Made by a program: the position numbers and the translations under genes
The notes under the pieces: model-generated
What the model was told of the DNA's origin: nothing
What the model saw: only the letters and a program-made list of their open reading frames with translations
Databases searched by the model: none
Shown here: piece by piece, positions 1-64,000 of the stretch
Layout: each line of letters starts with the position of its first letter
Position numbering within the stretch: position 1 is the stretch's first letter
Source: Candidatus Omnitrophota bacterium
GTDB lineage: Bacteria > Omnitrophota > Gorgyraeia > JAFGHF01
Reading direction: 5' to 3'
Assembly: GCA_042571705.1 (NCBI GenBank)
Contig: JBHPFV010000001.1
Location: 110,630 to 174,629, forward strand
Length of the DNA stretch: 64,000 nucleotides

Positions 1-1734
1 AGCCGCCGGCCCCAAGGATATGATTGCGACCGTGAGAAATTTATCGGGCCTTATCGCAGTGAAGAGGATCCACAAGCCGTAGCCCGGGGAAGGTCTTTTA
101 ATTCTCAGGCCTCAGGCGGCAATCCGATCGGCTCACTATCTTTTAATTTGCGGCTTAAGCCCCAAGAGACAAAACAGCTGGTGTTTGTGCTCGGTGTGGA
201 GCAGGATAAAGTTCGCGCCCGGCGCAAGGTCAAAAAATTCAGCGACTTAAGCCTGGCGCGTAATGAGTTGCATAAACTTAAGTTAAACTGGAAAAGCTAT
301 CTCAACAGCTTGAGCGTAGATAGCGTGGATAAAGAGTTAAACGCGATGATCAATACCTGGAATGCCTATCAGTGCCGGACCACCTTTAATTGGTCGCGTT
401 CGGCTTCTTATTATGAATCCGGCATCGGCCGGGGGATGGGCTTCCGCGATTCTAACCAGGACTGTTTAGGCGCCCTGCACCGGCTTCCGGAGCGCATCAG
501 ACAACGCATTATCGATTTGGCCGGCAACCAATTTAAGGACGGCAGCGCCTTTCACCAATATTTTCCGCTGACCAAAAAGGGTGACAAGACCGGCTATTCC
601 GATGACCATCTCTGGCTGATTGTCTCTACCGCCGGCTATATAAAGGAAAGCGGAGATACTCAATTCTTGAACCGCCGGATTCGTTTTGCTGATGGCGGAA
701 AAGATACGCTGTATAGCCATTTGGTGCGGGCCATCGCCTATTCCTTTAAACATGTCGGCCGCCATGGCCTGCCGCTGATGGGCTACGCTGATTGGAACGA
801 CTGCCTGAATAATATGGGCCCGGGCGCCGAGAGTGTCTGGGTGGCCCAGTTGCTTTGTTTTGGCTGTAAGGAAATGGCCAGACTGGCTGAATTTATCGGC
901 AAGACCAAAGAGAGCAAAAGATTTAAGCGCCAGGCCGCCAAGATGCAAGAGACGATTAACCGGGTGGCTTGGGACGGCAACTGGTATATCCGGGCCTTTG
1001 ATACCAACGGCAAACCGGTGGGCTCTTCACGCTGCAAAGAGGGTAAAATTTATCTGAACACCCAATCCTGGGCGGTGTTGGCGGATATCGCCCCGCGTAA
1101 GCGACTGACTAAATGTATGAATATGGTTAAGAAGCATCTGGATACCAAATATGGGATAATCTTACTTAATCCGCCTTATACCAGCTTTGACCCAAAAATT
1201 GGCGCGATCGGGACATTTGCCCCCGGGTTAAAAGAAAACGCCGGGATCTTCTGTCACGCTAATCCCTGGGCGGTAATTGCCGAGGTGGCCTTGGGCCGGG
1301 GGACGCAGGCCTTTGATTACTACAAAAAGATTGCCCCGCCGGCCTATAATAAGAGGCCGGATATTCATAACACCGAGGCCTATATTTACTCACAATTTAT
1401 CGCCGGTAAAGATAGTCAGGAATTCGGCCGGGCCAAGAACTCCTGGCTGACCGGTTCAGCGACCTGGAATTTTGTGGCCGCGACCTGGCATATCCTGGGG
1501 ATCCGGCCTGATTACGCCGGGTTAAGAGTGGATCCTTGCATTCCCAAAAATTGGCCCGGATTTAAGGTCGAGCGAGTGTTCAGAAAGACCCGCTACAGCA
1601 TTGAAGTCAAAAACCCGGCCCGGGTTTCAAAAGGCGTAAAAAAGGTTTATGTCGACGAAAACCTGATTGCCGGCAATGTCCTGCCGGTGTTTAAAGACAA
1701 AAAAACGCACCAAGTCAAAGTTATTATGGGATGA
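1..1734 (+). CDS. GH94-family glycan phosphorylase (cellobiose/chitobiose phosphorylase-like), 5' end outside window
   Basis: Frame 1 is open from nt 1 (SRRPQGYDCDREKFIGPYRSEEDP...) and continues into the 148..1734 ORF, so the N-terminus lies outside the window. Motifs GRGMGFRDSNQD and GYADWNDCLN match the GH94 catalytic domain. Confidence 0.8.
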   Translation, partial: SRRPQGYDCDREKFIGPYRSEEDPQAVARGRSFNSQASGGNPIGSLSFNLRLKPQETKQLVFVLGVEQDKVRARRKVKKFSDLSLARNELHKLKLNWKSYLNSLSVDSVDKELNAMINTWNAYQCRTTFNWSRSASYYESGIGRGMGFRDSNQDCLGALHRLPERIRQRIIDLAGNQFKDGSAFHQYFPLTKKGDKTGYSDDHLWLIVSTAGYIKESGDTQFLNRRIRFADGGKDTLYSHLVRAIAYSFKHVGRHGLPLMGYADWNDCLNNMGPGAESVWVAQLLCFGCKEMARLAEFIGKTKESKRFKRQAAKMQETINRVAWDGNWYIRAFDTNGKPVGSSRCKEGKIYLNTQSWAVLADIAPRKRLTKCMNMVKKHLDTKYGIILLNPPYTSFDPKIGAIGTFAPGLKENAGIFCHANPWAVIAEVALGRGTQAFDYYKKIAPPAYNKRPDIHNTEAYIYSQFIAGKDSQEFGRAKNSWLTGSATWNFVAATWHILGIRPDYAGLRVDPCIPKNWPGFKVERVFRKTRYSIEVKNPARVSKGVKKVYVDENLIAGNVLPVFKDKKTHQVKVIMG

Positions 1735-3890
1735 AATATACATCCAAGGATAAGTTAAAGTCCGGGGTACATTTGGGCGGCTTAGGTTGCGGCACGCTGC
1801 AGATCTTTCCCGACGGCACCAGAGGCGTCTTTACCGGACAAAATAATTGGGAACGCCCTTTGGGGACGCTGCATTGGTTTCGTAAGGGTGCCGGCGGCGA
1901 TTACCGGGTGGCCAATCCTTTTGCCATCTATGTGGAAAAGAAAGGCCGGACTCACGCCAAGCTGCTGCAGACCGTGGCCTTAGCCGGTTTACCCACCGTC
2001 AAAGAGATTCAATATCAAGGCTCCTATCCGATCGCTGATCTGGAATTCAAAGATCAGGATCTGCCGCTAAAGATAAAATTAAAGGCCTTTTCTCCGTTAA
2101 TTAAAGAAGACTACAAGAACTCCGGCTTACCCGGCGCTATTTATACGTTCCGCCTGCACAACCCCGCCAGTACTCCGATTACAGTTTCTTTATTAGCTTC
2201 CGGAATAAACTCCAACGGCGACTGGAATGTCGGCCGCTATAATCAAGTGGTTAATGATGGCCGGTTAATCGGGATTAATTTTCACAAAAAAAACGCCCGG
2301 CCCACAGATCCGACAACAGGAACCTTAAGCCTGGCTACCAATTGCCGCCAGGGCAAAATAAGTTATCTGGGCCAGTGGCAATACGCCAAACAGGCCTTTC
2401 GGGGTAAATTGACTGACCGGGATTTTACGGCCTGGAAGTATTTTGCCGCCGACGGCACACTGCCGAACACTAATCCTCAGCGTGAGGCTTATGGTGAATT
2501 TGATGAGTGGATGGCGGCTTTAGCCTGTAAATTTAAGCTCGCCGCGCATCAGACTAAAGAAGTGTCATTTTATTACACCTGGCATATGCCGCGGCATCAT
2601 TTAGGCCACAAGTATGAGCAATGGTTCAAAAATTCCTGGCAGGTGGCCGGCTACATTGACAAGAACAGGAAACAGCTGTTGAAAAAGACACTCAAGTGGC
2701 AAAAGGAATTAAATGCCTGTAAGTTACCCGATTGGCTCAAAGACGCCCTGGTGAATAACCTTTATGTTTATACCGCGGCCAGCTGGTGGACGAAAAAGAG
2801 CGATTTTGCCTTATATGAAAATACGGTCAAATGGCCGTTAATGGATTCCCTGGATGTCCGATATTACGGCACTATTGCCTTGACACTGTTCTTTCCGGAA
2901 TTGGAAAAAAGGACCATGGAGATGTTTGCCCGGGTCCAGCGCCCCGACGGACGGATTGTCCACGATTTGGGCAAAAGCCAGCTGAACTGTCCTTCCGATG
3001 GGACCACCGCGGGCAAGCCCTGGAAGGATTTAAGCACCAAGTTTACCCTGATGGTCTATCGTGATTATTTATGGACCGGCGACCGGACATTCTTAAAAAA
3101 GATGTATCCGGTGCTTAAGAAGGCGATGCGCTGGCAGTTCACTACCGATAAAAATAAAGATTTTCTGCCGGATAATGAGGGTAAGGATTCCACTTTTGAT
3201 GTCTGGGATTTTAGCGGAGTTAATTCTTACACCTCTTCAGTATTTTTGGCTTCCTTGCTGGCCGGGCAAAAAATGGCTAAGATATTCGGGGATGTTGAAT
3301 TCCTAAAAAAATGCCGCGAATATTTTTTAAACGGCCGGGAGAGCTTCCAGCAAAAACTCTGGAATGGTAAATATTATATTGCCGGCTACGAAAATAACGG
3401 CAAGACTTATCAGAGCTCTCTTGCCGGACAGCTCAACGGACAGTGGTATGCCCATTTATTGGGCCTGGGCTATATTCTGCCGCGGGAGTCTGTGCGCCAG
3501 GCAGTAAAGACAATGCTGAAACTAAATACCCAGGCCAGTGAGTTTGGCGCGGTCAACTCCGTGTTTGCCGACGGAAAGATCGACCGTTCCAGTTATCACG
3601 CCGAGAATATTTGGATCGGTGAGACCTACATGCTTTGTTGTTTAGCGATCTATGAAGGTTTTGTCAAAGAAGGTTTAAGCTTAGCGCGTAAACTCTGGCT
3701 GCATATTGCCAAAGGGGCGCTCAACCCCTGGTCGCAAACCGATGTAATTTACGCTAAAAATGGACGGCTCGGGGATGGTGAGCTGTATCTGCGTAATGTC
3801 GCGATTTGGGGCATCCCGCTGGCGTTAGCCAGAACACCGCAGGGCAAGTCGTTGGCCAAATGTCCCTTGTTCAAGAAAGCACTTCGATAA
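1731..3890 (+). CDS. GH116 / GBA2-type beta-glucosidase-like protein
   Basis: 719 aa. The N-terminal GGLGCGTLQIFPDGT... and the overall size and layout resemble GBA2/GH116 enzymes. ATGA overlap with the upstream GH94 gene suggests co-translation. Confidence 0.65.
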   Translation: MKYTSKDKLKSGVHLGGLGCGTLQIFPDGTRGVFTGQNNWERPLGTLHWFRKGAGGDYRVANPFAIYVEKKGRTHAKLLQTVALAGLPTVKEIQYQGSYPIADLEFKDQDLPLKIKLKAFSPLIKEDYKNSGLPGAIYTFRLHNPASTPITVSLLASGINSNGDWNVGRYNQVVNDGRLIGINFHKKNARPTDPTTGTLSLATNCRQGKISYLGQWQYAKQAFRGKLTDRDFTAWKYFAADGTLPNTNPQREAYGEFDEWMAALACKFKLAAHQTKEVSFYYTWHMPRHHLGHKYEQWFKNSWQVAGYIDKNRKQLLKKTLKWQKELNACKLPDWLKDALVNNLYVYTAASWWTKKSDFALYENTVKWPLMDSLDVRYYGTIALTLFFPELEKRTMEMFARVQRPDGRIVHDLGKSQLNCPSDGTTAGKPWKDLSTKFTLMVYRDYLWTGDRTFLKKMYPVLKKAMRWQFTTDKNKDFLPDNEGKDSTFDVWDFSGVNSYTSSVFLASLLAGQKMAKIFGDVEFLKKCREYFLNGRESFQQKLWNGKYYIAGYENNGKTYQSSLAGQLNGQWYAHLLGLGYILPRESVRQAVKTMLKLNTQASEFGAVNSVFADGKIDRSSYHAENIWIGETYMLCCLAIYEGFVKEGLSLARKLWLHIAKGALNPWSQTDVIYAKNGRLGDGELYLRNVAIWGIPLALARTPQGKSLAKCPLFKKALR

Positions 3891-3904
3891 ATTTCTAATT
3901 CCTA

Positions 3905-5155
3905 ATGAAATTCCTAAAAACTATCTTATCTTTATTTTGTATTGCTGGTTTGATTTTCATGGCTGGGTGCTCAGGTCCGGAATCAGCCTCAGAAAAGCAG
4001 GCTGATCAGCCTCAGCAGTTGCTGATGTGGCTGGTCGGCGCGGAAAGCCAGGCCAGGGTAGTGCAGCAGATCGGCCAAGAGTTTTTCCAAGCGGCCAACG
4101 TTGATTTTATTTGCGAGGCGGTCTCTTGGGGCAATGCCCGCACTAAATATTTGACCTGCATCGCCGGCAACCTAATCCCGGATATTGGCACGATGGGACT
4201 GACCTGGGGCACGGAATTCGGCAATTTGGGGGCGATGGTGGATTTGGCCGCCCGATTCCCCGAAGATATCGAAAAAATTAAAGAAAATACATTTTCCGGT
4301 CTTTGGAATGCGGTTGATTATCAAGGCAGTGTCTACGGTGTTGCTTTTGATTTGAGTCTACAAACAATGTTTTACCGCCAGGATATTATCCCTAATCCGC
4401 CTCTTGACTGGCAGGAATTTACAGATTTATTGATTAGCCTAAAACAGCAGGATAAGGGCATGATTTTTGATTGGGGCTCAATCAGCTGGATTGGCTACGC
4501 CCCCTATCTCTGGCAGGCCGGCGGTGACTTTTATAATCCGCAAGGCAGCAAGTCCACTTTAGATTCCGATCAAGCCGTGGCGGCCTTGGAGTTCTTTGCC
4601 AGTCTTTATAACGAATTCGGGATATTAAAGGCCAGGATTCCTTTAGAACAGGGCATGCGCAGCGGAGATTTTCCTCTGGCCATTGCCGGAAATTGGAAAA
4701 TCGATAACCTCAGGCTATCCGCTCCGGAGATTGCCGGGAAATGGTCGATCGCGCTGCTACCGGCCGGGCCGACCACTAAGAACACCGCTTTTCTCGGTGG
4801 ACGGGTGTTGGGGATATTCAATAAATCAAAAAATAAACAAATGGCCTGGGAATTTATCAAGCACTTGTTTGATCCGGAGATTCAGATTAGATTATATCAA
4901 GCCGCCCGAGAGGCCCAGGATTCTTATTTGCCTTCCAATATTAGCAGTTGGAATAAATTACCGATGGAAACAGGATTAAAGCGGGTATTGCAGGCACAGG
5001 CCGAGGATGCCCAGGGCCCGCCCGCTGTTTTAGGCTGGGATGAGAGCACCAGATTTATTGAGCAGGCGATACAAAGGGTAGTTTTGCAGGGCGCTGATGC
5101 CCGGGAAGAACTGGGGCAGGCGACACAAAAGTTAGATCAGAATCTCAAGAAATAA
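3905..5155 (+). CDS. ABC-transporter extracellular solute-binding lipoprotein (sugar-type, family 1), orphan
   Basis: 416 aa with a lipoprotein signal (...GLIFMAGC-SG) and a family-1 SBP-like sequence. No permease or ATPase gene is adjacent. Confidence 0.75.
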   Translation: MKFLKTILSLFCIAGLIFMAGCSGPESASEKQADQPQQLLMWLVGAESQARVVQQIGQEFFQAANVDFICEAVSWGNARTKYLTCIAGNLIPDIGTMGLTWGTEFGNLGAMVDLAARFPEDIEKIKENTFSGLWNAVDYQGSVYGVAFDLSLQTMFYRQDIIPNPPLDWQEFTDLLISLKQQDKGMIFDWGSISWIGYAPYLWQAGGDFYNPQGSKSTLDSDQAVAALEFFASLYNEFGILKARIPLEQGMRSGDFPLAIAGNWKIDNLRLSAPEIAGKWSIALLPAGPTTKNTAFLGGRVLGIFNKSKNKQMAWEFIKHLFDPEIQIRLYQAAREAQDSYLPSNISSWNKLPMETGLKRVLQAQAEDAQGPPAVLGWDESTRFIEQAIQRVVLQGADAREELGQATQKLDQNLKK

Positions 5156-5226
5156 TATAACTTAACATATTGTAAAATAACAAGTTATGTAAATTTATCC
5201 GCAGCATTTTTCCTTGGGTCCAGCCC

Positions 5227-5255
5227 TTGACAATGCTGCCTTTTTATGATATACT
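5227..5255 (+). promoter_or_regulatory. sigma70-like promoter (TTGACA-17 nt-TATACT, TG 2 nt upstream of the -10)
   Basis: TTGACA at 5227-5232, 17-nt spacer, TATACT at 5250-5255, read directly from the sequence. Confidence 0.55.
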
Positions 5256-5295
5256 TGTTCTGAGCAGTTAAGAGTAAAAAAAGTTAGGTTTTCAA

Positions 5296-5337
5296 GACCG
5301 ATTGTCGGTCAAACGGGCGGCAATAGCGGTCTTTTTT
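5296..5337 (+). terminator. intrinsic terminator-like hairpin plus T6
   Basis: GACCG-ATTG-tCG (5296-5307) pairs with CGg-CAAT-ag-CGGTC (5317-5331), about 12 bp with a bulge, followed by TTTTTT (5332-5337). It lies only ~75 nt downstream of the 5227 promoter. Confidence 0.5.
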
Positions 5338-5401
5338 ATTTACACCCTTTGATTACACACGTCGCACGGGGGAAAAGGAGGTATAATTTTTGAAAATTTT
5401 C

Positions 5402-5431
5402 TTGACCGCAGAGTGTTAATTATGTTACAAT
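5402..5431 (+). promoter_or_regulatory. sigma70-like promoter (TTGACC-18 nt-TACAAT)
   Basis: TTGACC at 5402-5407, TG at 5423-5424, TACAAT at 5426-5431. About 55 nt upstream of the 5487 ATG, which has the SD GAAGGAGG. Confidence 0.55.
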
Positions 5432-5486
5432 GAGGCACTGTTGATAAAAGGCTTTAAAAAGTATTTGATTTAGAAGGAGGCTACGC

Positions 5487-6071
5487 ATGAGAGTTGGGCT
5501 ATGTTTATTGTTAGTTGCTAGTTTAATGTTAGCTAGCGGTGTTGGTTTTTGCGAAGAGAAAGTCCTGTTTGGTTTTGAAGATAGTGCCAATATGTGGGAG
5601 ATCCCCGATTGGGCTTATGAGAAAGATGATTATGTCGGAGACAACATCACCCTTTCGAACAAATTCGCCAAAGAAGGCCAATCTTCTTTAGAATTACTGA
5701 CTGATTTTCCCGGCGCCAAATGGACCGCGGCCTATTTAGAGACCCAGGCATATTTTGACTGGACGCCGTATAAAACTATTTCCGCGGATGTGTTTCTACC
5801 CGCCGATGCCCCGTTCGGCTTAAAGGCTAAAATGATCCTGACCGTGGGTGAGGAATGGAAATGGACCGAGATGAGCCGGTTTGTCAAATTGATCCCCGGA
5901 GAGTGGGTAACGATCACCGCCAGCCTTGATCCAGGAAACACTGATTGGCGCAAGACCGAAGTTACTGAAGGATTCCGCTCCGATGTACGCAAGATGGGCA
6001 TCAGGATTGCCTCCAACATGCAGCCCAAATACAGCGGCCCGATCTATCTTGATAATGTACATGTAAAATAG
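5487..6071 (+). CDS. secreted single-domain protein, CBM/jelly-roll-like (lectin-like)
   Basis: 194 aa with a strong SD and a Sec signal peptide. The remainder resembles a carbohydrate-binding-module-type beta-sandwich ending ...GPIYLDNVHV. A similar C-terminal domain occurs in the 60364..61278 protein (...SVLYVEDIAI). Confidence 0.5.
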   Translation: MRVGLCLLLVASLMLASGVGFCEEKVLFGFEDSANMWEIPDWAYEKDDYVGDNITLSNKFAKEGQSSLELLTDFPGAKWTAAYLETQAYFDWTPYKTISADVFLPADAPFGLKAKMILTVGEEWKWTEMSRFVKLIPGEWVTITASLDPGNTDWRKTEVTEGFRSDVRKMGIRIASNMQPKYSGPIYLDNVHVK

Positions 6072-6088
6072 CGTAGAGCGTAAAGTTA

Positions 6089-6676
6089 ATGAAAAAAAAC
6101 CTAATAATTCTGTTTCTATTGTGGGTGAGTTTAGCGCCGAGAGTTTGTTTTGCGGAAACGGTCAGCGTCACCGCAAGCAGCGCCTTTTCGGTGGCGGAGG
6201 TATTTACTTTAGAATTTTATGATCGCGAACCAGGCAAATACCTTTACTCCACAGAAATACCTTTTACTAACATGGACCCCAGTAAGACCTGGGTTTTAGC
6301 GGACGGCCGCAGAGAAGGTGACGGAAAAAACGATTTGGGGCTTTTATGCAGCACCAACCTGGGCGAGACCTGGTATTTAAAAATACACGGCAGCCCCAAT
6401 AATGTATTCTTGAGTAAGATTCAATACGGTTTATGGCGGCCCTGGAATCTGAATGCGGGCGCAGCCGCTAACGGCAATTTGAACGAAGGATGGATTCCCT
6501 TACCGGCCGCCGCGGTTACAGTTTATAGCGCCGGCAGCAATGATTTGAACAACCTCGGGCCGGAGGCGCAGCAGGGCACACTTTGCGGATTTAGTTTTGC
6601 GGTTGACCCCAGCCGGCTGGATCCCAAAACAGTGCACCGCTGCACAATCCAATTTACGCTAACCACAAATATTTAA
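6089..6676 (+). CDS. secreted beta-rich fibre-subunit-like protein (paralog 1)
   Basis: 195 aa with a signal peptide (…PRVCFA-ET). Clear paralog of 6693..7283: FTLEFY/FSLEFY, IPFTNMDPS/VPFTSVDPG, DGRREGDGKNDLGLL/DGRAEDDGKSDVGLL, WYLKI/WYLKV, C-terminal TIQFTLTT/SVTYTLTQ. Confidence 0.6.
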   Translation: MKKNLIILFLLWVSLAPRVCFAETVSVTASSAFSVAEVFTLEFYDREPGKYLYSTEIPFTNMDPSKTWVLADGRREGDGKNDLGLLCSTNLGETWYLKIHGSPNNVFLSKIQYGLWRPWNLNAGAAANGNLNEGWIPLPAAAVTVYSAGSNDLNNLGPEAQQGTLCGFSFAVDPSRLDPKTVHRCTIQFTLTTNI

Positions 6677-6692
6677 ATCAGCAAAAGAGGAG

Positions 6693-7283
6693 GTGAAAAA
6701 GAAGATGAAGAAGATTTTGCTAAGCGCAATAATGGCTGTTGCCATTTTGGCAATCGCTCATAATGTTTACGCGCAGGACCAGAGCCTCTCAACAACGGTA
6801 ACCGGCACTGTAGCCAGTATATTCTCACTTGAGTTTTACACTGATGCCAACGTGTTATATTCAAGCACCGTTCCCTTTACCAGTGTAGATCCCGGTGATC
6901 AATATAACTACCCTGACGGCAGAGCGGAGGATGATGGCAAATCAGATGTTGGGCTTTTGGTGACCTCAAACCAGAGCACTCCTTGGTATCTGAAGGTTGG
7001 CCTTACTCCCGGTTCAGAACTAACTAGTAAGCTGGCCTATTATATGGGACAGCCTTACAATCGGAACTGGGGAACTCCCTCAGATGGCTCAATCGGACAC
7101 GGTGACTGGTTCAATATTCCCTCAAATATCGCTCCGGAAACAATGTATACAGCCGGGACAGCGGACCAATTGAATACACCGTTTGGCACATTAGCCACTT
7201 TGAGTTTTAAGATCGACGGCGCAGGATTAAGTCCTGGCGGTAAAACTGTCTCAGTCACGTATACCTTGACTCAAACTCCGTAA
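6693..7283 (+). CDS. secreted beta-rich fibre-subunit-like protein (paralog 2)
   Basis: 196 aa with SD GAGGAGG upstream and a signal peptide (…HNVYA-QD). Paralogous to 6089..6676. The C-terminal strand GGKTVSVTYTLTQTP resembles SCPU/DUF4402/WxL-type terminal strands. Confidence 0.6.
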   Translation: MKKKMKKILLSAIMAVAILAIAHNVYAQDQSLSTTVTGTVASIFSLEFYTDANVLYSSTVPFTSVDPGDQYNYPDGRAEDDGKSDVGLLVTSNQSTPWYLKVGLTPGSELTSKLAYYMGQPYNRNWGTPSDGSIGHGDWFNIPSNIAPETMYTAGTADQLNTPFGTLATLSFKIDGAGLSPGGKTVSVTYTLTQTP

Positions 7284-7384
7284 TCCGTTTTCGGAATCGA
7301 GGAGTGTCGAAATAATTTAGCTCATAGAGGAGGGGTGTATCTTTTTGTTTGAAATTTGGCAAGGATAGTGGTATAATTCTTACT

Positions 7385-7912
7385 ATGAATAAATGTTTAC
7401 TATTAGGCTGCTTAATTACTGCACTAGCCTTTCTGCCCGGGTCGGGCCTCGCTGACCAGCTGACCGAGGATGTATTTGCCTCGGTAATTGTCACGCCCAC
7501 CTTTAACATCACTGTTGATAATGATTTCCTTGACTTTGGTCTGGTTAATCCCGGAGAAAGCGCGACTTTAAAGCCAGCCTCACATTTTAACACGGTCAGC
7601 TTTATTTCCAACAAGGCCAGGAAGTATTATCTTAAGATTACGATTCATGGTGATATTAGCGGGCCCAAGGGGGCCAGGATACCTGATTCCAGCGTCAAGT
7701 GGAAGGTGGTTCGGGCCTCAGGCAGCGGAGTGGCCGTAAATGGTTGGCAGGAATTTTCCGATCAACCGTTGTTGGTTTATACCAGCTCAGCCGAAGACGC
7801 AACTGGCGCGGCCAACAAAATAGACTTTCAGTATCGGCTGGATTTACCGCCTCAAGCCTCAGGCGGTAATTATAGCCTGCAATTAGCCTATTCTCTGACT
7901 GAGGAGAAATGA
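7385..7912 (+). CDS. secreted beta-rich fibre-subunit-like protein (paralog 3)
   Basis: Starting at ATG 7385 gives a clean signal peptide (MNKCLLLGCLITALAFLPGSGLA-DQ); TTG 7349 is an alternative start. Motifs: FLDFGLVNPGE, YYLKITIHG, C-terminal ASGGNYSLQLAYSLTEE. Confidence 0.55.
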   Translation: MNKCLLLGCLITALAFLPGSGLADQLTEDVFASVIVTPTFNITVDNDFLDFGLVNPGESATLKPASHFNTVSFISNKARKYYLKITIHGDISGPKGARIPDSSVKWKVVRASGSGVAVNGWQEFSDQPLLVYTSSAEDATGAANKIDFQYRLDLPPQASGGNYSLQLAYSLTEEK

Positions 7913-8409
7913 TGTCTAAGCGATGGTTGCTTATTTTTCTTTTGTTGTTCGCTTTTTTCGCTAAAGATTGCTGGGCGGCTTTTGAGTTTTCTTTAGCCGA
8001 AGGCTACCGGACCATTGATTTTGGCGCGATGGAGCTGAATGAAGAGGAAACTATAGCCGCCAGAGGCGGATATGAACACCAGTTTAATTGCACTTCCGAT
8101 CAGGGCCGGACCTGGCATTTTAAGGCCCAGCTGATCAGGCCTTTTACCAGCGGGACCCAGACCATACCCGCTGAAAACTTGCAGTGGGTGGTCGAGCGGG
8201 TGGGAGCTGGTCGGGGTTTTGTTTCCACCAGTCTTTCTACACCTAGTCCTTTTTCCACCAGTCCGGCGTCAATTTATACCAGCGCTGATACCGACAATAC
8301 CGGCACCGAAGTTCAGATCAGATTAAGATACAAATTACGTATTCCGCAAACTCAGGCAGCCGGTACTTACACTGCGCATATTCGGTTTATTATGGTTGAG
8401 GAGCTCTAA
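7909..8409 (+). CDS. secreted beta-rich fibre-subunit-like protein (paralog 4)
   Basis: 166 aa with an ATGA overlap with the upstream gene and a signal peptide (…AKDCWA-AF). Motifs: TIDFGAMEL, TWHFKAQL, C-terminal AAGTYTAHIRFIMVEE. Confidence 0.55.
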   Translation: MMSKRWLLIFLLLFAFFAKDCWAAFEFSLAEGYRTIDFGAMELNEEETIAARGGYEHQFNCTSDQGRTWHFKAQLIRPFTSGTQTIPAENLQWVVERVGAGRGFVSTSLSTPSPFSTSPASIYTSADTDNTGTEVQIRLRYKLRIPQTQAAGTYTAHIRFIMVEEL

Positions 8410-8414
8410 AGTTT

Positions 8415-9236
8415 ATGCTAGATAAAAAAAGCGCAGTTTGTTTGCTGACCATCTTGGCCTGCTTTTTTTTATTTGCTGATCAGCCCCAAGCCGCGGTCAA
8501 GATGAATGTCGACCCTCCCCGGGTGGAAATAACTATGGCGCCGGGTCAGGAGCAGGGCGGGCAGATCTCAATATTTAACCACGACCAGACCGGGCCGATC
8601 CATGTCAAGGCCTATGTCAATGATTTGGTCTATCTGCCCGACGGAAGCAATGACTTCTTAGCCAGCGGGACTACGCCCTGGAGCGTGGCCGACTGGGTCA
8701 AGATCAGCCCGACTGAATTCGAGGTGCCGCCGGGTGAGCCGAAGCAGGTGCGTTATATAGTGGAGATCCCCCCTGGCGCCCAGGGCGGAAGATACGGGGT
8801 GGTCTTCTTTGAGATTTCACCTAGACTCCAGGAGCTGAAAGATAAGACCGGGGCGGCGGTAAATTTAAGAATCGGCTCGATTTTTTTGCTGGTAGCCAAA
8901 GGCACAGAAGTAAATAGCGCCGAGTTAATCGACTTAAAAGTCGGCTCAGCGGACGCCGCTGGCAGCTTTGCGATATCCTGCAATATCAGAAATGACAGTA
9001 ATATCCTGGTCCGGCCATTTGGCACAGTAAAGATACTCAGTGACGCCAGCACCGAGCTGGCTGAAGTAATGATCAATGAATCAAAGTCCGGGGTCTTGCC
9101 GGGCACCAGCAGGCAATTTTCAGCTACTTACGATCAAACCAAGCTTGCTCCAGGTGAATATTCGGCGCTGGCGGTTTTAGACTACGGAGGAGAGGTTTTA
9201 TTGGGCGGACAATCCCGATTTACTATTAGTAGGTAG
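8415..9236 (+). CDS. secreted two-domain Ig-like protein, periplasmic-chaperone-like (PapD-like or DUF916/DUF3324-like)
   Basis: 273 aa with a signal peptide (…DQPQA-AV). It has two beta-sandwich-like halves. The first (VDPPRVEITMAPGQEQGGQISIFNHDQTGPIHVKAYVND...) has the 'V.P....l.pG....v.v.N' pattern of pilus chaperones and DUF916. It sits directly after the four subunit genes. Confidence 0.5.
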   Translation: MLDKKSAVCLLTILACFFLFADQPQAAVKMNVDPPRVEITMAPGQEQGGQISIFNHDQTGPIHVKAYVNDLVYLPDGSNDFLASGTTPWSVADWVKISPTEFEVPPGEPKQVRYIVEIPPGAQGGRYGVVFFEISPRLQELKDKTGAAVNLRIGSIFLLVAKGTEVNSAELIDLKVGSADAAGSFAISCNIRNDSNILVRPFGTVKILSDASTELAEVMINESKSGVLPGTSRQFSATYDQTKLAPGEYSALAVLDYGGEVLLGGQSRFTISR

Positions 9237-9261
9237 GGAGTAGGGGTTAGGTCAAAAAACA

Positions 9262-9297
9262 AGGGGGCTAAAAATCAGGCGGCCTCCTATTTTTTTT
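9262..9297 (+). terminator. intrinsic terminator-like hairpin plus T-run
   Basis: AGGGGG (9262-9267) pairs with CCTCCT (9283-9288, one G-U), followed by T8 (9290-9297) and preceded by an A-run. Confidence 0.45.
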
Positions 9298-9326
9298 GTC
9301 ACTTTGACGAAAAAGTAAAAATATCC

Positions 9327-9355
9327 TTGACAAAGTAACTATTTTATTGTATTTT
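9327..9355 (+). promoter_or_regulatory. sigma70-like promoter (TTGACA-17 nt-TATTTT with TG)
   Basis: TTGACA at 9327-9332, TG at 9348-9349, TATTTT at 9350-9355. Confidence 0.5.
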
Positions 9356-9409
9356 TAAGTATAGGTAACTAAAAGTAAGTTTAAGGGGTACTATAGTGAG
9401 GATAATATA

Positions 9410-16271: not shown

Positions 16272-19200
16272 ATGAGAAAGATTAGCAAGAGTTTAGTCTG
16301 TTGTCTGATCTGGGTAGTCGTATTTATTATATCTGCCGCAGGCTTAGTAGCGGCCGATAGCTACTCAGATTATTTTTTAGAGGACAACGAACAGGAATTT
16401 GTCACTCCGGAGAATATTCGTGAGTTGGCCCGGATTCATTATTCTCGGGCCAGAGAGTTTTACCGCCGCGGGGAATATACCCAGGCCCGTAGAGAGTTTT
16501 CCGAGGTGCTCAAATATGACCCCAGGCATCAAGGCGCCCAGTGGTATTTGGAGGCCATCCAGCAGGAAATAGCCAAGCACGGCGTGAGCCCAATGCAGGT
16601 TGGTGAGTCAGGCCGGTTGACAAAATCAAAGAGCTTACAGCAAGCGTTAGATACAGTTGAAGGCAGCGACAATCAGGTTCGCGAACAGAAGGCTAAGCAG
16701 CAGGCGATTATCGATGCTGAGGAGAAAATGCAAGAGCAAAAGAGCCGGCGCTGGCGTAGCCAGGATCACAAAAGCAGGCTTAAATATCAGAAACAGCGTA
16801 AACAGCAACAAGCCCAGGCAGTTAAAGAAGCAATCGACGACCATCTGATCCAGGCCAAATACTTTTACCAAGAGGGCGATTTTGCTCAAGCTGAACAGGA
16901 ATGCCAACAGGCCCTGGAGCTGGATCCTAAAAATAAAGAGATTCGTAGCCTCCTGCAGAAGATTGCCCGGGCTAAAAGCCGGATCGCGGAACAAAAGCGC
17001 AAGACCAAAAGAGAAGCGGCCCTGCAGGCTCAAGCAAAATTAAGAAAGGAAAAAGCGCTTCGAACAAAGAAAGAAAGATCGGAGCAACTTAAGGCCAAAA
17101 AAGATAATCAAGAGCTAGAGCAGAAGATCAGGCTGCATTATAACCAAGGCAAGAAACATTTTAAAAATAAAGACTATATTGCCGCGCGTAAAGAATTTAA
17201 AGACATCTTGATTTTTGATCCCAAGAATAAATATGCCTTAAATGCCATAGAAAAAGTAGAAGCCACGATCCGAAAAGAAGAAAGGGAGGCTGAGCAAAAG
17301 CGGCGCCAGGAGGAAAAGCTGGCAGCCAAGCAGCGCAAAGAAACTATCGCCCAACATTTCGGCCAGGGTAAGATTTATGTTCATGAGAGAAAATATACTC
17401 AGGCCTTGGAAGAATTTAAGCAGGTTTTAATCCTTGATCCGGGTAATACCACAGCGGAAAAATTTATTATAGAATGCCGTAAACTATTGGTTAAGTCTCA
17501 GCGCCTGAAGAAAGAACACTTAAGTAAAGTCAAGCAGGCCGAGAAACAGGCCTTAAGGCAGGCCCAGCAGGAGTTAGCCAATCGGGCTGAGCAAAAGGCC
17601 CGCGAGGAAGAACGGGCCAGGCTAGAAGCCGAGCAAGAAACGAAAAAGCAACGCCAGGAAAAGATCAAGCAGCATCTGGCTCAGGGCAAAATTTACTGGC
17701 ATCAAAACCAATACGCCCAGGCTGTTGAAGAACTGAAACAGGTTCTAATTCTTGAGCCGGATCATCGCAGCGCCGAAAAACTACTTTTAAAGAGCAAGAA
17801 ACGCGTCGCCCTCGCCCAGCGCCGCGAACAAGAGCGCCTGGAAAAAGACAAGCAACGCCAGGCCCAGGCCTGGCGCCGCGAACAAGAGCGTCTGGAAGAA
17901 GAAAAACAACGCCAGGAGCGTGAGGCCGAGCGCGAAGCTGAGCAGGCTAGAATCGAGGCTGAACAAGCCAAAATCAAGGCTGAGAAAAAAGCCCAGGAAC
18001 AAAAACGCCAAAAAGAGTTGGCCCGGCAAAAACAGCTCAAAGAAACAATCAACTTTCATCTTGAAGGAGCCAAACATTACTTTAATCTACAGGAATTTGA
18101 CCAAGTTAAAGCTAAGCTTGATCAGGTGTTTAAACTCGATCCCGCAAACAAAACAGCCCGCCAATATCTATCCAGGATCGAGCAGACCATCAGGGAACAA
18201 GAGCGGGCTGAGGTTTTAGCTGAGCGCAAAGAAAAGCAACGCCAGGCCCAGGCCTGGCGCCGCGAACAAGAGCGTCTGGAAAAAGAAAAACAACGCCAGG
18301 AGCGTGAGGCCGAATTAGCCAGGATTAAGGCTGAAAAAGAAATTGAGCTTGCCAGAATCAAGGCTGAGAAAGAAGAGCGTTTGCGTCAAGAACGCTTAGA
18401 AAAAGAAAAGCAACGCCAAGAACGCGAGGCCGAACTCGCCAGAATCAAGGCTGAGCGCGAAGCTGAGCAAACCAGAATCGAGGCCGAGAAAGAGGTCCGG
18501 CTGGCTAAGATTAAAGCTGAGAAAGAAGAACGCCTGCGTCAACAGCTCCTGGCGAAAGAAAAGCAACGCCAAGAACGTCAGACCAAGCTAGCCAGGATCA
18601 AGGCCGAGAAAGAAGCTCAGGAACAAAAACGTCAAAAAGAGTTAGCCCGGCAAAAACAGCTCAAAGAAAAAATCAACTTTCATCTTGAAGGAGCCAAACA
18701 CAACTTTAATCTGCAGCAATTCGACCAGGTTAAAGCTAAGCTTGATCAGGTGTTTAAACTCGATCCCGCAAACAAAGCGGCCTACAAATATCTATCCAGG
18801 ATCGAGCAGACCATCAGGGAACAAAAGCAGGCTAAGGTTTTAGCTGAGCGTACAGAAAAACAGCGCCAGCTGCGTGAAGAGCTCCTGCGCAAAAAACGCG
18901 CAGCCGACACCCAACGCCGCGAACAAGAACGCCTGGTAGAAGAAAAGCGCCAAGCTAAACTTGAGGCTGAACTAGCCAGACAAAAAAGGCGCGAAAAAAC
19001 AATAGCGCGCTTCTTAACTCAAGGAAAAGTTTATTTTCATCAGGAAAAATATAAACAGGCGCTCAAAGAATTTAAGCAAGTTTTAATTGTCGACCAGGAT
19101 CATCCCCAGGCAGAAAAATATATCTTAAAATGCAGCAAGGCTATAGCCAGAGTCCAGCGCCGCGAACAGGAACGCCTGGCGAAAGAAAAACAGCGCCGGG

Positions 19201-22200
19201 AACAGGAGGCTGAAGCAGCCAGGATCAAGGCTGAGAAAGAAGCCCGACTAGCCAGGATCAAGGCCGATAAAGAGGCCCAGGAACAAAAACGCCAAAAAAG
19301 ACTAGCCCAACAGCGCCAGCTGGCCGAAAAGATCAATTTTCATCTCACCCAAGGGAAATATCATCTCCAGGAGCAGAAGTTCGACCTGGCTAAGCAGGAA
19401 TTTGGTAAGGTCCTTTTTCTGGACCACAACAACCAACCCGCCCAAAAATACCTGAGCCGGATGGAAAAGGCAGTTAAGCAACAAGCAGCTGCCCAAGCCC
19501 TCACTCAGCGCCGCGAACAAGAGCGCCTGGCAAAAGAAAAACAGCTCCGGGAACAGGAGGCTGAAGCAGCCAGGATCAAGGCTGAGAAAGAAGCCCGACT
19601 AGCCAAGATCAAGGCCGATAAAGAGGCCCAGGAACAAAAACGCCAGGAACAAGAAGCCCAGCAGCGCCAGCTAGCCGAAAAAATCAATATCCACCTCGAA
19701 GAAGGCAAATACTACTTTAAGGAGCAGGAATTCGCCCAGGCCCGATCAGAGTTTAAGCAAGTCCTGGCCCTGGACTTCAAAAACAAAACCGCCCGTGATT
19801 ATATCCATAAAATCGAAAAGAACTTAAAACAGGACCTGCCCCAATTTTCAGCCGCCGGAAAACTAGATACTAGCCGCGAAGTCAGGTTAGACAAGTTAAT
19901 GGCTGAGCAAATGCTGGAGTTGGAACAGACACTCCAGGGCTATCAGGATGTATTAAAAGGTGACCGCCTGGCCCAAAAGGAAGCCCGGCTCGATGACAAA
20001 GTCGCTTTGTATAGAACTAAACTGGCTAAGTTAGAGCAGCAGAAGCTGAAGATCGGGCAGATCGACCCGGATACCTATCAACAGGGCCTAACACTGCAAC
20101 AAGACGCTGAATACAAAAGTCTAGAGTTAAAGCTGACCAATAAGTTACGCCGGGCAAAGACAGAACAGCTGGAGAAGACCTTGCAGGCTGCGCTACAGCG
20201 CAAAGAGGCCGAGATAGGAGAAAAGATCAGGGCCTACGAAGCCAGTATCGATGAACTGAAAAAAGAAAAGGCCCGGCCATTCTATCAACAAGGTTTAGCC
20301 CAGCTTAAGAAGAAACAATACGCTCAAGCCAAAGAAAGCCTGGATAAAGCCCTGTCCATTTACCCTGATTATCAGCGTGCCAGAACAGCTCGCGAACAGA
20401 TTGATAATAAAGAGAAGCTGGAGATTTATTTCGTTGATGGCAAAGATCATTTTGAAAACCAGGAGTATGAGCAAGCTAGAAAGAAATTCGAAAAGATAGT
20501 TGAGCTTGATTATAATCATCAGCCGGCGCGAAAATATTTATCCCAGATTAAAGAACAACAACGGCGTTGGACAGAAAAGCAGCGCCAGGCCCAAGATCAG
20601 GCGGTAATCGAGGCCCAGAAAAAATTAGCTAAACAAAAGCAGCGCCAGCTAGCCGAAAAAATCAATATCCACCTCGAAGAAGGCAAATACTACTTTAAGG
20701 AGCAGGAATTCGCCCAGGCCCGATCAGAGTTTAAGCAAGTCCTGGCCCTGGACTTCAAAAACAAAACCGCCCGTGATTATATCCATAAAATCGAAAAGAA
20801 CTTAAAACAGGACCTGCCCCAATTTTCAGCCGCCGGAAAACTAGATACTAGCCGCGAAGTCAGGTTAGACAAGTTAATGGCTGAGCAAATGCTGGAGTTG
20901 GAACAGACACTCCAGGGCTATCAGGATGTATTAAAAGGTGACCGCCTGGCCCAAAAGGAAGCCCGGCTCGATGACAAAGTCGCTTTGTATAGAACTAAAC
21001 TGGCTAAGTTAGAGCAGCAGAAGCTGAAGATCGGGCAGATCGACCCGGATACCTATCAACAGGGCCTAACACTGCAACAAGACGCTGAATACAAAAGTCT
21101 AGAGTTAAAGCTGACCAATAAGTTACGCCGGGCAAAGACAGAACAGCTGGAGAAGACCTTGCAGGCTGCGCTACAGCGCAAAGAGGCCGAGATAGGAGAA
21201 AAGATCAGGGCCTACGAAGCCAGTATCGATGAACTGAAAAAAGAAAAGGCCCGGCCATTCTATCAACAAGGTTTAGCCCAGCTTAAGAAGAAACAATACG
21301 CTCAAGCCAAAGAAAGCCTGGATACAGCGCTGTCTATTTACCCTGACTACCAGCCGGCCAAAGACGCCCGGGAACAGATTGATACTGAGGAGAAAGTCCA
21401 GTGGCATCTTGCCCAAGGCGAATATTATCTTGGGAAACAAGAGTACGCCCGGGCGCGATTAGAGTTTGAAAAAGTTTTCAAATTAGACTACAGAAACCAA
21501 CAGGCCAAAGATTCGCTGAACAAGATTAACAGCCAAGTCCGAGAGGTAGCGACTGCCCAAGCGCAAGCGAGAAAAGAGGAAACAGCGCGCCGGCAGCAGG
21601 CAAAAATAAATTTTCATCTTAATCAGGGCAAATACTTCTTTGTTGAAGAAAAATATAGCCAGGCCAGATCAGAGCTTAAGAAGGTCCTGGCCTTAGACAG
21701 CACAAACAAACCGGCCCAAGACTATTTAAGCAAAGTTGGCAAAGCGGCCAAGGAAAACGCCCGTGCTGAAGTCATGGCCAGGGCTGAGGAAAAACAGCGC
21801 CGGCAGGAACAATTGCGTCTAGCTAAGATTAAAGCAGGGCAGCTAGCCAAAGAGAAAAGGCGCCAGGAGGAATTGGCCAAGAAACGCGAGCTGGAAAGAA
21901 GGGTTGATTTTCACCTGGCCCAGGGCCGCTATCTTCTCAGCCAGGAAAATTACGCTATGGCCAAAGAAGAATTTAATAAAATCCTGGCCTTGGATTTCGA
22001 GAACAAACAGGCCGAAAGGTATTTAAATAAAATTACCGAAATAGTTGAGAAAGAAAAGCGCAATGAACAGCTGGCCAGAGAGAAAGCAAGGCAACGCCGG
22101 GCCAAAGAAACCGCCGAGAAAAAGCGCCAGGAGGAATTGGCCCGGGAACGGGAGCTGGAAAAAAGGATCGCTATTTACATCAGAAAGGGCAGGCTCTACT

Positions 22201-24689
22201 ATGATCAACAAAAATACGAGCAGGCCCAGATGCAGTTTAATAGTGCCCTGAACTTAGACCATAAAAATAGATTAGCTAACAGCTACTTGCAGAAAATTCA
22301 GGCACAGCGAGAGCGCTTCGAGAAAGAGCAGCAACGAGCCATTGTCTTGGCCGAGGAGAGATTAAAGCAGGAACAAAAGCGAAAAGAGAAAGAAACCGCT
22401 GAGCAAGAGCGCCAGAAGCAATTGGTCAAGAAGCGCGAACTGGAAAAAAAGATTAAATTTCACCTGGTCCAGGGCCACTACTGCTTTAGCCGTCAAGACT
22501 ACGCTCTAGCCCGAAAAGAATTTAATAAAATCCTGGCCTTGGATTTCGAGAACAAACAGGCCGAAAGGTATTTAAATAAAATTACCGAAATAGTTGAGAA
22601 AGAAAAGCGCAATGAGCAGCTGGCCAGAAAGAAAGCTAAGCAACGCCGGGCCAAAGAAGCCGCCGAGCAAGAGCGCCAGAAGCAATTGGCCAAGAAACGC
22701 GAGCTGGAAAGAAGGGTTGATTTTCACCTGGCCCAGGGCCGCTATCTTCTCAGCCAGGAAAATTACGCTATGGCCAAAGAAGAATTTAATAAAATCCTGG
22801 CCTTGGATTTCGAGAACAAACAGGCCGAAAGGTATTTAAATAAAATTACCGAAATAGTTGAGAAAGAAAAGCGCAATGAACAGCTGGCCAGAGAGAAAGC
22901 AAGGCAACGCCGGGCCAAAGAAACCGCCGAGAAAAAGCGCCAGAAGCAATTGGCCAAGGAACGCGAGCTGGAAAGAAGGATTGATTTTCACCTGGCCCAG
23001 GGCCGCTACTACTTAAGCCGGCAAGACTACGCTCTGGCCAAAAAAGAATGCGATAAGGCGCTGGTTTTAGATTACCAAAATAAGCGGGCTAAAAAATACT
23101 TAAATAAAATTGCCAAGGCAATGGAAGCAGAAGCTCGGCAAGAGGTGTTAGCTAAAAAAAGTAAATTGGAAAAAAAGGTTAGCGTTCATCTTGACCAGGG
23201 CAAGGCTTACTTGCTAGAAGTAGACTATCAAAATGCGATCAGAAAGTTCAGCCAGGTTTTAGTGTTGGACCAGGACAATAAGCAGGCCCAAAAATATTTG
23301 AATAAAATTGCCAAAGCAATTGAGGCCGAAGCGCAGGTCAAAAAACAGACCCTCGCCCAGCGCCGCGAACAGGAGCGCCTGGAAAAAGAAAGACAGCGCC
23401 AAGAGAACATTAATCAGCATCTGGCTCAGGGAAAGATTTACTTTCACCAGGGCAAGCACCAAGAGGCGATTGCCGAATTTGGCAAGATTTTGTTTTTTGA
23501 TCCTGAACACGCTGATGCCGAGCAGTATATGTTACGTTCTAAACAAGTCTTTTCCAGAGATAAGCCTCAACAGCAGCTTGACCAGAAAACGGTGCAGGAA
23601 CAGCGCCAGCGCGAACAGGTGCAGACCAAGCTGCTGGAAGGGCAGATGACTAAGCTTAAACAGGTGTTAGAAGAATATGAACAGGCCCTGGAGGAGAAAC
23701 TGGCGCAAAAAGAAGTTGTCTCCTCTCCGCGATTTGCCAAATTTGAGTCCCGGGCCACTCAATTAGAAGAGGAAAAGCAGAAAATTGAGCTGGAGATCGT
23801 CCGCGAAGAAGCGGAGCTAAAAATGGCTCAGCAAGAACGAGAGAAACTTGAGACTGAATTAGGGCAGCTGCGCCAGGAACAAGAACAGTCAATAATCGAA
23901 GAATGGCAAAAATATCAAGTGAGTTTTCAGAATGAATTTGAGCGGCTGACGCAGAAAGAAGCCGAACTCGAACAAAAGATTAAAGATTACGAAGCTAAGA
24001 TAGAACAGCTGCAAATGTTTCCCTCTGTTGCCGTCGTCGCCCCGGCAGCCCGCGGCGTTGAATATGAGCCGCAATACTTAGTTGGCGACGCCGAAGCAGC
24101 GGATGGTTTAAAAGAAAAGGCCGCCCCAGCTGATAGTGTAGAGACAATTATGCTTAAACTGAAGATGGAACAATTGCATAATCAGGTCGAAGGCTTGATG
24201 CAGGAAAAAGCCAAGCCGTTTTACGAACGCGGCCGGACCCATTTAAAGAAGGAAAGATATGCCCAAGCCAGAGATGATCTTGAGCAGGCCCTAGCTATTT
24301 ATCCTAACTATACGCAGGCCCAGCGGGCGATTGATGCAATTGAACAGGTGGAGAAGATCGAGATCCATCTTTCCGAAGGTAAATTCTATTATGGCGAAAA
24401 AAACTATCAAAAAGCCAAACAGGAATTCACTAACGCCCTGGAGTTAGATTACAAACATAGAGAAGCCCGTAAATATCTGCGTCGGATAGAGAAGGCGCTG
24501 AAGGATGGAAAATCCGGTCCGCGGGAAAAGAGGAGATCCGTCTCCAGTCGGGAAACCAGGGAGCTTGAGCAAAAAAGACTCAAAGATATTAAAGACTTTT
24601 ATGAAAAAGGAAAATTTTATTTTGGTCAAGGCCTCTATCAAGAAGCCGTGGTTTGTTTTGAGAAAGTTATTGAATTAGAAAAGCAGTAG
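16272..24689 (+). CDS. giant (2805-2820 aa) exported repeat protein: about 26 isolated TPR-like units separated by E/R/K/Q-rich helical spacers
   Basis: A single uninterrupted ORF. ATG 16272 gives MRKISKSLVCCLIWVVVFIISAAGLVAA-DS (signal peptide or anchor); the ORF also opens at 16227. The recurring unit is I.FHL..GKYYF....Y..A..EF..VL.LD..N..A..YL.KI, alternating with tracts such as RREQERLEKEKQRQEREAELARIKAEKE. Confidence 0.85.
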   Translation: MRKISKSLVCCLIWVVVFIISAAGLVAADSYSDYFLEDNEQEFVTPENIRELARIHYSRAREFYRRGEYTQARREFSEVLKYDPRHQGAQWYLEAIQQEIAKHGVSPMQVGESGRLTKSKSLQQALDTVEGSDNQVREQKAKQQAIIDAEEKMQEQKSRRWRSQDHKSRLKYQKQRKQQQAQAVKEAIDDHLIQAKYFYQEGDFAQAEQECQQALELDPKNKEIRSLLQKIARAKSRIAEQKRKTKREAALQAQAKLRKEKALRTKKERSEQLKAKKDNQELEQKIRLHYNQGKKHFKNKDYIAARKEFKDILIFDPKNKYALNAIEKVEATIRKEEREAEQKRRQEEKLAAKQRKETIAQHFGQGKIYVHERKYTQALEEFKQVLILDPGNTTAEKFIIECRKLLVKSQRLKKEHLSKVKQAEKQALRQAQQELANRAEQKAREEERARLEAEQETKKQRQEKIKQHLAQGKIYWHQNQYAQAVEELKQVLILEPDHRSAEKLLLKSKKRVALAQRREQERLEKDKQRQAQAWRREQERLEEEKQRQEREAEREAEQARIEAEQAKIKAEKKAQEQKRQKELARQKQLKETINFHLEGAKHYFNLQEFDQVKAKLDQVFKLDPANKTARQYLSRIEQTIREQERAEVLAERKEKQRQAQAWRREQERLEKEKQRQEREAELARIKAEKEIELARIKAEKEERLRQERLEKEKQRQEREAELARIKAEREAEQTRIEAEKEVRLAKIKAEKEERLRQQLLAKEKQRQERQTKLARIKAEKEAQEQKRQKELARQKQLKEKINFHLEGAKHNFNLQQFDQVKAKLDQVFKLDPANKAAYKYLSRIEQTIREQKQAKVLAERTEKQRQLREELLRKKRAADTQRREQERLVEEKRQAKLEAELARQKRREKTIARFLTQGKVYFHQEKYKQALKEFKQVLIVDQDHPQAEKYILKCSKAIARVQRREQERLAKEKQRREQEAEAARIKAEKEARLARIKADKEAQEQKRQKRLAQQRQLAEKINFHLTQGKYHLQEQKFDLAKQEFGKVLFLDHNNQPAQKYLSRMEKAVKQQAAAQALTQRREQERLAKEKQLREQEAEAARIKAEKEARLAKIKADKEAQEQKRQEQEAQQRQLAEKINIHLEEGKYYFKEQEFAQARSEFKQVLALDFKNKTARDYIHKIEKNLKQDLPQFSAAGKLDTSREVRLDKLMAEQMLELEQTLQGYQDVLKGDRLAQKEARLDDKVALYRTKLAKLEQQKLKIGQIDPDTYQQGLTLQQDAEYKSLELKLTNKLRRAKTEQLEKTLQAALQRKEAEIGEKIRAYEASIDELKKEKARPFYQQGLAQLKKKQYAQAKESLDKALSIYPDYQRARTAREQIDNKEKLEIYFVDGKDHFENQEYEQARKKFEKIVELDYNHQPARKYLSQIKEQQRRWTEKQRQAQDQAVIEAQKKLAKQKQRQLAEKINIHLEEGKYYFKEQEFAQARSEFKQVLALDFKNKTARDYIHKIEKNLKQDLPQFSAAGKLDTSREVRLDKLMAEQMLELEQTLQGYQDVLKGDRLAQKEARLDDKVALYRTKLAKLEQQKLKIGQIDPDTYQQGLTLQQDAEYKSLELKLTNKLRRAKTEQLEKTLQAALQRKEAEIGEKIRAYEASIDELKKEKARPFYQQGLAQLKKKQYAQAKESLDTALSIYPDYQPAKDAREQIDTEEKVQWHLAQGEYYLGKQEYARARLEFEKVFKLDYRNQQAKDSLNKINSQVREVATAQAQARKEETARRQQAKINFHLNQGKYFFVEEKYSQARSELKKVLALDSTNKPAQDYLSKVGKAAKENARAEVMARAEEKQRRQEQLRLAKIKAGQLAKEKRRQEELAKKRELERRVDFHLAQGRYLLSQENYAMAKEEFNKILALDFENKQAERYLNKITEIVEKEKRNEQLAREKARQRRAKETAEKKRQEELARERELEKRIAIYIRKGRLYYDQQKYEQAQMQFNSALNLDHKNRLANSYLQKIQAQRERFEKEQQRAIVLAEERLKQEQKRKEKETAEQERQKQLVKKRELEKKIKFHLVQGHYCFSRQDYALARKEFNKILALDFENKQAERYLNKITEIVEKEKRNEQLARKKAKQRRAKEAAEQERQKQLAKKRELERRVDFHLAQGRYLLSQENYAMAKEEFNKILALDFENKQAERYLNKITEIVEKEKRNEQLAREKARQRRAKETAEKKRQKQLAKERELERRIDFHLAQGRYYLSRQDYALAKKECDKALVLDYQNKRAKKYLNKIAKAMEAEARQEVLAKKSKLEKKVSVHLDQGKAYLLEVDYQNAIRKFSQVLVLDQDNKQAQKYLNKIAKAIEAEAQVKKQTLAQRREQERLEKERQRQENINQHLAQGKIYFHQGKHQEAIAEFGKILFFDPEHADAEQYMLRSKQVFSRDKPQQQLDQKTVQEQRQREQVQTKLLEGQMTKLKQVLEEYEQALEEKLAQKEVVSSPRFAKFESRATQLEEEKQKIELEIVREEAELKMAQQEREKLETELGQLRQEQEQSIIEEWQKYQVSFQNEFERLTQKEAELEQKIKDYEAKIEQLQMFPSVAVVAPAARGVEYEPQYLVGDAEAADGLKEKAAPADSVETIMLKLKMEQLHNQVEGLMQEKAKPFYERGRTHLKKERYAQARDDLEQALAIYPNYTQAQRAIDAIEQVEKIEIHLSEGKFYYGEKNYQKAKQEFTNALELDYKHREARKYLRRIEKALKDGKSGPREKRRSVSSRETRELEQKRLKDIKDFYEKGKFYFGQGLYQEAVVCFEKVIELEKQ
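19660..21324 (+). repeat. two nucleotide-perfect 687-bp direct copies inside the giant gene (19660-20346 and 20638-21324; period 978 nt = 326 codons)
   Basis: Base-by-base comparison of the two stretches found no mismatch. The flanks differ at 19659/20637 and 20347/21325. Confidence 0.85.
21871..22943 (+). repeat. two perfect 260-bp direct copies (21871-22130 and 22684-22943; period 813 nt = 271 codons) plus a third ~100-bp perfect partial copy (22516-22615)
   Basis: Direct comparison. All copies are in frame and encode VDFHLAQGRYLLSQENYAMAKEEFNKILALDFENKQAERYLNKITEIVEKEKRNEQ... Confidence 0.8.
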
Positions 24690-24730
24690 GCCGCAGGTAG
24701 GTAGGGGGTAGAAAAAAAGGAGGCGCGAAA

Positions 24731-25366
24731 ATTTTTAGGGCTATTTTAATTGTATCTTTTGTTTTTGTTTTTGTCGCACCGGTTGAGGTGTTTGGAGAAA
24801 TTGTGGATACAGGTTTTGAGAATCGCCATACTTACCGCGTGGATACGCGCAGCGACGACGATGATTACAGTTTTTACATCACCCGGGCCGCAGGCTATCT
24901 GGATTTCAATTGCCCGCTATTAGAAAGGACTTTCCGGATTGCCCCTTTTTTTGAATATCAGTCTAATCTTGATACCAATACTTGGTGGCGTAAAGAGCTG
25001 GGCGCGGAGATTGGCACCAGTTTCTTCAACGATATTTTTTACTACGGCGCCTCACTGCAATATGTCTGGCAGAAGCTGGACAATTACCCCGTTGAAGATA
25101 CCACCGAGACTGCTGAGTGGGAATCCCGGTTTGTGATTACTCCGCCGATAAATTGGTGGATTTTTGGCGACACATTATTTTTGCGGCTGTTTAATGAATA
25201 TACCGTTGATCTTGAACGCGGCCAAGGCACATTTAATCAAGTCGGGGTAGTCTTTGACTGGCAGGTTTTGGATTGGTTGCGGCTGCCGATTGGTTACCGG
25301 CATGTAGACCGAGTGCACGATTACGACGCCGACACCTTGGAATTCTCTGTTGTGTTTAGCTTTTGA
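24731..25366 (+). CDS. small outer-membrane beta-barrel protein; probable non-canonical ATT start
   Basis: The frame is open from 24713, and the first canonical start (GTG 24788) would remove the hydrophobic N-terminus. ATT 24731 lies 7 nt after GAGG (24720-24723) and yields MFRAILIVSFVFVFVAPVEVFG... The protein has alternating strand patterns and ends ...TLEFSVVFSF (OMP C-terminal Phe). Confidence 0.45.
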   Translation: MFRAILIVSFVFVFVAPVEVFGEIVDTGFENRHTYRVDTRSDDDDYSFYITRAAGYLDFNCPLLERTFRIAPFFEYQSNLDTNTWWRKELGAEIGTSFFNDIFYYGASLQYVWQKLDNYPVEDTTETAEWESRFVITPPINWWIFGDTLFLRLFNEYTVDLERGQGTFNQVGVVFDWQVLDWLRLPIGYRHVDRVHDYDADTLEFSVVFSF

Positions 25367-25400
25367 GCCAGAGGCGCCAGGGGAGAAAGGGGACGTAAAG

Positions 25401-25763
25401 ATGTTAGCCGATTTCTTAGAGAAAAGAAGGCATTCCAGGTTTGATTTGCGGGTTCCTTTGCGTTATCGCAGGATTCAGTCCGCCACGCAGGAATTTAAAG
25501 GCTCGCTGATAAAAGACTTAAGCCAAGGGGGACTAAGAATAGGCACCTTTGAATTTTTGCCGATTAACTTAAGGCTGGCCATGGAGATACCTTTGATCGC
25601 GGGGCTGAAGTCAGTTGAAGGTACAGCTCGGGTGGCTTGGGTGAAGAAGTCAAATTCAAGCCAGCAGTATGATGTGGGAGTAGAGTTTGAGAGCCTCAAC
25701 CATGGCGACCAGCAACAGATTACCAAGTTTCTTTACGCACGTTCGGAAGAAAAACCGGTTTAA
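25401..25763 (+). CDS. stand-alone PilZ domain protein (c-di-GMP receptor type)
   Basis: ATG 25401 follows GGGGAGAAAGGGGA. Both canonical motifs are present: KRRHSRF (RxxxR) and DLSQGGLRI (DxSxxG). Confidence 0.75.
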   Translation: MLADFLEKRRHSRFDLRVPLRYRRIQSATQEFKGSLIKDLSQGGLRIGTFEFLPINLRLAMEIPLIAGLKSVEGTARVAWVKKSNSSQQYDVGVEFESLNHGDQQQITKFLYARSEEKPV

Positions 25764-25767
25764 TAAA

Positions 25768-26727
25768 ATGAAACGAAACTTTATTTCAACAATTACAATT
25801 TTAGCGCTGTTATTAATTGGGGCGCAGACGGCTTGCGGCTATTGGATGTGGACTCCGGAGACAGGCAAGTTCGTTAACCCTAAGTATGCCGTCAAGCAGA
25901 CGCCGGAGAAGCAGTTCGAATGGGCGCTGAACTTCTATCAGGCCGAGGATTATAAAAAGGCCATCGACGAATTCAAAAAGTTAATTAACAACTATCCGCT
26001 TTCTAAATTAGCCAGTGAGGCCCAGTTTTATATAGCCGACATTTACGAAAATTTAGGTAATTATTATCAAGCCTTTGAAAATTATCAAATGGTAATTGAT
26101 AAATATCCCTTTACCGAACGGGTCGAGGAAGTCATCGAAAGAGAGTACCGGATCGGCAACCTGTTCTATACAGGTCAGAAAGATAAGCTCTTAGGTATGC
26201 CGATTTTACCCGCCAAGCCGCGGGCGATCGAGGTGTTTACTCAGGTAGTCGAGAACGCCCCTTACGGGGAGTACGCCGATATTGCCCAATTTAAACTAGG
26301 TGTTTGCTACATGGATCTGAAGGACTACATCAATGCCGCTTTGGCCTTTAAGAAGATCATTGAAAATTATCCGCAGAGCGCGTTGGTCGATGACGCCAAA
26401 TATAAAATCGCCATGTGCGCGGCCAATTCCTCAAGCGGCCCGGAATATAACGAAGAGGATACAGATAACGCGATCAAAGAATTTAATGACTTTGTCAGGC
26501 GGTATCCTGATAGCCAAATGGAGAAAGAGGCCCGCCAATTTATCGACAGCTTAGAAGCGCAAAAGGCGGAGAAGATATTTAATATCGCTCAATTTTATGA
26601 GAAACGGAAAAATTCAAAAAGCGCCTCGATTTATTATGAAGAGATATTAGAGGAGTATCCGCATAGCGAATGGGCGGTCAAGGCGCTGGAGAAATTGCAA
26701 ATCATCCGTAAACAGGAAGAAAGATAG
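25768..26727 (+). CDS. bamD: outer membrane protein assembly factor BamD (YfiO-type TPR lipoprotein)
   Basis: ATG 25768 gives MKRNFISTITILALLLIGAQTAC-GY (lipobox). TPR-rich sequence typical of BamD (…FEWALNFYQAEDYKKAIDEFKKLINNYP…). Confidence 0.7.
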   Translation: MKRNFISTITILALLLIGAQTACGYWMWTPETGKFVNPKYAVKQTPEKQFEWALNFYQAEDYKKAIDEFKKLINNYPLSKLASEAQFYIADIYENLGNYYQAFENYQMVIDKYPFTERVEEVIEREYRIGNLFYTGQKDKLLGMPILPAKPRAIEVFTQVVENAPYGEYADIAQFKLGVCYMDLKDYINAALAFKKIIENYPQSALVDDAKYKIAMCAANSSSGPEYNEEDTDNAIKEFNDFVRRYPDSQMEKEARQFIDSLEAQKAEKIFNIAQFYEKRKNSKSASIYYEEILEEYPHSEWAVKALEKLQIIRKQEER

Positions 26728-26738
26728 CGGGTAATTTT

Positions 26739-27281
26739 ATGATCAGAAAATTTGTGTTGGCGCTATTGTTGGCCTTAAGTACAGCAGGATGCGGTTATAC
26801 CACCGGCTCACTCTTACCTGAGCATCTGAAGACTATTCGCGTCCAACCGTTTCGCAATAAGATTCAATTGACCGCTGAGGTGCCGGCGGACCAATACCGT
26901 TTTCGCAGCTATACCCCCAATTTAGAGACTGATATCACTAAGGCAGTGTTGGATAGATTCCTCACCGACGGAAATTTAAAAATTGTCGAAGAAGCGAACG
27001 CCGATTTGATCTTAACCGGAGTATTAGTCGATTATTTGCGCCAGCCTGTGCGCTACGGCTCTGACAACGAAGACGTGGATGAATACCGGGTCAGTATCAT
27101 TTGCGCGGTGGAAGTTAAGGATGTCCGGGACGGCTCAACATTATGGCAAGATCCCCGGGTGATCGGAGACTCGACTTATAATGTTTCAGGGACATACGCG
27201 GTTAGCGAAGCGGCAACCATAGATAACGCTGTTGCCGATTTAGCCAGACGCATAGTTAACCGCACCATTGAAGGATGGTAA
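26739..27281 (+). CDS. lptE: LPS-assembly lipoprotein LptE-like
   Basis: 180 aa with lipobox LSTAGC-GYTTGS. LptE-like size and sequence, and the conserved lptE-holA adjacency. Confidence 0.6.
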   Translation: MIRKFVLALLLALSTAGCGYTTGSLLPEHLKTIRVQPFRNKIQLTAEVPADQYRFRSYTPNLETDITKAVLDRFLTDGNLKIVEEANADLILTGVLVDYLRQPVRYGSDNEDVDEYRVSIICAVEVKDVRDGSTLWQDPRVIGDSTYNVSGTYAVSEAATIDNAVADLARRIVNRTIEGW

Positions 27282-28147
27282 AGCTCAAACAGTCTTCAGT
27301 TTACCTGCTCGCCGGAACTGAACAATTCTTAAAACAGGAAAGTTTAGCGCAGATTAAATCTGCCTGCCTCGATAAAGAATCTTCCGATTTTAACTTTAAC
27401 GTCTTTTATGCCGGCTCAGACAGTTTAGAAAAGATTTTAAGCTGTGCCCAGACTAAGCCTTTTTTAGGTAAAAAAAGGCTGGTTTTGGTTTACCAAATTG
27501 AACAGTTTTCCGCGGCCGACAAAAAACTCATCCTTCCCTATCTAAAAACCGATTTATCCCAGACCGTGCTGGTTTTAGAGACCGGGCAAAATTATCTTAA
27601 TCAAGGATTTTTTGCCGAACTCACTCAAGGCGCGCAGGTAATTTTTTGCCGGCCCCTGGAAGGGCCAGCGGCGCTGGCCAGCTGGATTAAAAGGTACCTG
27701 GCGCCGGAGGACAAAGAAATTGCCGAAGATGCCCTGACGCTTTTACTTGGCCATCTCGGCGGCAATTTACAATCCTTGGCTGCGGCTTTAGAAAACCTGA
27801 TCTTATATACTGGAGGGCGCCGGAAGATTGAACGGGCTGATGTGGAAGTGTTGGTGGGTATAGATCTCAGCGCCAACGCCTTTGAATTGTTTGAGGCCGT
27901 ATTGGGTGGGGATCGCGATCGCTGTTTTGAAATTCTGGATAGTCTGCTAAAAAAAGGAGTCAATTCAGCGCAGATCATCGGGGCCTTTGCCCATAAGCTA
28001 ATTACGCAAAGAAACAGCCCCTTTTTTAACGAGTATCTTTTAGATTTACAGAGGACTGACAGCGAGATTAAAGGCGGCCGGCAGACTCAACGCTTGGGGC
28101 TGGAGCTGATGTTAACCAGATTAACCAACAGGCGCTTAAGCGTTTAA
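27275..28147 (+). CDS. holA: DNA polymerase III subunit delta
   Basis: 290 aa. VYLLAGTEQFLKQESL...KPFLGKKRLVLV is typical of HolA, and the gene follows lptE as in many diderms. Confidence 0.75.
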   Translation: MVKLKQSSVYLLAGTEQFLKQESLAQIKSACLDKESSDFNFNVFYAGSDSLEKILSCAQTKPFLGKKRLVLVYQIEQFSAADKKLILPYLKTDLSQTVLVLETGQNYLNQGFFAELTQGAQVIFCRPLEGPAALASWIKRYLAPEDKEIAEDALTLLLGHLGGNLQSLAAALENLILYTGGRRKIERADVEVLVGIDLSANAFELFEAVLGGDRDRCFEILDSLLKKGVNSAQIIGAFAHKLITQRNSPFFNEYLLDLQRTDSEIKGGRQTQRLGLELMLTRLTNRRLSV

Positions 28148-28404
28148 GCTTTTTTTAGGCTGCGCACCAGGCGGGATTTTTTGCGGGAGGCCTTTTTTTT
28201 GTGGATTACTTTTTTGTTGGCCGCTTTATCTAATTTCGAGACCAATTGAGTAAGTACTTTTTTTGCCTGTTCAATCTGTTTCTTGGCCATCAGGTCTAAG
28301 AAATTTTTGTTGAGTGTCTTCAGTTCCGAGATAGCCTGGATATTTGTGTGATGTCTTTTTTTGGCCTTGCGTAGTTCTTTGAAGGCCGATTTTTTTATTG
28401 GCAT
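28144..28404 (-). CDS. rpsT: 30S ribosomal protein S20
   Basis: MPIKKSAFKELRKAKKRHHTNIQ...; the ORF extends to 28437 but the S20 N-terminus starts at 28404. Its stop codon overlaps the holA stop (TTAA). Confidence 0.85.
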   Translation of the reverse strand: MPIKKSAFKELRKAKKRHHTNIQAISELKTLNKNFLDLMAKKQIEQAKKVLTQLVSKLDKAANKKVIHKKKASRKKSRLVRSLKKA

Positions 28405-28458
28405 TTTTAAACCCCTTTGTTTTGGGAATGATAGCATATTCGAGGGTTTTTGTCAAGC

Positions 28459-30015
28459 ATGCAAAGCAAATCCTTAATTAAATCCGCGCGGGTGATTGGT
28501 TTGGCCACCTTGGCCAGCCGGATCTTAGGCTTTACCCGTGACGTCATCATTGCTAAGTTGTTCGGTACCGGGGTTCGGGCTCAGGCCTTTGTGGTCGCTT
28601 TTAGGATTCCTAATCTCTTACGCCGGCTGGTTGGGGAAGGCAGCACTAATAGCGCGGTAGTGCCTGTTTTGGCCCGGCTCCATCAACAAGACCGGCACCA
28701 TGAGTTTTGGCAGGTGGCCGGCTGTCTTTTGAATGTCTTGCTGGTGTTCTTGGCGGTGTTGACATTATTAGGCGAGCTGTTTGCGCCCTATATTGTGCGA
28801 ATTCTGGCCCCCGGCTTTATGCAGGATCCGGCAAAATTAGACCTGACCATCCGGATGACCAGGTTTATGTTTCCTTATCTGCTTTTGGTGGGTTTATCGG
28901 CCTACGCGATGGCAGTATTAAATTCTTTAAAGCATTTTAGCTTACCGGCCCTGGCCCCTTGCATGCTGAACATCAGTTTGATTGTGGCCAGCTTATTGCT
29001 TTGCCCGCGACTGGCTGAGCCGGTTGACGGTCTGGCTTGGGGGGTATTAATCGGCGGATTTTTGCAGCTGGCTATTCAGGTGCCTTTACTGATTAAAAAA
29101 GGTTTATTTAAAGAGAAAAGCTCTGGATTTATTCATCCCCGGGTCAAGGAGATCGGCAGGTTATTCCTGCCGCGCACCTTAGGTATCGCGGTTTACCAGG
29201 CCAATATCTTTATTGACAGTATCTTGGCTTCTTTGGCCTGGATTGCCGGCCAGGGGGCGGTAGCGGCGCTCTATTTCGCCAGCCGTCTGGTGCAGTTTCC
29301 CTTGGCCTTGTTTGGCTTGGCTTTGGCCCAGGTGGTTTTGCCGGCCTTATCCGGAATGGCGGCGCAAAAAGACTTTGTTCAATTGAAAAACACAGTTTCT
29401 TTTTCGCTGCGCAGCGTATTGATCATGATGGTTCCGGCCACGGTGGGGATGATGGTTTTGGCCCGTCCGTTAATTTATATCTTATTTGAGCGGGGAAGTT
29501 TTTCCAGCTATTCTACAGACATGACCGCCGCGGTATTATTGTTTTATTGCCTGGGCTTGACTTGTTATGCCGGCATAAAAATATTAGCCTCATGTTTCTA
29601 TTCGCTTAAAGACACCTTTACTCCGGTGAAGATCGCTTTCTTTTCCTTATTAATTAATTTAGTCTTGAATCTGATTTTAATGCGTCCGCTTCAGGTAGCC
29701 GGATTAGCTTTAGCTACGGCGATCGCGGCCGGTTTTAACATGCTGATGCTTTTATCTATTTTAAGTAAAAAAGTGGGCTCGTTTGGCGAGCTACGGCCGA
29801 CTTTAAAAAAAGTAATTATCGCCGCATTTTGTATGGGCGCGGTAATATGGTTTTTCTTTTATCAGACCCAGGTGCTCACGGCCACAAAGCTCCTGCTGAG
29901 TGTAAAATTGTGCATTTCTATTTTGTTGGGGATCAGCACCTATCTAGCGATGTTAAAGATTATTGATCCGGAGGCAGCCGAGTTATTTTACAGATGGATA
30001 TTAAAAAGAAAGTAA
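28459..30015 (+). CDS. murJ: lipid II flippase MurJ (MviN)
   Basis: MQSKSLIKSARVIGLATLASRILGFTRDVIIAKLFG... with a multi-TM MOP-family profile. TTG 28450 is an alternative start. Confidence 0.85.
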   Translation: MQSKSLIKSARVIGLATLASRILGFTRDVIIAKLFGTGVRAQAFVVAFRIPNLLRRLVGEGSTNSAVVPVLARLHQQDRHHEFWQVAGCLLNVLLVFLAVLTLLGELFAPYIVRILAPGFMQDPAKLDLTIRMTRFMFPYLLLVGLSAYAMAVLNSLKHFSLPALAPCMLNISLIVASLLLCPRLAEPVDGLAWGVLIGGFLQLAIQVPLLIKKGLFKEKSSGFIHPRVKEIGRLFLPRTLGIAVYQANIFIDSILASLAWIAGQGAVAALYFASRLVQFPLALFGLALAQVVLPALSGMAAQKDFVQLKNTVSFSLRSVLIMMVPATVGMMVLARPLIYILFERGSFSSYSTDMTAAVLLFYCLGLTCYAGIKILASCFYSLKDTFTPVKIAFFSLLINLVLNLILMRPLQVAGLALATAIAAGFNMLMLLSILSKKVGSFGELRPTLKKVIIAAFCMGAVIWFFFYQTQVLTATKLLLSVKLCISILLGISTYLAMLKIIDPEAAELFYRWILKRK

Positions 30016-31385
30016 AAAATTTTCCCGATTCACCGGGCGTGTATTTAATGAAAGACACAGACGGTGAGATTCTTTACGTGGGCAAGGCCTGTTCGTTAAG
30101 AAAACGGGTCGGTTCTTATTTTCAGAAACCACCCACGGCCAAGACCCAAGAACTCATCCGGCGCTCTCGCGATATCGAATACCTTGCGACCTCCTCCAGC
30201 GCCCAGGCGCTGTTGTTGGAAAATATCTTAATCAAAAGGCATCAGCCTTTTTATAACGCCGCGCTCAAAGACGATAAAAGTTATCCCTATGTAAAAATCA
30301 GCGCCGATGAATATCCGGGTATCTCCATTGTCAGGGGAGAAAAAGTAAAAGGGGCGCGTTATTTCGGTCCTTACACCAGCGTCAAGTTGTTGAAAACAGC
30401 CTTAAAGGCCATCCGTCCGCTATTTCCTTTTCGCAGCTGCCGCCGGCTGCCGAAAAAACCCTGCCTTTATTTTCAGCTTAAACTTTGTCCGGGGATCTGC
30501 GCTGGGAAAGTTGAGCCTGGGGCCTACCGCGATACTTTAAGGCAGTTGGAACTTTTTCTTGAAGGCCGGCACAATGAATTGCTGCGCCATTTGCAGGATC
30601 AGATGCGGCAGGCCGCTGGCTTGAAGCAGTTTGAGCAGGCCGCTAAGTTAAGAGACAGGATAAATTCTTTGGTTGAGATTATTTCTCAGACCAAGCAGCC
30701 CAGTGGCGCCGATTTAATTGTCGAGTTGCAAAAGACCTTAGGCCTGTCTGAGCCGCCATATCGAATTGAGGCCTTTGATATCTCCGAAATCTCCGGGGCC
30801 GGTTTATCCGGCTCGATGGTTAGTTTCTTATCCGGCTGGCCGGACAAGAACAATTATCGCAAATTTAAGATCAGGACAGTCAAAGGAATTGATGATTACG
30901 CGATGATCGCCGAGCTGCTGCGGCGTCGCTACGCCCCGGAAAAAAGAAAAGTTAACTCACCCTTGCCGGACTTAGTGATTATTGACGGCGGAAAAGGACA
31001 TCTCAACTTGGCCCAAAAGACCTTGAAAACCTTGGGCCTAACTGAACTTCCGGTGATTGCCTTAGCCAAGCGCTTAGAGACTATTTACGCTTGCGGCGGT
31101 AAGGTAATTAATTTACCCGGAGATTCAAAGTTACTGCATCTTTTGCAAAGGATTCGCGATGAGGCCCATCGCTTCGCGATTTCTTATCATCATAAATTAA
31201 GGGAGAAATCTCTGCGTCAGTCGGCGCTGGATGGCATCGGCGGTGTGGGAGAAAAGAGAAAAAAACTGCTGCTGCGCCATTTTAAAACCGTCTCGGCGCT
31301 TAAACAAGCGAGCCGGGCGCAGTTACTAAAAGTAAAAGGGATCGACCTCCGGACCGCCGAAAATATCAGTAAACATTTTAAATGA
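29994..31385 (+). CDS. uvrC: excinuclease ABC subunit C (compact, 463 aa)
   Basis: GIY-YIG (PGVYLMKDTDGEILYVGKA), UVR motif (FEQAAKLRDRINSL), RNase H-like endonuclease region (RIEAFDIS...VIIDGGKGHL) and a C-terminal (HhH)2. Confidence 0.85.
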   Translation: MDIKKKVKNFPDSPGVYLMKDTDGEILYVGKACSLRKRVGSYFQKPPTAKTQELIRRSRDIEYLATSSSAQALLLENILIKRHQPFYNAALKDDKSYPYVKISADEYPGISIVRGEKVKGARYFGPYTSVKLLKTALKAIRPLFPFRSCRRLPKKPCLYFQLKLCPGICAGKVEPGAYRDTLRQLELFLEGRHNELLRHLQDQMRQAAGLKQFEQAAKLRDRINSLVEIISQTKQPSGADLIVELQKTLGLSEPPYRIEAFDISEISGAGLSGSMVSFLSGWPDKNNYRKFKIRTVKGIDDYAMIAELLRRRYAPEKRKVNSPLPDLVIIDGGKGHLNLAQKTLKTLGLTELPVIALAKRLETIYACGGKVINLPGDSKLLHLLQRIRDEAHRFAISYHHKLREKSLRQSALDGIGGVGEKRKKLLLRHFKTVSALKQASRAQLLKVKGIDLRTAENISKHFK

Positions 31386-31388
31386 ACA

Positions 31389-31688
31389 ATGAAACAATCA
31401 GATTTTGAAACCAAGGTTTTTAAGGCCGTGACCCAGATCCCGTTTGGCCAGACCCGCAGCTATAAGTGGCTGGCAAAGCGGGCCGGCTACCCGCGGGCAG
31501 TGCGGGCGGCGGCCTCTGTTTTGAAAAAGAACCGCGACTTATTTGTGGTGCCTTGCCACCGGGTGATCAGCTCAGACGGCTCGCCCGGCGGCTATGTCTT
31601 AGGCCAGAAAATAAAAAAGATGCTTCTCGACCTCGAGCATGCTATAATAATCAAGCAAGAAAGTTACAGGAGAAGGAAGGGAAGGTAA
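31389..31688 (+). CDS. ogt: methylated-DNA--protein-cysteine methyltransferase, DNA-binding/catalytic domain only
   Basis: 99 aa with the active-site motif VPCHRVI. Its stop overlaps the prfB ATG (TAATG). Confidence 0.7.
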   Translation: MKQSDFETKVFKAVTQIPFGQTRSYKWLAKRAGYPRAVRAAASVLKKNRDLFVVPCHRVISSDGSPGGYVLGQKIKKMLLDLEHAIIIKQESYRRRKGR

Positions 31689-32792
31689 TGTTAGAAGAAT
31701 TAAGAGGAAGATTGAAGGGAATTGACAAGCACCTGGCCCAACTGCGAGGTTATCTTTGACGTCGAAAAAAAGCAGTCGCGGATAAAAGAGATTGAGCAGG
31801 AGATGTCGGCGCCGGATTTCTGGAAGGACAATAAAAAGGCCCAAGAGATTATAGTTGTGCTCAAGGGTTTAAAGGCTGGTTGTCAGCCCTGGGAGAAAGC
31901 GAGCGAGAAATATAAAGAATTACAGGAGCTGATCGAGATTGTCGACAACCACGATCAGGTTTCTATTGCCCAGTTGGAAAAAGACCTGGCCCAATTAGTT
32001 CGAGATTTAGATAAATTGCAATTAGCTACTTTGCTCAGTGGTGAAGAAGACATAAATAATGCCATTTTAAGTCTGCATGCCGGGGCCGGCGGCACCGAAT
32101 CCTGTGATTGGGCGGCGATGCTGACCAGGATGTATCTGCGCTGGGCGGAAAGAATGAGTTTTTCGGCGACTACTTTAGATTTTCTGCCCGGTGAAGAGGC
32201 GGGGACCAAGAATATTACAATCATGATTAAAGGTGAATACGCCTATGGGTATTTACAGTCAGAGATTGGGGTCCACCGGCTGGTGCGGATTTCTCCTTTT
32301 GATTCTAATAAACGCCGGCATACTTCGTTTGTCTCGGTAGACGTGATTCCTGAAATTAGCGACGACATTAAGATCGAAGTCAAACCCGATGAATTAAAGA
32401 TTGATACCTACCGCGCCAGTGGCGCCGGCGGCCAACATGTGAATGTCACCGACTCAGCGGTGCGGATTACGCATCTGCCTACCGGTATTGTGGTCCAATG
32501 CCAAAATGAGAGGTCGCAGTTTAAAAACAAATCCCAGGCGATGAAGATATTACGCGCCCGGCTGCATGAAAAAGAAAAGACCGAACAGCGCAAACGAATA
32601 GAAGCAGGTTATGCCCTGAAGCAGGAGATTGCCTGGGGCAGCCAGATTCGTTCTTACGTAATGCATCCTTATACCATGGTCAAAGACCACCGGACTAATT
32701 TTGAAAAGGGTAATGTTGGCGCCGTAATGGACGGTGAAATCGATAAATTTATCGAGATGTATCTAAAGTGGAAAGTACAGGGAAAGAAATAG
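31688..32792 (+). CDS. prfB: peptide chain release factor 2, requires a programmed +1 frameshift (31688..31756 joined to 31758..32792)
   Basis: Frame-0 leader MLEELRGRLKGIDKHLAQLRGYL ends at an in-frame TGA (31757-31759). The +1 frame continues DVEKKQSRIKEIE... and carries SPF and GGQ (SGAGGQHVN). Confidence 0.9.
31746..31760 (+). promoter_or_regulatory. RF2 autoregulatory +1 frameshift site
   Basis: GAGGU-UAU-CUU-UGA-C: an internal SD-like GAGGT, 3 nt, then the slippery CUU followed by UGA C. Same layout as E. coli GGGGG-UAU-CUU-UGA-C. Confidence 0.9.
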
Positions 32793-32795
32793 GTT

Positions 32796-35693
32796 ATGTT
32801 TGATTTTGTTAAGAATATGATTATGGGCTCGCAGAGCGAGCGGATCCTCAAAGGCTTTCAGCCGGCGGTGGAGAAAATCAATGGCTTGGAGCAAGCTATC
32901 TCGGCGCTAACCGACGCCGAATTAAGGGCCAAGACCGCGGAGTTCAAAAGTTATATCAAGCAGAAGTCCGGCGAATTCCAAAGTCCCTTAGCCGAGTTGG
33001 AGCAACAGCTCAAAGAAGTGGCCACTCCTGATGAGAAGCAGAAGATTAAGCTAAGAATTCGCGATATCAATAATAAAATTTTAGAGGATATTTTAGCGCC
33101 GGCCTTTGCGGTAGTGCGCGAGGCGGCCAAACGCACCATCGGACTGCGCCATCATGATGTCCAGCTTTTAGGCGGGATGACCTTACATTACGGAATGATT
33201 GCCGAGATGGCCAACGGCGAAGGCAAGACTTTAGTGGCCACGCTGCCGGCCTATCTGAATGCCTTGAGTGGAGGTGGCGTGCATATAGTTACAGTCAACG
33301 ATTACTTAGCCCGCCGGGACCGTTACTGGATGGGACCGATCTATGAATTTTTAGGCCTTACGGTAGGGACCATTCAGCATGATCTGGATGACCAGCAAAG
33401 ACAGGCGGCCTACAATAGTGATATTACTTACGGGACTAACAATGAATTTGGTTTTGATTATCTGCGCGACAATATGAAATTCCGTAAGGAGAATATGGTC
33501 CAAAAAAAATTCAATTTTTCGATTGTTGATGAGGTCGACAGCATTTTGATTGATGAGGCCCGCACCCCCTTGATTATTTCCGGTCCGGCGGAAGAGGCGA
33601 CCGATAAATATTATCAGGCCGATAAGATTGTGCGTAAATTAAACGGCCGCAAGATTACCGACAAGGAAGAGATCGAGGCCAAATATAACGATATCGATTT
33701 AACTAAAGGATTCGATTTTATAATTAAAGAGAAAGAACACCTGGCCTACCTGACCGAAGAGGGCGAGAAAAAGGTCTCTGAGCTCTGGGGGGTAGAGAGC
33801 CTCAGTACCGTGGAGAACATGTCCTTGAAGCATCTTTCCCAACAGGCCCTGCGGGCGCATAATATGTTTCAGCGTGATGTGGCCTACATAGTTAAAGAAG
33901 GGGAGGTAATCATCGTCGATGAGTTTACCGGCAGGCTGATGCCCGGCCGGCGCTGGAGCGACGGCCTGCATCAAGCCGTGGAGGCTAAAGAGGGCGTGAA
34001 GATCGAGAGAGAAAATCAAACCTTAGCCACGGTTACTTTTCAAAATTATTTTCGCATGTATGAAAAGCTATCCGGGATGACCGGTACCGGAGCGACTGAG
34101 GCCCAGGAATTCCATCACATTTATAAGTTAGATGTGGTCAGCATCCCGACCAATAAGCCGGTGATCCGCGATGATCTGGCTGATACTATTTATAAGACCG
34201 AGCAGGAAAAATTCAAGGCCGTGGCCGATGAGATTATTGAGAGCAATAAGGATGGCCGTCCGGTCTTAGTCGGCACTATTTCCATAGAGAAATCAGAACG
34301 CTTAAGTGAAGTGCTGCGCCAGCGGGGCATCAACCATCATGTCTTAAACGCCAAATATCACGAGATGGAGGCGCATATTGTGGCTCAGGCCGGGCGCTTA
34401 CACGCGGTAACCATCGCCACCAATATGGCCGGACGGGGAACAGATATTCGCTTAGGCGGCAATTTGGAATTTATGGTTAACGATGCCTTACAGCAAAAGA
34501 AGGTTATGCCCGGTGATGCTAACTTTACTCAAGAGCGCCAAAAATTAGTTGAGGAGTTGAGTCCGGAAATAACCGCGGAAAGTGAAAGAGTAATGGAGTT
34601 GGGCGGACTTTGCGTGATCGGCACTGAGCGCCATGAATCAAGACGGATAGATAATCAGCTGCGCGGCCGTTCCGGACGCCAGGGGGTGTCGGGGGCTTCG
34701 CGGTTCTACCTGTCTTTGGAAGACGATTTAATGCGTATCTTTGCCTCCGACCGGATTAGCCGGATTATGGAATTTTTCAAGTGGGAGGAATCGATACCGA
34801 TCGAACATCCGCTAATTACCAGAAGTATTGAAACCGCTCAGAAAAGGGTGGAGACACACAACTTTGAAATCCGCAAACAGCTTTTGCAATACGACAATGT
34901 GATGAATCGTCAGCGTGAGATAATCTATGAGGAAAGACGCCATGTCTTAGAAAACACTGATCTTAAAAGACATATCTTTGAGATGATTGAGGAGTTAGCC
35001 GACAATCTAATCGATCTTTACGCCAATGAGCAAATCCAGCCTGAAGAATGGAATTTAGCGGGCTTAACAAATCAGATTAAATCGCAATTCTTTTTAGAGA
35101 TTAAACAGTTAGGCTCAGGGCTGACCCGCGAGCAGATTAGAGAGCAGATAGTCAAGGCGTTGCGCTGGCTCTATCAGAAAAAAGAAGAACAATTCGGCGC
35201 GGATAATCTGGATAATTTGATCCGGATCGTGATGTTGCAGATAATTGACGCCAAATGGAAGGACCATTTGTACAATATGGATTTCTTGCGCGAAGGCATT
35301 GGTCTACGCGGTTATGGCGGACACGATCCTTTAGTCGAATATCAACGCGAGGGCTTCGATATGTTCAGCCGGATGATTGCCGGGATTAAAGACGAGGCCT
35401 TAGAATATATCTACAAAGTGAAACCGGTAAAAGAGGAACACGCGGCCAGCGTGTTTAGCCAAATCCCGCAGCAATTTCTGCACCCGCAGAGTCAAGGGAT
35501 TAAGGATTTGCCGCGACCAAAGCCCGAAGAAAAAAGTTTTACCCCTCCGCAGAGGCCTCAGGCGCCAGCTCAACCGAGCAGCGAAGTCGCGCATCCTTTT
35601 AAAAGGGATGAGCGTAAGGTCGGAAGGAATGAGCCCTGTCCTTGCGGAAGCGGAAAAAAATTCAAAAAATGCTGCGGAAAAAATGCTGCTTAG
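32796..35693 (+). CDS. secA: preprotein translocase ATPase SecA
   Basis: 965 aa with a typical N-terminus, DEAD-motor motifs (DEVDSILIDEARTPLIISG) and a C-terminal zinc motif (CPCGSGKKFKKCCG). Confidence 0.95.
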   Translation: MFDFVKNMIMGSQSERILKGFQPAVEKINGLEQAISALTDAELRAKTAEFKSYIKQKSGEFQSPLAELEQQLKEVATPDEKQKIKLRIRDINNKILEDILAPAFAVVREAAKRTIGLRHHDVQLLGGMTLHYGMIAEMANGEGKTLVATLPAYLNALSGGGVHIVTVNDYLARRDRYWMGPIYEFLGLTVGTIQHDLDDQQRQAAYNSDITYGTNNEFGFDYLRDNMKFRKENMVQKKFNFSIVDEVDSILIDEARTPLIISGPAEEATDKYYQADKIVRKLNGRKITDKEEIEAKYNDIDLTKGFDFIIKEKEHLAYLTEEGEKKVSELWGVESLSTVENMSLKHLSQQALRAHNMFQRDVAYIVKEGEVIIVDEFTGRLMPGRRWSDGLHQAVEAKEGVKIERENQTLATVTFQNYFRMYEKLSGMTGTGATEAQEFHHIYKLDVVSIPTNKPVIRDDLADTIYKTEQEKFKAVADEIIESNKDGRPVLVGTISIEKSERLSEVLRQRGINHHVLNAKYHEMEAHIVAQAGRLHAVTIATNMAGRGTDIRLGGNLEFMVNDALQQKKVMPGDANFTQERQKLVEELSPEITAESERVMELGGLCVIGTERHESRRIDNQLRGRSGRQGVSGASRFYLSLEDDLMRIFASDRISRIMEFFKWEESIPIEHPLITRSIETAQKRVETHNFEIRKQLLQYDNVMNRQREIIYEERRHVLENTDLKRHIFEMIEELADNLIDLYANEQIQPEEWNLAGLTNQIKSQFFLEIKQLGSGLTREQIREQIVKALRWLYQKKEEQFGADNLDNLIRIVMLQIIDAKWKDHLYNMDFLREGIGLRGYGGHDPLVEYQREGFDMFSRMIAGIKDEALEYIYKVKPVKEEHAASVFSQIPQQFLHPQSQGIKDLPRPKPEEKSFTPPQRPQAPAQPSSEVAHPFKRDERKVGRNEPCPCGSGKKFKKCCGKNAA

Positions 35694-37185
35694 TATCTTT
35701 TTATCCACTGTCTCAGCAATTCTTTTAATCCTTTCTTTTCCAAAACCCGATCTGGGGTTTCTGGCCTGGATTGCTTTTGTACCTTGGTTGTTTGCCCTTA
35801 AGCAAAAAAGGCTAAAAGATGCCTTTCTGTTATCCTATCTAGTCGGGATAATATATTTCTCCGGCGTAATTTATTGGATCAATCACGTCAGCAGTTTAGG
35901 GTTTTCGATATTGGTGTTGTATCTGGGACTATATTTTGCCCTGTTCGGATTAATTGTTTCAGTCTTCAGTCGAAAATCTTCGGTCTTCAGTCTTTTGGTG
36001 ATTCCCTGTGCCTGGGTCACACTGGAGTACGTCCGCAGCCATTTGTTTAGCGGATTTGGCTGGGCCCTGTTAGGTTATTCGCAATACCGCTATTTGCCGA
36101 TTATCCAAATTAGCGATTTGACCGGGGCCTACGGGGTATCGTTTCTGATTGTTTTGGTTAGCTGTGGGATCTGGCAGCTAATTCATGCCTTGCAGAACAA
36201 ATTTTCTATAAAGAAGATTATTCTTATTGTTGTCTGTATTTTATTTCCGGTGCTTTTAGCCTGGGGATACGGCTATTACCATTCCCGAATCGCGATCCCC
36301 GGGCAAGTGATTAAAATAGCGGTAGTGCAGGGCAATATCCCCCAACGCTTGAAATGGGACCCGGAAGCCAAGGAAGATATTTTAGAGATTTATACCGCGC
36401 TGACCAGAAAGGCAGCCGCCGATCATCCGCAAATAATTATTTGGCCGGAAACCTCGGTGCCGGGATATTTAACTGAAGATCGAGAGTTGTTAGAACGGAT
36501 TAGCCTTTTATCACAAGAGATCGCTCCGGCTTATCTTTTAGTCGGCACGCCTCACGTCGGAGAAGAAAGAAAAGTTTACAACAGCGCGACTTTATTGCTC
36601 AAAGGCAATATTATTCAACGCTACGATAAATTACACCTGGTGCCTTTCGGTGAATTTATTCCGGGACAGCGCTTTTTTTCGCGTTTTTCTTTTGCCGAAT
36701 TAATCGGTAACTTCAGTCCGGGTGAGGATTATACCGTGTTTACCCTGTTTCGGACCGTGCCGATGACTAAAATAGGCGCCCTGATTTGTTTTGAGGATGT
36801 ATTTAGTTATCTGGGCCGGGGGTTTAGCAAAAAAGGGGTGGAGATTTTAGTCAATATGACCAATGATGCCTGGTTCTTTGATTCCTCCGAGCCGACGCAG
36901 CACCTGCAGGCCTCGGTGTTCCGGGCGGTGGAGAACAGGGTCAATGTAGTGCGCAGCGCCAATACCGGAATTTCTTGTTTTATTAATCGTTGGGGTAAGA
37001 TTGAGGCCGGAGTTACTGATGCTTCAGGAAAAGACGTGTTGGTGGCCGGGCAGAAGACGCACGATGTCTATGTAACCAGCGCTCTACCTGGTTTCTACAC
37101 CACCTACGGCGACATCTTCGCCTGGCTCTGCATAATTTTTAGCGGTACCTCGCTTTTTTGGTGGTCTCGCAGGCGTCCGTTTTAG
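35683..37185 (+). CDS. lnt: apolipoprotein N-acyltransferase
   Basis: ATG 35683 (overlapping the secA end) gives MLLSIFLSTVSAILLILSFP.... Multi-TM N-terminus plus a CN-hydrolase domain (IIWPETSVP, ALICFEDVF). Confidence 0.85.
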   Translation: MLLSIFLSTVSAILLILSFPKPDLGFLAWIAFVPWLFALKQKRLKDAFLLSYLVGIIYFSGVIYWINHVSSLGFSILVLYLGLYFALFGLIVSVFSRKSSVFSLLVIPCAWVTLEYVRSHLFSGFGWALLGYSQYRYLPIIQISDLTGAYGVSFLIVLVSCGIWQLIHALQNKFSIKKIILIVVCILFPVLLAWGYGYYHSRIAIPGQVIKIAVVQGNIPQRLKWDPEAKEDILEIYTALTRKAAADHPQIIIWPETSVPGYLTEDRELLERISLLSQEIAPAYLLVGTPHVGEERKVYNSATLLLKGNIIQRYDKLHLVPFGEFIPGQRFFSRFSFAELIGNFSPGEDYTVFTLFRTVPMTKIGALICFEDVFSYLGRGFSKKGVEILVNMTNDAWFFDSSEPTQHLQASVFRAVENRVNVVRSANTGISCFINRWGKIEAGVTDASGKDVLVAGQKTHDVYVTSALPGFYTTYGDIFAWLCIIFSGTSLFWWSRRRPF

Positions 37186-37191
37186 ATTTAA

Positions 37192-37244
37192 TTGGGAACA
37201 GGTCCTTACTTTTGTTAATAATCTGGAGAGGACCAGTTCCTCAA
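37192..37244 (+). repeat. GGAAC-N-GTTCC-family hairpin (arms 37195-37205 / 37230-37240, 24-nt loop containing TTAATAATCTGGAG)
   Basis: GGAACAGGTCC pairs with GGACCAGTTCC (5+5 bp with a central A.A mismatch). It lies 7 nt after the lnt stop. Confidence 0.6.
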
Positions 37245-37260
37245 GACAGCGGTTATCTTT

Positions 37261-37857
37261 ATGGCTATATATTGGCTGACTAAATTTTTGTTTGGCGCCT
37301 TTGCCAGAATATGCTTCCGGTTGAAGGTGGAGGGGCTGGAGAATCTGCCTAAACAGGGCGGCCTGATCCTGGCCGCTAATCACGCCAGTTCCCTAGACCC
37401 GTTTATCCTGATCGCGGCTATTCCGCGTTATGTTCGCTGGCTGATAGTGTATGAATTTTATGATGTTGCGTTTTTGCGGCCTTTATTGCGCGCGATGCGC
37501 TTTATTCGCCTGGCCAACAACTTACCTAAAACGGCCTTCCGGGCACTGCAGCAAGGCGAAATGATAGGTGCCTTTCCCGAAGGAAGACGCAGTTGGGGTG
37601 GAGCAGTCGGGCCGGGCCGGCCGGGTGTAGCGGCTTTGGCCCGCAAGACCGGCGTGGCTATTGTTCCGGTAGCTATTGTTGGTTCCTATGATGCCCTGCC
37701 GCGCACCGGCCGCGGCTTGAGATTGCGCCCAATCACGGTGCGTATCGGTGAGCCGTTGCGTTTCCCAGCCCCCGCCAAAAAATCAGAGGCCGCAGCGGCC
37801 GATCAAGAGAACATCGCCAAACTAATGCAAACCATCTCCCACCTCCTCCAACGCTAA
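37261..37857 (+). CDS. plsC: 1-acyl-sn-glycerol-3-phosphate acyltransferase
   Basis: 198 aa with the HX4D motif (NHASSLDP) and FPEGRRS. Confidence 0.8.
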   Translation: MAIYWLTKFLFGAFARICFRLKVEGLENLPKQGGLILAANHASSLDPFILIAAIPRYVRWLIVYEFYDVAFLRPLLRAMRFIRLANNLPKTAFRALQQGEMIGAFPEGRRSWGGAVGPGRPGVAALARKTGVAIVPVAIVGSYDALPRTGRGLRLRPITVRIGEPLRFPAPAKKSEAAAADQENIAKLMQTISHLLQR

Positions 37858-37901
37858 TTCCATAACCATTTTTGCGGCTTTCACTCGGCATTTTGTGCTT
37901 G

Positions 37902-38160
37902 CTTATGAGAGAGCGGAGTGTTTTTGTTTAGCGAGCATCAGCAATTTTTTGGCAACAGAGTTGTGTGCATTTACAGTGAGCAAATGGCGGAACTGACCGA
38001 GAGACACCAGATTATATTCTTACGAGGGAATTCCGCCAAATTTGCGAATTGCCTCTCCTTAAATTCACAATTTAGCAGGCCGCGAGCGAAGCGAGTGGTA
38101 AATGCCACAACTCGGCAAAAAATTGCAGCGAGCGGCAAAAATACGCAGCTCTCTCATTAG
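37902..38160 (+). ncRNA. copy A of a ~260-nt structured intergenic element (candidate novel ncRNA)
   Basis: Helices: 37905-14/38148-57; 37918-26/38136-44; 37941-51/38116-26; 37958-65/38106-13; 37967-74/38098-105; 37985-92/38031-38. All are matched in copy B with compensatory changes. The ORF 37918..38160 is not conserved in copy B. Confidence 0.55.
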
Positions 38161-38175
38161 TGCTGAACTCTCTGA

Positions 38176-38205
38176 TTGACAAGGTATCGGCTTATAGTAT
38201 ATAAT
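38176..38205 (+). promoter_or_regulatory. sigma70 consensus promoter (TTGACA-18 nt-TATAAT) for lysS
   Basis: TTGACA at 38176-38181 and TATAAT at 38200-38205. Confidence 0.6.
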
Positions 38206-38250
38206 AGGCTGATTATTAGCAGACTAATGGCTGCTTAGCCTCCGCCTTTG

Positions 38251-38300
38251 TGAAACTGTTCCCAACCCAATTATTAGCAGGAGGTAGGGGAACTGTTTCA
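38251..38300 (-). repeat. GGAAC-N-GTTCC-family hairpin, inverted orientation (arms 38252-38263 / 38288-38299)
   Basis: GAAACTGTTCCC pairs with GGGAACTGTTTC (central mismatch). The reverse complement of the loop contains GCTAATAATTGGG, like the 63416 copy. It lies in the lysS 5' leader. Confidence 0.55.
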
Positions 38301-38350
38301 AGCAGCAGCTGAAGCAGAGGCCTAAACCTAACGCCAAAACGTGTTAAACT

Positions 38351-39772
38351 ATGGATGAAGTTAGATTACAGAAACTAGAGGCGATTCGCAAAAGCGGGAC
38401 CTGTGCCTATCCGCGCCAGTTCATTAAGTCCTCTGTTATCAAGGAGTTAGTGGATAATTTCCAGGAGGCCAAGGTAGTCCAGACCGCGGGCAGGATTACG
38501 GCTCTGCGCACTCACGGTAAAAGTCTGTTCGGTGATGTCAGTGACGCTTCTGGCAAGATCCAGTTCTATATTAAGCTCAATGCCGTAGGCCAGGAGCAGT
38601 TTGAATTCTTCGTTAATAACATCGATATCGGGGATATTGTTGGGCTTAAGGGCGAGCAGTTTAAGACCCGGACCCAGGAGCCGACCATCGCGGTGGCTGA
38701 ATTTACCTTGTTGTCCAAGTCGTTGCGGCCGTTACCTGAGAAATGGCACGGCTTAAAAGACGTAGAGATTCGCTTCCGCCAGCGTTATCTTGATCTGATT
38801 GCCAATGAAAAGGCCAAAGAAATATTTATTTTGCGCAGCCGGATCGCCTCCAAGATTAGGGAATTTCTCGACCAGCGCGGTTATCTGGAGGTAGAGACAC
38901 CGATGCTGCACCAATTAGCCGGCGGGGCCACCGGGAATCCTTTTAAGACCCATCATCAGGCCTTGGACGCGAATCTATTTTTACGCATTGCCCCGGAGCT
39001 TTACTTAAAGAGGCTTTTAGTCGGCGGGTTTGATAAAATTTATGAACTCAACCGTTCCTTCCGCAACGAAGGTATTTCTACACGGCATAATCCTGAATTT
39101 ACGATGCTGGAGGTCTACACCGCTTACATAGATTGTGAGCAGGTGATGCAATTGACCGAAGAACTGTTTAAATTTTTGGCCCAAGAGTTACTGGGGAAAC
39201 TGAAGCTTGAATTTCAAGGCCGGACCATTGATTTGAGCCGCTGGGAAAGGATCTCTTTTCAGGAATTAATGGAGAAGAATTTTGATATTCATCCCCACGA
39301 AGATAAATCGACCTGGGTGGCCAAGATCCAGAAAAAAGGGATTAAGCTGGAACACCAAAAGTTGAGCCGGACCCAGATTTTAAATATTGTCGCCGACTTA
39401 ATCGAGCCGGAGGCGGCCCAGCACCCTGTGTTTGTGACTGATTTGTACGCCGAACTCTGCCCGTTAGCCAAGACCAAGAAGGATAACCCGCAATTGAGCG
39501 AAAGGTTTGAGTTGTTTATCAGCGGCTTAGAAGTAGCCAATGCCTATTCTGAGCTGAATGATCCCCAACAGCAGCGTCAGCGTTTTTCCGAACAGCTGGC
39601 TGAAAAAGATGAGCAACAAAAAATAGATGAAGATTACCTGCAGGCCTTAGAGTACGGTATGCCGCCAGCGGGAGGCCTAGGAGTGGGCATCGACCGGTTG
39701 GTGATGCTGTTTACGGATTCGGCGTCAATCCGGGAAGTGATCCTGTTTCCGCAACTAAAACCAGAAAAATGA
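38351..39772 (+). CDS. lysS: lysine--tRNA ligase (class II)
   Basis: 473 aa with an OB anticodon-binding domain plus class II motifs (…FRNEGISTRHNPEFTMLE…, …GGLGVGIDRLVMLF…). Confidence 0.9.
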   Translation: MDEVRLQKLEAIRKSGTCAYPRQFIKSSVIKELVDNFQEAKVVQTAGRITALRTHGKSLFGDVSDASGKIQFYIKLNAVGQEQFEFFVNNIDIGDIVGLKGEQFKTRTQEPTIAVAEFTLLSKSLRPLPEKWHGLKDVEIRFRQRYLDLIANEKAKEIFILRSRIASKIREFLDQRGYLEVETPMLHQLAGGATGNPFKTHHQALDANLFLRIAPELYLKRLLVGGFDKIYELNRSFRNEGISTRHNPEFTMLEVYTAYIDCEQVMQLTEELFKFLAQELLGKLKLEFQGRTIDLSRWERISFQELMEKNFDIHPHEDKSTWVAKIQKKGIKLEHQKLSRTQILNIVADLIEPEAAQHPVFVTDLYAELCPLAKTKKDNPQLSERFELFISGLEVANAYSELNDPQQQRQRFSEQLAEKDEQQKIDEDYLQALEYGMPPAGGLGVGIDRLVMLFTDSASIREVILFPQLKPEK

Positions 39773-40956
39773 ATTGGGAATTATTAGTCAGTTGGCGTTA
39801 TTTTAAAGCTAAGCGTAAACAGCGGTTTATTTCGCTGATCAGCCTGATTTCGATTTTAGGGATTGCCCTTGGCGTAATGGCCTTGATCGCGGTAACTTCA
39901 GTGATGAATGGTTTTGACCAAGAGCTGCGGGAAAAGATTGTCGGGATCAATCCGCATATCTTAATTGAAAAGGCCGGGGGCCTGGCTGATTTCGAGCAGA
40001 TGCTTTTGACTTTGGACGAGCGCGAAAACGTGGTCGGGGCCGCCCCTTTTATTAACGGCCAGGCCCTATTTAAGGCCGATTCCGGAGTCCAGGGAGTAAT
40101 GCTCAGGGGGATTGACCCGGTCCGTGAGCAAAAAGTCACCAAAATAGGTCAGTATTTAGTTGCCGGCAGCTTCGATTTAGCTAAGGATGAAATAATAATC
40201 GGCGCCGAGCTGGCCAAAAGGTTTTATCTAGATTTAGGCGATGCGGTGGCAATTATTTCTTCTGAGAAAGGCCGGAGTTTTGATTTTACCGTGGCCGGAA
40301 TTTTTAATTCGGGAATGTATGAGTATGATCTGAATTTGGTGGTCACCAATATTGCCGCCGCCCAAGATATTTTTAAGCTTCCCGGAGTAGTCGGCGGGGT
40401 GGGCTTGCGTTTAGATGATCTTTATCAGGCTCAACAGCTGCGTCAAGAGTTACAACAGCGCTTAGGCTATCCATACTGGGTCAGAGAGTGGATGAGCATG
40501 AATAAGAATTTATTCAGCGCCTTAAAATTAGAAAAACTGATGCAATTTGTGATTACCGCCTTGATTGTAGTAGTGGCTTGTTTTAGCATCGTGGGCACGC
40601 TGATCATGATGGTGATGGAAAAGACTAAAGACATTGGTATCTTAAAGGCGATCGGCGCGACCAGCGCCGCGGTAAGGAAGATGTTTATGCTGATTGGCCT
40701 GATTATTGGCACGATCGGGACTCTCTTAGGGGCGCTAGGCGGGGTTTTACTGTGTCGTTTCTTGCAAACCTCCGATTTAATCAGTCTGCCTAAAGATATT
40801 TATTATATTGCTACTGAAGGCGTGCCTGTACAAATGCGCGGAGTAGATATCGCGATTATTCTCGGCGGCGCTTTAGTAATTGCGCTAATGGCCACGATTT
40901 ATCCGGCGCATCAGGCCGCTCGCCTTGAGCCCGCTGAGATACTTCGTTATGAATAA
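39769..40956 (+). CDS. lipoprotein-releasing system permease LolC/LolE family
   Basis: 395 aa. WRYFKAKRKQRFISLISLISILGIALGV... with a MacB/FtsX-type fold, followed by lolD. Confidence 0.8.
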   Translation: MNWELLVSWRYFKAKRKQRFISLISLISILGIALGVMALIAVTSVMNGFDQELREKIVGINPHILIEKAGGLADFEQMLLTLDERENVVGAAPFINGQALFKADSGVQGVMLRGIDPVREQKVTKIGQYLVAGSFDLAKDEIIIGAELAKRFYLDLGDAVAIISSEKGRSFDFTVAGIFNSGMYEYDLNLVVTNIAAAQDIFKLPGVVGGVGLRLDDLYQAQQLRQELQQRLGYPYWVREWMSMNKNLFSALKLEKLMQFVITALIVVVACFSIVGTLIMMVMEKTKDIGILKAIGATSAAVRKMFMLIGLIIGTIGTLLGALGGVLLCRFLQTSDLISLPKDIYYIATEGVPVQMRGVDIAIILGGALVIALMATIYPAHQAARLEPAEILRYE

Positions 40957-41638
40957 TACCGAAAACAGCCCTAGTTTATTAAAGACAGAAAATCTTTACA
41001 AGATTTATAAAGATGGTAAAATAAATTTAGAGGTGCTCAAGGGGATCGAGCTGGAAATAAAGCCGGCTGAGGTCGTTTGTGTGATCGGCCCTTCCGGGGC
41101 AGGTAAATCTACACTGTTGCATCTCTTAGGCGGGATCGAGGCGCCATCTTCGGGAACGGTGCTCTTTGAAGGAATGGATTTATACAAGCTTAGTGAGCGA
41201 CAGCGAGCCGGGATTAGAAATAAAAGAATCGGTTTTGTGTTTCAGTTTTACCATCTTTTGCCGGAATTCAGCGCGTTGGAAAACGTAATCTTGCCGGCTT
41301 TAATAAATCGAACCGACTACGCGGCGGCAAAAGAGCGGGCCGTTGAGCTTTTGGAATTAGTTGGCCTGGGAGCAAGAAAAGAACACCAGCCCAGCCAACT
41401 CTCAGGAGGCGAACAGCAGCGGGTGGCGATTGCCCGGACGCTGATTAATGATCCGGACATCATCTTCTGTGATGAGCCCACGGGTAACTTAGATTCGGAA
41501 CGCGGCCAGGAAATTGCTCAGCTTTTGCTGAATTTAAATCAGGAACAAGCAAAGACATTAGTAATTGTCAGTCACGAAGAAAGACTCAGTGAAATTGCCA
41601 CCAGGATCGTGCATATCCGCGACGGCCAACTGGTTTAG
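40949..41638 (+). CDS. lolD: lipoprotein-releasing system ATP-binding protein LolD
   Basis: ATG 40949 overlaps the permease stop. Walker [10 protein letters not shown], signature [13 protein letters not shown], Walker [13 protein letters not shown]. Confidence 0.85.
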
Positions 41639-41671
41639 GATGAAAAAGACAGCCAAAACCTAAAACCAATG

Positions 41672-41712
41672 CCCCGAACGGGACAGTTCCTTTAGGGAAC
41701 TGTACCTCGGGG
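41672..41712 (+). repeat. GGAAC-N-GTTCC-family tight hairpin after lolD
   Basis: CCCCGA...ACAGTTCC-tttag-GGAACTGT...TCGGGG. It has an 8-bp inner and a 6-bp outer stem and no T-run. Confidence 0.55.
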
Positions 41713-41759
41713 TTGCAGCAATAAGCGATGCGGATAGCTTAAGCAAAAAGGAGTGTAAA

Positions 41760-42629
41760 ATGAAAGTTTATATCAACGGTAAATTTTACGAGAAGAATCA
41801 GGCTAAGATTTCTGTATTTGACCACGGCCTGTTGTATGGCGATGGTGTGTTTGAGGGCATTCGTTCCTACAATAGGCTGGTGTTTAAGTTAAAAGAACAC
41901 GTGGAAAGACTTTTCGAATCGGCCCGAAGTATTATGTTGGATGTGCCGCTGACTCCCAAACAGATGGCCGCGGCGATTATCGCTACGCTAAAAGTGAACA
42001 AACTTAAAGACGCCTATATCCGGGTTTTGGTCACCAGGGGCCCGGGGGATTTGGGTTTGGACCCGCGTAAATGTAAAGGCAATGCCACGGTAGTGATCAT
42101 TACTGATAAAATTGTGCTCTACCCGGAGAAGCTTTACAAAAAGGGTCTGGAGATAATTACAGTGCCGACAGTAAGAAATCTTCCGGAGGCGGTGAACCCG
42201 CAGATTAAATCATTGAACTACCTGAATAACATTTTAGCCAAGATCGAGGCGGTCAATGCCGGTTTTCAGGAGGCGATTATGCTCGACTCGATGGGCTATG
42301 TGGCCGAATGCACCGGCGATAATATCTTTATTGTCAAGCGCGGCGAGCTGTATACCCCGCCGCAGTGCATGGGCAGCTTACGCGGGATTACCCGCGATAG
42401 TGTTTTGGCTATCGCCGGCAAAAAGCGCACTCCGACACACGAACATGTGCTCACCAGGCATGAAGTGTATATCTCTGATGAGGTGTTTTTAACCGGCACC
42501 GCCGCGGAGATTATTCCTGTAGTCAAAGTTGACGGCAGGGTGATCGGCAATGGTAAACCGGGTTGTTTAACCCTGACCTTGATGAAAGAATTTAAAAAAC
42601 TCACCAAAACCGAAGGAGCAAGATACTAA
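41760..42629 (+). CDS. ilvE: branched-chain amino acid aminotransferase (fold-type IV)
   Basis: 289 aa; DHGLLYGDGVFEGIRSY is typical of short BCATs. Confidence 0.75.
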   Translation: MKVYINGKFYEKNQAKISVFDHGLLYGDGVFEGIRSYNRLVFKLKEHVERLFESARSIMLDVPLTPKQMAAAIIATLKVNKLKDAYIRVLVTRGPGDLGLDPRKCKGNATVVIITDKIVLYPEKLYKKGLEIITVPTVRNLPEAVNPQIKSLNYLNNILAKIEAVNAGFQEAIMLDSMGYVAECTGDNIFIVKRGELYTPPQCMGSLRGITRDSVLAIAGKKRTPTHEHVLTRHEVYISDEVFLTGTAAEIIPVVKVDGRVIGNGKPGCLTLTLMKEFKKLTKTEGARY

Positions 42630-42630
42630 A

Positions 42631-43146
42631 ATGACTTGCGATATTTGTCATAAAATCGAAGCCACCGTGCATCTGACCGAAATCGTCGATAATCAGATTA
42701 CCGAACTGCATCTTTGTGAAGAGTGTGCCCGGCAAAAGGGCGCTCAGATGGAGCAGCATTTCGGTTTGGCTGATCTGTTGGCGGGTTTGGCTGATTTCGG
42801 CCAGCAGTTTGAGGCGGCGGGTAAGACCGAATCCAAATGCGGAAATTGCGGACTGGCTTATGAGGATTTTCGCCGGGTCGGCCGTCTGGGTTGCAGCGAA
42901 TGTTATGAGGTGTTTAAGGATAGTTTGGGCGTGTTGCTGAAGCGGATTCATGGCTCAGTGCAACATTTGGGACGGGCTCCGCTGAGAAAAGTCGAACCAG
43001 CGCCGACTACTAAGAAGGCCTCGGAGATAGACGTCTTAAAAGGCAAGCTGCAACGGGCGATTAAAATGGAAGAGTTTGAAGAAGCGGCTCACTTGCGCGA
43101 TAAGATCAGGGCGCTGGAAGTCAAAAAGACTAAATCTAAAAAGTAA
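42631..43146 (+). CDS. mcsA: McsA-like protein-arginine-kinase activator (zinc fingers + UVR motif)
   Basis: CDICH...CEEC and CGNC...CSEC pairs, a C-terminal FEEAAHLRDKIRALE, and mcsB immediately downstream. Confidence 0.75.
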   Translation: MTCDICHKIEATVHLTEIVDNQITELHLCEECARQKGAQMEQHFGLADLLAGLADFGQQFEAAGKTESKCGNCGLAYEDFRRVGRLGCSECYEVFKDSLGVLLKRIHGSVQHLGRAPLRKVEPAPTTKKASEIDVLKGKLQRAIKMEEFEEAAHLRDKIRALEVKKTKSKK

Positions 43147-43166
43147 TTTAACTGGGAGTGACTTTG

Positions 43167-44222
43167 ATGAAACTGAATGATATGGTTAAACAAAACTGCG
43201 AGTGGTTAAAAGGCACCGGCCCCAACTCTAATATCGTAATTTCCAGCCGGATCAGGCTGGCCAGAAACTTACATCAGATTCCTTTTTCGCATTGGGCCAA
43301 CAAACCGCAAAAGGAAGCGATCTTCGGCAAGGCCAAAGAAGCGATCGCCTCCAGTGACTACACCAAGAGCGCGTTATTTCTCAATATGTCGGAGTTAAAC
43401 AATCTGGATAAACAATTTTTAATCGAACGGCATCTGATTTCCAAAGAGCATGCCCTGCGGGCCAACCATAAGGCGGTCATCGTTGACGACAGAGAGATCT
43501 TAAGCGTGATGATTAATGAAGAGGACCACTTAAGGATTCAGGTGATGCAGTCGGGATTCAACCTGAGTGAGGCCTGGCAGATCATGAAAAGGATCGATAG
43601 CGATTTTGAGAAGAAGCTTAACTTCGCTTATTCGGTCAGGTGGGGTTACTTGACCGCCTGTCCGACCAATACCGGCACCGGCCTGCGGGCTTCGGTAATG
43701 TTGCATTTGCCGGCTTTAGTGATGACCAAACAAATTAATAAGGTCTTACAGGCGATCACCAAACTCAATTTGACTGCCCGTGGTTTTTATGGCGAGGGCA
43801 CCGAGGCCAGCGGTAATTTCTTTCAAATTTCCAATCAAGTAACCCTGGGGCATTCCGAAGAAGATATCTTGGATAATATTGAGCGGATTATCAAACAGGT
43901 CATCGGGCACGAACAGAATGCCCGCAAAGTACTTTTTGAACAGGACCGGGCCAGGATTCAAGACCGGATTTGGCGGGCCTACGCTACTTTAAAGAACGCC
44001 CACATCATTACCAGCAAAGAGGCAATCGACTTATTCTCTTCGGTCAGGCTGGGAGTGGATATCGGGATTTTTAAAGATGAGTTAAGCATCCCAACAATTA
44101 ACAAGATCTTTATTTTAATGCAGCCGGCGCATTTGCAGAAGATTGAGGGCAAGAGTCTCACCCCTCAAGAACGGGATATTAAACGCGCAGAATTAATCAG
44201 ACAGGAATTAGGAGGAAAATAG
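43167..44222 (+). CDS. mcsB: protein arginine kinase McsB (ATP:guanido phosphotransferase family)
   Basis: ATG 43167 lies 8 nt after GGGAG. Contains SSRIRLARNL, EEDHLRIQ and TACPTNTGTGLRASVMLHLP. Confidence 0.85.
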   Translation: MKLNDMVKQNCEWLKGTGPNSNIVISSRIRLARNLHQIPFSHWANKPQKEAIFGKAKEAIASSDYTKSALFLNMSELNNLDKQFLIERHLISKEHALRANHKAVIVDDREILSVMINEEDHLRIQVMQSGFNLSEAWQIMKRIDSDFEKKLNFAYSVRWGYLTACPTNTGTGLRASVMLHLPALVMTKQINKVLQAITKLNLTARGFYGEGTEASGNFFQISNQVTLGHSEEDILDNIERIIKQVIGHEQNARKVLFEQDRARIQDRIWRAYATLKNAHIITSKEAIDLFSSVRLGVDIGIFKDELSIPTINKIFILMQPAHLQKIEGKSLTPQERDIKRAELIRQELGGK

Positions 44223-44224
44223 AA

Positions 44225-46651
44225 ATGTTCAACAGGTTCACCGAACGAGCACGCAAGGTAATTATTCTGGCCAAAGAAGAGGCCAAACGTTTTAATCACG
44301 ACTACATCGGCACTGAGCACATCTTATTGGGGTTGATCCGCGAAGGTGAAGGTGTGGCCAGCGCGGTCTTGCAAAATACCGGTCTGAATTTGGACAAGAT
44401 TAGGCTGGAGATTGAAAAGCTGGTCCAGCCGGGACCGGCGACTGTTGTTTCCGGAGATATTCCGTTTACTCCCCGGGCCAAACGCGTGATTGAATTGTCA
44501 ATGGAAGAAGCCAGGGGCTTAGGGCATAATTATATCGGCACTGAGCATCTGTTATTAGGACTGTTGCGCGAGGGAGAAGGAGTAGCCGCGCAGGTGTTGG
44601 TTAGTTTAGGGTTGGATTTGAATAAGGTCAGAAATGAGGTGCTGGAGCTTTTAGGTCAAGGGATACCCGGACACACCCAGCAGGGTCCGGAGGGAACAAA
44701 GACCAAAGGCAAGACCCCGGCTTTAGATGCCTTTGGCCGGGATTTAACCACTTTAGCCCGCGATGGCAAGCTTGATCCGGTGGTGGGCCGTAGCGATGAG
44801 ATTGAGCGGGTGATTCAGGTTTTAAGCCGGCGGACTAAAAACAATCCAGTGCTCTTAGGTGAGGCCGGGGTGGGCAAGACCGCGATTGTTGAGGGCCTGG
44901 CCCAGCAGATTGTGGCCGGGACCGTTCCGGAGGTGCTCAAGGATAAGCGGATGGTGATTATCGATTTGGCGCTGATGGTGGCCGGGACTAAATATCGCGG
45001 ACAATTTGAAGAACGAATCAAGGCGGTCATGGATGAGATTAAGCGCTCCGAAAACATAGTCATGTTTATTGACGAGCTGCATACCTTAGTTGGCGCCGGC
45101 GGCGCTGAAGGGGCGATTGACGCCTCGAATATTTTAAAGCCCGCGCTTTCCCGCGGTGAGATTCAGTGTATTGGCGCCACAACCCTGGATGAATACCGTA
45201 AGCATGTGGAAAAAGACGCCGCGCTTGAGCGCAGGTTCCAGACCATTATGGTCGAACCGCCCTCAGTCCAGCAGACCATCGAAATCTTAAAAGGCTTAAG
45301 AGATAAATATGAGGCCCATCATAAAGTTAAATTTACCGATCAGGCCTTAGAACAGGCGGCTAAGCTTTCCGACCGCTATATTACCGGGCGCTACCTTCCG
45401 GATAAGGCCGTGGATTTGATTGATGAGGCCGGGGCCCGGGCAATGCTTTCGGCCCGGACCGCGCCCACTGATTTAAAGCAGGTCGAAGATAAAATCGAAC
45501 AGATCAGAAAAGAAAAAGAAGCGGCAATTAAGAGCCAGGATTTTGAGAAGGCCGCCCATTTCCGGGACCAGGAGCGCCAGGCCAAACAAGAGCTGGCCAA
45601 GATGAAAGAAGACTGGAAGAAGAAAAAGATTGAGACCCAGCCGGTGGTTAATGAAGAGGAGATTGCCTATATCGTCTCCAAGTGGACCGGGGTGCCGGTG
45701 TCTAAACTGGAACAGAAAGAGTCAGAGAAGCTCTTGAAGATGGAAGAAGAATTGCACCGTAGGGTCATCGGTCAAGATGGGGCGATTGCCGCGATTGCCC
45801 GGGCGATTAGACGCTCGCGGGCCGGGATCAAAGACCCCCGCCGGCCGATTGGGTCTTTTGTGTTTTTAGGGCCGACCGGCGTAGGCAAAAGTTTGCTGGC
45901 CCGGGCCGTAGCCGAATTTATGTTTGGCGATGAAGAGGCCTTGATTCAATTAGATATGTCTGAGTATATGGAAAAATTTAATGTCTCGCGTTTGGTCGGG
46001 GCGCCGCCAGGATACGTAGGCTATGAAGAAGGAGGCCAGCTGACCGAAAAAGTCAGGCGCCGGCCTTATTCGGTGGTTTTGCTTGATGAGATTGAAAAGG
46101 CCCATCCCGACGTGTTTAATATCCTGCTGCAGGTCTTAGAAGACGGCCGGCTGACCGATAGTTTTGGCCGCAAAGTAGATTTCCGCAATGTAGTTTTGAT
46201 TATGACTTCCAACATTGGCGCGGAGATGTTACGCAAACAGGGATCGCTGGGGTTTAAATCACAGGACGCTGGGGTCACTTTTGAAGAAATGAAGAAGAAG
46301 TTGATGGATGAGGTCAGAAGGACGTTTAAGCCGGAATTCTTAAACCGGCTTGACGAAATTAACGTTTTTCACCCATTAAGCAAAGAGGACCTCTACAAGA
46401 TCATCGATATCGAGGTGGGTGAGGTGCAGAAGAGGTTAGCCGAGCAGGACATTAACCTGGAGTTAACCAAAGAGGCCAAGGAATTACTGATCGAAAAGGG
46501 CTTTAATCCTCTATTTGGCGCCCGGCCGCTGAAGAGGACGATCCAGAGATTTTTGGAAGACCCGCTTTCCGAAGAAATAATCAGCAAGAAACATAAAAAG
46601 CTGCGCAAGATTAAAGTCGAGCGCAAAAAAGAAGAATTAGCCTTTGTCTGA
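44225..46651 (+). CDS. clpC: ATP-dependent Clp protease ATP-binding subunit ClpC
   Basis: 808 aa with a double Clp_N repeat, two AAA+ modules and a UVR linker ([13 protein letters not shown]). Confidence 0.9.
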
Positions 46652-48171
46652 TGCGCAAAAGACTTAAAACCTTCCTGATCGTTATTCTGATTCTGATTGT
46701 GGCCGCTTATGCGGCCCGGGGGCTTTTGTTTGAGCAGGCCAAAAAACTGATCAAACAGAATCTGGAGCGTAACCTGCCTTGTAAGCTGGCCATCGGTAAG
46801 ATCAGGGCCGGGCTGCTTTATGGATTAGTCCTGGAAGATTTAGAGATTAGTTTTCCCCATGGTTTTTGCGGTTTGGGACTGGATATTCAGGTAGCTGAAG
46901 CCCAGGTTGATTACAATCTCTGGCAGCATATTTTTGACCGCCAGCAAGAAGATGTGCGTAATTTAAGACTGATCGCGCCGAAGATTAATTTTTCTTATCT
47001 AGAGAATAAAAAAGACAGCCAGCCGGTAGGGCCGGAGGGGCTCAAGTTAGGCAATCGCTCCGTAACAGTGTCAACATCCAAAAAAAAGCTTGATTTGCAA
47101 AATTTTGCCCTCACGCTTGAAGGTGGTCAGATCAGATTTATTCAAGACTCTTTCACTGTCAGTGATTTGCAGGGTAAGATCATTTTTGCTGAACAAGGGT
47201 TGTATTTTCGGGATCTTCAGGCCAAGGTAAAAGATAATCAAACCGATGCCTTGCAGGTTGACGGGGAATTATCGGAAAATAATCTTTCTTTGACTACCAG
47301 CCTGGACCATTTGAAGCTGGGTCATGCCGATATTTTAACCAACCTGGTGCTTGATTTAAGTCGCTCCGCTGATTCAGACAATAAGATCAGGGGCACTTTA
47401 AAGACCTATGGCTCCGTGTTCAACAACCGGCCGTTTCCTGAGATGAGCTCTTCTTTTGAAATTCATGATCAGAAGCTGCGGATTTTTGATTTTCGTTTGG
47501 GGGATAATTATAACTTACGGGGCATTGTTAATTTATCCGTTCCGGTCACAGCGGACCTGTCTTTGAATTTTTATCAGGCTGAGCTGAATGAGCTATTGTT
47601 AAGGCTTACTGATGCACCCCAGCTGCAAGGCGAGTTTAATGCCAAAGAACAGTCACAGTTTTCCGGATTGATCAACGGCTTAATTAAGATTACCGGCAAC
47701 CTGCAGGCCCCGGAAGTGGAAGGATATCTGGAGGCCAAAGACGGTCACTTCGGCGACTTATATTTTATCAGCGCCGATATTAACATCAAAGGCCGTTTTC
47801 CCAAAATTATATTTGAGGATTCGCGTATCTTTCGAGAAGATGATTCATTCGTGATGGATGGTGAGCTGGATTTCTCTATTCTCGAGCAGCAGGATTTTGT
47901 AGAATTAAATTTTGAACCTAACAAGGGTATGATTTGGCAAGGCTGGGACATTACCCGCAGGCGCGAAGATCAGTTACGGATGTCCAAAGGCGTGGCCGAA
48001 GATATAAAAATTACCTTTGATACCTATATGGAAGTAGATCAGGAAGATTACGAGGACAATTACACTAATGAGTTTGGAATAGAGTATAAGGTGTTTGGCG
48101 ATAAGCTGATTAAATTACGGATTAAAAAAGATGAGGGCATTCTAGGTTTGGAGCGGAGGATGAAATTTTAA
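46651..48171 (+). CDS. membrane-anchored beta-rich envelope protein (AsmA/TamB-like N-terminus?), function unknown
   Basis: 506 aa with one N-terminal TM helix (FLIVILILIVAAYAA) and a long beta-rich remainder. Translationally coupled to clpC upstream and mlaE downstream. Confidence 0.35.
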   Translation: MRKRLKTFLIVILILIVAAYAARGLLFEQAKKLIKQNLERNLPCKLAIGKIRAGLLYGLVLEDLEISFPHGFCGLGLDIQVAEAQVDYNLWQHIFDRQQEDVRNLRLIAPKINFSYLENKKDSQPVGPEGLKLGNRSVTVSTSKKKLDLQNFALTLEGGQIRFIQDSFTVSDLQGKIIFAEQGLYFRDLQAKVKDNQTDALQVDGELSENNLSLTTSLDHLKLGHADILTNLVLDLSRSADSDNKIRGTLKTYGSVFNNRPFPEMSSSFEIHDQKLRIFDFRLGDNYNLRGIVNLSVPVTADLSLNFYQAELNELLLRLTDAPQLQGEFNAKEQSQFSGLINGLIKITGNLQAPEVEGYLEAKDGHFGDLYFISADINIKGRFPKIIFEDSRIFREDDSFVMDGELDFSILEQQDFVELNFEPNKGMIWQGWDITRRREDQLRMSKGVAEDIKITFDTYMEVDQEDYEDNYTNEFGIEYKVFGDKLIKLRIKKDEGILGLERRMKF

Positions 48172-48947
48172 TGAACAAGCTCCTGAATAGAATAGGAGAG
48201 AGGTTTTTAAGCTTCCTTTATTACAGCGGGGGAGTGCTGCTTTTAGGCTTAAGGGGTTTTTTAGCGATCTTTACTCCTCCGTTTAAGCGCAAACAAATTG
48301 CCGAGCAAATGAGCAAAATCGGAGTGGATAGTTTCTTTATAGTATTTTTGTGTTCTCTGTTTACCGGAATAGTTTTAGTCTTTCAGAGCGCCTATCAGCT
48401 GCAGAGATTAGGGGCCAAAGAGTTAATCGCTCCGTTAGTTGCCCTTTCGATGTGCCGGGAGCTGGGACCGGTGTTTACGGCTTTAATTGTAGCCGGCCGG
48501 GCTGGGGCCTCGATTAGCGCGGAGCTGGGCACGATGAAGGTTACTGAGCAAATCGATGCCTTACAGACCATGGCCACCAACCCAATTAAATATCTGGTCG
48601 CGCCCAGGCTGATAGCGTTAATAGTGATGCTGCCGTTGTTAACGGTTTACGCTAATTTTGTGGGTATCTTCGGCGGGTACATGGTGGCGGTCGGGAAATT
48701 AGGGGTGACTTCCAGTATGTATATCAATTCTACTTTTACCGCCCTGGCCTTAAAAGACGTATTTAGCGGCTTGTTTAAATCCCTGATCTTTGGAGGCATT
48801 ATTTGCGTGGTTTCTTGTTTTCAGGGGTTAAATGCCGAAGGTGGCGCCGAAGGAGTAGGTAAGGCCACGACTCTGGCGGTAGTAATTTCTTTTATCTTGA
48901 TCATTGCCGCGGACTGTTTGTTTACCGCGTTCTTTTACTTTGTCTAG
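48171..48947 (+). CDS. mlaE: Mla-type ABC transporter permease MlaE
   Basis: 258 aa; …CRELGPVFTALIVAGRAGASISAELGTMKVTEQIDAL… is typical of MlaE. Confidence 0.85.
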   Translation: MNKLLNRIGERFLSFLYYSGGVLLLGLRGFLAIFTPPFKRKQIAEQMSKIGVDSFFIVFLCSLFTGIVLVFQSAYQLQRLGAKELIAPLVALSMCRELGPVFTALIVAGRAGASISAELGTMKVTEQIDALQTMATNPIKYLVAPRLIALIVMLPLLTVYANFVGIFGGYMVAVGKLGVTSSMYINSTFTALALKDVFSGLFKSLIFGGIICVVSCFQGLNAEGGAEGVGKATTLAVVISFILIIAADCLFTAFFYFV

Positions 48948-48963
48948 TTAAGCAATGCCTTGA

Positions 48964-48990
48964 GAACCTGTTCCCGCAGGGAACTGGTTC
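48964..48990 (+). repeat. GGAAC-N-GTTCC-family tight hairpin after mlaE
   Basis: GAACCTGTTCCC-gca-GGGAACTGGTTC: 11 of 12 bp with a central T.T mismatch. Confidence 0.55.
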
Positions 48991-49036
48991 CAATTAAGGC
49001 TAAACGGCCGTCAACAGCTTAAACCAAAAAGGTAAC

Positions 49037-49814
49037 ATGATAGAAATAATTAACTTATGCAAGTCTTTTAATAACGGACATCAGGTTTTAAAACACTTAA
49101 ACCTGACCATCAAGCACGGCCAGACCCAGGTAATTATTGGCCGCTCCGGTTGCGGTAAGAGCGTTTTACTTAAGCATATTGTCGGGCTGTTAAAGCCGGA
49201 TTCCGGACAGGTATTTGTTAATGATCAAGATGTGGTCAGGCTTGATGAAAAACAGCTGAATAAAATCCGTCTGAAGATAGGGCTGCTTTTCCAGGGGGCG
49301 GCGCTATTTGATTCGATGACCGTGGGCGAAAACGTAGGTTTTGTCTTGCGCGAGTATACTGATACAGATGAGATAACTATCGTCAAAAGGGTTAAAGAGA
49401 GCTTGGAACTGGTTGGTTTGCGTGGCATTGAACAGCTGATGCCTTCAGAATTAAGCGGCGGAATGAAGAAAAGGGTCGGTCTGGCCCGGGCGATCTGCGC
49501 GCGGCCAGTAATAAACTGTTGTACGATTGGGTCTTTACTCTCTTTTGTATGATGAGCCGACTACCGGAATCGACCCGATTATGGCCGACGCGATTAATAC
49601 CTTGATTCGTGAATTACACGATAAGCTTCAAGTGACTTCCATCGCCGTAACTCACGATATGGTCTCAGCCTATAAGATTGCCGATACAATTTCCATGCTT
49701 TACGACGGCCGGATTATAGAAAGCGGCTCGGCCCAACAAATAAAAGAGAGTAAAGACCCAATCGTACAACAGTTTATTACTGGCGCCGCTCACGGCCCAA
49801 TCACTGATAGATAA
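49037..49814 (+). pseudogene. mlaF: Mla-type ABC ATPase MlaF, frame broken by a 28-nt templated insertion
   Basis: ORF 49037..49552 carries Walker A GRSGCGKS and the signature [15 protein letters not shown]. ORF 49527..49814 carries Walker B [9 protein letters not shown] onward, in the +1 frame. Deleting 49509-49536 gives the continuous sequence ...[19 protein letters not shown]... Confidence 0.75.
49504..49546. repeat. 43-bp perfect inverted repeat with 49742-49784 inside mlaF
   Basis: 49504-49546 is the exact reverse complement of 49742-49784 (base-by-base check). The right copy encodes the native ...KESKDPIVQQFITG... Confidence 0.85.
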
Positions 49815-49833
49815 AAATATACGGGGGTTTCTT

Positions 49834-50532
49834 ATGACAGATAAAGGCTTAGAATTAAAGGTAGGGGTATTCGCGTTTATTGGTCTGATCGTGCTGACCT
49901 GGGCGGTATTTTCGATTAGTGAGATTTATATTTTTAGTCCCGGCTATTTGATTAACGTGGAGTTTAATTTTGCCAGCGGCATCGATGTCGGGGCGCCGGT
50001 ACGCGTGGCTGGCGTGCAGTCCGGAGAGGTTAAAGCGATCGAAATGCAATATGACCCAATCAGCCAAACAGATAAAATAGTGCTTTCGGTTTGGTTGAAC
50101 CAGGGGGTTAAGGTTCCTGCTGACTCCCGGGCCTATGTAAATATGCTGGGCTTGATCGGTGAGGTCTATTTGGAGGTGATCCCCGGAGAAGACTACGCCA
50201 ATTTATTACAACAAGGCAGTCTCTTAGTCGGGCGGGACCCTTTCTCTACGGAAACAATGATGGAAGCGGTACATAAGGTAGCCGACAGCTTTGACGAAGT
50301 TTTGGGTTCAGTAGATGATCTGCTCGATCAAGAAACAAGACAAGCCTTAAAAGACACAGTAACTAATTTTCGCGACTTCTCCGACAGCCTGAAGGTTATT
50401 GCCGGGCGCCTGGAGCGCGGGGAGGGTAAACTCGGCGCTTGGCTTAAACCGCGCAAGAAGCGAACTCCTAAGAAAGAAGAAACAAAAGATAAGAAAGATC
50501 AACTGCAGGGTTCCAGCACGCAAAATTTCTAG
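49834..50532 (+). CDS. mlaD: MlaD (MCE-domain) protein
   Basis: 232 aa with an N-terminal TM helix and an MCE domain (…FASGIDVGAPVRVAGVQSGEV…). Confidence 0.8.
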   Translation: MTDKGLELKVGVFAFIGLIVLTWAVFSISEIYIFSPGYLINVEFNFASGIDVGAPVRVAGVQSGEVKAIEMQYDPISQTDKIVLSVWLNQGVKVPADSRAYVNMLGLIGEVYLEVIPGEDYANLLQQGSLLVGRDPFSTETMMEAVHKVADSFDEVLGSVDDLLDQETRQALKDTVTNFRDFSDSLKVIAGRLERGEGKLGAWLKPRKKRTPKKEETKDKKDQLQGSSTQNF

Positions 50533-50537
50533 ATCAG

Positions 50538-51908
50538 ATGCCTAAATTAAAATCAATATTTATTTGCCAACAATGTGGTTATCAGACGGCCAAGTGGTTA
50601 GGCCGCTGTCCCGATTGCAATAGTTGGAATAGCTTGGTTGAGGAGACGCAAAGCAGCGAGAAGAAACCCGCCCGGTATCAATTTTCTTCATCACATCCTC
50701 CACAATCTCTGGCGGAAGTCGCCACCCATAGCGAAATTAGGCAATCCACCCAGATTAAAGAGCTCGACCGGATTTTAGGCGGCGGGGTGGTCGCGGGTTC
50801 TGTGGTCTTAGTCGGCGGTGAACCGGGCATTGGTAAGTCGACCTTACTTTTGCAGGCCTCCAATAAGTTCAGCGCATCCCGCGGCAAGGTATTATATGTC
50901 AGCGGCGAAGAATCAATTAGCCAGACCAAGCTGCGGGCCAACCGCTTGGGCGAGATCCCCAGGGACTTATATATTGTCAGCGAGACTAATGTTGATTTAA
51001 TCGCTGAATACATTAAAAAAATTTCACCCTCATTAGTGATCATTGATTCTATTCAGGTGGTCTATAGTCCCGGTCTTTCCTCAGGCTCAGGCAGTGTTAG
51101 TCAAGTCAGAGAGTGCGCCGGCATCCTCACCGCCTTAGCCAAAAGTACCAATATCCCGGTGTTTTTGGTCGGCCATGTTACCAAAGAAGGTTTTCTGGCC
51201 GGTCCGCGGGTGTTGGAACATATGGTCGATACGGTACTTTACTTTGAAGGTCAAAGACAGACCGCTTTTAGGGTCTTGCGGGCAGTGAAGAACAGGTTCG
51301 GCTCGACCAATGAAATCGGCGTGTTTCAGATGACCGGCAGCGGACTTTCAGAAGTCAGCAATCCTTCAGAGTTGCTTTTGTCGGAACGCCCGCAACAGGC
51401 CAGTGGCTCGGTGGTCGTGCCTTGCCTGGAAGGGACCCGTCCGCTTTTAGTGGAAATCCAGGCCTTGGTCAGCCGCTCTAATCTGGCCATGCCTCGGCGT
51501 TGGTGCTCAGGATTAGATTATAACCGGATCGCGCTGTTAATCGCGGTGTTAGAAAAACGGGCCGGGTTAAATTTAGCCAGTCAGGATATATTTGTCAACG
51601 TGGTCGGCGGGGTCAAGGTCCAGGAGCCGGCAATTGATTTAGGCGTGGCCTTGGCGGTGGCCTCCAGTTTAAAAGAGGTGCCCGCTGATCATCAAGATGT
51701 CTTTTTAGGCGAGGTCGGCTTAAGCGCTGAGATCCGGGCGATTAATCAGGCTGAGGTCAGAATCCAGGAAGCGCAAAGACTGGGATTCAAACGTTGTATA
51801 ATCGCTAAGAATAACCTTAAGGGTTTAACCCAGAAGATTAAGGGTGGAATTGAGTTGGTTGGCGTGGAGACGCTCAGCCAGGCCTTAGAAGTAGCGTTAA
51901 GGAAATGA
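50538..51908 (+). CDS. radA: DNA repair protein RadA/Sms
   Basis: CQQCGYQTAKWLGRCPDCNSWNS zinc finger, Walker A GEPGIGKST, KNRFG motif and a Lon-like C-terminus. Confidence 0.9.
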   Translation: MPKLKSIFICQQCGYQTAKWLGRCPDCNSWNSLVEETQSSEKKPARYQFSSSHPPQSLAEVATHSEIRQSTQIKELDRILGGGVVAGSVVLVGGEPGIGKSTLLLQASNKFSASRGKVLYVSGEESISQTKLRANRLGEIPRDLYIVSETNVDLIAEYIKKISPSLVIIDSIQVVYSPGLSSGSGSVSQVRECAGILTALAKSTNIPVFLVGHVTKEGFLAGPRVLEHMVDTVLYFEGQRQTAFRVLRAVKNRFGSTNEIGVFQMTGSGLSEVSNPSELLLSERPQQASGSVVVPCLEGTRPLLVEIQALVSRSNLAMPRRWCSGLDYNRIALLIAVLEKRAGLNLASQDIFVNVVGGVKVQEPAIDLGVALAVASSLKEVPADHQDVFLGEVGLSAEIRAINQAEVRIQEAQRLGFKRCIIAKNNLKGLTQKIKGGIELVGVETLSQALEVALRK

Positions 51909-52879
51909 AGATGAAGATAAAACGTATCGGGGTGTTGACCAGCGGCGGCGATGGCTCGGGGATGAATGCCTGTATTCGGGCGGTAGTCCGTACGGCCATC
52001 CATCACAAGTTAGAGGTCTGCGGGATCTTTAAGGGTTATCAAGGGTTAATTGAGGGCCAAATCAAACCGCTGACGCGGCGTTCGGTATCCAACATCTTAA
52101 GTTATGGCGGCACGATTCTCAAGACCGCGCGTTCTCCTGAATTTAAAACGGCTGGTGGCCAAAAAAGGGCCAAGGCGGTAATTGACCAATACGCCCTGGA
52201 TGCCCTGTTGGTAATTGGCGGAGACGGTTCATTTCGCGGGGCGCATAAATTCTGGCAGAGATATCAGGTTCCGGTAATCGGCATACCGGCGACAATCGAT
52301 AACGATATAAACGGTACTGACTATACTATTGGCGATGACACCGCGGTGAATACCGCCCTCTCGGCAATAGACAAAATCAGAGATACGGCCACTTCTTTAG
52401 AAAGAATATTTGTGATTGAGGTCATGGGCCGGGGTTCCGGTTATATCGCGATTCAGGTGGGCTTGGCCGGTGGAGCCGAAGACGTAATTATGCCGGAGAA
52501 AAAATACAGCATAGATAAGATGTGCGCGGAGATTCGCACCGGCCACAAAAAGGGTAAGATTAGCTGGATTATTGTCGTGGCTGAAGGGGCCGCATGCGCC
52601 ACTGAAGTGGCCAAAAAGATTACGAAAAAGACAGGCCTGGAGACCAGGGTCACCATTTTAGGTCATGTTCAGCGTGGCGGGCCGCCCTCAGCGGATGACC
52701 GGGTCTTAGCTACGCGCTTAGGTGTGGCGGCGGTAGAGGCGGTAATTTCCGGCGAGACGGATCAGATGGCGGCAATTGTAAATAATCAGGTTAAACTGGT
52801 TAAGTTAACTCAGGCGGTCAAGAAGAAAAAGACCGACAACAAGGCTTTATATAAATTGTTACGGATCCTTTCTTCATAA
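51905..52879 (+). CDS. pfkA: ATP-dependent 6-phosphofructokinase
   Basis: IGVLTSGGDGSGMNA, GGDGSF, PATIDNDI and EVMGRGSGYIA. Confidence 0.85.
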   Translation: MKMKIKRIGVLTSGGDGSGMNACIRAVVRTAIHHKLEVCGIFKGYQGLIEGQIKPLTRRSVSNILSYGGTILKTARSPEFKTAGGQKRAKAVIDQYALDALLVIGGDGSFRGAHKFWQRYQVPVIGIPATIDNDINGTDYTIGDDTAVNTALSAIDKIRDTATSLERIFVIEVMGRGSGYIAIQVGLAGGAEDVIMPEKKYSIDKMCAEIRTGHKKGKISWIIVVAEGAACATEVAKKITKKTGLETRVTILGHVQRGGPPSADDRVLATRLGVAAVEAVISGETDQMAAIVNNQVKLVKLTQAVKKKKTDNKALYKLLRILSS

Positions 52880-52901
52880 CAAAAACGAGGGGGTAAATTA
52901 A

Positions 52902-54308
52902 GTGTACAAGGATATCGAAGATTTACTAGAGCAGGCCAGAGGAGTAATCAGTATTTCCGCCCAAGGCGTAAAAGTAGAAGACAAATCAAAATTACGGGCT
53001 AAGGTGATTGACGAATTGGTTTATAATCTTTGCCTGAACCAGAATCAGGCAGTTAAAGATAGCTGCCAGTGGATGATCTGGGAGGCCGCCGCGGATTTAG
53101 GGATTCATTCTGCCTCGATTCAAGGGCTTTACCAGGCCAAGGGTCAAGAAAAGTATTCTAAGATTACAGTTCCGGCGGTAAACATCAGGGGCCTAACCTA
53201 TGATGTGGCCCGGGCCTTAATCCGCACAGGCATTAAGTCAAAATCGCTGAGCTTTATTTTTGAAATCGCCAAGTCGGAAATCGGCTACACCTTCCAGCGT
53301 CCGGCGGAATATACAGCCGTTTGTCTGGCCGCGGCGATTAAAGAAGGTTTTCAGGGGCCGCTATTTGTTCAGGGCGACCATTTTCAACTAAAGGCCAAGA
53401 CTTTCTTTTTGGAAGATCAGAATAAAGAAATTGAAAATATTAAACAGTTGATCGCTGAGGCTATCTCCGGCGGTTTCTACAATATCGATATCGACAGCTC
53501 CACCTTAGTAGACCTGCGGCCTGAGTCTTTAGACCAACAGCAGTTTCACAACTACGATGTGACCGCGAAGTTAACCGCCTTTATTAGAGAACAACAGCCG
53601 GCCGGGATTGAAGTTTCTGTCGGCGGTGAGATCGGAGAAGTAGGGAAAAAGAACACTACGCCTGAGGAATTCCGCGCTTATATGCAAGGGTTTAAGAAAC
53701 AACTCGCCCAGCTGGGTGAGGATCTAACCGGGATCAGCAAGATCAGTATCCAGACCGGTACGGCCCACGGCGGAGTGGTCTTAGCCGACGGCAGCATCGC
53801 CAAGGTCAGCCTGGACTTCGATGCCCTGCGCGCGATTTCCGAAATCGCCCGCGGTGAATATAAAATTTCCGGCGCCGTTCAACACGGGGCTTCGACTTTA
53901 CCGGACGACGCCTTCCATCACTTTCCGGAGACCGAGACCGCGGAGGTGCATTTAGCCACCGGCTTTCAAAACACTATTTATGAGAGCAAGCATTTCCCTA
54001 AGGATTTAAGAGACAAGATTTATGCCTGGTTGCAGGAAAATTGCTCCGGGGATAGAAAAGAAGGGATGTCTGAGGAACAATTTATTTATAAGACCCGTAA
54101 AAAAGGCTTTGGCCCGTTTAAGCAGCAACTGATGGACTTGCCGCAAGATTTAAGGATCAGCTTGGGTGAGGAGTTAGAGAAGACTTTTACTTTTCTGTTT
54201 GAGAAACTTAATGCTACCAATACCGCCGCCCTGGTCAATAAACATGTCCAGCCGGTCCGGGTAAAGAAAGACTGCCCAGAAGCCTTACTTCGGTGTACGG
54301 CGCATTAA
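52902..54308 (+). CDS. class II (metal-dependent) fructose/ketose-bisphosphate aldolase family protein, long form
   Basis: GTG start after GAGGGGG. Contains VPAVNIRG, QGDHFQ, QTGTAHGG and VQHGAST, analogous to class II aldolase metal- and substrate-binding motifs. Follows pfkA. Confidence 0.55.
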   Translation: MYKDIEDLLEQARGVISISAQGVKVEDKSKLRAKVIDELVYNLCLNQNQAVKDSCQWMIWEAAADLGIHSASIQGLYQAKGQEKYSKITVPAVNIRGLTYDVARALIRTGIKSKSLSFIFEIAKSEIGYTFQRPAEYTAVCLAAAIKEGFQGPLFVQGDHFQLKAKTFFLEDQNKEIENIKQLIAEAISGGFYNIDIDSSTLVDLRPESLDQQQFHNYDVTAKLTAFIREQQPAGIEVSVGGEIGEVGKKNTTPEEFRAYMQGFKKQLAQLGEDLTGISKISIQTGTAHGGVVLADGSIAKVSLDFDALRAISEIARGEYKISGAVQHGASTLPDDAFHHFPETETAEVHLATGFQNTIYESKHFPKDLRDKIYAWLQENCSGDRKEGMSEEQFIYKTRKKGFGPFKQQLMDLPQDLRISLGEELEKTFTFLFEKLNATNTAALVNKHVQPVRVKKDCPEALLRCTAH

Positions 54309-55376
54309 CATAATTCCTACCGTGGTAAACAGGATGTTGGCAAACCAGGCCGCGAAAAGAGGCGGCATGGTTCCGCGTTTACCTAAGGCCAGGCTTAAGG
54401 CCTCCACGACATAATAGAAAAAACCAATCACCAGACATAAGCCGATACTAGCGATCTTTCCTGTGCCTTGCGCCGAAATGGCAAACGGGATCCCCAGAAA
54501 CATAATCACCAGGCTGATAAAGGGGAAAGAGACCTTATGGTGCAATTCCACAGTCAGCCTCTGCACGATTTTGGCCCCGCTTCCTGATAAACGCTTGATA
54601 TATTGCTTGAGCTTGCCATAGCTCATATATTGGGCAGAGGACTCCCGCCTTAAGAAATCCTTCGGCTTCTCTTCCATATTAAAAAACATCTTTTTATAAA
54701 AGGCGGGCTGATTTATTTCTTGGCCTGAGTCATTGAAGTTATAAGCGACGCAGTCAAAAAAGGCCCACTGCCGGTCAATCCATTCGGCCTGTTTGGCCTG
54801 AATTTTGGCGGTAACTTGTTCATTATCGTTTTGTTCTAAAATAGTGACATCTTGCAAGAGATTCTTCTGGACGTAAAACTTGCGCGCATGAATCAGCCGG
54901 TTATGCGTTCCGTAAATGGCGATATTTTCGACCACTTTCTCGGTCAAATGCTGACTTTCACTTTTTAGGTACTCTTCTTTAACCGTAGTCGAAATCAGGT
55001 TGGCCTCAGGGATGATCTTGTCGTTGATAATCAGCGTGGCCACACTGATTAAAAGACCTAAAAAAAGAAAAGGCATGGCCAGCCGCCAGACGTTGAATCC
55101 GCTGGCCTTTAAGGCCAGGATTTCATTATATTTGGTGAGATTGCCTAATACATAAAGAGTGGATAGAAGCACCGCGATCGGGGCGGTGTGCACAAAGATG
55201 ATCGGCAGGAAGGCGCCATAATACTTCAACATCTCCACTGCGGGCACCTGCTGTTTGAGAATGTCTCCCATTCGGCTGAATAAATCGATAATCACCGAAA
55301 GAGAAACGAATACGAAAAGGCAATAACAAAACGGCAGGATGAATTCTCTGGCAATATAACGATCGATAATCTTCAT
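54285..55376 (-). CDS. lptG: LPS export ABC permease, YjgP/YjgQ family (LptG-like by gene order)
   Basis: 363 aa. MKIIDRYIAREFILPF... has the typical LptF/G N-terminus. Its 3' end overlaps the convergent aldolase gene by 24 nt. Confidence 0.7.
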   Translation of the reverse strand: MKIIDRYIAREFILPFCYCLFVFVSLSVIIDLFSRMGDILKQQVPAVEMLKYYGAFLPIIFVHTAPIAVLLSTLYVLGNLTKYNEILALKASGFNVWRLAMPFLFLGLLISVATLIINDKIIPEANLISTTVKEEYLKSESQHLTEKVVENIAIYGTHNRLIHARKFYVQKNLLQDVTILEQNDNEQVTAKIQAKQAEWIDRQWAFFDCVAYNFNDSGQEINQPAFYKKMFFNMEEKPKDFLRRESSAQYMSYGKLKQYIKRLSGSGAKIVQRLTVELHHKVSFPFISLVIMFLGIPFAISAQGTGKIASIGLCLVIGFFYYVVEALSLALGKRGTMPPLFAAWFANILFTTVGIMLMRRTPK

Positions 55377-55377
55377 T

Positions 55378-56469
55378 TTAACGTTTGAGGGTTTGAATGG
55401 TTAGTACGATTCCGGTAAAGATCAACACCGCGTCGGCCAGCCACATCCCCGCGCCCGGATAAATAAAACCTTTAATCGACAATACCTCACCGACAAGAAA
55501 AAGGACGTAGTAGGCCACAAACACGGCGATACTTAAACCGATGCCGACAAATTTCTCTTTCCTTCTGGTCCAAATCGCCAGAGGCAAACCCACCAGCACA
55601 AAGGCCAGGGGCGAGAAGGAAAAGGCCAGCTTCTTATTGATTTCCGTAATCACCGCAGTGGTGTCTTCAATCCGGCTGGCTCTTAATTCTCTAATCTTCT
55701 GGCGCAGTTCCTTAATGCTCATATCTTTTAATTTCTTCTGTAGATTTTGGGCGCCGCCGGAGATATCCAGCGTCAAATAATAGGTTTTAAAATTAAGCTT
55801 ATAGAAGGCATTGGGGTCGTTAGGGTTAGGTTCATCGCTGGAGCCGTTAATAAGTTTTAGTTTAACCACATCCTGTTCCGGGATCGGCAGGAACTCTCCT
55901 TCGTTAGCGATAATTGTCCGTGTAGGTCCGTCTGGCTGCGGCTGGTAGATCCTGATATTGCTCAGCTTATTTTGCTCAATCCCGTAAATGAACAGAATAT
56001 AGTCCTGAAACGTCCTGATGAAGGTGCCGGCTTCTAAAAACGCGGCCGGGCTTTTAACGCCAATCTGTTTGACAATTTTTCTGGTGGCAAACAGGGCGCT
56101 GGGCTTGAGCCGGTCGTTGAGCGGAATAGAAGCCAGGCTGCTGATTAGGCCGATGATAATTATCGGAAAGCAGAGCTTATAGAGATTGATGCCGCCGGCG
56201 CGGATGGCAATGATTTCATTGTCGGCGGAGAGCCGGCCGATAGTTAACAGGGTGGCGAAAAGAATAGCCAGAGGTATAGCGTAAGAAAGAATATTGGGGA
56301 TTAAAAGCAGAATCAGCTTAAACATTAAGGTGACGCTGACACCTTTATTAATGACCATGTTAAACAAATTAACCATGTTGCCCATCAACATGATAAAGAT
56401 TAAGATGCACAGCGATAAGCTGAACGGCCAAAATAACTCTTTTAACAAATATTTCCGTAGGATCTTCAC
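55378..56469 (-). CDS. lptF: LPS export ABC permease, YjgP/YjgQ family (LptF-like by gene order)
   Basis: 363 aa; MKILRKYLLKELFWPF.... The paired arrangement matches lptFG. Confidence 0.7.
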   Translation of the reverse strand: MKILRKYLLKELFWPFSLSLCILIFIMLMGNMVNLFNMVINKGVSVTLMFKLILLLIPNILSYAIPLAILFATLLTIGRLSADNEIIAIRAGGINLYKLCFPIIIIGLISSLASIPLNDRLKPSALFATRKIVKQIGVKSPAAFLEAGTFIRTFQDYILFIYGIEQNKLSNIRIYQPQPDGPTRTIIANEGEFLPIPEQDVVKLKLINGSSDEPNPNDPNAFYKLNFKTYYLTLDISGGAQNLQKKLKDMSIKELRQKIRELRASRIEDTTAVITEINKKLAFSFSPLAFVLVGLPLAIWTRRKEKFVGIGLSIAVFVAYYVLFLVGEVLSIKGFIYPGAGMWLADAVLIFTGIVLTIQTLKR

Positions 56470-56472
56470 CTT

Positions 56473-57273
56473 TTAAGTCCCTCGGGCCAGCGTGAGCACA
56501 TCCACTTGTTTGGCCCCGGCATCCAAGAGCGCCTTGGCGCATTCATTGACCGTGGCCCCCGTAGTAAATACGTCATCGACCAACAAAACGTTTTTGCTTT
56601 TAACCGGCTTATTGTTACGGATCGTAAAGGCGCCCCGGATATTTCTTGACCTGGCGGCGCGGGTCAGACTGACCTGATCCGGTCCGGGTTTAATCTTAAC
56701 AATCAGTTGAGGCTGGATTTGTTTAGAAAACGCCGCGGCCAAAGATTGGGCTAAGTTTTGAGCGTGGTTAAACTGTCTCTGGCGCAGCTTTTTACTATGT
56801 AAAGGTACGGGTAAGATTAAATCTATCTGGCTCATATCGCAGTTGTGGGTGGCAAAGTCAACCAAAAGCCCACCCAGGGGTTTAGTTAACGAGAGCTTGT
56901 GATTATATTTAAAAAGGTGAATACACTCTTTGATTACGCCATCATATTTACATACAGAACGCACCTGCTTAAAATAAAATTGCGAGTTTTGGCAATCTTG
57001 ACAGACCAGGGCTTGACTTTGATGCCTGGCGGGCCTGCCTGCCGGGCTTCCAGCTGGGCAGGCAGGCAAGGGCTTGCCACAAACTCGACAAAAAGGAGCA
57101 GGATTATACTCAATCTTGCTCCAGCAGACTGCGCATAATGGTTTCTGGCTCAGCGGGTCTAGCTTGATCCCGCAGATTAAACAGGTTAAAGGGTAGATGA
57201 GATTAATAAGACTTTTGATCCAGGGCCTAAACACCGTGCGTAACAATATACCACCATCTGTTGCCCCTGTCAA
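56473..57273 (-). CDS. comF: ComF family phosphoribosyltransferase-domain protein
   Basis: N-terminal CxxC pairs (CLICG, CAVCW, CRVCG, CQDC) and a C-terminal PRT motif (VLLVDDVFTTGAT). The exact start is uncertain. Confidence 0.7.
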   Translation of the reverse strand: MTGATDGGILLRTVFRPWIKSLINLIYPLTCLICGIKLDPLSQKPLCAVCWSKIEYNPAPFCRVCGKPLPACPAGSPAGRPARHQSQALVCQDCQNSQFYFKQVRSVCKYDGVIKECIHLFKYNHKLSLTKPLGGLLVDFATHNCDMSQIDLILPVPLHSKKLRQRQFNHAQNLAQSLAAAFSKQIQPQLIVKIKPGPDQVSLTRAARSRNIRGAFTIRNNKPVKSKNVLLVDDVFTTGATVNECAKALLDAGAKQVDVLTLARGT

Positions 57274-57416
57274 ACGCTTTCGAACTCATCCGGCCGCCAA
57301 GCGTGTGGGGTAAATTGTGCTGCGCATTCCCCTTACGGGGAAGCTTCGCAATATTTACCCCACGGCGGCTCGGATGTCTAAAGGAGCTTGCAAACAGTCG
57401 GGGTTTATGATAGGAT

Positions 57417-58148
57417 ATGAGGGCAAAAATGAGCTCAAATATACGCTTACAAGTGGCCCTGGCCCAATTGGGATTTGCCGCGCGCAGAACCGCGGCCGTT
57501 ATCATCAAGGCCGGCAGGGTAAAAGTTAACGGCCAGATAATTTTTGCGCCCGGACACAGAGTAAATTTAGATAGAGATAAGCTAACTGTTGACGAAAAAA
57601 GTAGATCTGTCCCAAAAAAGGCTTATTTCATCCTGAATAAGCCTAAACAAGTTATTTGCACAGTAAAAGATAGGCACGCCGAGCGTTCTGTCCTGGATTT
57701 AATCAAGAACAAACCCGCGCGCATTTATCCGGTCGGTCGTTTAGACAAAGATACTACCGGGCTCCTGCTTTTAACTAATGACGGCGACTTGGCCTATCGG
57801 CTGACTCATCCTAAATTTGCCGTGCCTAAGGTCTACCGCGTGGTGATAGCGGGAAAAATTGAGGCTGAGCAAATTAAGCAGTTAGAAGCCGGCATCCTGC
57901 TGGAAGGCAAAAAGACCTATCCCTGTAAAATTAGGATCCTCGCCTACAGGGCGCAAGTTACTAAATTAGAAATTTGCTTAAATGAAGGACGCAAACGTCA
58001 AATTAAAAAGATGTTTGCGGCAGTTGGGCATACTGTGTCAAACATCAACAGGATCAGCTTTGGTCCGTTAAAGCTGGGTCAGCTCAGCCTGGGCTGTTGT
58101 CGGGAGTTGACTGCTCAAGAATTGAGACAATTAAAAAAGTTGGGTTAG
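57417..58148 (+). CDS. rluB: pseudouridine synthase, RsuA/RluB family (S4 + catalytic domain)
   Basis: S4-like N-terminus (RLQVALAQLGFAARRTAAVIIKAGRVKVNG) and a catalytic GRLDKDTTGLLLLTNDG. Confidence 0.75.
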   Translation: MRAKMSSNIRLQVALAQLGFAARRTAAVIIKAGRVKVNGQIIFAPGHRVNLDRDKLTVDEKSRSVPKKAYFILNKPKQVICTVKDRHAERSVLDLIKNKPARIYPVGRLDKDTTGLLLLTNDGDLAYRLTHPKFAVPKVYRVVIAGKIEAEQIKQLEAGILLEGKKTYPCKIRILAYRAQVTKLEICLNEGRKRQIKKMFAAVGHTVSNINRISFGPLKLGQLSLGCCRELTAQELRQLKKLG

Positions 58149-58163
58149 GGAGTTAAGCTGTAA

Positions 58164-59402
58164 TTGAATAGTCTAGTCGGACAAATCACGGTGTTGGCGC
58201 TGTTATTAATCTTTTCCGCGCTTTTTTCGGCTTCGGAAACCGCGCTGTTTTCGCTATCCAAGATCCAGCTGCGCCGGCTCAAAGAAAGCAGGCCGCAGTC
58301 CTGTGCGGTGATTACGCAGTTATTAGATTCCCCGCGCCGGACACTGAACACTATTCTCACTGGAAATATGCTGGTTAATGTCGCCGCCAGCGCTTTAGTG
58401 ACTAAAACCGCGCTGGCGCTGGCCGGAGAAAATGCTCTGGCCATAGCCTGCGGCCTAACCACATTTTTACTTTTAGTCTTCGGTGAGATTACGCCGAAGA
58501 CCTTTGCGATTTCTTTTGCTGAAGGTTTTTCTTGTTTGGTGGCCCGGCCGCTGTATCTTTTTGCCAAGGTAGTCTTCCCGATCCGCTTTGTTTGGTCGGC
58601 CGCAGCCAACTTCTTTACCGAGAGGTTAATCGGCAGACGGCATTTCAAAAACCATTTTCTTACTGAAGAGGAGATCCGCGGCCTGGTTTCGATCGGGGAA
58701 AAAGAAGGCGTAGTCAGCGCCGAAGAGGAGCAGATGATTTCTACCGTATTTGACTTCGGCGTTAGGCACGTTAATGAGATCATGACCCCGCGGGTGGACA
58801 TTGTCGCTGTGGATGTTAATCAGGATCAAGCCGCGCTTGAACAGACGCTGAAACAAAGCCGGCATACCAAATTACCAGTTTTTAAAGATAATGTGGATAA
58901 TATCATCGGGGCAGTTTATGCCAAAGAGTATTTGCTGGATGCCCGCGCTGATTGGCAGGCCCTGGTTAAACCGGTTTTATTTGTCCCGGAAACTAAAAGA
59001 ATAGAAGAATTATTGCTGGAATTTCAAAGCAAGAAGTCATACCTGGCCATTGTCACCGATGAATACGGAGGGACCTCGGGGCTTTTGACTATCGAGGATA
59101 TTTTAGAAGAAATTGTCGGTGAGATTCAGGATGAATATGACACCGAGGAGAAGTTGATTGTCAAGGTGGATGAAGATACAGTCTCAGCCAGCGGTAAGAC
59201 CGCGCTTTATGATTTAAACGAAGAACTGCATACTAATTTTAAGGCCAAAGACGCCCAAACGGTCAGTGGTTTTATAATTCATTTATTTGGCCGGATTCCT
59301 AAATCAGGCGAAAGCATAAAATCCGGCCAATACGTTTTTACCGCTGATGATGTACGTAAGCACAGGATTCGCAAGGCTACAATCAGGAAGCACCCGCAAT
59401 GA
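58164..59402 (+). CDS. HlyC/CorC (CNNM) family transporter: DUF21 + CBS pair + CorC_HlyC domain
   Basis: 412 aa; …SASETALFSLSK…, a CBS pair and a C-terminal transporter-associated domain. Confidence 0.8.
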   Translation: MNSLVGQITVLALLLIFSALFSASETALFSLSKIQLRRLKESRPQSCAVITQLLDSPRRTLNTILTGNMLVNVAASALVTKTALALAGENALAIACGLTTFLLLVFGEITPKTFAISFAEGFSCLVARPLYLFAKVVFPIRFVWSAAANFFTERLIGRRHFKNHFLTEEEIRGLVSIGEKEGVVSAEEEQMISTVFDFGVRHVNEIMTPRVDIVAVDVNQDQAALEQTLKQSRHTKLPVFKDNVDNIIGAVYAKEYLLDARADWQALVKPVLFVPETKRIEELLLEFQSKKSYLAIVTDEYGGTSGLLTIEDILEEIVGEIQDEYDTEEKLIVKVDEDTVSASGKTALYDLNEELHTNFKAKDAQTVSGFIIHLFGRIPKSGESIKSGQYVFTADDVRKHRIRKATIRKHPQ

Positions 59403-60367
59403 TTTTAGAAATGACTCTTTTAATATGTTTTTTTGTTTTGCTGGAGGCCTTCTTTTCCGGATCAGAGATGGCTCTGATCTCGGTAAATAGAATTAAATTA
59501 GAGCAATTGGCGGACAGCGGCCTGGCCTCGGCTGCGGTGTTGAAGAAGATGCTTTCCTCACCCGACAGATTGTTGAGCACCACCTTAATCGGCACTAATC
59601 TTTCGGTAGTGATGTCCTCGGCCTTGTTTACGGCATTGGTGGTCAACGCCTGGGGCGCCAGATTCAGCTGGCTGACTCCTTTAGTCATGACTCCGGTAAT
59701 CTTGATCTTTGGTGAGGCTGTGCCTAAGGCGGTGTTCCGGCATTATGCCGACACGATTACGCTGCGGATAGCCGGGGTGTTAAGATTTTTTGAATTAATC
59801 TTTGGCCCGCTAATCGTACTGACCTCTTTTATTTCCCGGATCATCCTTTTGCCGGCTAGAAGTAAAAAGAAAAAACGCAGCCTATTTGTTACCCGGGAGG
59901 AACTAAAATTATTAATCAGGGAAAGCAAGGCCGATGAGGTGGTCAAGCCGCACGAACGGGCGATGATCCACAGGATCTTTGAATTCGGCAGCAAGAAGGT
60001 CAAAGAGATTATGGTCCCGATACAAAATACCGTCAGGATCGAGGCCGGCGATGGTCCGGGATTATTAAAGGAATTGTCAAAGCGCAGCGGTTTTTCGCGG
60101 ATTTTAGTGTATCAGCATCAAAAACAAAATATCGTGGGTTTCGCTAATGTCTTTGACGCTGTTTACGAAGAAGGCAAGTTCGATAAAATTAAAGAGCGCT
60201 TGCGCCCGGTTTTATATATATCCTGGGATACCCCGATTGATCAGGTATTTTACGCCCTGCAATTAAAAAGGATGCAGATTGCTATTTTACAGGATGCGCG
60301 GAAAAGAGATGTCGGGATGGTTACTTTTAAAGATTTGCTCGATGAAATAGCGGGAGAGATGAAATGA
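59399..60367 (+). CDS. DUF21 + CBS-pair membrane protein (paralog lacking the CorC_HlyC domain)
   Basis: 322 aa; …FFSGSEMALISVNR… followed by a CBS pair. ATGA overlap with the upstream gene. Confidence 0.7.
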   Translation: MILEMTLLICFFVLLEAFFSGSEMALISVNRIKLEQLADSGLASAAVLKKMLSSPDRLLSTTLIGTNLSVVMSSALFTALVVNAWGARFSWLTPLVMTPVILIFGEAVPKAVFRHYADTITLRIAGVLRFFELIFGPLIVLTSFISRIILLPARSKKKKRSLFVTREELKLLIRESKADEVVKPHERAMIHRIFEFGSKKVKEIMVPIQNTVRIEAGDGPGLLKELSKRSGFSRILVYQHQKQNIVGFANVFDAVYEEGKFDKIKERLRPVLYISWDTPIDQVFYALQLKRMQIAILQDARKRDVGMVTFKDLLDEIAGEMK

Positions 60368-61278
60368 TGGCGAGTATTGCCCGGATCGTGAGTGTAGTCA
60401 GTTTGCTAATTTTGGCAGCGCCTTTGAGTTTTGCTATCGAAGAAAGATTGGATGTCGATGCTGATTTCTATCTGAGCGAGCAGAGATTAGAGCAATTGCA
60501 GATTTATTTTGAGACCGGGATGTTTGATCAGGCCGCGGAGTTATTAGGCCAGTTGCAGCTTGAGTTTCCGGAAGAGACCAGGTTTAAGTATTTAGCCGGG
60601 ATTGTCGATTACCAAAGAGGAAAATACTCCCGCGCCGAAGGCGTATTCCTGAAATTTATTGAACAGTATCCCGAGGTGGTTGAGCCGTATTATCTACTCT
60701 CAGAAATTAATTTGAAAAAAGGCGATTCCGCCCGGGCCCTGGAGTATTTAGCTAAATACTGCGAATTGGTTCCGGAAGATCTAGAGGCCCACCGGAGGAT
60801 GACTTTACTCTCTTCAACAGACTCAAGGGGCGCGGTTTTGATTGAGGATGGCCGGGAGGATCAGGAATTAGTTAAGAAGGTTGGTTTTTACGGCGGCTGC
60901 GTGCATAGTTATCAGGATCAGACGATCAAGCTGATTAATAGCACCTCCGGCGGCTGGGCGGAAATGGGCATCGACTTTGCCCATCCTGTTGATTTGCGGG
61001 GCAGGCAAATTGTGCTTAAGCTCAGAGGCAAGCACGGTGGCGAAAAGCTGATTCTGGCCCTGCGCGATAAATTTGCCTCCGATGCACAGCCGCAATTAAT
61101 GCTTAGTCCGGAAAAAGAGCTTTCTGAGAATTGGCAGGATATCCGGGTCGATCTGCAAACTGAGGATACCAAGATTGACCTTTCGCAGGTAGTGCACCTG
61201 GGCCTTGAGATCGGCTACGCTACGGCCGATAACCCGTTCAACAGCGTTTTGTATGTAGAGGATATTGCAATCAAGTGA
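60364..61278 (+). CDS. secreted TPR protein with a C-terminal CBM/jelly-roll-like domain
   Basis: Signal peptide (…AAPLSFA-IE), TPR repeats, and a C-terminal domain ending SVLYVEDIAIK that is similar in type to the 5487..6071 protein. Confidence 0.5.
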   Translation: MMASIARIVSVVSLLILAAPLSFAIEERLDVDADFYLSEQRLEQLQIYFETGMFDQAAELLGQLQLEFPEETRFKYLAGIVDYQRGKYSRAEGVFLKFIEQYPEVVEPYYLLSEINLKKGDSARALEYLAKYCELVPEDLEAHRRMTLLSSTDSRGAVLIEDGREDQELVKKVGFYGGCVHSYQDQTIKLINSTSGGWAEMGIDFAHPVDLRGRQIVLKLRGKHGGEKLILALRDKFASDAQPQLMLSPEKELSENWQDIRVDLQTEDTKIDLSQVVHLGLEIGYATADNPFNSVLYVEDIAIK

Positions 61279-62027
61279 ACGTAATTAAATATATTTTTCT
61301 AGGGATTATTCAGGGGCTGACTGAGTTCTTGCCGGTGAGCAGTTCGGCGCATTTAGTGATTTTTCAAGAAATCTTCGCGGTCAGCCAGAATCAGCTGCTT
61401 TTGGACATTGTTTTGCATTTAGGCACTCTTTTGGCGGTAATAGTCTTTCTATTTAAGGATATCCGCAGTGTCTTAAACCCGAAGATGCTGTTGAAGTTGT
61501 TTTTAGTCACAGTTTTGACCGGCGCAGTAGTGCTTTTGGGTCAGGGCTTCTTTGAGCGGCTGTTTGTTTCTGCGGCGGGGGTAATACTGCCGCTAATTAT
61601 CACCGGCCTGATTCTTTTGGCCAGCAAAAAGTTCACCCAGGGCCAAAGGCGGATGGGAGATTTGAAAATTAGCGATGCGCTTTGGTTGGGTATAGTCCAG
61701 GGCTTAGCCGTGATTCCCGGGATTTCTCGCTCCGGAGTGACAATTTCTACATTGCTATTTCGTAATGTGGAGAAGGAGACCGCGTTTAAGTTCTCCTTTT
61801 TAGCTTCAATATTGGCTATTTTAGGGGCTTTATTTCTTAAACTTCAGGATTTTTCTCAGATTTCAGTTTCTGAATTAGGATATATGGGCTTAGGCTTTGT
61901 GGCTTCTTTTTTAAGCGGGCTAATTGCGCTAAAAGTTCTGCTGGCGGTTATCCGCGGGGCGCGCTTACATCTATTTGGCTATTATTGTATTGCCTTGGGC
62001 CTACTACTATGGGGTCTGTTACGATGA
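61275..62027 (+). CDS. uppP: undecaprenyl-diphosphate phosphatase
   Basis: GLTEFLPVSSSAHL and PGISRSG motifs. GTG start. Confidence 0.85.
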   Translation: MNVIKYIFLGIIQGLTEFLPVSSSAHLVIFQEIFAVSQNQLLLDIVLHLGTLLAVIVFLFKDIRSVLNPKMLLKLFLVTVLTGAVVLLGQGFFERLFVSAAGVILPLIITGLILLASKKFTQGQRRMGDLKISDALWLGIVQGLAVIPGISRSGVTISTLLFRNVEKETAFKFSFLASILAILGALFLKLQDFSQISVSELGYMGLGFVASFLSGLIALKVLLAVIRGARLHLFGYYCIALGLLLWGLLR

Positions 62028-63373
62028 GACATTCCTCAATCATGATTCCGGAGATTAAAGAGCTGCTCAGATTAAAACAAAAGGATCAGCTGCGCGAAGT
62101 GGTCAAAGAGATGCACCCGGCTGATATCGCCGATACCCTGTTCAATTTGGATATTAAAAAACAAGTCACCCTGATTAGCAGTATTGACAAGAAGCAAATG
62201 CTGGAAGTCTTTGATGAGCTGGGGGAAGATGAGCAGGCCCTGCTTTTGGATAGATTAGAGAGTGAGCTTTCCGCCTATCTTTTGAATGAGATGTCTTCTG
62301 ATGATCGGGCGGATTTGTTAAGCAGCCTGCCGGATGATGTGGCTGGCAAGTTCCTGAATTTAATGAGCGAGCCTGAGCGCCGGGATGTAGAAAAACTGCT
62401 CAAATACCCGGCCAATTCCGCCGGGAGCATCATGACCACTGAGTATGTCTCTTTGACGCCTGAACTTAGCGTAGCTCAGGCCGCCGAACTGATTAGGCAG
62501 GCCGCGCCCAAGAAAGAGACTATTTATTCTACTTACGTTACCGATCGCGACAATCGGCTGATCGGACAGGTCTCGCTGAAAGATATCTTTTTGGCCGATG
62601 GGGCGCTGCCGATCAAGAAGATTATGCACCACAAGGTAATTAAGGCCGGGGCTCATCAGGACCAGGAAGAGGTAGCCAAGATAGTGCGTAAATATAATCT
62701 CTTGGCCCTTCCGGTGACCGATAAAGACAGAAAGCTGGTCGGTATCGTTACGGTTGACGATATCCTTGATGTAGTCAGGGAAGAAAACACAGAAGACTTC
62801 TATAAGATGGCCGCGATGCTCGCTCCGGAAGACCCCTATTTTGAGACCGGCTTTTTTACTTTAGTCCGGCGCCGGATTGTCTGGCTGGTGATTCTTTTGG
62901 CCGCGGTCCAGTTTTCCGGGCAAATCCTAAAAAATTACGGTTTTGCCTTGGAGGCGGTGGTGGCCTTGTCTTTCTTTATTCCGATGCTGCTCAACACCGC
63001 CGGTAACGCCGGCACTCAATCGAGCACCACTATTATCCGCGGACTGGCGACGGGAGACATAGGAATTGATCAAGTGCTCACGGTTGTCCGCCGGGAAATG
63101 GTCTTGGGCCTAGTCCTGGGCGGGATCTTAGGCGTGCTGGGTGTGGGCCGGGCGCTGTTGTTGCAGACTAACCCCTTTGTCAGTTTGGCGGTGGGCTTGA
63201 CGCTGGCGGTGACTATTGTGATGGCTACTTTAACCGGGGCCTTGCTCCCGCTGCTTTTAAAAAGATTAAAGATTGACCCGGCTGTAGCTGCCGGACCGTT
63301 TATCTCAACTGTAGTGGATATCACCGCGCTGATTATCTATTTCGAAATCGCCAAGGTGCTGTTGGGGCTGTAG
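62024..63373 (+). CDS. mgtE: magnesium transporter MgtE
   Basis: ATG 62024 (ATGA overlap with uppP). MgtE N-domain, CBS pair and a TM domain (…NTAGNAGTQSSTTIIRGLATG…). Confidence 0.85.
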   Translation: MRHSSIMIPEIKELLRLKQKDQLREVVKEMHPADIADTLFNLDIKKQVTLISSIDKKQMLEVFDELGEDEQALLLDRLESELSAYLLNEMSSDDRADLLSSLPDDVAGKFLNLMSEPERRDVEKLLKYPANSAGSIMTTEYVSLTPELSVAQAAELIRQAAPKKETIYSTYVTDRDNRLIGQVSLKDIFLADGALPIKKIMHHKVIKAGAHQDQEEVAKIVRKYNLLALPVTDKDRKLVGIVTVDDILDVVREENTEDFYKMAAMLAPEDPYFETGFFTLVRRRIVWLVILLAAVQFSGQILKNYGFALEAVVALSFFIPMLLNTAGNAGTQSSTTIIRGLATGDIGIDQVLTVVRREMVLGLVLGGILGVLGVGRALLLQTNPFVSLAVGLTLAVTIVMATLTGALLPLLLKRLKIDPAVAAGPFISTVVDITALIIYFEIAKVLLGL

Positions 63374-63415
63374 TCCTTTTTGGTTTAAGCTGATGACGAC
63401 CTTTTAGCTTTAAGT

Positions 63416-63462
63416 GGGAACAGTTCCTGTGATTGGGCTAATAATTTGGAGGAACAGTTCCT
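63416..63462 (+). repeat. GGAAC-N-GTTCC-family hairpin (arms 63417-63427 / 63451-63461, loop containing GCTAATAATTTGGA)
   Basis: GGAACAGTTCC occurs twice, pairing 5+5 bp with a central A.A mismatch. It lies ~40 nt after the mgtE stop and directly before element copy B. Confidence 0.6.
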
Positions 63463-63484
63463 CACGGCGTATCCAGCAACAGTA

Positions 63485-63748
63485 ATATTATCTTTGCGGA
63501 GTGTTTTGTTAGCGAGCATCAGCAATTTTTTGGCAAGAGAGTTGTGAGTATTTATGGCGAGTGAGCGCCGAAACTGACCGAGAACCACCAGATTATTTGC
63601 TTACGAGGGAATTTCGGCAGGCGAAGGAGCCACCCTTCCCGCCAAACAAAATTTAATTTAGCACGGGTCACGAGTGAAGCGAGTGATAAATACCACAACT
63701 CGGCAAAAAATTGCAGCGAGCAAACAAAATACGTAGCAAAGATAATAT
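63485..63748 (+). ncRNA. copy B of the ~260-nt structured intergenic element (candidate novel ncRNA)
   Basis: Helices: 63485-97/63736-48; 63501-08/63725-32; 63522-32/63704-14; 63539-46/63694-701; 63548-55/63686-93; 63567-73/63612-18. A conserved 38-nt loop (CTGACCGAGA..CACCAGATTAT...CTTACGAGGGAA) is shared with copy A. Confidence 0.55.
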
Positions 63749-63759
63749 AGGGAGGCATC

Positions 63760-64000
63760 ATGAGTGGGATTTTTGGTGTAGTTTCAAAGCAAAATTGTAC
63801 AGAGACTTTATTTTGGGGTACGGATTACCATTCGCATCTAGGTACTGAATACGGCGGGATCGCTGTTCTGGGCGATGGTTTTATCCGCCAGATCCATAGC
63901 ATTAACCAGACTCAGTTTAAATCGAAGTTTTATGACGATTATAGAAAGATCAAAGGCCACAAAGGCATCGGCGTCATTAGCGCCCTGGAAGAGCAGCCGA
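63760..64000 (+). CDS. class II (Ntn) glutamine amidotransferase / amidophosphoribosyltransferase-like protein, 3' end outside window; Ser replaces the nucleophile Cys
   Basis: ATG 63760 lies 5 nt after GGGAGG and the frame is open to the window end. The N-terminus MSGIFGVVSK...GIGVIS parallels the PurF/GlmS-type MCGI(F/V)G, but with S at position 2. Confidence 0.55.
   Translation, partial: MSGIFGVVSKQNCTETLFWGTDYHSHLGTEYGGIAVLGDGFIRQIHSINQTQFKSKFYDDYRKIKGHKGIGVISALEEQP

What the first reader, a model, noticed from the sequence alone, without database searches (positions are those of the whole stretch)
6089..8409. Four subunit genes form a graded paralog series with donor-strand-like N-termini
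Seen:
- 6089-6676 and 6693-7283 are close paralogs, with blocks FTLEFY/FSLEFY, PFTNMDPS/PFTSVDPG, DGRxExDGKxDxGLL and WYLK.
- 7385-7912 and 7909-8409 are more divergent, shorter and translationally coupled (ATGA overlap).
- The mature N-termini (ETVSVTASSAFSVAEVFTLEF; QDQSLSTTVTGTVASIFSLEF; DQLTEDVFASVIVTPTFNITV; AFEFSLAEGYRTIDF) are strands of alternating small/hydrophobic residues.

Inference: this layout fits two major-type plus two minor or tip/adaptor-type subunits that polymerise by strand exchange.
Basis: partly seen in the sequence, partly recalled or inferred. Interest (0 to 1): 0.55.

Follow-up and report, generated by a model that had tools for sequence, protein, structure and literature searches.

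The report
Chaperone-assisted pilus-like gene cluster in Omnitrophota
The four small genes encode related secreted subunits that sit next to a pilus-chaperone-like protein and a large probable outer-membrane protein, which together look like an undescribed relative of chaperone-usher pili in the uncultured phylum Omnitrophota.

Summary
The four ORFs are real and homologous. S1 and S2 share 37% identity (E 2e-34) and S3 and S4 share 27% (E 4e-12). The two pairs are linked only at profile level (hhalign 96%, E 1.9e-9).

They open a module conserved in Omnitrophota: 1-4 S1/S2-type genes, one S3-type, one S4-type, a 273-aa protein, a 0.9-1.5-kaa secreted protein, and a small convergent ORF. Reduced versions occur in Marinamargulisbacteria, UBP8 and Actinomycetota.

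- **273-aa protein:** it folds confidently (pLDDT 93.7). Its best structural matches are enterococcal WxLIP, then chaperone-usher chaperones (CfaA, CsuC, FimC, Caf1M).
- **N-terminal extensions:** S1-S3 carry a ~15-residue extension. S4, always the gene next to the chaperone, lacks it in 15/15 loci.
- **Natural fusions:** multi-domain relatives start without the extension, and each later domain is preceded by an extension-like strand.
- **S1 model:** pLDDT 77.5, with the extension below 50. Its best but non-significant fold matches are self-complemented FimA.
- **Family membership:** none of the four subunits passes any Pfam or NCBIfam model, and the large protein is not a Pfam usher.

Best reading: a donor-strand pilus system. 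Polymerisation is inferred, not shown. This is a new variant of a known kind.

The parts
6089..6676 (+). S1, a shaft-type subunit candidate (195 aa; signal peptide 1-22, N-terminal extension, beta-sandwich core)
   Evidence: ORF. It is 100% identical to NCBI ACFL1I_00095 of a Candidatus Omnitrophota bacterium. Orthologues are the first subunit gene in L001/L004/L007 and others. AF2 gives pLDDT 77.5.
6155..6199 (+). S1 N-terminal extension ETVSVTASSAFSVAE, the putative donor strand
   Evidence: This extra segment is absent from the S4 family. AF2 pLDDT is below 50, although DSSP calls a strand at residues 3-9.
6693..7283 (+). S2, a second shaft-type subunit candidate (196 aa), paralogue of S1
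   Evidence: 37% identity to S1, E 2e-34. Orthologue of gene 'b' in L001/L004, at 57-59% identity.
6774..6818 (+). S2 N-terminal extension QDQSLSTTVTGTVAS
   Evidence: Alignment A5 and spacing analysis.
7385..7912 (+). S3, an adaptor-type subunit candidate (175 aa; alternative TTG start at 7349)
   Evidence: 27% identity to S4. Single-copy and always second-to-last subunit gene. A sigma-70-like site lies at 7349-7377.
7454..7498 (+). S3 N-terminal extension DQLTEDVFASVIVTP
   Evidence: The A-S-V-x-V core is among the most conserved positions of S3-type proteins across 14 loci.
7909..8409 (+). S4, a tip/initiator-type subunit candidate (166 aa) with no N-terminal extension
   Evidence: The mature protein starts at the first core strand in all 24 family members. 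It is the gene next to the chaperone gene and lacks the extension in 15/15 loci. There is a weak sub-threshold match to NF058581 CPR_Pam_pilin_C, E 0.0073. ATGA overlap with S3.
8415..9236 (+). Periplasmic two-domain chaperone-like protein (273 aa; WxLIP/PapD fold, no membrane anchor)
   Evidence: The family profile hits EfmWxLIP1 (9i25_C/9i1y_A) at E 2e-4 over the full length, and EcpB (5dfk) at E 1e-3. AF2 gives pLDDT 93.7. Foldseek ranks WxLIP first at 2.5e-12, then CfaA, CsuC, FimC, DraB, Caf1M and SafB. Of 50 homologues, 16 hit WxLIP_HBD and 10 hit WxLIP_PGBD weakly, and none hits PapD_N/C.
9410..12715 (+). Large secreted protein (1101 aa), putative outer-membrane assembly platform. Layout: TPR, a Cu_amine_oxidN1-like domain, about 500 aa of probable beta-barrel, then two SdrD_B/CarboxypepD_reg-like domains.
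   Evidence: Pfam domains. It always follows the chaperone gene in the diderm lineages. The terminal Phe is nearly invariant in 16 homologues. No Usher match. The barrel is inferred only.
12716..12994 (-). Small convergent secreted protein (92 aa). Its mature N-terminus is a conserved alternating strand, RSQTLTSTIVITVKP. Possible extra component such as a terminator or anchor (speculative).
   Evidence: Detected on the opposite strand at or within ~330 nt of the end of the large gene in the window and in 12 further distinct Omnitrophota loci (16 locus entries, some duplicates; L001, L004, L007, L008, L012, L014-L020), E from 1.7e-27 down to 3e-3. A promoter-like site lies at 13142-13114.

Best explanation
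The four genes encode secreted single-domain beta-sandwich subunits of one superfamily. Together with the three following genes they form a chaperone-assisted, donor-strand-type surface fibre (pilus) system of a diderm Omnitrophota bacterium.

**Proposed mechanism** (only step 2's fold is computed; everything else is inferred):
1. All components are exported by Sec through N-terminal signal peptides.
2. The soluble 273-aa WxLIP/PapD-fold protein binds each subunit in the periplasm by inserting a strand into its incomplete fold. The fold is shown by modelling. The binding is inferred by analogy with the solved WxLIP-WxL complex and with chaperone-usher chaperones.
3. S4 has no extension to donate, so it is incorporated first and ends up at the distal tip.
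4. S3 donates its conserved extension (..FASVxVxP) to S4 and acts as an adaptor.
5. S1 and S2 then polymerise head-to-tail as the shaft, each donating its roughly 15-residue extension to the preceding subunit.
6. The 1101-aa protein provides the outer-membrane platform or pore.
7. The small convergent 92-aa protein, which is little more than a signal peptide plus a strand, may cap or anchor the fibre.

**Likely function:** adhesion to surfaces, polysaccharide or host cells.
For: **Homology.** The four are homologous.

**Conserved module.**
- The order [S1/S2-type x1-4][S3][S4][chaperone-like][large protein] recurs in about 15 Omnitrophota loci whose upstream context differs.
- Reduced forms occur in Marinamargulisbacteria and UBP8.
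- In Actinomycetota there is only a subunit plus a longer (416-469 aa) chaperone-like protein whose C-terminal region gave only weak sub-threshold matches to transmembrane families in 2 of 3 scanned (a membrane anchor is inferred), and no large protein.

**Chaperone-like protein.**
- pLDDT is 93.7, with two beta-sandwich domains.
- The best Foldseek hits are WxLIP, including the entry 'WxLIP bound to long WxL', followed by dozens of chaperone-usher chaperones at E 1e-8 to 1e-10.
- The sequence profile hits EfmWxLIP1 (E 2e-4) and EcpB (E 1e-3).

**Subunits.**
- The extension is present in S1-S3 and absent in S4-type in 15/15 loci.
- In S3-type proteins the alternating A-S-V-x-V of the extension is among the most conserved positions.
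- Of 149 family representatives, 26 are multi-domain. About ten of the eleven three-domain ones begin without an extension directly after the signal peptide (one, P0228, is unclear), and the later domains are preceded by an extension-like strand (..VxVxIxP-xFxLxV). This is the topology of engineered donor-strand-complemented pilins.
- In the S1 model the core is confident and the extension has pLDDT below 50. The top Foldseek hits are self-complemented FimA monomers (6r7e prob 0.95; 6r74, 5nkt, 2m5g), a Sulfolobus donor-strand thread (7pnb) and SafA.
- Relatives give sub-threshold hits to pilin families: CPR_Pam_pilin_C in 21/138 (best 2e-6), DUF4402 in 4 (best 1e-5), SCPU in 3 (best 5.8e-4).

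**Outer membrane.**
- The window encodes a BamD/YfiO-like lipoprotein at 25687-26727.
- The large protein has a signal peptide, no hydrophobic helix and a nearly invariant C-terminal Phe.
- Two distant homologues carry the T2SS-T3SS_pil_N pilus-formation domain above Pfam threshold.
Against: - No direct evidence of polymerisation exists.
- The S1 Foldseek matches are all above E 1e-3 with TM 0.3-0.46. Jelly-roll folds (APC10, CBM32) appear just below the pilins.
- None of the four window proteins passes any Pfam or NCBIfam model.
- The large protein has no similarity to ushers or to any solved outer-membrane protein. Its barrel rests on composition and a weak amphipathicity signal.
- The S1/S2-type extensions are poorly conserved between paralogues.
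- By sequence the chaperone is closer to WxLIP than to PapD. No filament has been reported for WxL systems in the papers read (PMC10599100, PMC9772566).
Confidence: 0.6

Rival explanations
1. A non-filamentous WxL-type surface complex. The 273-aa WxLIP homologue permanently holds one or a few subunits by strand insertion, as proposed for Gram-positive WxL clusters. The subunits act as envelope-attached binding modules rather than a polymer. The large protein anchors or exports the complex.
For: - The chaperone-like protein's closest sequence and structure relatives are WxLIPs.
- WxL clusters also combine several small secreted paralogues with one WxLIP (PMC9772566, PMC10599100).
- S1/S2/S3 carry a W/Y-Y-L-K motif reminiscent of the first WxL motif.
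- In some genomes the cluster lies beside glycan-utilisation genes. This echoes the carbohydrate-utilisation proposal for Lactobacillus clusters (PMC1534035, title and abstract only).
Against: - No Pfam WxL-domain match came up for the subunits of the window or of four distant loci (E up to 1) or among the families reported for 138 relatives (E up to 0.01).
- The window protein lacks the C-terminal membrane helix that defines WxLIP.
- The S1 model did not match the WxL chain of 9i25 in the top 50.
- This reading does not explain the systematic loss of the extension in exactly one subunit per locus, or the fusion architecture.
- Neighbouring genes are not conserved between L001 and L004.
Confidence: 0.22
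2. Secreted carbohydrate-binding or otherwise self-complete beta-sandwich proteins that serve the adjacent glycoside-hydrolase/ABC-transporter genes. The PapD-like neighbour would be an unrelated Ig-fold protein.
For: - GH94, GH116, a solute-binding protein and a mannanase-GBD-like secreted protein lie directly upstream. The last ends 17 nt before S1.
- Foldseek lists CBM32/CBM22 and APC10-type jelly rolls among weak hits.
Against: - The sugar genes are absent upstream in L001, where glycosyltransferases and radical-SAM genes sit instead, yet the subunit-chaperone-large-protein module is intact.
- The CBM hits have probability 0.08-0.44, against 0.6-0.95 for FimA.
- The module also occurs in other phyla without these neighbours.
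Confidence: 0.08
3. A chaperone-free donor-strand filament of the TasA or archaeal-thread type. The subunits would self-assemble outside the cell, and the two downstream genes would have other roles.
For: The Sulfolobus 0406 thread (7pnb) is among the S1 fold hits. Such filaments also use N-terminal donor strands, according to the titles and abstracts of 10.1101/2024.12.30.630787 and PMC9245690 listed.
Against: The tight and phylum-spanning linkage to the WxLIP/PapD-fold gene argues that the chaperone-like protein is part of the system. A diderm also needs an outer-membrane route.
Confidence: 0.05

Closest known systems
Archaic (sigma) chaperone-usher pili, e.g. Acinetobacter baumannii Csu (csuA/B-A-B-C-D-E), with SCPU-family subunits
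   Same: - Several small paralogous subunit genes are followed by a two-domain periplasmic chaperone and a large outer-membrane protein.
- The chaperone fold matches CsuC (5d6h, 6fqa), CfaA, FimC and Caf1M.
- Subunits carry an N-terminal extension and a C-terminal aGxYt-x-phi-x-phi motif.
- A few relatives give weak SCPU and DUF4402 hits.
   Different: - No PapD_N/PapD_C, Usher, Fimbrial or SCPU Pfam match for the window proteins.
- The large protein has a different domain set: TPR, Cu_amine_oxidN1-like, and SdrD_B/CarboxypepD_reg.
- The tip candidate is a single domain without a separate adhesin domain.
- The chaperone and outer-membrane genes lie after all subunit genes.
- The Csu gene order is from my own knowledge.
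WxL / WxLIP (DUF916-DUF3324) cell-surface clusters of Lactobacillales and Bacillales
   Same: - The 273-aa protein is a remote homologue of WxLIP over both domains.
- The clusters combine a WxLIP with several small secreted beta-rich paralogues.
- AlphaFold2 predicts insertion of a WxLIP strand into WxL (PMC10599100), and the complex is solved (9i25, title).
   Different: - There is no C-terminal membrane helix and no Pfam WxL domain.
- The organism is a diderm, and the cluster has an added large outer-membrane-type protein.
- The subunits have an N-terminal extension pattern that suggests polymerisation.
Pam pili of Candidate Phyla Radiation bacteria (bioRxiv 10.64898/2026.03.03.709456)
   Same: - Donor-strand exchange pilins with a truncated Ig-like acceptor domain.
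- PapD/FimC-like chaperones encoded in the operon.
- A single-domain tip pilin (PamT) that lacks a donor strand, like S4.
- Weak sub-threshold NF058581 matches in S4 and in 21/138 relatives.
- The chaperone profile also finds a Saccharibacteria protein (L026).
   Different: - Pam pilins are two-domain proteins of 39-55 kDa that donate an inter-domain linker.
- Pam chaperones are membrane-anchored, and there is no outer-membrane component.
- The paper reports Pam pilins as exclusive to CPR.
- Here the subunits are single-domain (145-175 aa mature), the chaperone is soluble, and a large outer-membrane-type protein is present.

Membership tests
Canonical chaperone-usher pili | Periplasmic two-domain PapD-fold chaperone | tested here: met
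   AF2 gives pLDDT 93.7. Foldseek hits CfaA, CsuC, FimC, DraB, Caf1M, SafB and PapD at E 1e-8 to 1e-10. This holds by fold only.
Canonical chaperone-usher pili | Chaperone belongs to the PapD_N/PapD_C sequence families | tested here: not met
   No PapD_N or PapD_C hit in the window protein or in 50 homologues at E up to 0.1. The only link is a profile hit to EcpB at E 1e-3.
Canonical chaperone-usher pili | Outer-membrane usher (Pfam Usher PF00577, with plug and C-terminal domains) | tested here: not met
   No Usher hit in 16 homologues. No usher among PDB profile hits.
Canonical chaperone-usher pili | Subunits with an incomplete Ig-like fold completed by a neighbour's N-terminal extension | tested here: inconclusive
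   The extension pattern, the fusions and the low-confidence extension in the S1 model fit this feature.
Canonical chaperone-usher pili | Subunits in the Fimbrial/SCPU/DUF4402 sequence families | tested here: not met
   No hits for S1-S4. Only 3-4 of 138 relatives give weak SCPU or DUF4402 hits.
WxL/WxLIP clusters | WxLIP protein (PGBD/DUF916 plus HBD/DUF3324) | tested here: inconclusive
   The profile hits EfmWxLIP1 at E 2e-4 over the full length, and WxLIP tops the Foldseek list. Every Pfam hit whose score was returned is below the gathering score: the window protein's WxLIP_PGBD scores 13.8 bits against a 27.3 cut-off, and the best hits among 50 homologues are E 2e-4 to 3e-4.
WxL/WxLIP clusters | C-terminal transmembrane helix on the WxLIP | tested here: not met
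   The model is beta-strand to the last residue, and the only helix is the signal peptide. The Actinomycetota relatives (416-469 aa) have an extra C-terminal region that, in 2 of 3 scanned, gave only weak sub-threshold hits to transmembrane families.
WxL/WxLIP clusters | Partner proteins with a Pfam WxL domain (two W-x-L motifs) | tested here: not met
   No WxL hit in S1-S4 or in ten subunits from four distant loci at E up to 1, and WxL is not among the families reported for 138 relatives at E up to 0.01. Only one W/Y-x-L/F-K motif is present.
Pam pili (CPR) | Pilin C-terminal domain model NF058581 | tested here: not met
   S4 scores 16.4 bits against a cut-off of 55. 21/138 relatives give weak hits, best E 2e-6.
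Pam pili (CPR) | Two-domain pilins that donate an inter-domain linker, membrane-anchored chaperones, and no outer-membrane component | tested here: not met
   Here the subunits are single-domain, the chaperone is soluble, and a large outer-membrane-type protein is present. Pam features are taken from 10.64898/2026.03.03.709456.
Pam pili (CPR) | Single-domain tip pilin without a donor strand (PamT) | tested here: met
   S4-type proteins lack the extension in 15/15 loci. This is an analogy, not shown to be orthology.

The most novel reading that the evidence does not exclude
This would be a previously unrecognised class of chaperone-assisted donor-strand pili in diderm bacteria (Omnitrophota, Marinamargulisbacteria, UBP8). 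It would use a WxLIP-type soluble chaperone and an outer-membrane assembly protein unrelated in sequence to ushers. Its monoderm relatives (an Actinomycetota version with a longer, possibly anchored chaperone, Firmicutes WxL clusters, CPR Pam pili) would belong to the same ancient superfamily. If so, WxL clusters, Pam pili and chaperone-usher pili are branches of one assembly principle that predates the monoderm/diderm split, and the small strand-only protein would be a new kind of terminator or anchor.
Probability: 0.4. Interest if true: 0.8.

Novelty: new variant of a known kind. Interest (0 to 1): 0.62.

Why it matters
**For Omnitrophota.** These are uncultured, mostly ultra-small and probably host-dependent bacteria. 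Their attachment structures have so far been described only as type IV and Tad pili and giant ORFs (PMC10066038, which mentions no usher, fimbria or PapD). A third, chaperone-assisted fibre system would add a candidate adhesion organelle.

**For pilus biology.**
- The locus links three systems treated separately in the literature: chaperone-usher pili, Gram-positive WxL/WxLIP clusters and CPR Pam pili.
- It offers a non-usher outer-membrane partner whose mechanism could be studied.
- The family has 408 clusters at 50% identity and no Pfam or NCBIfam model of its own.

Tried and rejected
- **Subunit dimer model.** I built a fused S1-linker-S1 alignment to model subunit-subunit strand exchange.
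- **Subunit sequence searches against the PDB.** S1, S4 and the profiles A1, A2 and A7 gave nothing meaningful. The A7 'hits' to Fab chains are signal-peptide artefacts.
- **Large protein against the PDB.** Only the SdrD-like C-terminal domains and TPR noise matched.
- **Beta-amphipathicity scan of the central 500 aa.** It found 5 segments against 1.0 +/- 0.9 in shuffles. That is too weak to call a barrel.
- **Literature searches.** I searched for this system in Omnitrophota, Margulisbacteria and uncultured bacteria, and for a paper on the 9i25 WxLIP-WxL structure. Neither was found.
- **Context of the three-domain fusion P0181.** The contigs are too short and no DNA is held.
- **Saccharibacteria hit L026.** It is cut by the contig end, so a link to a pam operon could not be checked.
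- **Lipoprotein or type V pilus reading.** I considered and dropped it. No lipobox is conserved and cleavage looks like type I, judged by eye.
- **Direct homology of the subunits to the WxL domain.** No HMM or fold support was found, so this remains only a lead.
Full report
**1. Observation.**

The four ORFs are present as described: S1 6089-6676, S2 6693-7283, S3 7385-7912 and S4 7909-8409.
- S3 and S4 are 27% identical (E 4e-12). They overlap by ATGA, with a GAGGAG just upstream.
- Across the two pairs, BLASTP is not significant. Profiles built from each pair's homologues align with hhalign probability 96.3%, E 1.9e-9. Orthologues from related loci cross-hit directly.
- The four are therefore one superfamily in two subfamilies.
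- S1 is identical to a hypothetical protein of a Candidatus Omnitrophota MAG.

**2. Correction to the N-termini.**

- In a 35-sequence alignment, S1, S2 and S3 each carry about 15 residues between the signal-peptide cleavage site and the first core strand. The whole S4 family starts at that strand.
- I measured the distance from the end of the signal-peptide hydrophobic core to the conserved Phe of the l-D-F-G motif. It is 6-19 residues for the gene adjacent to the chaperone in 15 of 15 loci.
- For the other subunit genes it is 26-43 residues. One L008 value of 7 is a mis-measurement by my heuristic.
- In S3-type proteins the A-S-V-x-V of the extension is among the most conserved positions. 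In S1/S2-type paralogues the extension is variable.

**3. Surroundings.**

Three more genes travel with the four:
- a 273-aa secreted protein (8415-9236);
- an 1101-aa secreted protein (9410-12715);
- a convergent 92-aa secreted protein (12716-12994).

Distribution of the module:
- The order is conserved in contigs carrying S1 homologues whose upstream genes differ. L001 has glycosyltransferase and radical-SAM genes upstream. L004 and the window have glycoside-hydrolase and ABC genes.
- A scan of one genome per species with the 273-aa family profile found 27 loci. Most are Omnitrophota; a few of these are labelled Planctomycetia in TPA records. The rest are three Marinamargulisbacteria, one UBP8, one Saccharibacteria and six Actinomycetota or unclassified.
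- HMMs built in the sandbox show the layout [1-4 S1/S2-type][one S3-type][one S4-type][chaperone-like][large protein] throughout Omnitrophota.
- Marinamargulisbacteria and UBP8 have one to three detected subunit genes, the chaperone-like gene and, where the contig reaches that far, a 783-920-aa homologue of the large protein.
- Actinomycetota have a subunit plus a 416-469-aa chaperone-like protein and no large protein. In two of the three such proteins scanned the C-terminal region gave weak, sub-threshold matches to transmembrane families, so a membrane anchor is inferred, not shown.
- The 92-aa ORF is detected at or within ~330 nt of the end of the large gene, on the opposite strand, in the window and in 12 further distinct Omnitrophota loci. 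Its mature N-terminus is the conserved strand [RE][ST]xTLTTxhhhThhP.

**4. The 273-aa protein.**

- Pfam and NCBIfam give nothing above threshold.
- A profile of 50 homologues matches the solved Enterococcus faecium WxLIP1 over its full length (E 2e-4) and the E. coli fimbrial chaperone EcpB in part (E 1e-3).
- Of the 50 homologues, 16 hit WxLIP_HBD and 10 hit WxLIP_PGBD weakly. None hits PapD_N or PapD_C.
- AlphaFold2 gives a confident two-domain beta-sandwich model (pLDDT 93.7, pTM 0.83). The only helix is the signal peptide, so there is no C-terminal anchor.
- Foldseek against the PDB ranks WxLIP first (2.5e-12), including the entry 'bound to long WxL'. A long list of chaperone-usher chaperones follows: CfaA, CsuC, FimC, DraB, YadV, Caf1M, SafB, FaeE, CupB2 and PapD.
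- JGI's pipeline had already labelled two homologues 'P pilus assembly chaperone PapD'.
- The fold assignment is solid. Chaperone activity is inferred.

**5. The subunits.**

- The S1 model, made with a 35-row alignment and the signal peptide removed, has pLDDT 77.5 and pTM 0.78. The C-terminal half is confident. Residues 1-15 are below 50, although a strand is drawn at 3-9.
- No Foldseek match reaches E 1e-3. The top hits are self-complemented FimA monomers (6r7e, prob 0.95; 6r74; 5nkt; 2m5g, TM 0.43-0.46), a Sulfolobus donor-strand thread (7pnb) and SafA. APC10 and CBM jelly rolls are interleaved at lower probability.
- An exhaustive profile search found 408 clusters at 50% identity with E up to 1e-3, and 167 with E up to 1e-10.
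- Among 138 representatives, 21 give sub-threshold hits to the Pam pilin C-terminal domain model (best 2e-6), 4 to DUF4402 (best 1e-5) and 3 to SCPU (best 5.8e-4). This places the family at the edge of the donor-strand pilin world without making it a member of any curated family.
- 26 of 149 representatives are natural two- or three-domain fusions. About ten of the eleven three-domain proteins begin without an extension directly after the signal peptide (one, P0228, is unclear). The later domains are preceded by a strand resembling the S3 extension.
- One such fusion lies two genes upstream of a chaperone-like gene in an Omnitrophota MAG, with a 210-aa subunit-like ORF between them (L025).
- This arrangement matches engineered donor-strand-complemented pilins. 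That comparison rests on my own knowledge of the Fim/Pap literature. I take it as Rosetta-stone evidence that the extension of unit n+1 serves unit n.

**6. The large protein.**

- **Pfam domains:** TPR at the N-terminus, Cu_amine_oxidN1-like at 245-349, and SdrD_B/CarboxypepD_reg-like at about 900-1090. SdrD_B is found in 16/16 homologues, CarboxypepD_reg in 14/16 and Cu_amine_oxidN1 in 11/16.
- **Link to pilus biogenesis:** two distant homologues carry the T2SS-T3SS_pil_N 'pilus formation' domain above threshold.
- **No usher similarity:** nothing matches the Usher family or any solved outer-membrane protein.
- **Central region:** residues 375-900 have no hydrophobic helix, are rich in Tyr, Phe, Asp, Ser and Thr, and show a modest excess of beta-amphipathic segments.
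- **Terminal residue:** the final residue is Phe in at least 90% of 16 homologues.
- **Diderm envelope:** the window also encodes a BamD/YfiO-like lipoprotein, so a BAM-dependent outer membrane is expected.
- **Conclusion:** outer-membrane location and a platform role are inference.

**7. Mechanism and rivals.**

- The best-supported reading is a donor-strand fibre. S4 is the tip, S3 the adaptor, S1/S2 the shaft, the 273-aa protein the periplasmic chaperone, and the large protein the outer-membrane platform (confidence about 0.6).
- The main rival is a non-polymerising WxL-type complex (about 0.2). It shares the strand-insertion principle. It does not explain the one-per-locus subunit without an extension, or the fusions.
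- A carbohydrate-binding role tied to neighbouring sugar genes is unlikely, because those neighbours are not conserved.

**8. Comparison and novelty.**

- The system works like archaic chaperone-usher pili. It fails their sequence-family tests for chaperone, usher and subunit.
- It is homologous to WxLIP. It lacks the anchor and the WxL domain.
- It resembles Pam pili in principle, including a tip without a donor strand. It differs in pilin architecture, chaperone anchoring and the presence of an outer-membrane protein. The Pam paper reports Pam pilins as CPR-exclusive (10.64898/2026.03.03.709456).
- The Omnitrophota survey paper describes only type IVa and Tad pili and giant ORFs. My literature searches found no description of this module.
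- I rate it a new variant of a known kind, with interest 0.62.

Noticed in passing
window 12716-12994 (-): A small convergent ORF (92 aa) made of a signal peptide plus a conserved alternating strand, RSQTLTSTIVITVKP, and a conserved C-terminal ..IYxIxDRL. It lies at or within ~330 nt of the end of the large gene, on the opposite strand, in the window and in 12 further distinct Omnitrophota loci. It may be a strand-donating cap or anchor.
   Followed up: partly
window 13424-14974 (+): A PilZ domain fused to a ROK-family protein (516 aa), just downstream of the cluster. It could be a c-di-GMP-responsive sugar regulator. A link to the pilus-like genes was not tested.
   Followed up: no
window 16227-24689 (+): A 2820-aa ORF made almost entirely of TPR repeats. 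It coincides with a strong AT skew of 0.32-0.44 over 16-24 kb.
   Followed up: partly
window 148-6071 (+): A run of sugar-utilisation genes: GH94, GH116, an ABC solute-binding protein and a secreted mannanase-GBD-like protein. The last (5487-6071) ends 17 nt before S1 and may be co-transcribed in this genome. It is not part of the conserved module.
   Followed up: partly
window 25687-26727 (+): A BamD/YfiO-like TPR lipoprotein, which indicates a BAM-type outer membrane in this organism.
   Followed up: no
L027-L032 (Actinomycetota / Acidimicrobiia MAGs), e.g. L027 7320-9200: A monoderm version of the module: one 175-aa subunit followed by a 416-469-aa chaperone-like protein. In two of three scanned, the C-terminal region gave weak sub-threshold matches to transmembrane families. 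There is no large-protein homologue. The chaperone layout may be like WxLIP and PamC/D.
   Followed up: partly
L021 7992-9698: In one marine Omnitrophota MAG the chaperone-like gene is 568 aa, with an added DUF7507-like C-terminal part. The following large protein carries two T2SS-T3SS_pil_N domains.
   Followed up: no
P0126, P0145, P0147, P0162 (family representatives): Two-domain relatives with a divergent N-terminal domain of about 190 aa without an extension, followed by a strand and a canonical subunit domain. They resemble two-domain tip adhesins. Their genomic context is unknown.
   Followed up: no
window 28001-30000 and 36001-38000: Local negative AT skew (-0.25 and -0.13) in an otherwise positive profile. 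Not examined.
   Followed up: no

What the first reader, a model, noticed from the sequence alone, without database searches (positions are those of the whole stretch)
16272..24689. Giant exported 'beads-on-a-rod' protein: about 26 isolated TPR units separated by E/R/K-rich helices
Seen:
- An 8.4-kb uninterrupted ORF with an N-terminal signal peptide or anchor.
- By manual count, about 26 copies of a ~43-aa unit (I.FHL..GKYYF..(Q/E).Y..A..EF..VL.LD..N..A..YL.KI).
- The units are spaced by 30 to >100 aa tracts composed almost only of E, R, K, Q, A and L (e.g. RREQERLEKEKQRQEREAELARIKAEKEIELARIKAEKEERLRQ).
- Three longer Q/L/E-rich coiled-coil-like inserts are also present.

Established: E/R/K-rich tracts of this type can form stable single alpha-helices that act as rigid spacers. 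TolA domain II has a similar composition, and CpoB/YbgF combines a coiled coil with a TPR domain.

Inference:
- TPRs normally act in stacked arrays. Single units on long spacers would instead give a multivalent, very elongated scaffold in the periplasm or on the surface.
- At ~0.15 nm per helical residue each spacer would be several nm or more.
- The genomic context (membrane coiled-coil protein upstream; OM barrel, PilZ and BamD downstream) suggests an envelope-spanning or attachment function.
Basis: partly seen in the sequence, partly recalled or inferred. Interest (0 to 1): 0.75.

Follow-up and report, generated by a model that had tools for sequence, protein, structure and literature searches.

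The report
Secretin-less, hyper-expanded TPR arm protein
This is a real 2,800-residue exported protein of an Omnitrophota bacterium: 26 small TPR "knuckles" joined by long charged helices, which turns out to be the periplasmic arm of a type IV pilus outer-membrane channel that has lost the channel and grown about 16-fold.

Summary
The ORF (ATG 16272, or 16227, to 24689) is uninterrupted and starts with a signal-peptide-like segment. It carries exactly 26 gapless 49-aa units, each a consensus TPR plus capping helix. Spacers are 17-219 aa: most are E/R/K-rich, three are amphipathic coiled-coil-like inserts. Six units form three adjacent pairs, so not all are isolated.

Relatives share the first unit, the internal unit types and the last unit, then continue into STN, Secretin_N and Secretin domains. 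The window ORF stops exactly at that junction, and the window holds no secretin. NCBIfam matches it to the N-terminal TPR region of Akkermansia's Amuc_1098 PilQ family. Downstream synteny is conserved. The pilus genes found upstream in relatives are replaced here by a PilZ-ROK regulator and a membrane coiled-coil protein.

Secretin-less orthologues with the same two ends are only 166-322 aa (2-3 units); one sits in the same gene neighbourhood. A second assembly of the same species confirms both gene ends; 963 bp of a tandem array remain unverified.

Most likely it is a periplasmic, length-variable tether or scaffold. That function is inferred, not shown. New variant of a known kind; interest moderate.

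The parts
16272..24689 (+). Giant TPR/ER-K gene: 2805 aa from ATG 16272. The ORF is open from ATG 16227, giving 2820 aa; residue numbers in this report use the 2820 numbering.
16272..16352 (+). Signal-peptide-like N-terminus: MRKISK, a 21-aa hydrophobic run, then LVA|AD. Cleavage versus membrane anchor is not decided.
   Evidence: Read. Orthologues have typical Sec signal peptides.
16422..16568 (+). First TPR unit (aa 66-114). It is 53-67% identical in all orthologues, whatever their length.
18189..18665 (+). Longest pure ER/K spacer (aa 655-813, 159 aa), containing 11-residue ELARIKAEKEx repeats. It has no helical hydrophobic periodicity.
19660..20416 (+). Copy 1 of a 758-bp internal duplication (98% identical to 20638-21394).
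   Evidence: Both copies are also present in the independent MAG.
20638..21394 (+). Copy 2 of the 758-bp internal duplication.
19824..20264 (+). Coiled-coil-like insert 1 (aa 1200-1346).
   Evidence: AF2 pLDDT is 32-65, helical with breaks.
20265..20558 (+). Tandem TPR pair 1 (aa 1347-1444), a compact 2-TPR plus cap domain.
   Evidence: AF2 pLDDT >90. Foldseek matches TPR domains.
20802..21242 (+). Coiled-coil-like insert 2 (aa 1526-1672).
21216..21893 (+). Stretch matching positions 30-257 of the NCBIfam Amuc_1098-family (type IV pilus secretin) profile. It comprises tandem pair 2 (aa 1673-1770), the unit at aa 1792 and the spacer that follows it (the match ends at aa 1889, before the next unit).
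   Evidence: E=1.1e-30, 106 bits, cut-off 750
21852..23049 (+). 264-bp (88-aa: unit plus 39-aa spacer) tandem array, 4.5 copies, 85-97% identical to one another. Window 21926-22888 is the only part of the gene not covered by the independent assembly.
23547..24203 (+). Coiled-coil-like insert 3 (aa 2441-2659), with a significant 3.6-residue hydrophobic periodicity.
24204..24497 (+). Tandem TPR pair 3 (aa 2660-2757).
24582..24689 (+). Last TPR unit (KDIKDFYEKGKFYFGQGLYQEAVVCFEKVIELEKQ) plus stop codon. It is 56-76% identical in all orthologues. Secretin-bearing relatives continue here with GNPxIYYTPQAK... into STN, Secretin_N and Secretin.
13424..14974 (+). PilZ + HTH + ROK (NagC/Mlc-like) regulator. 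It is conserved upstream of the secretin-less orthologue in L007 (63% identity).
15068..16246 (+). 392-aa protein with an N-terminal TM anchor, a coiled coil and a small C-terminal domain. It is conserved directly upstream of the secretin-less orthologue (45% identity) and takes the place of PilM-N, the PilO-like gene and p170 of the secretin loci.
24788..25366 (+). Small conserved protein ending ...FSF (putative small OM barrel). It is encoded downstream of the TPR/secretin gene in every locus examined: directly after it here, with one small gene in between in several other loci.
25350..27281 (+). PilZ, BamD-like (YfiO) and LptE genes. This is conserved downstream synteny shared with secretin-bearing loci, except that L007 has no PilZ gene called.

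Best explanation
The gene encodes a Sec-exported, all-helical, non-enzymatic envelope protein of a Candidatus Omnitrophota bacterium.

Shown here:
- It is the positional and sequence orthologue of the N-terminal periplasmic 'arm' of the PVC-type type IV pilus secretin (Amuc_1098 / PilQ family).
- In sister Omnitrophota lineages that arm (about 900-1,400 aa of TPR units, ER/K helices and coiled-coil inserts) is fused to STN, Secretin_N and Secretin domains, and sits in a pilM-N / pilO / pseudopilin cluster.
- In the window's lineage the gene ends exactly at the arm/secretin junction, and the pilus genes next to it are replaced by a PilZ-ROK regulator and a membrane-anchored coiled-coil protein.
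- Other secretin-less orthologues keep only the conserved first and last TPR units, with or without one middle unit (166-322 aa). The window gene has 24 extra units plus spacers between the same two ends.
- The extra units arose by repeated in-frame duplication of unit-plus-spacer blocks. Examples are a 758-bp duplication at 98% identity and a 264-bp tandem array of 4.5 copies. A conspecific genome differs by a block of about 87 aa.

Inferred:
- The protein works in the periplasm as a long, stiff but jointed tether or scaffold.
- The two conserved end units are the specific docking modules. Candidate partners are the co-conserved membrane coiled-coil protein on one side and an outer-membrane component, such as the adjacent small FSF-terminated protein, on the other.
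- The ER/K helices act as spacers of the single-alpha-helix type.
- The internal single TPR 'knuckles' act as joints and low-affinity protein-protein or self-association sites.
- Length is therefore an evolvable parameter, set by unequal recombination.
For: Reality and anatomy:
- Open frame of 2820 codons.
- 26 gapless 49-aa units that match consensus TPR plus cap helix.
- Spacer composition as described, with no coiled-coil periodicity in the ER/K spacers.
- AF2 gives 44-74-residue continuous helices linking units at pTM 0.30, and the model is not a continuous superhelix. The tandem pair has pLDDT >90.

Homology:
- P0002-P0005 share the first unit, the inserts, the tandem pair, the 'KKHFKNKDYIAARKEFKDIL' and 'HLAQGKIY' unit types and the last unit, then continue into a secretin.
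- NCBIfam Amuc_1098_fam matches the window protein at E=1e-30 over profile positions 30-257.
- Amuc_1098 is a 907-aa PilQ with three N-terminal TPRs and was localised to the outer membrane by experiment (PMC4960237).

Synteny:
- The downstream genes p192, PilZ, BamD, LptE, holA, MurJ, UvrC and RF are conserved with secretin loci L002 and L003.
- Five of five other loci anchored on p192 or on the protein itself carry the secretin.
- There is no secretin and no pilus gene in the window.

Secretin-less subfamily:
- Orthologues of 166, 168, 170, 172, 177, 189, 229, 300 and 322 aa have the same N-terminus and the same C-terminal end.
- The 177-aa gene lies in the same neighbourhood as the window gene: PilZ-ROK 63% identical, coiled-coil protein 45%, p192 60%.
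- The end units are 53-76% identical regardless of total length.

Expansion and selection:
- Internal duplications are mapped.
- dN/dS between paralogous blocks is 0.15-0.77 where it can be estimated.

Independent assembly (GCA_042569555.1):
- It covers window 6272-21925 and 22889-35677 at 99-99.9% identity.
- It has the same stop and includes both 758-bp copies.
- It differs by a rearranged block about 261 bp longer.
Against: - No experiment or expression data exist; function, localisation and partners are all inferred.
- The hydrophobic N-terminal run of 21 residues could be an uncleaved anchor rather than a signal peptide.
- A single TPR plus cap is too small for the usual concave peptide-binding groove, so 'docking' by single units is uncertain.
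- hhalign found no relation between the co-conserved coiled-coil protein and the PilO-like gene or the unannotated 170-aa gene that lies between it and the secretin gene in relatives. Continuity with the pilus alignment complex is therefore not shown.
- The AF2 models were single-sequence or very shallow (pLDDT ~70) and cannot distinguish a monomeric single alpha-helix from an oligomeric coiled coil.
- The ER/K tracts include 11-residue repeats with regularly placed L/I/A that might support oligomerisation.
- A secretin could still be encoded elsewhere in the genome.
- Copy number in window 21926-22888 is unverified.
Confidence: 0.6

Rival explanations
1. Split system. The organism still has a PilQ/GspD-type secretin and pilus machine elsewhere in its genome. 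The giant TPR protein then works in trans as its pilotin-like assembly factor or peripheral scaffold, as the TPR lipoproteins PilF, PilW and Tgl do for PilQ.
For: - The TPR arm is covalently joined to the secretin in relatives.
- Ottman et al. likened the Amuc_1098 TPR region to pilotins (PMC4960237).
- There is a weak sub-threshold hit to the type_IV_pilW model (51.9 bits against a cut-off of 154).
- A stand-alone PilZ gene is retained downstream.
- Type IVa pilus loci are widespread in Omnitrophota (PMC10066038).
Against: - The window's 64 kb contain no secretin, PilM/N/O, GspF or pseudopilin.
- The pilus genes of the syntenic locus are replaced by other genes, here and in L007.
- There is no lipobox.
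- A pilotin has no evident need for 26 units, and the short orthologues manage with 2.
Confidence: 0.2
2. Functionless remnant. After the secretin part was deleted, the 5' fragment stayed open by chance, and its repeats expanded neutrally by replication slippage or unequal recombination.
For: - The gene ends exactly where the relatives' secretin module begins.
- Very recent duplications (97-98% identity) have had little time to be tested by selection. One such pair shows omega 1.5 in its spacers, on very few changes.
- The coding strand is very T-poor (AT skew 0.32-0.44), which lowers the chance of in-frame stop codons.
Against: - Secretin-less forms with the same two ends occur in at least 9 distinct sequence clusters and in a second neighbourhood-conserved locus, so the truncated gene has persisted across species.
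- All 26 units keep the TPR signature and an exact 49-aa length.
- dN/dS is 0.15-0.77 for the older paralogous blocks.
- The other two frames are full of stops, so any frameshift would truncate the protein, yet 8.4 kb stays open in two assemblies.
Confidence: 0.1
3. Surface or extracellular fibre. The protein crosses the outer membrane and serves as an adhesin or coat component for attachment to host cells, like other very long Omnitrophota proteins.
For: - Omnitrophota are thought to be host-attached nanobacteria whose giant proteins are proposed adhesins (PMC10066038; bioRxiv 10.1101/2023.11.21.568195).
- The protein's contour length is comparable to the size of the cell (inference).
- A possible surface-fibre gene set lies upstream at 6089-12715.
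Against: - In relatives the same region is the N-terminus of a secretin, which is periplasmic in all characterised secretins (established knowledge).
- No adhesin-type domains are present.
- No secretion system is encoded nearby.
- The published giant proteins exceed 20 kb of coding sequence and are architecturally different.
Confidence: 0.1
4. Assembly artefact. The length results from mis-assembly of repeats belonging to a much shorter gene.
For: - The gene contains a 758-bp repeat at 98% identity and a 264-bp tandem array.
- The independent short-read MAG breaks exactly at that array.
- The exact protein is not on record elsewhere.
Against: - The independent assembly reproduces 5.7 kb of the 5' part, including both 758-bp copies, and 1.8 kb of the 3' part with the same stop codon. 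That already implies at least 2,571 aa.
- The repeat copies have diverged and are all in frame.
- Only 963 bp are uncorroborated.
Confidence: 0.03

Closest known systems
Amuc_1098 (PilQ) of Akkermansia muciniphila; NCBIfam NF042912 'Amuc_1098 family type IV pilus outer membrane protein'
   Same: N-terminal signal peptide followed by TPR units of the same type. The window protein matches profile positions 30-257 at E=1e-30. Both belong to the PVC superphylum, and relatives of the window gene sit next to an Amuc_1100-like gene.
   Different: Amuc_1098 is 907 aa, with only three TPRs and a C-terminal secretin domain at 650-876 (PMC4960237). The window protein has 26 units and long ER/K spacers, has no secretin, and has no pilus genes nearby.
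Omnitrophota TPR-ER/K-secretin fusions (P0002-P0005, L002-L006). They are uncharacterised; JGI labels one of them 'trichohyalin'.
   Same: Same signal peptide and first unit, coiled-coil inserts, tandem TPR pair, ER/K 11-residue repeats, middle unit types and last unit. Same downstream genes.
   Different: They carry 6-9 units, then about 700 aa more (further TPRs, STN, Secretin_N, Secretin), and lie in a pilM-N / pilO / pseudopilin cluster.
Secretin-less mini-orthologues (P0007-P0011, P0036, P0045, P0081, P0109); undescribed.
   Same: Same N-terminus, same C-terminal end (…CFEKVIEL…), and the same neighbours: PilZ-ROK, the TM coiled-coil protein and the p192 homologue.
   Different: 166-322 aa with 2-3 units, against 2,805 aa with 26 units.
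TPR-porin exopolysaccharide exporters BcsC, PelB and PgaA (own knowledge; BcsC context in PMC8892547, listed)
   Same: A periplasmic N-terminal TPR region attached to an outer-membrane channel. This is the design seen in the window protein's relatives and in P0014 (TPR array plus TolC-like OEP).
   Different: Their TPRs form continuous superhelices without ER/K rods, and the channel is a beta-barrel porin. The window protein has no channel at all.
Type IV pilus pilotins PilF / PilW / Tgl, and FimV / HubP (own knowledge)
   Same: TPR proteins that act on secretin assembly. FimV has discontinuous single TPR motifs, with capping helices, separated by long non-TPR stretches.
   Different: Pilotins are lipoproteins with about six contiguous TPRs. 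FimV's TPRs are cytoplasmic, and its linkers are acidic and disordered. Only a sub-threshold PilW hit was found here.
ER/K single alpha-helix (SAH) domains of myosin VI and X and of caldesmon; TolA domain II; CpoB/YbgF (own knowledge)
   Same: Spacer composition (E/R/K 43-67%, no Pro or Gly), frequent i/i+3-4 opposite-charge pairs, and no hydrophobic seam.
   Different: No sequence-family relationship was detected. Monomeric helix stability is untested. No SAH is known to me that alternates with single TPRs 20 or more times.

Membership tests
Tetratricopeptide repeat (Pfam TPR_1/TPR_2 clan) | 34-residue helix-turn-helix with the consensus small/large residue pattern, scoring above the Pfam gathering threshold | tested here: met
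   TPR_2 264 bits against a cut-off of 27; TPR_1 139 bits against 27.8. The unit profile hits consensus CTPR proteins at E down to 1e-80.
Tetratricopeptide repeat (Pfam TPR_1/TPR_2 clan) | Repeats stacked in tandem into a continuous right-handed superhelix (the usual functional form) | tested here: not met
   22 of 25 inter-unit gaps are >=15 aa. AF2 shows spacer helices of 44-74 residues. There is no global superposition on TPR superhelices. This rests on prediction only.
Amuc_1098 family type IV pilus secretin (NF042912) | N-terminal TPR region homologous to profile positions ~30-260 | tested here: met
   E=1.1e-30; window aa 1649-1874 (2805 numbering) aligns to profile positions 30-257.
Amuc_1098 family type IV pilus secretin (NF042912) | C-terminal secretin domain (PF00263), with STN / Secretin_N domains before it | tested here: not met
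   Pfam finds no Secretin, STN or Secretin_N in the protein. tblastn of a relative's C-terminal 700 aa finds nothing in the window beyond TPR matches. The ORF stops at the junction.
Amuc_1098 family type IV pilus secretin (NF042912) | Full-length score above the curated cut-off (750 bits) | tested here: not met
   106 bits.
Amuc_1098 family type IV pilus secretin (NF042912) | Location in a pilus-assembly cluster (PilM/N, PilO/Amuc_1100-like, pseudopilins) | tested here: not met
   Present in L002 and L003 but absent from the window.
ER/K single alpha-helix (SAH) domain | E/K/R-dominated sequence with i to i+3/4 opposite charges, no Pro/Gly and no hydrophobic heptad or hendecad seam | tested here: met
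   There are 0.25-0.44 opposite-charge i/i+3,4 pairs per residue in the ER/K spacers, against 0.11-0.13 in the inserts. No periodicity peak exceeds the shuffles at 3.5-3.67 residues.
ER/K single alpha-helix (SAH) domain | Stable, monomeric, extended helix in solution | not testable with these tools
   Needs CD, AUC or SAXS on fragments. The AF2 helices do not show the oligomeric state.
TolA (domain II) / CpoB-YbgF | TolA: N-terminal TM anchor plus a C-terminal TolA/TonB-type domain. CpoB: N-terminal trimeric coiled coil plus a C-terminal contiguous TPR domain, in a tol-pal operon. | tested here: not met
   No TolA, TonB_C or CpoB models were hit. No tol-pal genes lie next to the gene.
Secretin pilotins PilF/PilW/Tgl | Lipoprotein signal (lipobox Cys) plus about six contiguous TPRs; equivalog score for type_IV_pilW | tested here: not met
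   No L-[AS]-[GA]-C lipobox is seen at the end of the hydrophobic run (read). The PilW model scores 51.9 bits against a cut-off of 154.

The most novel reading that the evidence does not exclude
Alternating single-TPR 'knuckles' and ER/K single-helix rods form a distinct, modular, length-tunable periplasmic arm. PVC and Omnitrophota bacteria bolt it onto unrelated outer-membrane channels: a type IV pilus secretin in P0002-5 and a TolC-like efflux duct in P0014. It can also exist free-standing. In this lineage the free arm has been stretched 16-fold, to a contour length comparable to the whole nanobacterial cell. That suggests a structural role, such as a periplasmic cytoskeleton-like strut, lattice or ruler, rather than a pilus accessory role. 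Its length would be actively varied between strains by unequal recombination.
Probability: 0.25. Interest if true: 0.75.

Novelty: new variant of a known kind. Interest (0 to 1): 0.55.

Why it matters
Secretins and their TPR partners are central to pilus, secretion and DNA-uptake machines. What the N-terminal TPR region of the PVC-type PilQ (Akkermansia's most abundant outer-membrane protein) does is unknown.

This locus provides a natural series of the same arm: fused to the channel, free and minimal (2 units), and free and hyper-expanded (26 units). The two end modules are conserved throughout. That points to where binding specificity lies and shows that the arm has a function separable from the channel.

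It is also a clean natural example of a designed-looking 'TPR joint plus ER/K rod' polymer. Its length changes by whole modules, which is useful for studying repeat-protein evolution and single-alpha-helix mechanics. A possible envelope-architecture element in ultra-small Omnitrophota cells is of further interest.

Tried and rejected
- TolA/CpoB kinship: no family hits. Rejected as membership; kept only as a compositional analogy.
- Secretin hidden in the window or just downstream: tblastn with a relative's C-terminal 700 aa, and with all pilus-cluster proteins of L002 and L003, found none. The 100-bp gap after the stop cannot hold one.
- The upstream 516-aa 'ROK' protein as a diverged PilM: rejected. 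It is a PilZ + HTH + NagC/Mlc-type ROK regulator and gave no BLAST match to PilM-N.
- The upstream 392-aa coiled-coil protein as a diverged PilO-like or PilP-like protein: hhalign probabilities were <1%, and PDB and NCBIfam gave only generic coiled-coil hits. Unresolved.
- The first whole-protein homologue search was swamped by low-complexity candidates and gave only 6 hits. The N-terminal profile did better.
- The genome-contig scan anchored on the downstream small protein gave only 3 short contigs, because MAGs break at this gene.
- Exact look-up of the window protein: not on record.
- Net positive charge (+144) as a conserved feature, for instance for DNA or polyanion binding: not consistent across orthologues, whose spacer net charge runs from +0.6 to +24 per 100 aa. 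Dropped.
- Promoter and terminator scan: one promoter-like site upstream of the PilZ-ROK gene, and no convincing terminator between the PilZ-ROK gene and the end of the giant gene. Only weakly suggestive of an operon.
- Literature searches found no description of this architecture in Omnitrophota or elsewhere.


Full report
**1. The observation**

The + strand is open from ATG 16227 to the stop at 24687-24689, a total of 2820 codons. It lies 25 nt after the stop of the upstream gene, follows a purine-rich stretch, and is the annotated start of a near-identical NCBI protein (P0001). From that start the protein begins MRKISK, continues with a 21-residue hydrophobic run, and then reads LVA|AD.

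A profile built from regex-seeded units finds exactly 26 units, with per-unit E-values from 1e-5 to 1e-28. The 24 distinct unit sequences align over 49 columns without a single gap. Pfam TPR_2 scores E=3e-82. The unit profile hits designed consensus TPR proteins, and the 'last TPR plus capping or extended helix' of CTPR3 and FKBP51/52. Each unit is therefore one canonical 34-residue TPR plus a capping helix.

Spacers are 17-219 aa long. Most are 43-67% E/R/K and 71-92% E/R/K/Q/A, with no Pro or Gly. Three longer inserts (aa 1200-1346, 1526-1672, 2441-2659) are poorer in charge and 28% hydrophobic. Three pairs of units are directly adjacent, so 20 units are isolated and 6 form 2-TPR tandems.

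**2. Is the gene real or an assembly product?**

The gene contains a 758-bp duplication at 98% identity, a 264-bp tandem array of 4.5 copies at 85-97% identity, and many older duplications of unit-plus-spacer blocks.

An independent NCBI MAG of the same species (GCA_042569555.1) helps here:
- One contig matches window 6272-18613 at 99.92% and 19247-21925 at 98.6%. It includes both 758-bp copies and ends at the start of the 264-bp array.
- A second contig matches window 22889-35677 at 99.16%. It carries the same C-terminus, …FEKVIELEKQ*, followed by the same downstream genes.
- Only window 21926-22888 is uncorroborated.
- Between window 18614 and 19246 the two genomes differ by a rearranged block that is about 261 bp (about 87 aa) longer in the MAG. 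This is module-level variation within a population that is 99.9% identical in the flanks.

Among the blocks diverged enough for an estimate, all but one give dN/dS of 0.15-0.77; the exception, the spacers of one recent pair, gives 1.5 on very few changes, and the two most divergent pairs are saturated. The other reading frames are full of stops.

**3. What it is**

A whole-protein search identified the organism as Candidatus Omnitrophota. It also found four relatives of 1,632-2,020 aa that carry Secretin, STN and Secretin_N domains.

Reading those relatives shows several shared features:
- the same signal peptide and first TPR unit;
- the same coiled-coil inserts followed by the 'KEKAxPFY…' tandem pair;
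- the same ER/K 11-residue repeats;
- the same middle unit types ('KKHFKNKDYIAARKEFKDIL', 'HLAQGKIY');
- the same last unit ('KDFYxKGKxYFxxGLYxEAxxCFEKVIELE').

After the last unit they continue with 'GNPxIYYTPQAK…' for about 700 more residues, ending in STN (1495-1530), Secretin_N (1577-1628) and Secretin (1708-1892) in P0003. The window ORF stops two codons after 'VIELE'. Only 100 bp separate it from the next gene. tblastn finds no secretin anywhere in the 64-kb window.

NCBIfam links the window protein to the N-terminal part (profile positions 30-257, E=1e-30) of the 'Amuc_1098 family type IV pilus outer membrane protein'. The relatives match that model's C-terminal part as well as the GspD and PilQ models. 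Amuc_1098 is the 907-aa PilQ of Akkermansia muciniphila. It has three N-terminal TPRs and a C-terminal secretin domain. It is that organism's most abundant outer-membrane protein, it was localised by immuno-EM, and its TPR region has been likened to pilotins (PMC4960237).

**4. Context**

Downstream, the window shares a small FSF-terminated protein, PilZ, BamD-like, LptE, holA, MurJ, UvrC and RF with the secretin-bearing loci L002 and L003. Identities are 46-80%. Three further Omnitrophota/PVC loci, found by anchoring on the small protein, all have a secretin 3' end upstream of it.

Upstream, the secretin loci carry T2SS-F, pseudopilins, a PilM-PilN fusion, a PilO/Amuc_1100-like gene and a 170-aa gene. 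The window has none of these. Instead it has a PilZ + HTH + ROK (NagC/Mlc-like) regulator and a 392-aa protein with a TM anchor, a coiled coil and a small C-terminal domain.

**5. The secretin-less subfamily and the 16-fold expansion**

A profile of the N-terminal 100 residues retrieved proteins of 166, 168, 170, 172, 177, 189, 229, 300 and 322 aa. All have the same N-terminus. All end at the same place as the window protein (…CFEKVIELGGNP or …ELEKRP). They contain only the first and last units, or those two plus one 'HLAQGK.Y'-type unit.

The 177-aa gene lies on a 136-kb contig in the same neighbourhood as the window gene: an outer-membrane-barrel protein, GH94, PilZ-ROK (63% identity), the coiled-coil protein (45%), the TPR gene, a BioY-like gene, the p192 homologue (60%), then BamD, LptE, holA, S20, MurJ and UvrC. 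On holA, MurJ and UvrC, L007 (57/70/68% identity) is closer to the window than L002 and L003 are (50-51/64/63-65%); on BamD, LptE and RF it is not, and MurJ of the secretin-bearing L004 is closer still over a partial 224-aa alignment. The data therefore do not clearly order these loci.

The first unit is 53-67% identical, and the last unit 56-76% identical, across all orthologues from 166 to 2,020 aa.

The picture is two conserved end modules with a middle that ranges from about 50 residues to about 2,670. The window shares internal unit types with the secretin-bearing forms. The most economical history is therefore a multi-unit arm on a secretin, loss of the secretin, contraction in one lineage and hyper-expansion in the window's lineage. 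This ordering is an inference.

**6. Structure**

AlphaFold2 on aa 1881-2366 (single sequence; pLDDT 70, pTM 0.30) gives a regular pattern. A long helix of 44-74 residues is followed by a turn, a short 15-16-residue helix, a loop, and the next long helix. Each long helix thus comprises the cap helix of one unit, the spacer, and helix A of the next unit.

Foldseek finds no global match to continuous TPR superhelices (TMq <= 0.15, rmsd 14-60 Å). A six-sequence alignment of insert 1 plus tandem pair 1 gives pLDDT >90 for the 2-TPR tandem and 32-65 for the insert, which is helical with breaks. The tandem matches ordinary TPR domains locally.

The ER/K spacers show no hydrophobic periodicity at 3.5-3.67 residues above shuffled controls. 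Insert 3 shows a significant 3.6-residue signal. This agrees with 'single-helix rods plus amphipathic inserts' but cannot prove a monomeric state.

As a rough bound, the roughly 900 residues of pure ER/K spacer would span about 135 nm at 0.15 nm per residue. That is several times a periplasm's width and of the order of the cell itself. Omnitrophota cells are mostly <0.45 µm (PMC10066038).

**7. Mechanism**

Shown:
- The protein is exported or membrane-targeted and all-helical.
- It is a TPR/ER-K modular protein.
- It is the orthologue of a secretin's periplasmic arm.
- It lacks the secretin.
- Its ends are conserved while its middle varies by whole modules.

Inferred: it acts in the periplasm as a jointed tether or scaffold. 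The end units would dock to specific partners. Candidates are the co-conserved membrane coiled-coil protein and an outer-membrane component such as the adjacent small protein. The ER/K helices would set distance, and the internal knuckles would provide joints and weak association sites. I put about 0.85 on the identity and evolutionary part, about 0.4 on the tether/scaffold function, and 0.6 overall.

Rivals:
- It acts in trans on a secretin encoded elsewhere (0.2).
- It is a neutral remnant (0.1). Persistence of the truncated form across species, and dN/dS below 1, argue against this.
- It is a surface adhesin or coat protein (0.1).
- It is an assembly artefact (0.03).

**8. Wider family**

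The exhaustive profile search found 1,069 proteins at E<=1e-10. Among them are other very long proteins with many spaced units:
- P0014: 2,406 aa with 27 units;
- P0018: 2,915 aa, from a PVC-group bacterium;
- P0015, P0017, P0020 and P0022: about 2,000-2,300 aa;
- P0024: 1,281 aa, from Omnitrophota.

P0014 carries its TPR array N-terminal to a TolC-like OEP domain. It sits in an RND efflux operon and is preceded by a ROK gene. Spaced-TPR arms therefore occur on at least two unrelated outer-membrane channels as well as free-standing. I found no description of this architecture in the literature searched.

**9. Verdict**

The interpretation improves once the homology is recognised. This is not an orphan 'beads-on-a-rod' invention. 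It is a secretin-less, hyper-expanded derivative of the PVC-type PilQ N-terminal TPR arm. It is a new variant of a known kind, of moderate interest. Its function is still to be established.

Noticed in passing
window 6089-12715: There are four paralogous secreted proteins of 166-196 aa and a 273-aa secreted protein, none with a Pfam hit. They are followed by a 1,101-aa protein with a signal peptide, one TPR unit of the same type as in the giant gene (E=5e-9), a Cu_amine_oxidN1 domain and C-terminal SdrD_B / CarboxypepD_reg domains. This may be a surface-fibre or usher-like system. The whole block is conserved in the conspecific MAG.
   Followed up: partly
window 13424-14974: This gene fuses a PilZ domain to an HTH + ROK (NagC/Mlc-like) regulator, giving a putative c-di-GMP-responsive sugar regulator. 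It is conserved upstream of the secretin-less TPR gene in L007. A plain ROK gene also precedes the otherwise unrelated giant TPR-TolC gene in L009.
   Followed up: partly
L009 8001-15221 (protein P0014): A 2,406-aa protein carries 27 spaced TPR units N-terminal to a TolC-like OEP domain (aa 1970-2400). It is followed by an RND adaptor and two AcrB-like pumps. This is a second kind of outer-membrane channel carrying a long spaced-TPR arm.
   Followed up: partly
window 24788-25366: A small conserved protein (192-240 aa in homologues) ends in ...FSF and has no family hit. It is encoded downstream of the TPR or TPR-secretin gene in every locus examined, directly after it in the window and with one small gene in between in several loci, so it may be a small outer-membrane barrel that partners with it.
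   Followed up: partly
window 18614-21925 compared with L001 12343-15915: Inside the gene, identity to the conspecific MAG falls to 98.6% and one block is rearranged (about +261 bp in the MAG). The flanks are 99.92% identical. The repeat region therefore evolves faster, by gene conversion or unequal crossover, or else carries assembly noise.
   Followed up: partly
window 16227-24689: The protein has a net charge of +144 (K+R 633, D+E 489). The coding strand has a very high AT skew (0.32-0.44). The positive net charge is not consistent across orthologues.
   Followed up: yes
window 148-5155: GH94 (cellobiose/chitobiose phosphorylase-type), GH116 and a sugar-binding-protein gene lie at the 5' end of the window. 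A GH94 gene also lies next to PilZ-ROK in the L007 locus, so a sugar-utilisation module travels with the secretin-less TPR locus.
   Followed up: no
L002 6997-9996 and L003 2557-5542: The secretin-bearing relatives encode a PilM-PilN fusion protein, a PilO-like protein that hits the Amuc_1100 family, and a 170-aa protein. This links these Omnitrophota loci to the Akkermansia Amuc_1098-1102 pilus-like cluster.
   Followed up: partly

What the first reader, a model, noticed from the sequence alone, without database searches (positions are those of the whole stretch)
19660..22943. Nucleotide-perfect, in-frame segmental duplications inside the giant gene (687 bp x2, 260 bp x2, ~100 bp third copy)
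Seen:
- 19660-20346 is identical to 20638-21324 (687 bp, offset 978 nt = 326 codons).
- 21871-22130 is identical to 22684-22943 (260 bp, offset 813 nt = 271 codons).
- 21967-22066 also recurs at 22516-22615.
- Older, diverged copies exist further upstream, e.g. ~18027 versus ~18651 (offset 624 nt).

Inference: zero divergence over 687 bp implies very recent duplication or ongoing gene conversion. It makes the locus a hotspot for RecA-mediated expansion and contraction, which would give length-variable protein isoforms in the population. It is also exactly where short-read assemblies mis-estimate copy number.
Basis: seen in the sequence. Interest (0 to 1): 0.55.

Follow-up and report, generated by a model that had tools for sequence, protein, structure and literature searches.

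The report
Recently homogenised repeats in a TPR-array gene
A 2,820-residue exported repeat protein of an uncultured Omnitrophota bacterium carries letter-perfect, in-frame internal copies (687, 260 and 100 bases). They are real and are best explained by patches recently copied between older repeat units, a known way for repeat genes to evolve and one that also breaks short-read assemblies.

Summary
19660-20346 = 20638-21324 (687/687), 21871-22130 = 22684-22943 (260/260), and 21967-22066 = 22516-22615 = 22780-22879 (100/100). All are maximal, and all offsets are multiples of 3.

They lie in ORF 16227-24689. It encodes a signal-peptide protein of 26 isolated TPR units separated by E/K/Q/R-rich helical linkers, plus three coiled-coil "M" modules.

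A single fresh tandem duplication is excluded:
- Each exact tract is shorter than its offset (687 vs 978; 260 vs 813).
- The homologous 207 nt just after the 687-nt tract are saturated at synonymous sites (pS 0.87).
- The 264-nt units are mosaics.

Gene conversion among paralogous modules (concerted evolution) fits best.

An independent short-read MAG of the same population (GCA_042569555.1) contains both 687-nt copies and their junction. Its copy A differs at 10 sites. Its contigs break exactly 55 nt inside each outer edge of the 260-nt repeat pair. It also carries a different in-frame allele (+98/-11 codons) of the adjacent repeat region.

A related species has a 1,281-residue ortholog with no near-identical repeats. 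More distant relatives fuse the same array to a PilQ-type secretin.

Verdict: real, ordinary in kind, a new member of a known phenomenon. The exactness itself cannot be checked without reads.

The parts
16227..24689 (+). ORF of 2,820 aa (alternative start ATG 16272, 2,805 aa). Exported TPR-array protein: 26 isolated 47-aa TPR-like units, charged helical linkers of 19-161 aa, and three coiled-coil M modules.
   Evidence: ORF list and translation. Pfam TPR_2 at 264 bits, with no secretin or other domain. Unit map by iterated HMM. Composition: E 13.7, K 13.4, Q 12.0, A 11.0, L 9.6, R 9.0 %.
16272..16361 (+). N-terminal signal peptide or signal anchor (MRKISKSLVCCLIWVVVFIISAAGLVAADS).
   Evidence: Read directly from the translation: basic n-region followed by a 20-residue hydrophobic core. 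The MAG gene call starts here. No predictor was run.
19660..20346 (+). Exact tract X, copy A (687 nt; aa 1146-1374). It runs from 6 residues before TPR unit 10, through the 149-aa coiled-coil insert, to the middle of TPR unit 11.
20638..21324 (+). Exact tract X, copy B (687 nt, offset 978 = 326 codons).
   Evidence: Identical to MAG copy B.
20347..20637 (+). 291-nt spacer between the copies: the rest of TPR 11, TPR 12 and linker b. Its first ~210 nt are an anciently diverged homolog of 21325-21531.
   Evidence: Identity profile at offset 978 drops 30 -> 24 -> 22 -> ~15 of 30. pS 0.87 (saturated), dN 0.36.
19680..20555 (+). M module 1: TPR, 149-aa coiled-coil insert, TPR doublet.
   Evidence: The AF2 single-sequence model is all-helical but low-confidence (pLDDT 56).
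20658..21533 (+). M module 2.
   Evidence: aa 1545-1788 align to P0002 aa 278-581.
23406..24494 (+). M module 3, an old and diverged third copy.
   Evidence: aa 2519-2762 align to the single M module of the secretin-fused homolog P0002 (35% identity, E 8.5e-35).
21852..23126 (+). Array of five 88-aa units of TPR plus linker: U1 21852, U2 22116 (285 nt), U3 22401, U4 22665, U5 22929 (198 nt). U6 follows at 23127-23324.
   Evidence: TRF period 264, 4.5 copies, 72% matches. Unit alignment.
21871..22130 (+). Exact 260-nt tract, copy 1 (U1 position 20 through position 15 of U2).
   Evidence: MAG contig 10 ends at 21925, 55 nt into it.
22684..22943 (+). Exact 260-nt tract, copy 2 (U4 position 20 through position 15 of U5). 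The first 19 nt of U4 are U3-like.
   Evidence: MAG contig 44 starts at 22889, 55 nt before its end.
22516..22615 (+). 100-nt patch in U3 identical to U1 (21967-22066) and U4 (22780-22879), inside a unit that is otherwise 86-88% identical to them.
   Evidence: An identical run of >=100 given 36 differences in 264 positions occurred in 0 of 200,000 permutations.
17844..19741 (+). Older repeat generations: 17844-17929 / 18228-18313 (98%), 17966-18245 / 18590-18869 (91%, dS 0.28), 19155-19390 / 19506-19741 (86%, dS 0.41), and a 153-nt tandem at 18300-18605 (73%).
18575..20123 (+). Segment where the otherwise identical MAG carries a different in-frame allele: 83 substitutions in ungapped blocks, +294 nt, -33 nt, including 10 differences in copy A of X.

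Best explanation
The exact tracts are footprints of recent non-reciprocal homologous recombination (gene conversion) between paralogous modules of one repeat-array gene. In other words, this is concerted evolution acting on units that first duplicated long ago. A stretch of one module (at least 687 nt of M module 2 or 1; at least 260 nt of unit U1 or U4; at least 100 nt into U3) was copied over its diverged counterpart. The most likely route is repair or template switching on a misaligned sister copy. This leaves letter-perfect, in-frame patches with sharp edges.

Shown: the patches, their mosaic pattern, their recency, and that the two-copy architecture exists in an independent assembly.

Inferred:
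- The enzymology (RecA-type homologous recombination).
- That the resulting 687-nt and 260-nt direct repeats are now substrates for in-frame loss or gain of 326- or 271-codon blocks.

The gene product is an exported, all-helical 'beads on a string' TPR array. It is the stand-alone counterpart of the N-terminal periplasmic array that relatives fuse to a PilQ-type secretin or a TolC-like channel. Module number probably sets its length or valency rather than any catalytic property.
For: (a) Each tract is shorter than its offset: 687 vs 978, 260 vs 813, 100 vs 549/264. One unequal crossover would give tract length equal to offset.

(b) There is an abrupt change of age at the tract edge. There are 0 differences over 143 synonymous sites inside X, but pS 0.87 and dN 0.36 in the next 207 homologous nt.

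(c) The 264-nt units are mosaics. U4 = U3(1-19) + U1(20-264). U3 carries a 100-nt patch identical to U1/U4 in an 86% background, which occurred in 0 of 200,000 permutations.

(d) The repeats form a ladder of ages (dS 0, 0.28, 0.41, 0.43-0.51, saturated), which indicates a continuing process.

(e) The independent MAG GCA_042569555.1 contains both X copies and the junction with the same boundaries. Its copy B equals both window copies. Its copy A differs at 10 sites, 7 at codon position 3 and 6 of the 10 synonymous. So X is not invariant in nature, and the within-genome identity (0/687) is tighter than the between-allele difference (10/687).

(f) The MAG contigs end and start exactly 55 nt inside the outer edges of the 260-nt pair. 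That is the signature of a k=55 graph branching at those same repeat boundaries in another data set.

(g) The ortholog in a related species has 13 units in 1,281 aa and no internal repeat above 71% identity, so the homogenised copies are lineage-specific and recent.

(h) Long exact internal repeats recur sporadically in the wider family: 4 of 154 relatives have an exact peptide repeat of >=90 aa.
Against: - No reads are available, so the perfect identity of the two copies in this assembly is unverified.
- The 5' edge of the 687-nt tract abuts sequence with no detectable homology at that offset (7 of 30). Only the 3' edge shows the classical 'conversion inside older homology' picture.
- The MAG differs from the window in several other ~3% patches (28510-31556, 47790-48809). 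Its divergent copy A may therefore be part of an imported or chimeric strain tract. It cannot give the direction of conversion, and it does not show whether the other strain's two copies are also homogenised.
- RecA dependence and copy-number variants of the 978-nt unit were not observed.
Confidence: 0.7

Rival explanations
1. Assembly or polishing artefact. The genome has two similar but not identical copies (as in the MAG), or a different copy number. The assembler, consensus step or manual curation wrote the same sequence twice.
For: No read data could be examined. The MAG's copy A differs from copy B at 10 sites while the window shows none. The window carries at least one odd local structure that the MAG lacks: mlaF is interrupted by an inverted copy of its own 3' end. 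This shows that the two assemblies can differ structurally.
Against: The two-copy layout, the junction 20347-20637/20638 and both tract boundaries are reproduced in an independent short-read assembly. The k=55 contig breaks fall at exactly the outer boundaries of the 260-nt repeat. The ORF stays open, every offset is a multiple of 3, and all ten sites carry the copy-B state rather than a mixture. An artefact would change 'identical' to about 98.5% identical, not the biology.
Confidence: 0.12
2. One or two very recent plain duplications (unequal crossover or replication slippage) with no conversion. The exact tracts would simply be the newly made copies.
For: Zero divergence. In-frame offsets. 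The units are arranged head to tail, so misalignment is easy.
Against: A single unequal exchange duplicates a block as long as its offset. Here 291 of 978 nt and 553 of 813 nt between the copies are not duplicated, and they are old (pS 0.87; U2 is ~60% identical to U1/U4). After U4 comes U5, not a copy of U2. The sequence before copy A is unrelated to that before copy B.
Confidence: 0.08
3. A selected, quasi-programmed variation system. Internal modules would serve as donor cassettes to diversify or resize a host-contact protein of an episymbiotic nanobacterium, as in the cassette-based antigenic variation of pilin or surface proteins.
For: The only strongly divergent, indel-bearing allele difference found between two otherwise mostly identical genomes lies in this gene's repeat region (6.6% plus +98/-11 codons). 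Its substitutions are enriched at third codon positions (47/83, p = 1e-5), so it is an evolved allele, not noise.
Against: Conversion here makes copies more alike, not more diverse. Other ~3% patches occur in ordinary housekeeping genes of the same pair of genomes, so patchy recombination is genome-wide. No recombinase, invertase or reverse transcriptase was found among the ORFs scanned. The differences involve all four bases, so they are not adenine-specific.
Confidence: 0.05

Closest known systems
Concerted evolution of intragenic repeats in bacterial envelope/surface proteins (e.g. alpha C/Rib of group B streptococci, SasG/Aap G5-E repeats, M proteins) - from general knowledge, not tested here
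   Same: Nucleotide-identical, in-frame repeat blocks of hundreds of bases inside one large exported protein gene. Homologous recombination between them keeps them identical and changes copy number. They are a notorious cause of short-read assembly breaks.
   Different: Here the identical blocks are not head-to-tail identical units. They are partial patches (687 of 978 nt, 260 of 813 nt) laid over old, diverged units. The modules are helical TPR/coiled-coil units rather than Ig-like beta domains. The host is a Gram-negative-type Omnitrophota bacterium, and the protein is probably periplasmic or outer-membrane-associated rather than a wall-anchored adhesin.
RecA-dependent gene conversion between dispersed bacterial paralogs (e.g. 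tufA/tufB in Salmonella, rRNA operons) - from general knowledge
   Same: Non-reciprocal copying gives tracts of perfect identity with sharp edges, flanked by older divergence.
   Different: Those cases involve separate genes kept identical under strong functional constraint. Here both partners are modules of one ORF, and synonymous variation is tolerated.
Amuc_1098 family / PilQ-type type IV pilus secretins with an N-terminal TPR region (NCBIfam NF042912); Omnitrophota TPR-array-STN-Secretin proteins P0002-P0005, P0022
   Same: The repeat units match positions 30-257 of NF042912 (E 1e-30). The N-terminal head and the M module align with P0002. The downstream neighbours are the same as those of the secretin-fused gene in L011: a conserved 192/240-aa protein (59% identical), PilZ, BamD, LptE, holA, rpsT, murJ, uvrC.
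   Different: There is no STN, Secretin_N or Secretin domain. The score is 106 bits against a cut-off of 750. Upstream there is a PilZ-ROK protein and a coiled-coil protein instead of pilM/N/O/P. The array is about twice as long.
Omnitrophota giant proteins (Archaeovorins, dockerin-type; 10.1101/2023.11.21.568195) and very long proteins (10.64898/2026.06.07.730766)
   Same: Same phylum. The proteins are repeat-rich, and the repeats fragment assemblies.
   Different: This protein is 2.8 kAA against >=10-147 kAA. It has no HEAT, dockerin, TSP3 or enzymatic domains. The 2026 survey reports that strict identical tandems never exceed 10% of a long CDS and concludes that repeats are mostly ancient. 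Here about 24% of the CDS lies in exact repeats of >=100 nt, but they are dispersed, which a back-to-back detector would miss.

Membership tests
Intragenic gene conversion / concerted evolution | Exact tract shorter than the distance between copies (not a simple tandem duplication) | tested here: met
   687 vs 978, 260 vs 813, 100 vs 549/264.
Intragenic gene conversion / concerted evolution | Tract embedded in older, diverged homology with an abrupt change in synonymous divergence | tested here: met
   On the 3' side, dS is 0 inside the tract and pS is 0.87 in the next 207 nt. On the 5' side of the 687-nt tract no homology is detectable, so only one edge is informative.
Intragenic gene conversion / concerted evolution | Mosaic units with identical runs longer than expected from overall divergence | tested here: met
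   U4 is a U3/U1 hybrid. The 100-nt run in U3 occurred in 0 of 200,000 permutations.
Intragenic gene conversion / concerted evolution | Paralogs within a genome more alike than the same unit between strains | tested here: inconclusive
   Window A vs B: 0 differences. Window A vs MAG A: 10 differences. The MAG's copy B lies in a block identical to the window, so whether the other allele's two copies co-vary is unknown.
Intragenic gene conversion / concerted evolution | Dependence on homologous recombination machinery (RecA) | not testable with these tools
   Uncultured organism. Only a RadA/Sms-like gene (50538-51908) was noted from the domain annotations of its MAG counterpart.
TPR repeat proteins (Pfam clan TPR) | Significant matches to TPR profiles above the gathering score | tested here: met
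   TPR_2 264 bits, TPR_1 139 bits, TPR_8 120 bits. 26 units mapped.
PilQ/Amuc_1098-type secretins | C-terminal Secretin domain (PF00263) with STN/Secretin_N | tested here: not met
   No such hit in the 2,820-aa protein, whereas P0002, P0003 and P0022 have it.
PilQ/Amuc_1098-type secretins | NCBIfam NF042912 score above the cut-off | tested here: not met
   106 bits vs 750. Only model positions 30-257 are matched.
PilQ/Amuc_1098-type secretins | Genomic position equivalent to the secretin gene | tested here: met
   Same downstream gene order as L011. The adjacent 192-aa protein is 59% identical to L011's 240-aa protein.
Omnitrophota giant proteins (Archaeovorin / dockerin-type) | Length of tens of thousands of residues with HEAT/enzymatic or dockerin/TSP3 domains | tested here: not met
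   2,820 aa and only TPR profiles. Definitions taken from 10.1101/2023.11.21.568195.
Identical-tandem-repeat surface proteins (Rib/alpha C, G5-E type) | Head-to-tail units that are identical to each other; Rib/G5 domains | tested here: not met
   Adjacent units are 59-88% identical and the identical ones (U1, U4) are not adjacent. No Rib/G5 hits.
Diversity-generating retroelement target | Adenine-specific differences between repeat copies and a nearby reverse transcriptase | tested here: not met
   Differences between alleles involve all four bases. No RT among the ORFs scanned. ORFs beyond 46.6 kb were not all scanned.

The most novel reading that the evidence does not exclude
The gene is a secretin-less, stand-alone descendant of the periplasmic TPR array of a PilQ-type pilus secretin. 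Its length (number of TPR/linker/M modules) would be actively retuned within populations by intragenic recombination. Co-existing cells of one strain would then make envelope- or pilus-associated rods of different length or valency, a rapidly evolving 'ruler' or contact scaffold for an ultra-small, host-dependent bacterium. The 18575-20123 allele difference and the perfect repeats would be two snapshots of that process.
Probability: 0.1. Interest if true: 0.6.

Novelty: new member of a known kind. Interest (0 to 1): 0.3.

Why it matters
The result has three uses.

- **Practical.** It gives a clean, base-resolved example of why short-read MAGs of Omnitrophota truncate large repeat genes: contigs end 55 nt inside an exact repeat. 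It also shows why copy number and copy identity in such genes need long reads.
- **Evolutionary.** At least some Omnitrophota repeat proteins are still being remodelled by recombination. A recent survey of the phylum's much longer (>=10 kAA) genes concluded that their repeats are mostly ancient, but its strict test detected only back-to-back identical copies and would miss the dispersed exact repeats seen here.
- **Functional.** The protein can be placed as the stand-alone form of a TPR array that relatives attach to pilus secretins or TolC-like channels. That gives a testable location (periplasm or outer membrane).

None of this overturns current understanding.

Tried and rejected
- **Exact-product look-ups.** Look-ups of the giant protein with either start codon found nothing, so the window's own assembly is not in the collection.
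- **Scans with the 326-aa duplicated unit.** Back-translated scans of genome contigs and metagenome contigs found no relative.
- **The search for homologous proteins with sub-segments.** Queries with the coiled-coil insert and with the N-terminal 245 aa returned nothing. Both missed the known positive P0001, which contains the insert query exactly and which matched the N-terminal query end to end. These negatives are therefore uninformative.
- **Structure prediction.** AlphaFold2 without an alignment on aa 1140-1480 gave an all-helical model with pLDDT 56. That is too weak for a fold search, so none was run.
- **A reading I abandoned.** I first read the MAG comparison as 'all differences are confined to the repeat region'. 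Extending the comparison showed other ~3% patches in housekeeping genes. I dropped that claim and no longer use the MAG's copy A to infer the direction of conversion.
- **Other explanations checked and rejected.**
  - DGR: the differences are not adenine-specific.
  - Foreign island: GC is 45-49%, as in the flanks.
  - Hidden genes or RNAs on either strand: no minus-strand ORF over 83 aa, and no Rfam or tRNA hit in the gene.
- **PilZ-ROK vs PilM/N.** The PilZ-ROK protein upstream is not detectably related to the PilM/N fusion of L011.
- **L008.** It loses synteny after the 394-aa gene and gave no ortholog.
Full report
**1. Observation**

String comparison confirms the three claims to the base:
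- 19660-20346 = 20638-21324 (687/687).
- 21871-22130 = 22684-22943 (260/260).
- 21967-22066 = 22516-22615 (100/100).

The neighbouring base differs on both sides in every case. An exhaustive scan for exact direct repeats finds the same pairs. It also finds a third 100-nt copy at 22780-22879, which lies inside the second 260-nt copy. Shorter exact runs of 30-59 nt occur at offsets 384, 624 and 351. All offsets are multiples of 3.

Outside this ORF the window has only two exact direct repeats of 25 nt or more (28 and 29 nt), so the phenomenon is specific to this gene.

**2. What the gene is**

The repeats lie in ORF 16227-24689 on the + strand. It is 2,820 aa, or 2,805 aa from the ATG at 16272 that the MAG annotation uses.

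- The N-terminus reads as a signal peptide or anchor (direct reading).
- Pfam finds only TPR profiles, with TPR_2 at 264 bits.
- An HMM iterated from the protein's own units maps 26 isolated 47-aa TPR-like units. They are separated by E/K/Q/R/A-rich linkers of 19-161 aa.
- There are three 'M' modules, each made of a TPR, a 149-170-aa coiled-coil insert and a TPR doublet. They sit at aa 1152-1443, 1478-1769 and 2394-2756.
- A single-sequence AlphaFold2 model of aa 1140-1480 is all helix but has low confidence (pLDDT 56), so only its secondary structure is used.
- No competing ORF over 83 aa, Rfam family or tRNA lies in the region on either strand. GC content matches the flanks.

**3. Relatives and function**

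The only close homolog is a partial 1,972-aa protein, annotated as a tetratricopeptide repeat protein, from a 'Candidatus Omnitrophota bacterium' MAG, GCA_042569555.1.

The next homologs are 32-44% identical. Four of them carry the same kind of array in front of STN/Secretin_N/Secretin domains. The fifth (P0006) is a TPR-only protein.

In the metagenome contig that encodes one of them (P0002, locus L011), the gene order is as follows:
- Upstream: a pilM/N fusion and two small genes.
- Downstream: a 240-aa protein that is 59% identical to the window's 192-aa ORF (24788-25366), then PilZ, BamD, LptE, holA, rpsT, murJ and uvrC.

The downstream order is exactly that of the window. The N-terminal head and the M module of the window protein align with P0002 (E down to 8.5e-35). 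NCBIfam's Amuc_1098 type IV pilus outer-membrane protein model matches the units at positions 30-257, with 106 bits against a cut-off of 750.

An exhaustive search with the N-terminal 245 aa finds 96 proteins at E<=1e-10. I scanned five hits whose best match starts near their own N-terminus. Three are arrays alone (768, 2,043 and 2,915 aa), one is fused to a secretin, and one is fused to a TolC-like OEP domain.

So the protein is the stand-alone form of a periplasmic array that relatives attach to outer-membrane channels. It is not itself a secretin, because no secretin domain is present. A periplasmic or outer-membrane-associated scaffold role is an inference.

**4. Duplication or conversion?**

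A single unequal crossover or slippage event duplicates a block exactly as long as its offset. That is not what is seen here.

*The 687-nt tract.*
- It sits at offset 978.
- The 291 nt between the copies are not duplicated.
- The first ~210 of those 291 nt are homologous to the sequence after copy B but very old. Identity falls 30 -> 24 -> 22 -> ~15 of 30.
- pS is 0.87 and dN is 0.36, against 0 differences over 143 synonymous sites inside the tract.

*The 260-nt tract.*
- It joins non-adjacent units U1 and U4 at offset 813.
- U2 and U3 lie between them, and U2 is only ~60% identical to either.
- U4 starts U3-like for 19 nt, then is U1 for the rest of the unit. The identity runs 15 nt into the next unit, which otherwise is not a copy of U2.

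*The 100-nt patch.*
- U3 is 86-88% identical to U1/U4 but contains a 100-nt perfect patch.
- A run that long given 36 differences in 264 positions did not occur in 200,000 permutations.

*Ages of the repeat pairs.* They form a ladder: dS 0; 0.28; 0.41; 0.43-0.51; saturated.

Together these features are the signature of repeated non-reciprocal exchange among paralogous units, that is, gene conversion or concerted evolution. They do not fit one recent duplication.

The tract edges do not respect domain borders. The 3' edge of X falls in the middle of a TPR unit. This fits a recombination footprint better than selection for a module.

**5. Independent assembly**

Three contigs of GCA_042569555.1 overlap the window.

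*Contig 10.*
- It matches window 6272-18574 and 20124-21925 without a single difference.
- It contains both X copies at offset 978 with the same boundaries.
- Its copy B equals both window copies.
- Its copy A differs at ten sites, seven of them third codon positions and six of the ten synonymous.

*Contig breaks.* Contig 10 ends at window 21925, exactly 55 nt into the first 260-nt copy. Contig 44 begins at window 22889, exactly 55 nt before the end of the second copy. Its first 1,912 nt are identical to the window. I interpret this as the mark of a k=55 de Bruijn graph branching at those repeat boundaries. It means another data set sees the same repeat edges, and it shows directly that short reads cannot cross this array.

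*The variable segment.* Between 18575 and 20123 the MAG carries a different, still in-frame allele:
- 83 substitutions in the ungapped blocks, 47 of them at codon position 3 (p = 1e-5), with 34 synonymous and 33 non-synonymous codon changes.
- A 294-nt longer stretch that includes an extra 120-nt tandem copy and a TPR unit only ~60% identical at the protein level.
- A 33-nt deletion.

**6. A correction to my own first reading**

At first this looked like variation confined to the repeats. Extending the comparison shows that the two genomes are mosaics. Long blocks are 100% identical and are interrupted by patches:
- 28510-31556: 96 differences.
- 47790-48809: 33 differences, about 3%.
- Smaller patches at 34550-34589 and 35440-35710.

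So these are two recombining strains, or the MAG is a strain chimera. The patch in this gene is one of several, although it is the most divergent and the only one seen with large in-frame indels.

Consequently the MAG proves three things:
- The two-copy architecture is real.
- X varies in nature, mostly synonymously.
- Length variants of the neighbouring repeat region exist.

It does not give the direction of conversion. It also does not prove that both copies co-vary in the other strain.

**7. Comparison across species**

A related Omnitrophota MAG (locus L007) has a PilZ-ROK neighbour 65% identical to the window's and shares most of the flanking genes: the coiled-coil protein upstream, and the conserved ~200-aa protein, a 128-aa ORF at the PilZ position and a 319-aa ORF at the BamD position downstream (the last two assigned by size and position only), with two extra membrane-protein genes inserted after the array. 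It has a 234-aa plus a 1,281-aa protein of the same architecture at this position. That is 13 units with no M module, and its best internal nucleotide repeat is 71% identical.

The secretin-fused P0002 gene has internal repeats of at most 82% identity.

Among 154 relatives, only four have an exact internal peptide repeat of 90 aa or more: 206, 125 (the MAG's partial copy of this same gene) and 94 aa, against 228 aa here.

Recent homogenisation is therefore sporadic in the family and lineage-specific here. The window's gene has roughly doubled in unit number relative to its ortholog.

**8. Mechanism and consequences**

*Shown:*
- Recent, patchy, in-frame copying between modules.
- Natural allelic and length variation next to the exact tracts.
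- Assembly failure at the repeats.

*Inferred from established knowledge of bacterial recombination:*
- The copying is RecA-type homologous recombination or template switching on a misaligned sister.
- Direct repeats of 687 and 260 nt are efficient substrates for in-frame deletion or expansion of 326 or 271 codons. Populations should therefore contain 1- and 3-copy variants.

*Not shown:* any such variant of these particular units, and the perfect identity at the level of reads.

**9. Comparison with the literature**

Omnitrophota are known for very large, repeat-rich genes that fragment assemblies (10.1101/2023.11.21.568195). A 2026 survey of genes of 10 kAA or more found that strictly identical back-to-back tandems never exceed 10% of a CDS. 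It concluded that the repeats are mostly ancient (10.64898/2026.06.07.730766).

This gene is much smaller and of a different class, being TPR-only. About 24% of its CDS lies in exact repeats of 100 nt or more: (2 x 687 + 2 x 260 + 100) / 8463. These repeats are dispersed, so a back-to-back detector would not count them.

**10. Verdict**

The finding is real and correctly interpreted. The biology is a familiar one, concerted evolution of intragenic repeats, in an unfamiliar host and protein family. Interest is moderate to low.

The residual uncertainty is whether the two 687-nt copies are truly identical in single molecules. Only long reads can settle that.

Noticed in passing
window 13005-13092 (-), with ORF 12716-12994 (-): A c-di-GMP-I riboswitch (RF01051, 48 bits, full length) lies on the minus strand in a region where all large genes are on the plus strand. 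It sits just upstream of a 92-aa minus-strand ORF with a signal-peptide-like N-terminus, which the MAG annotation also calls. PilZ-domain genes flank the giant gene: PilZ-ROK at 13424-14974 and a 120-aa PilZ at about 25401-25763. The locus therefore looks c-di-GMP-controlled.
   Followed up: partly
window 49496-49560 and 49728-49792 (mlaF-like gene 49037-49814): The MlaF-type ABC ATPase gene is broken into 171-aa and 95-aa ORFs. At 49507-49546 the native 'GGATATCA' stretch is replaced by a net 28-nt longer sequence that is an inverted, 89%-matching copy of the gene's own 3' end. The resulting inverted-repeat arms are 65 nt long and 167 nt apart. The MAG has an intact 249-aa gene. This could be a template-switch (quasi-palindrome) mutation, an invertible-segment remnant or an assembly error.
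   Followed up: partly
window 37913-38149 and 63496-63737: Two intergenic copies (77% identical over 251 nt) of an element that folds into one long imperfect hairpin. For 37905-38160 the MFE is -97 kcal/mol, with z = -7.0 on the + strand and -5.9 on the - strand. There is no Rfam match at E<=0.1. It may be a MITE/REP-like palindromic element or an undescribed structured RNA.
   Followed up: partly
window 28510-31556, 34550-34589, 35440-35710, 47790-48809: Compared with MAG GCA_042569555.1, the window is 100% identical over long blocks but about 3% divergent in discrete patches of roughly 1-3 kb within ordinary genes (murJ/uvrC region, secA/lnt junction, the gene upstream of mlaE). This is a mosaic typical of homologous recombination between co-existing strains, or of a strain-chimeric MAG.
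   Followed up: partly
loci L011 5526-11588; proteins P0002-P0005, P0022, P0092: The same TPR/charged-linker array with the same N-terminal head occurs fused to STN-Secretin (PilQ-like, next to pilM/N) and, in one case, to a TolC-like OEP domain. Periplasmic extensions of 1,000-1,600 aa on outer-membrane channels are unusual and appear undescribed.
   Followed up: partly
window 9410-12715 (+) and 5487-9236 (+): Upstream lie a 1,101-aa protein with TPR, copper-amine-oxidase-N and SdrD_B-like domains, and a run of five or six small (166-273 aa) proteins with no family match apart from one mannanase-GBD hit. They are conserved and 100% identical in the MAG. Their function is unknown, and they may belong to the same envelope locus.
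   Followed up: no
tool behaviour: the search for homologous proteins returned no hits for two sub-segments of the giant protein. P0001 contains the insert query verbatim and matched the N-terminal query over its full length in the exhaustive search. Negatives from that tool for short, compositionally biased queries should not be trusted.
   Followed up: yes
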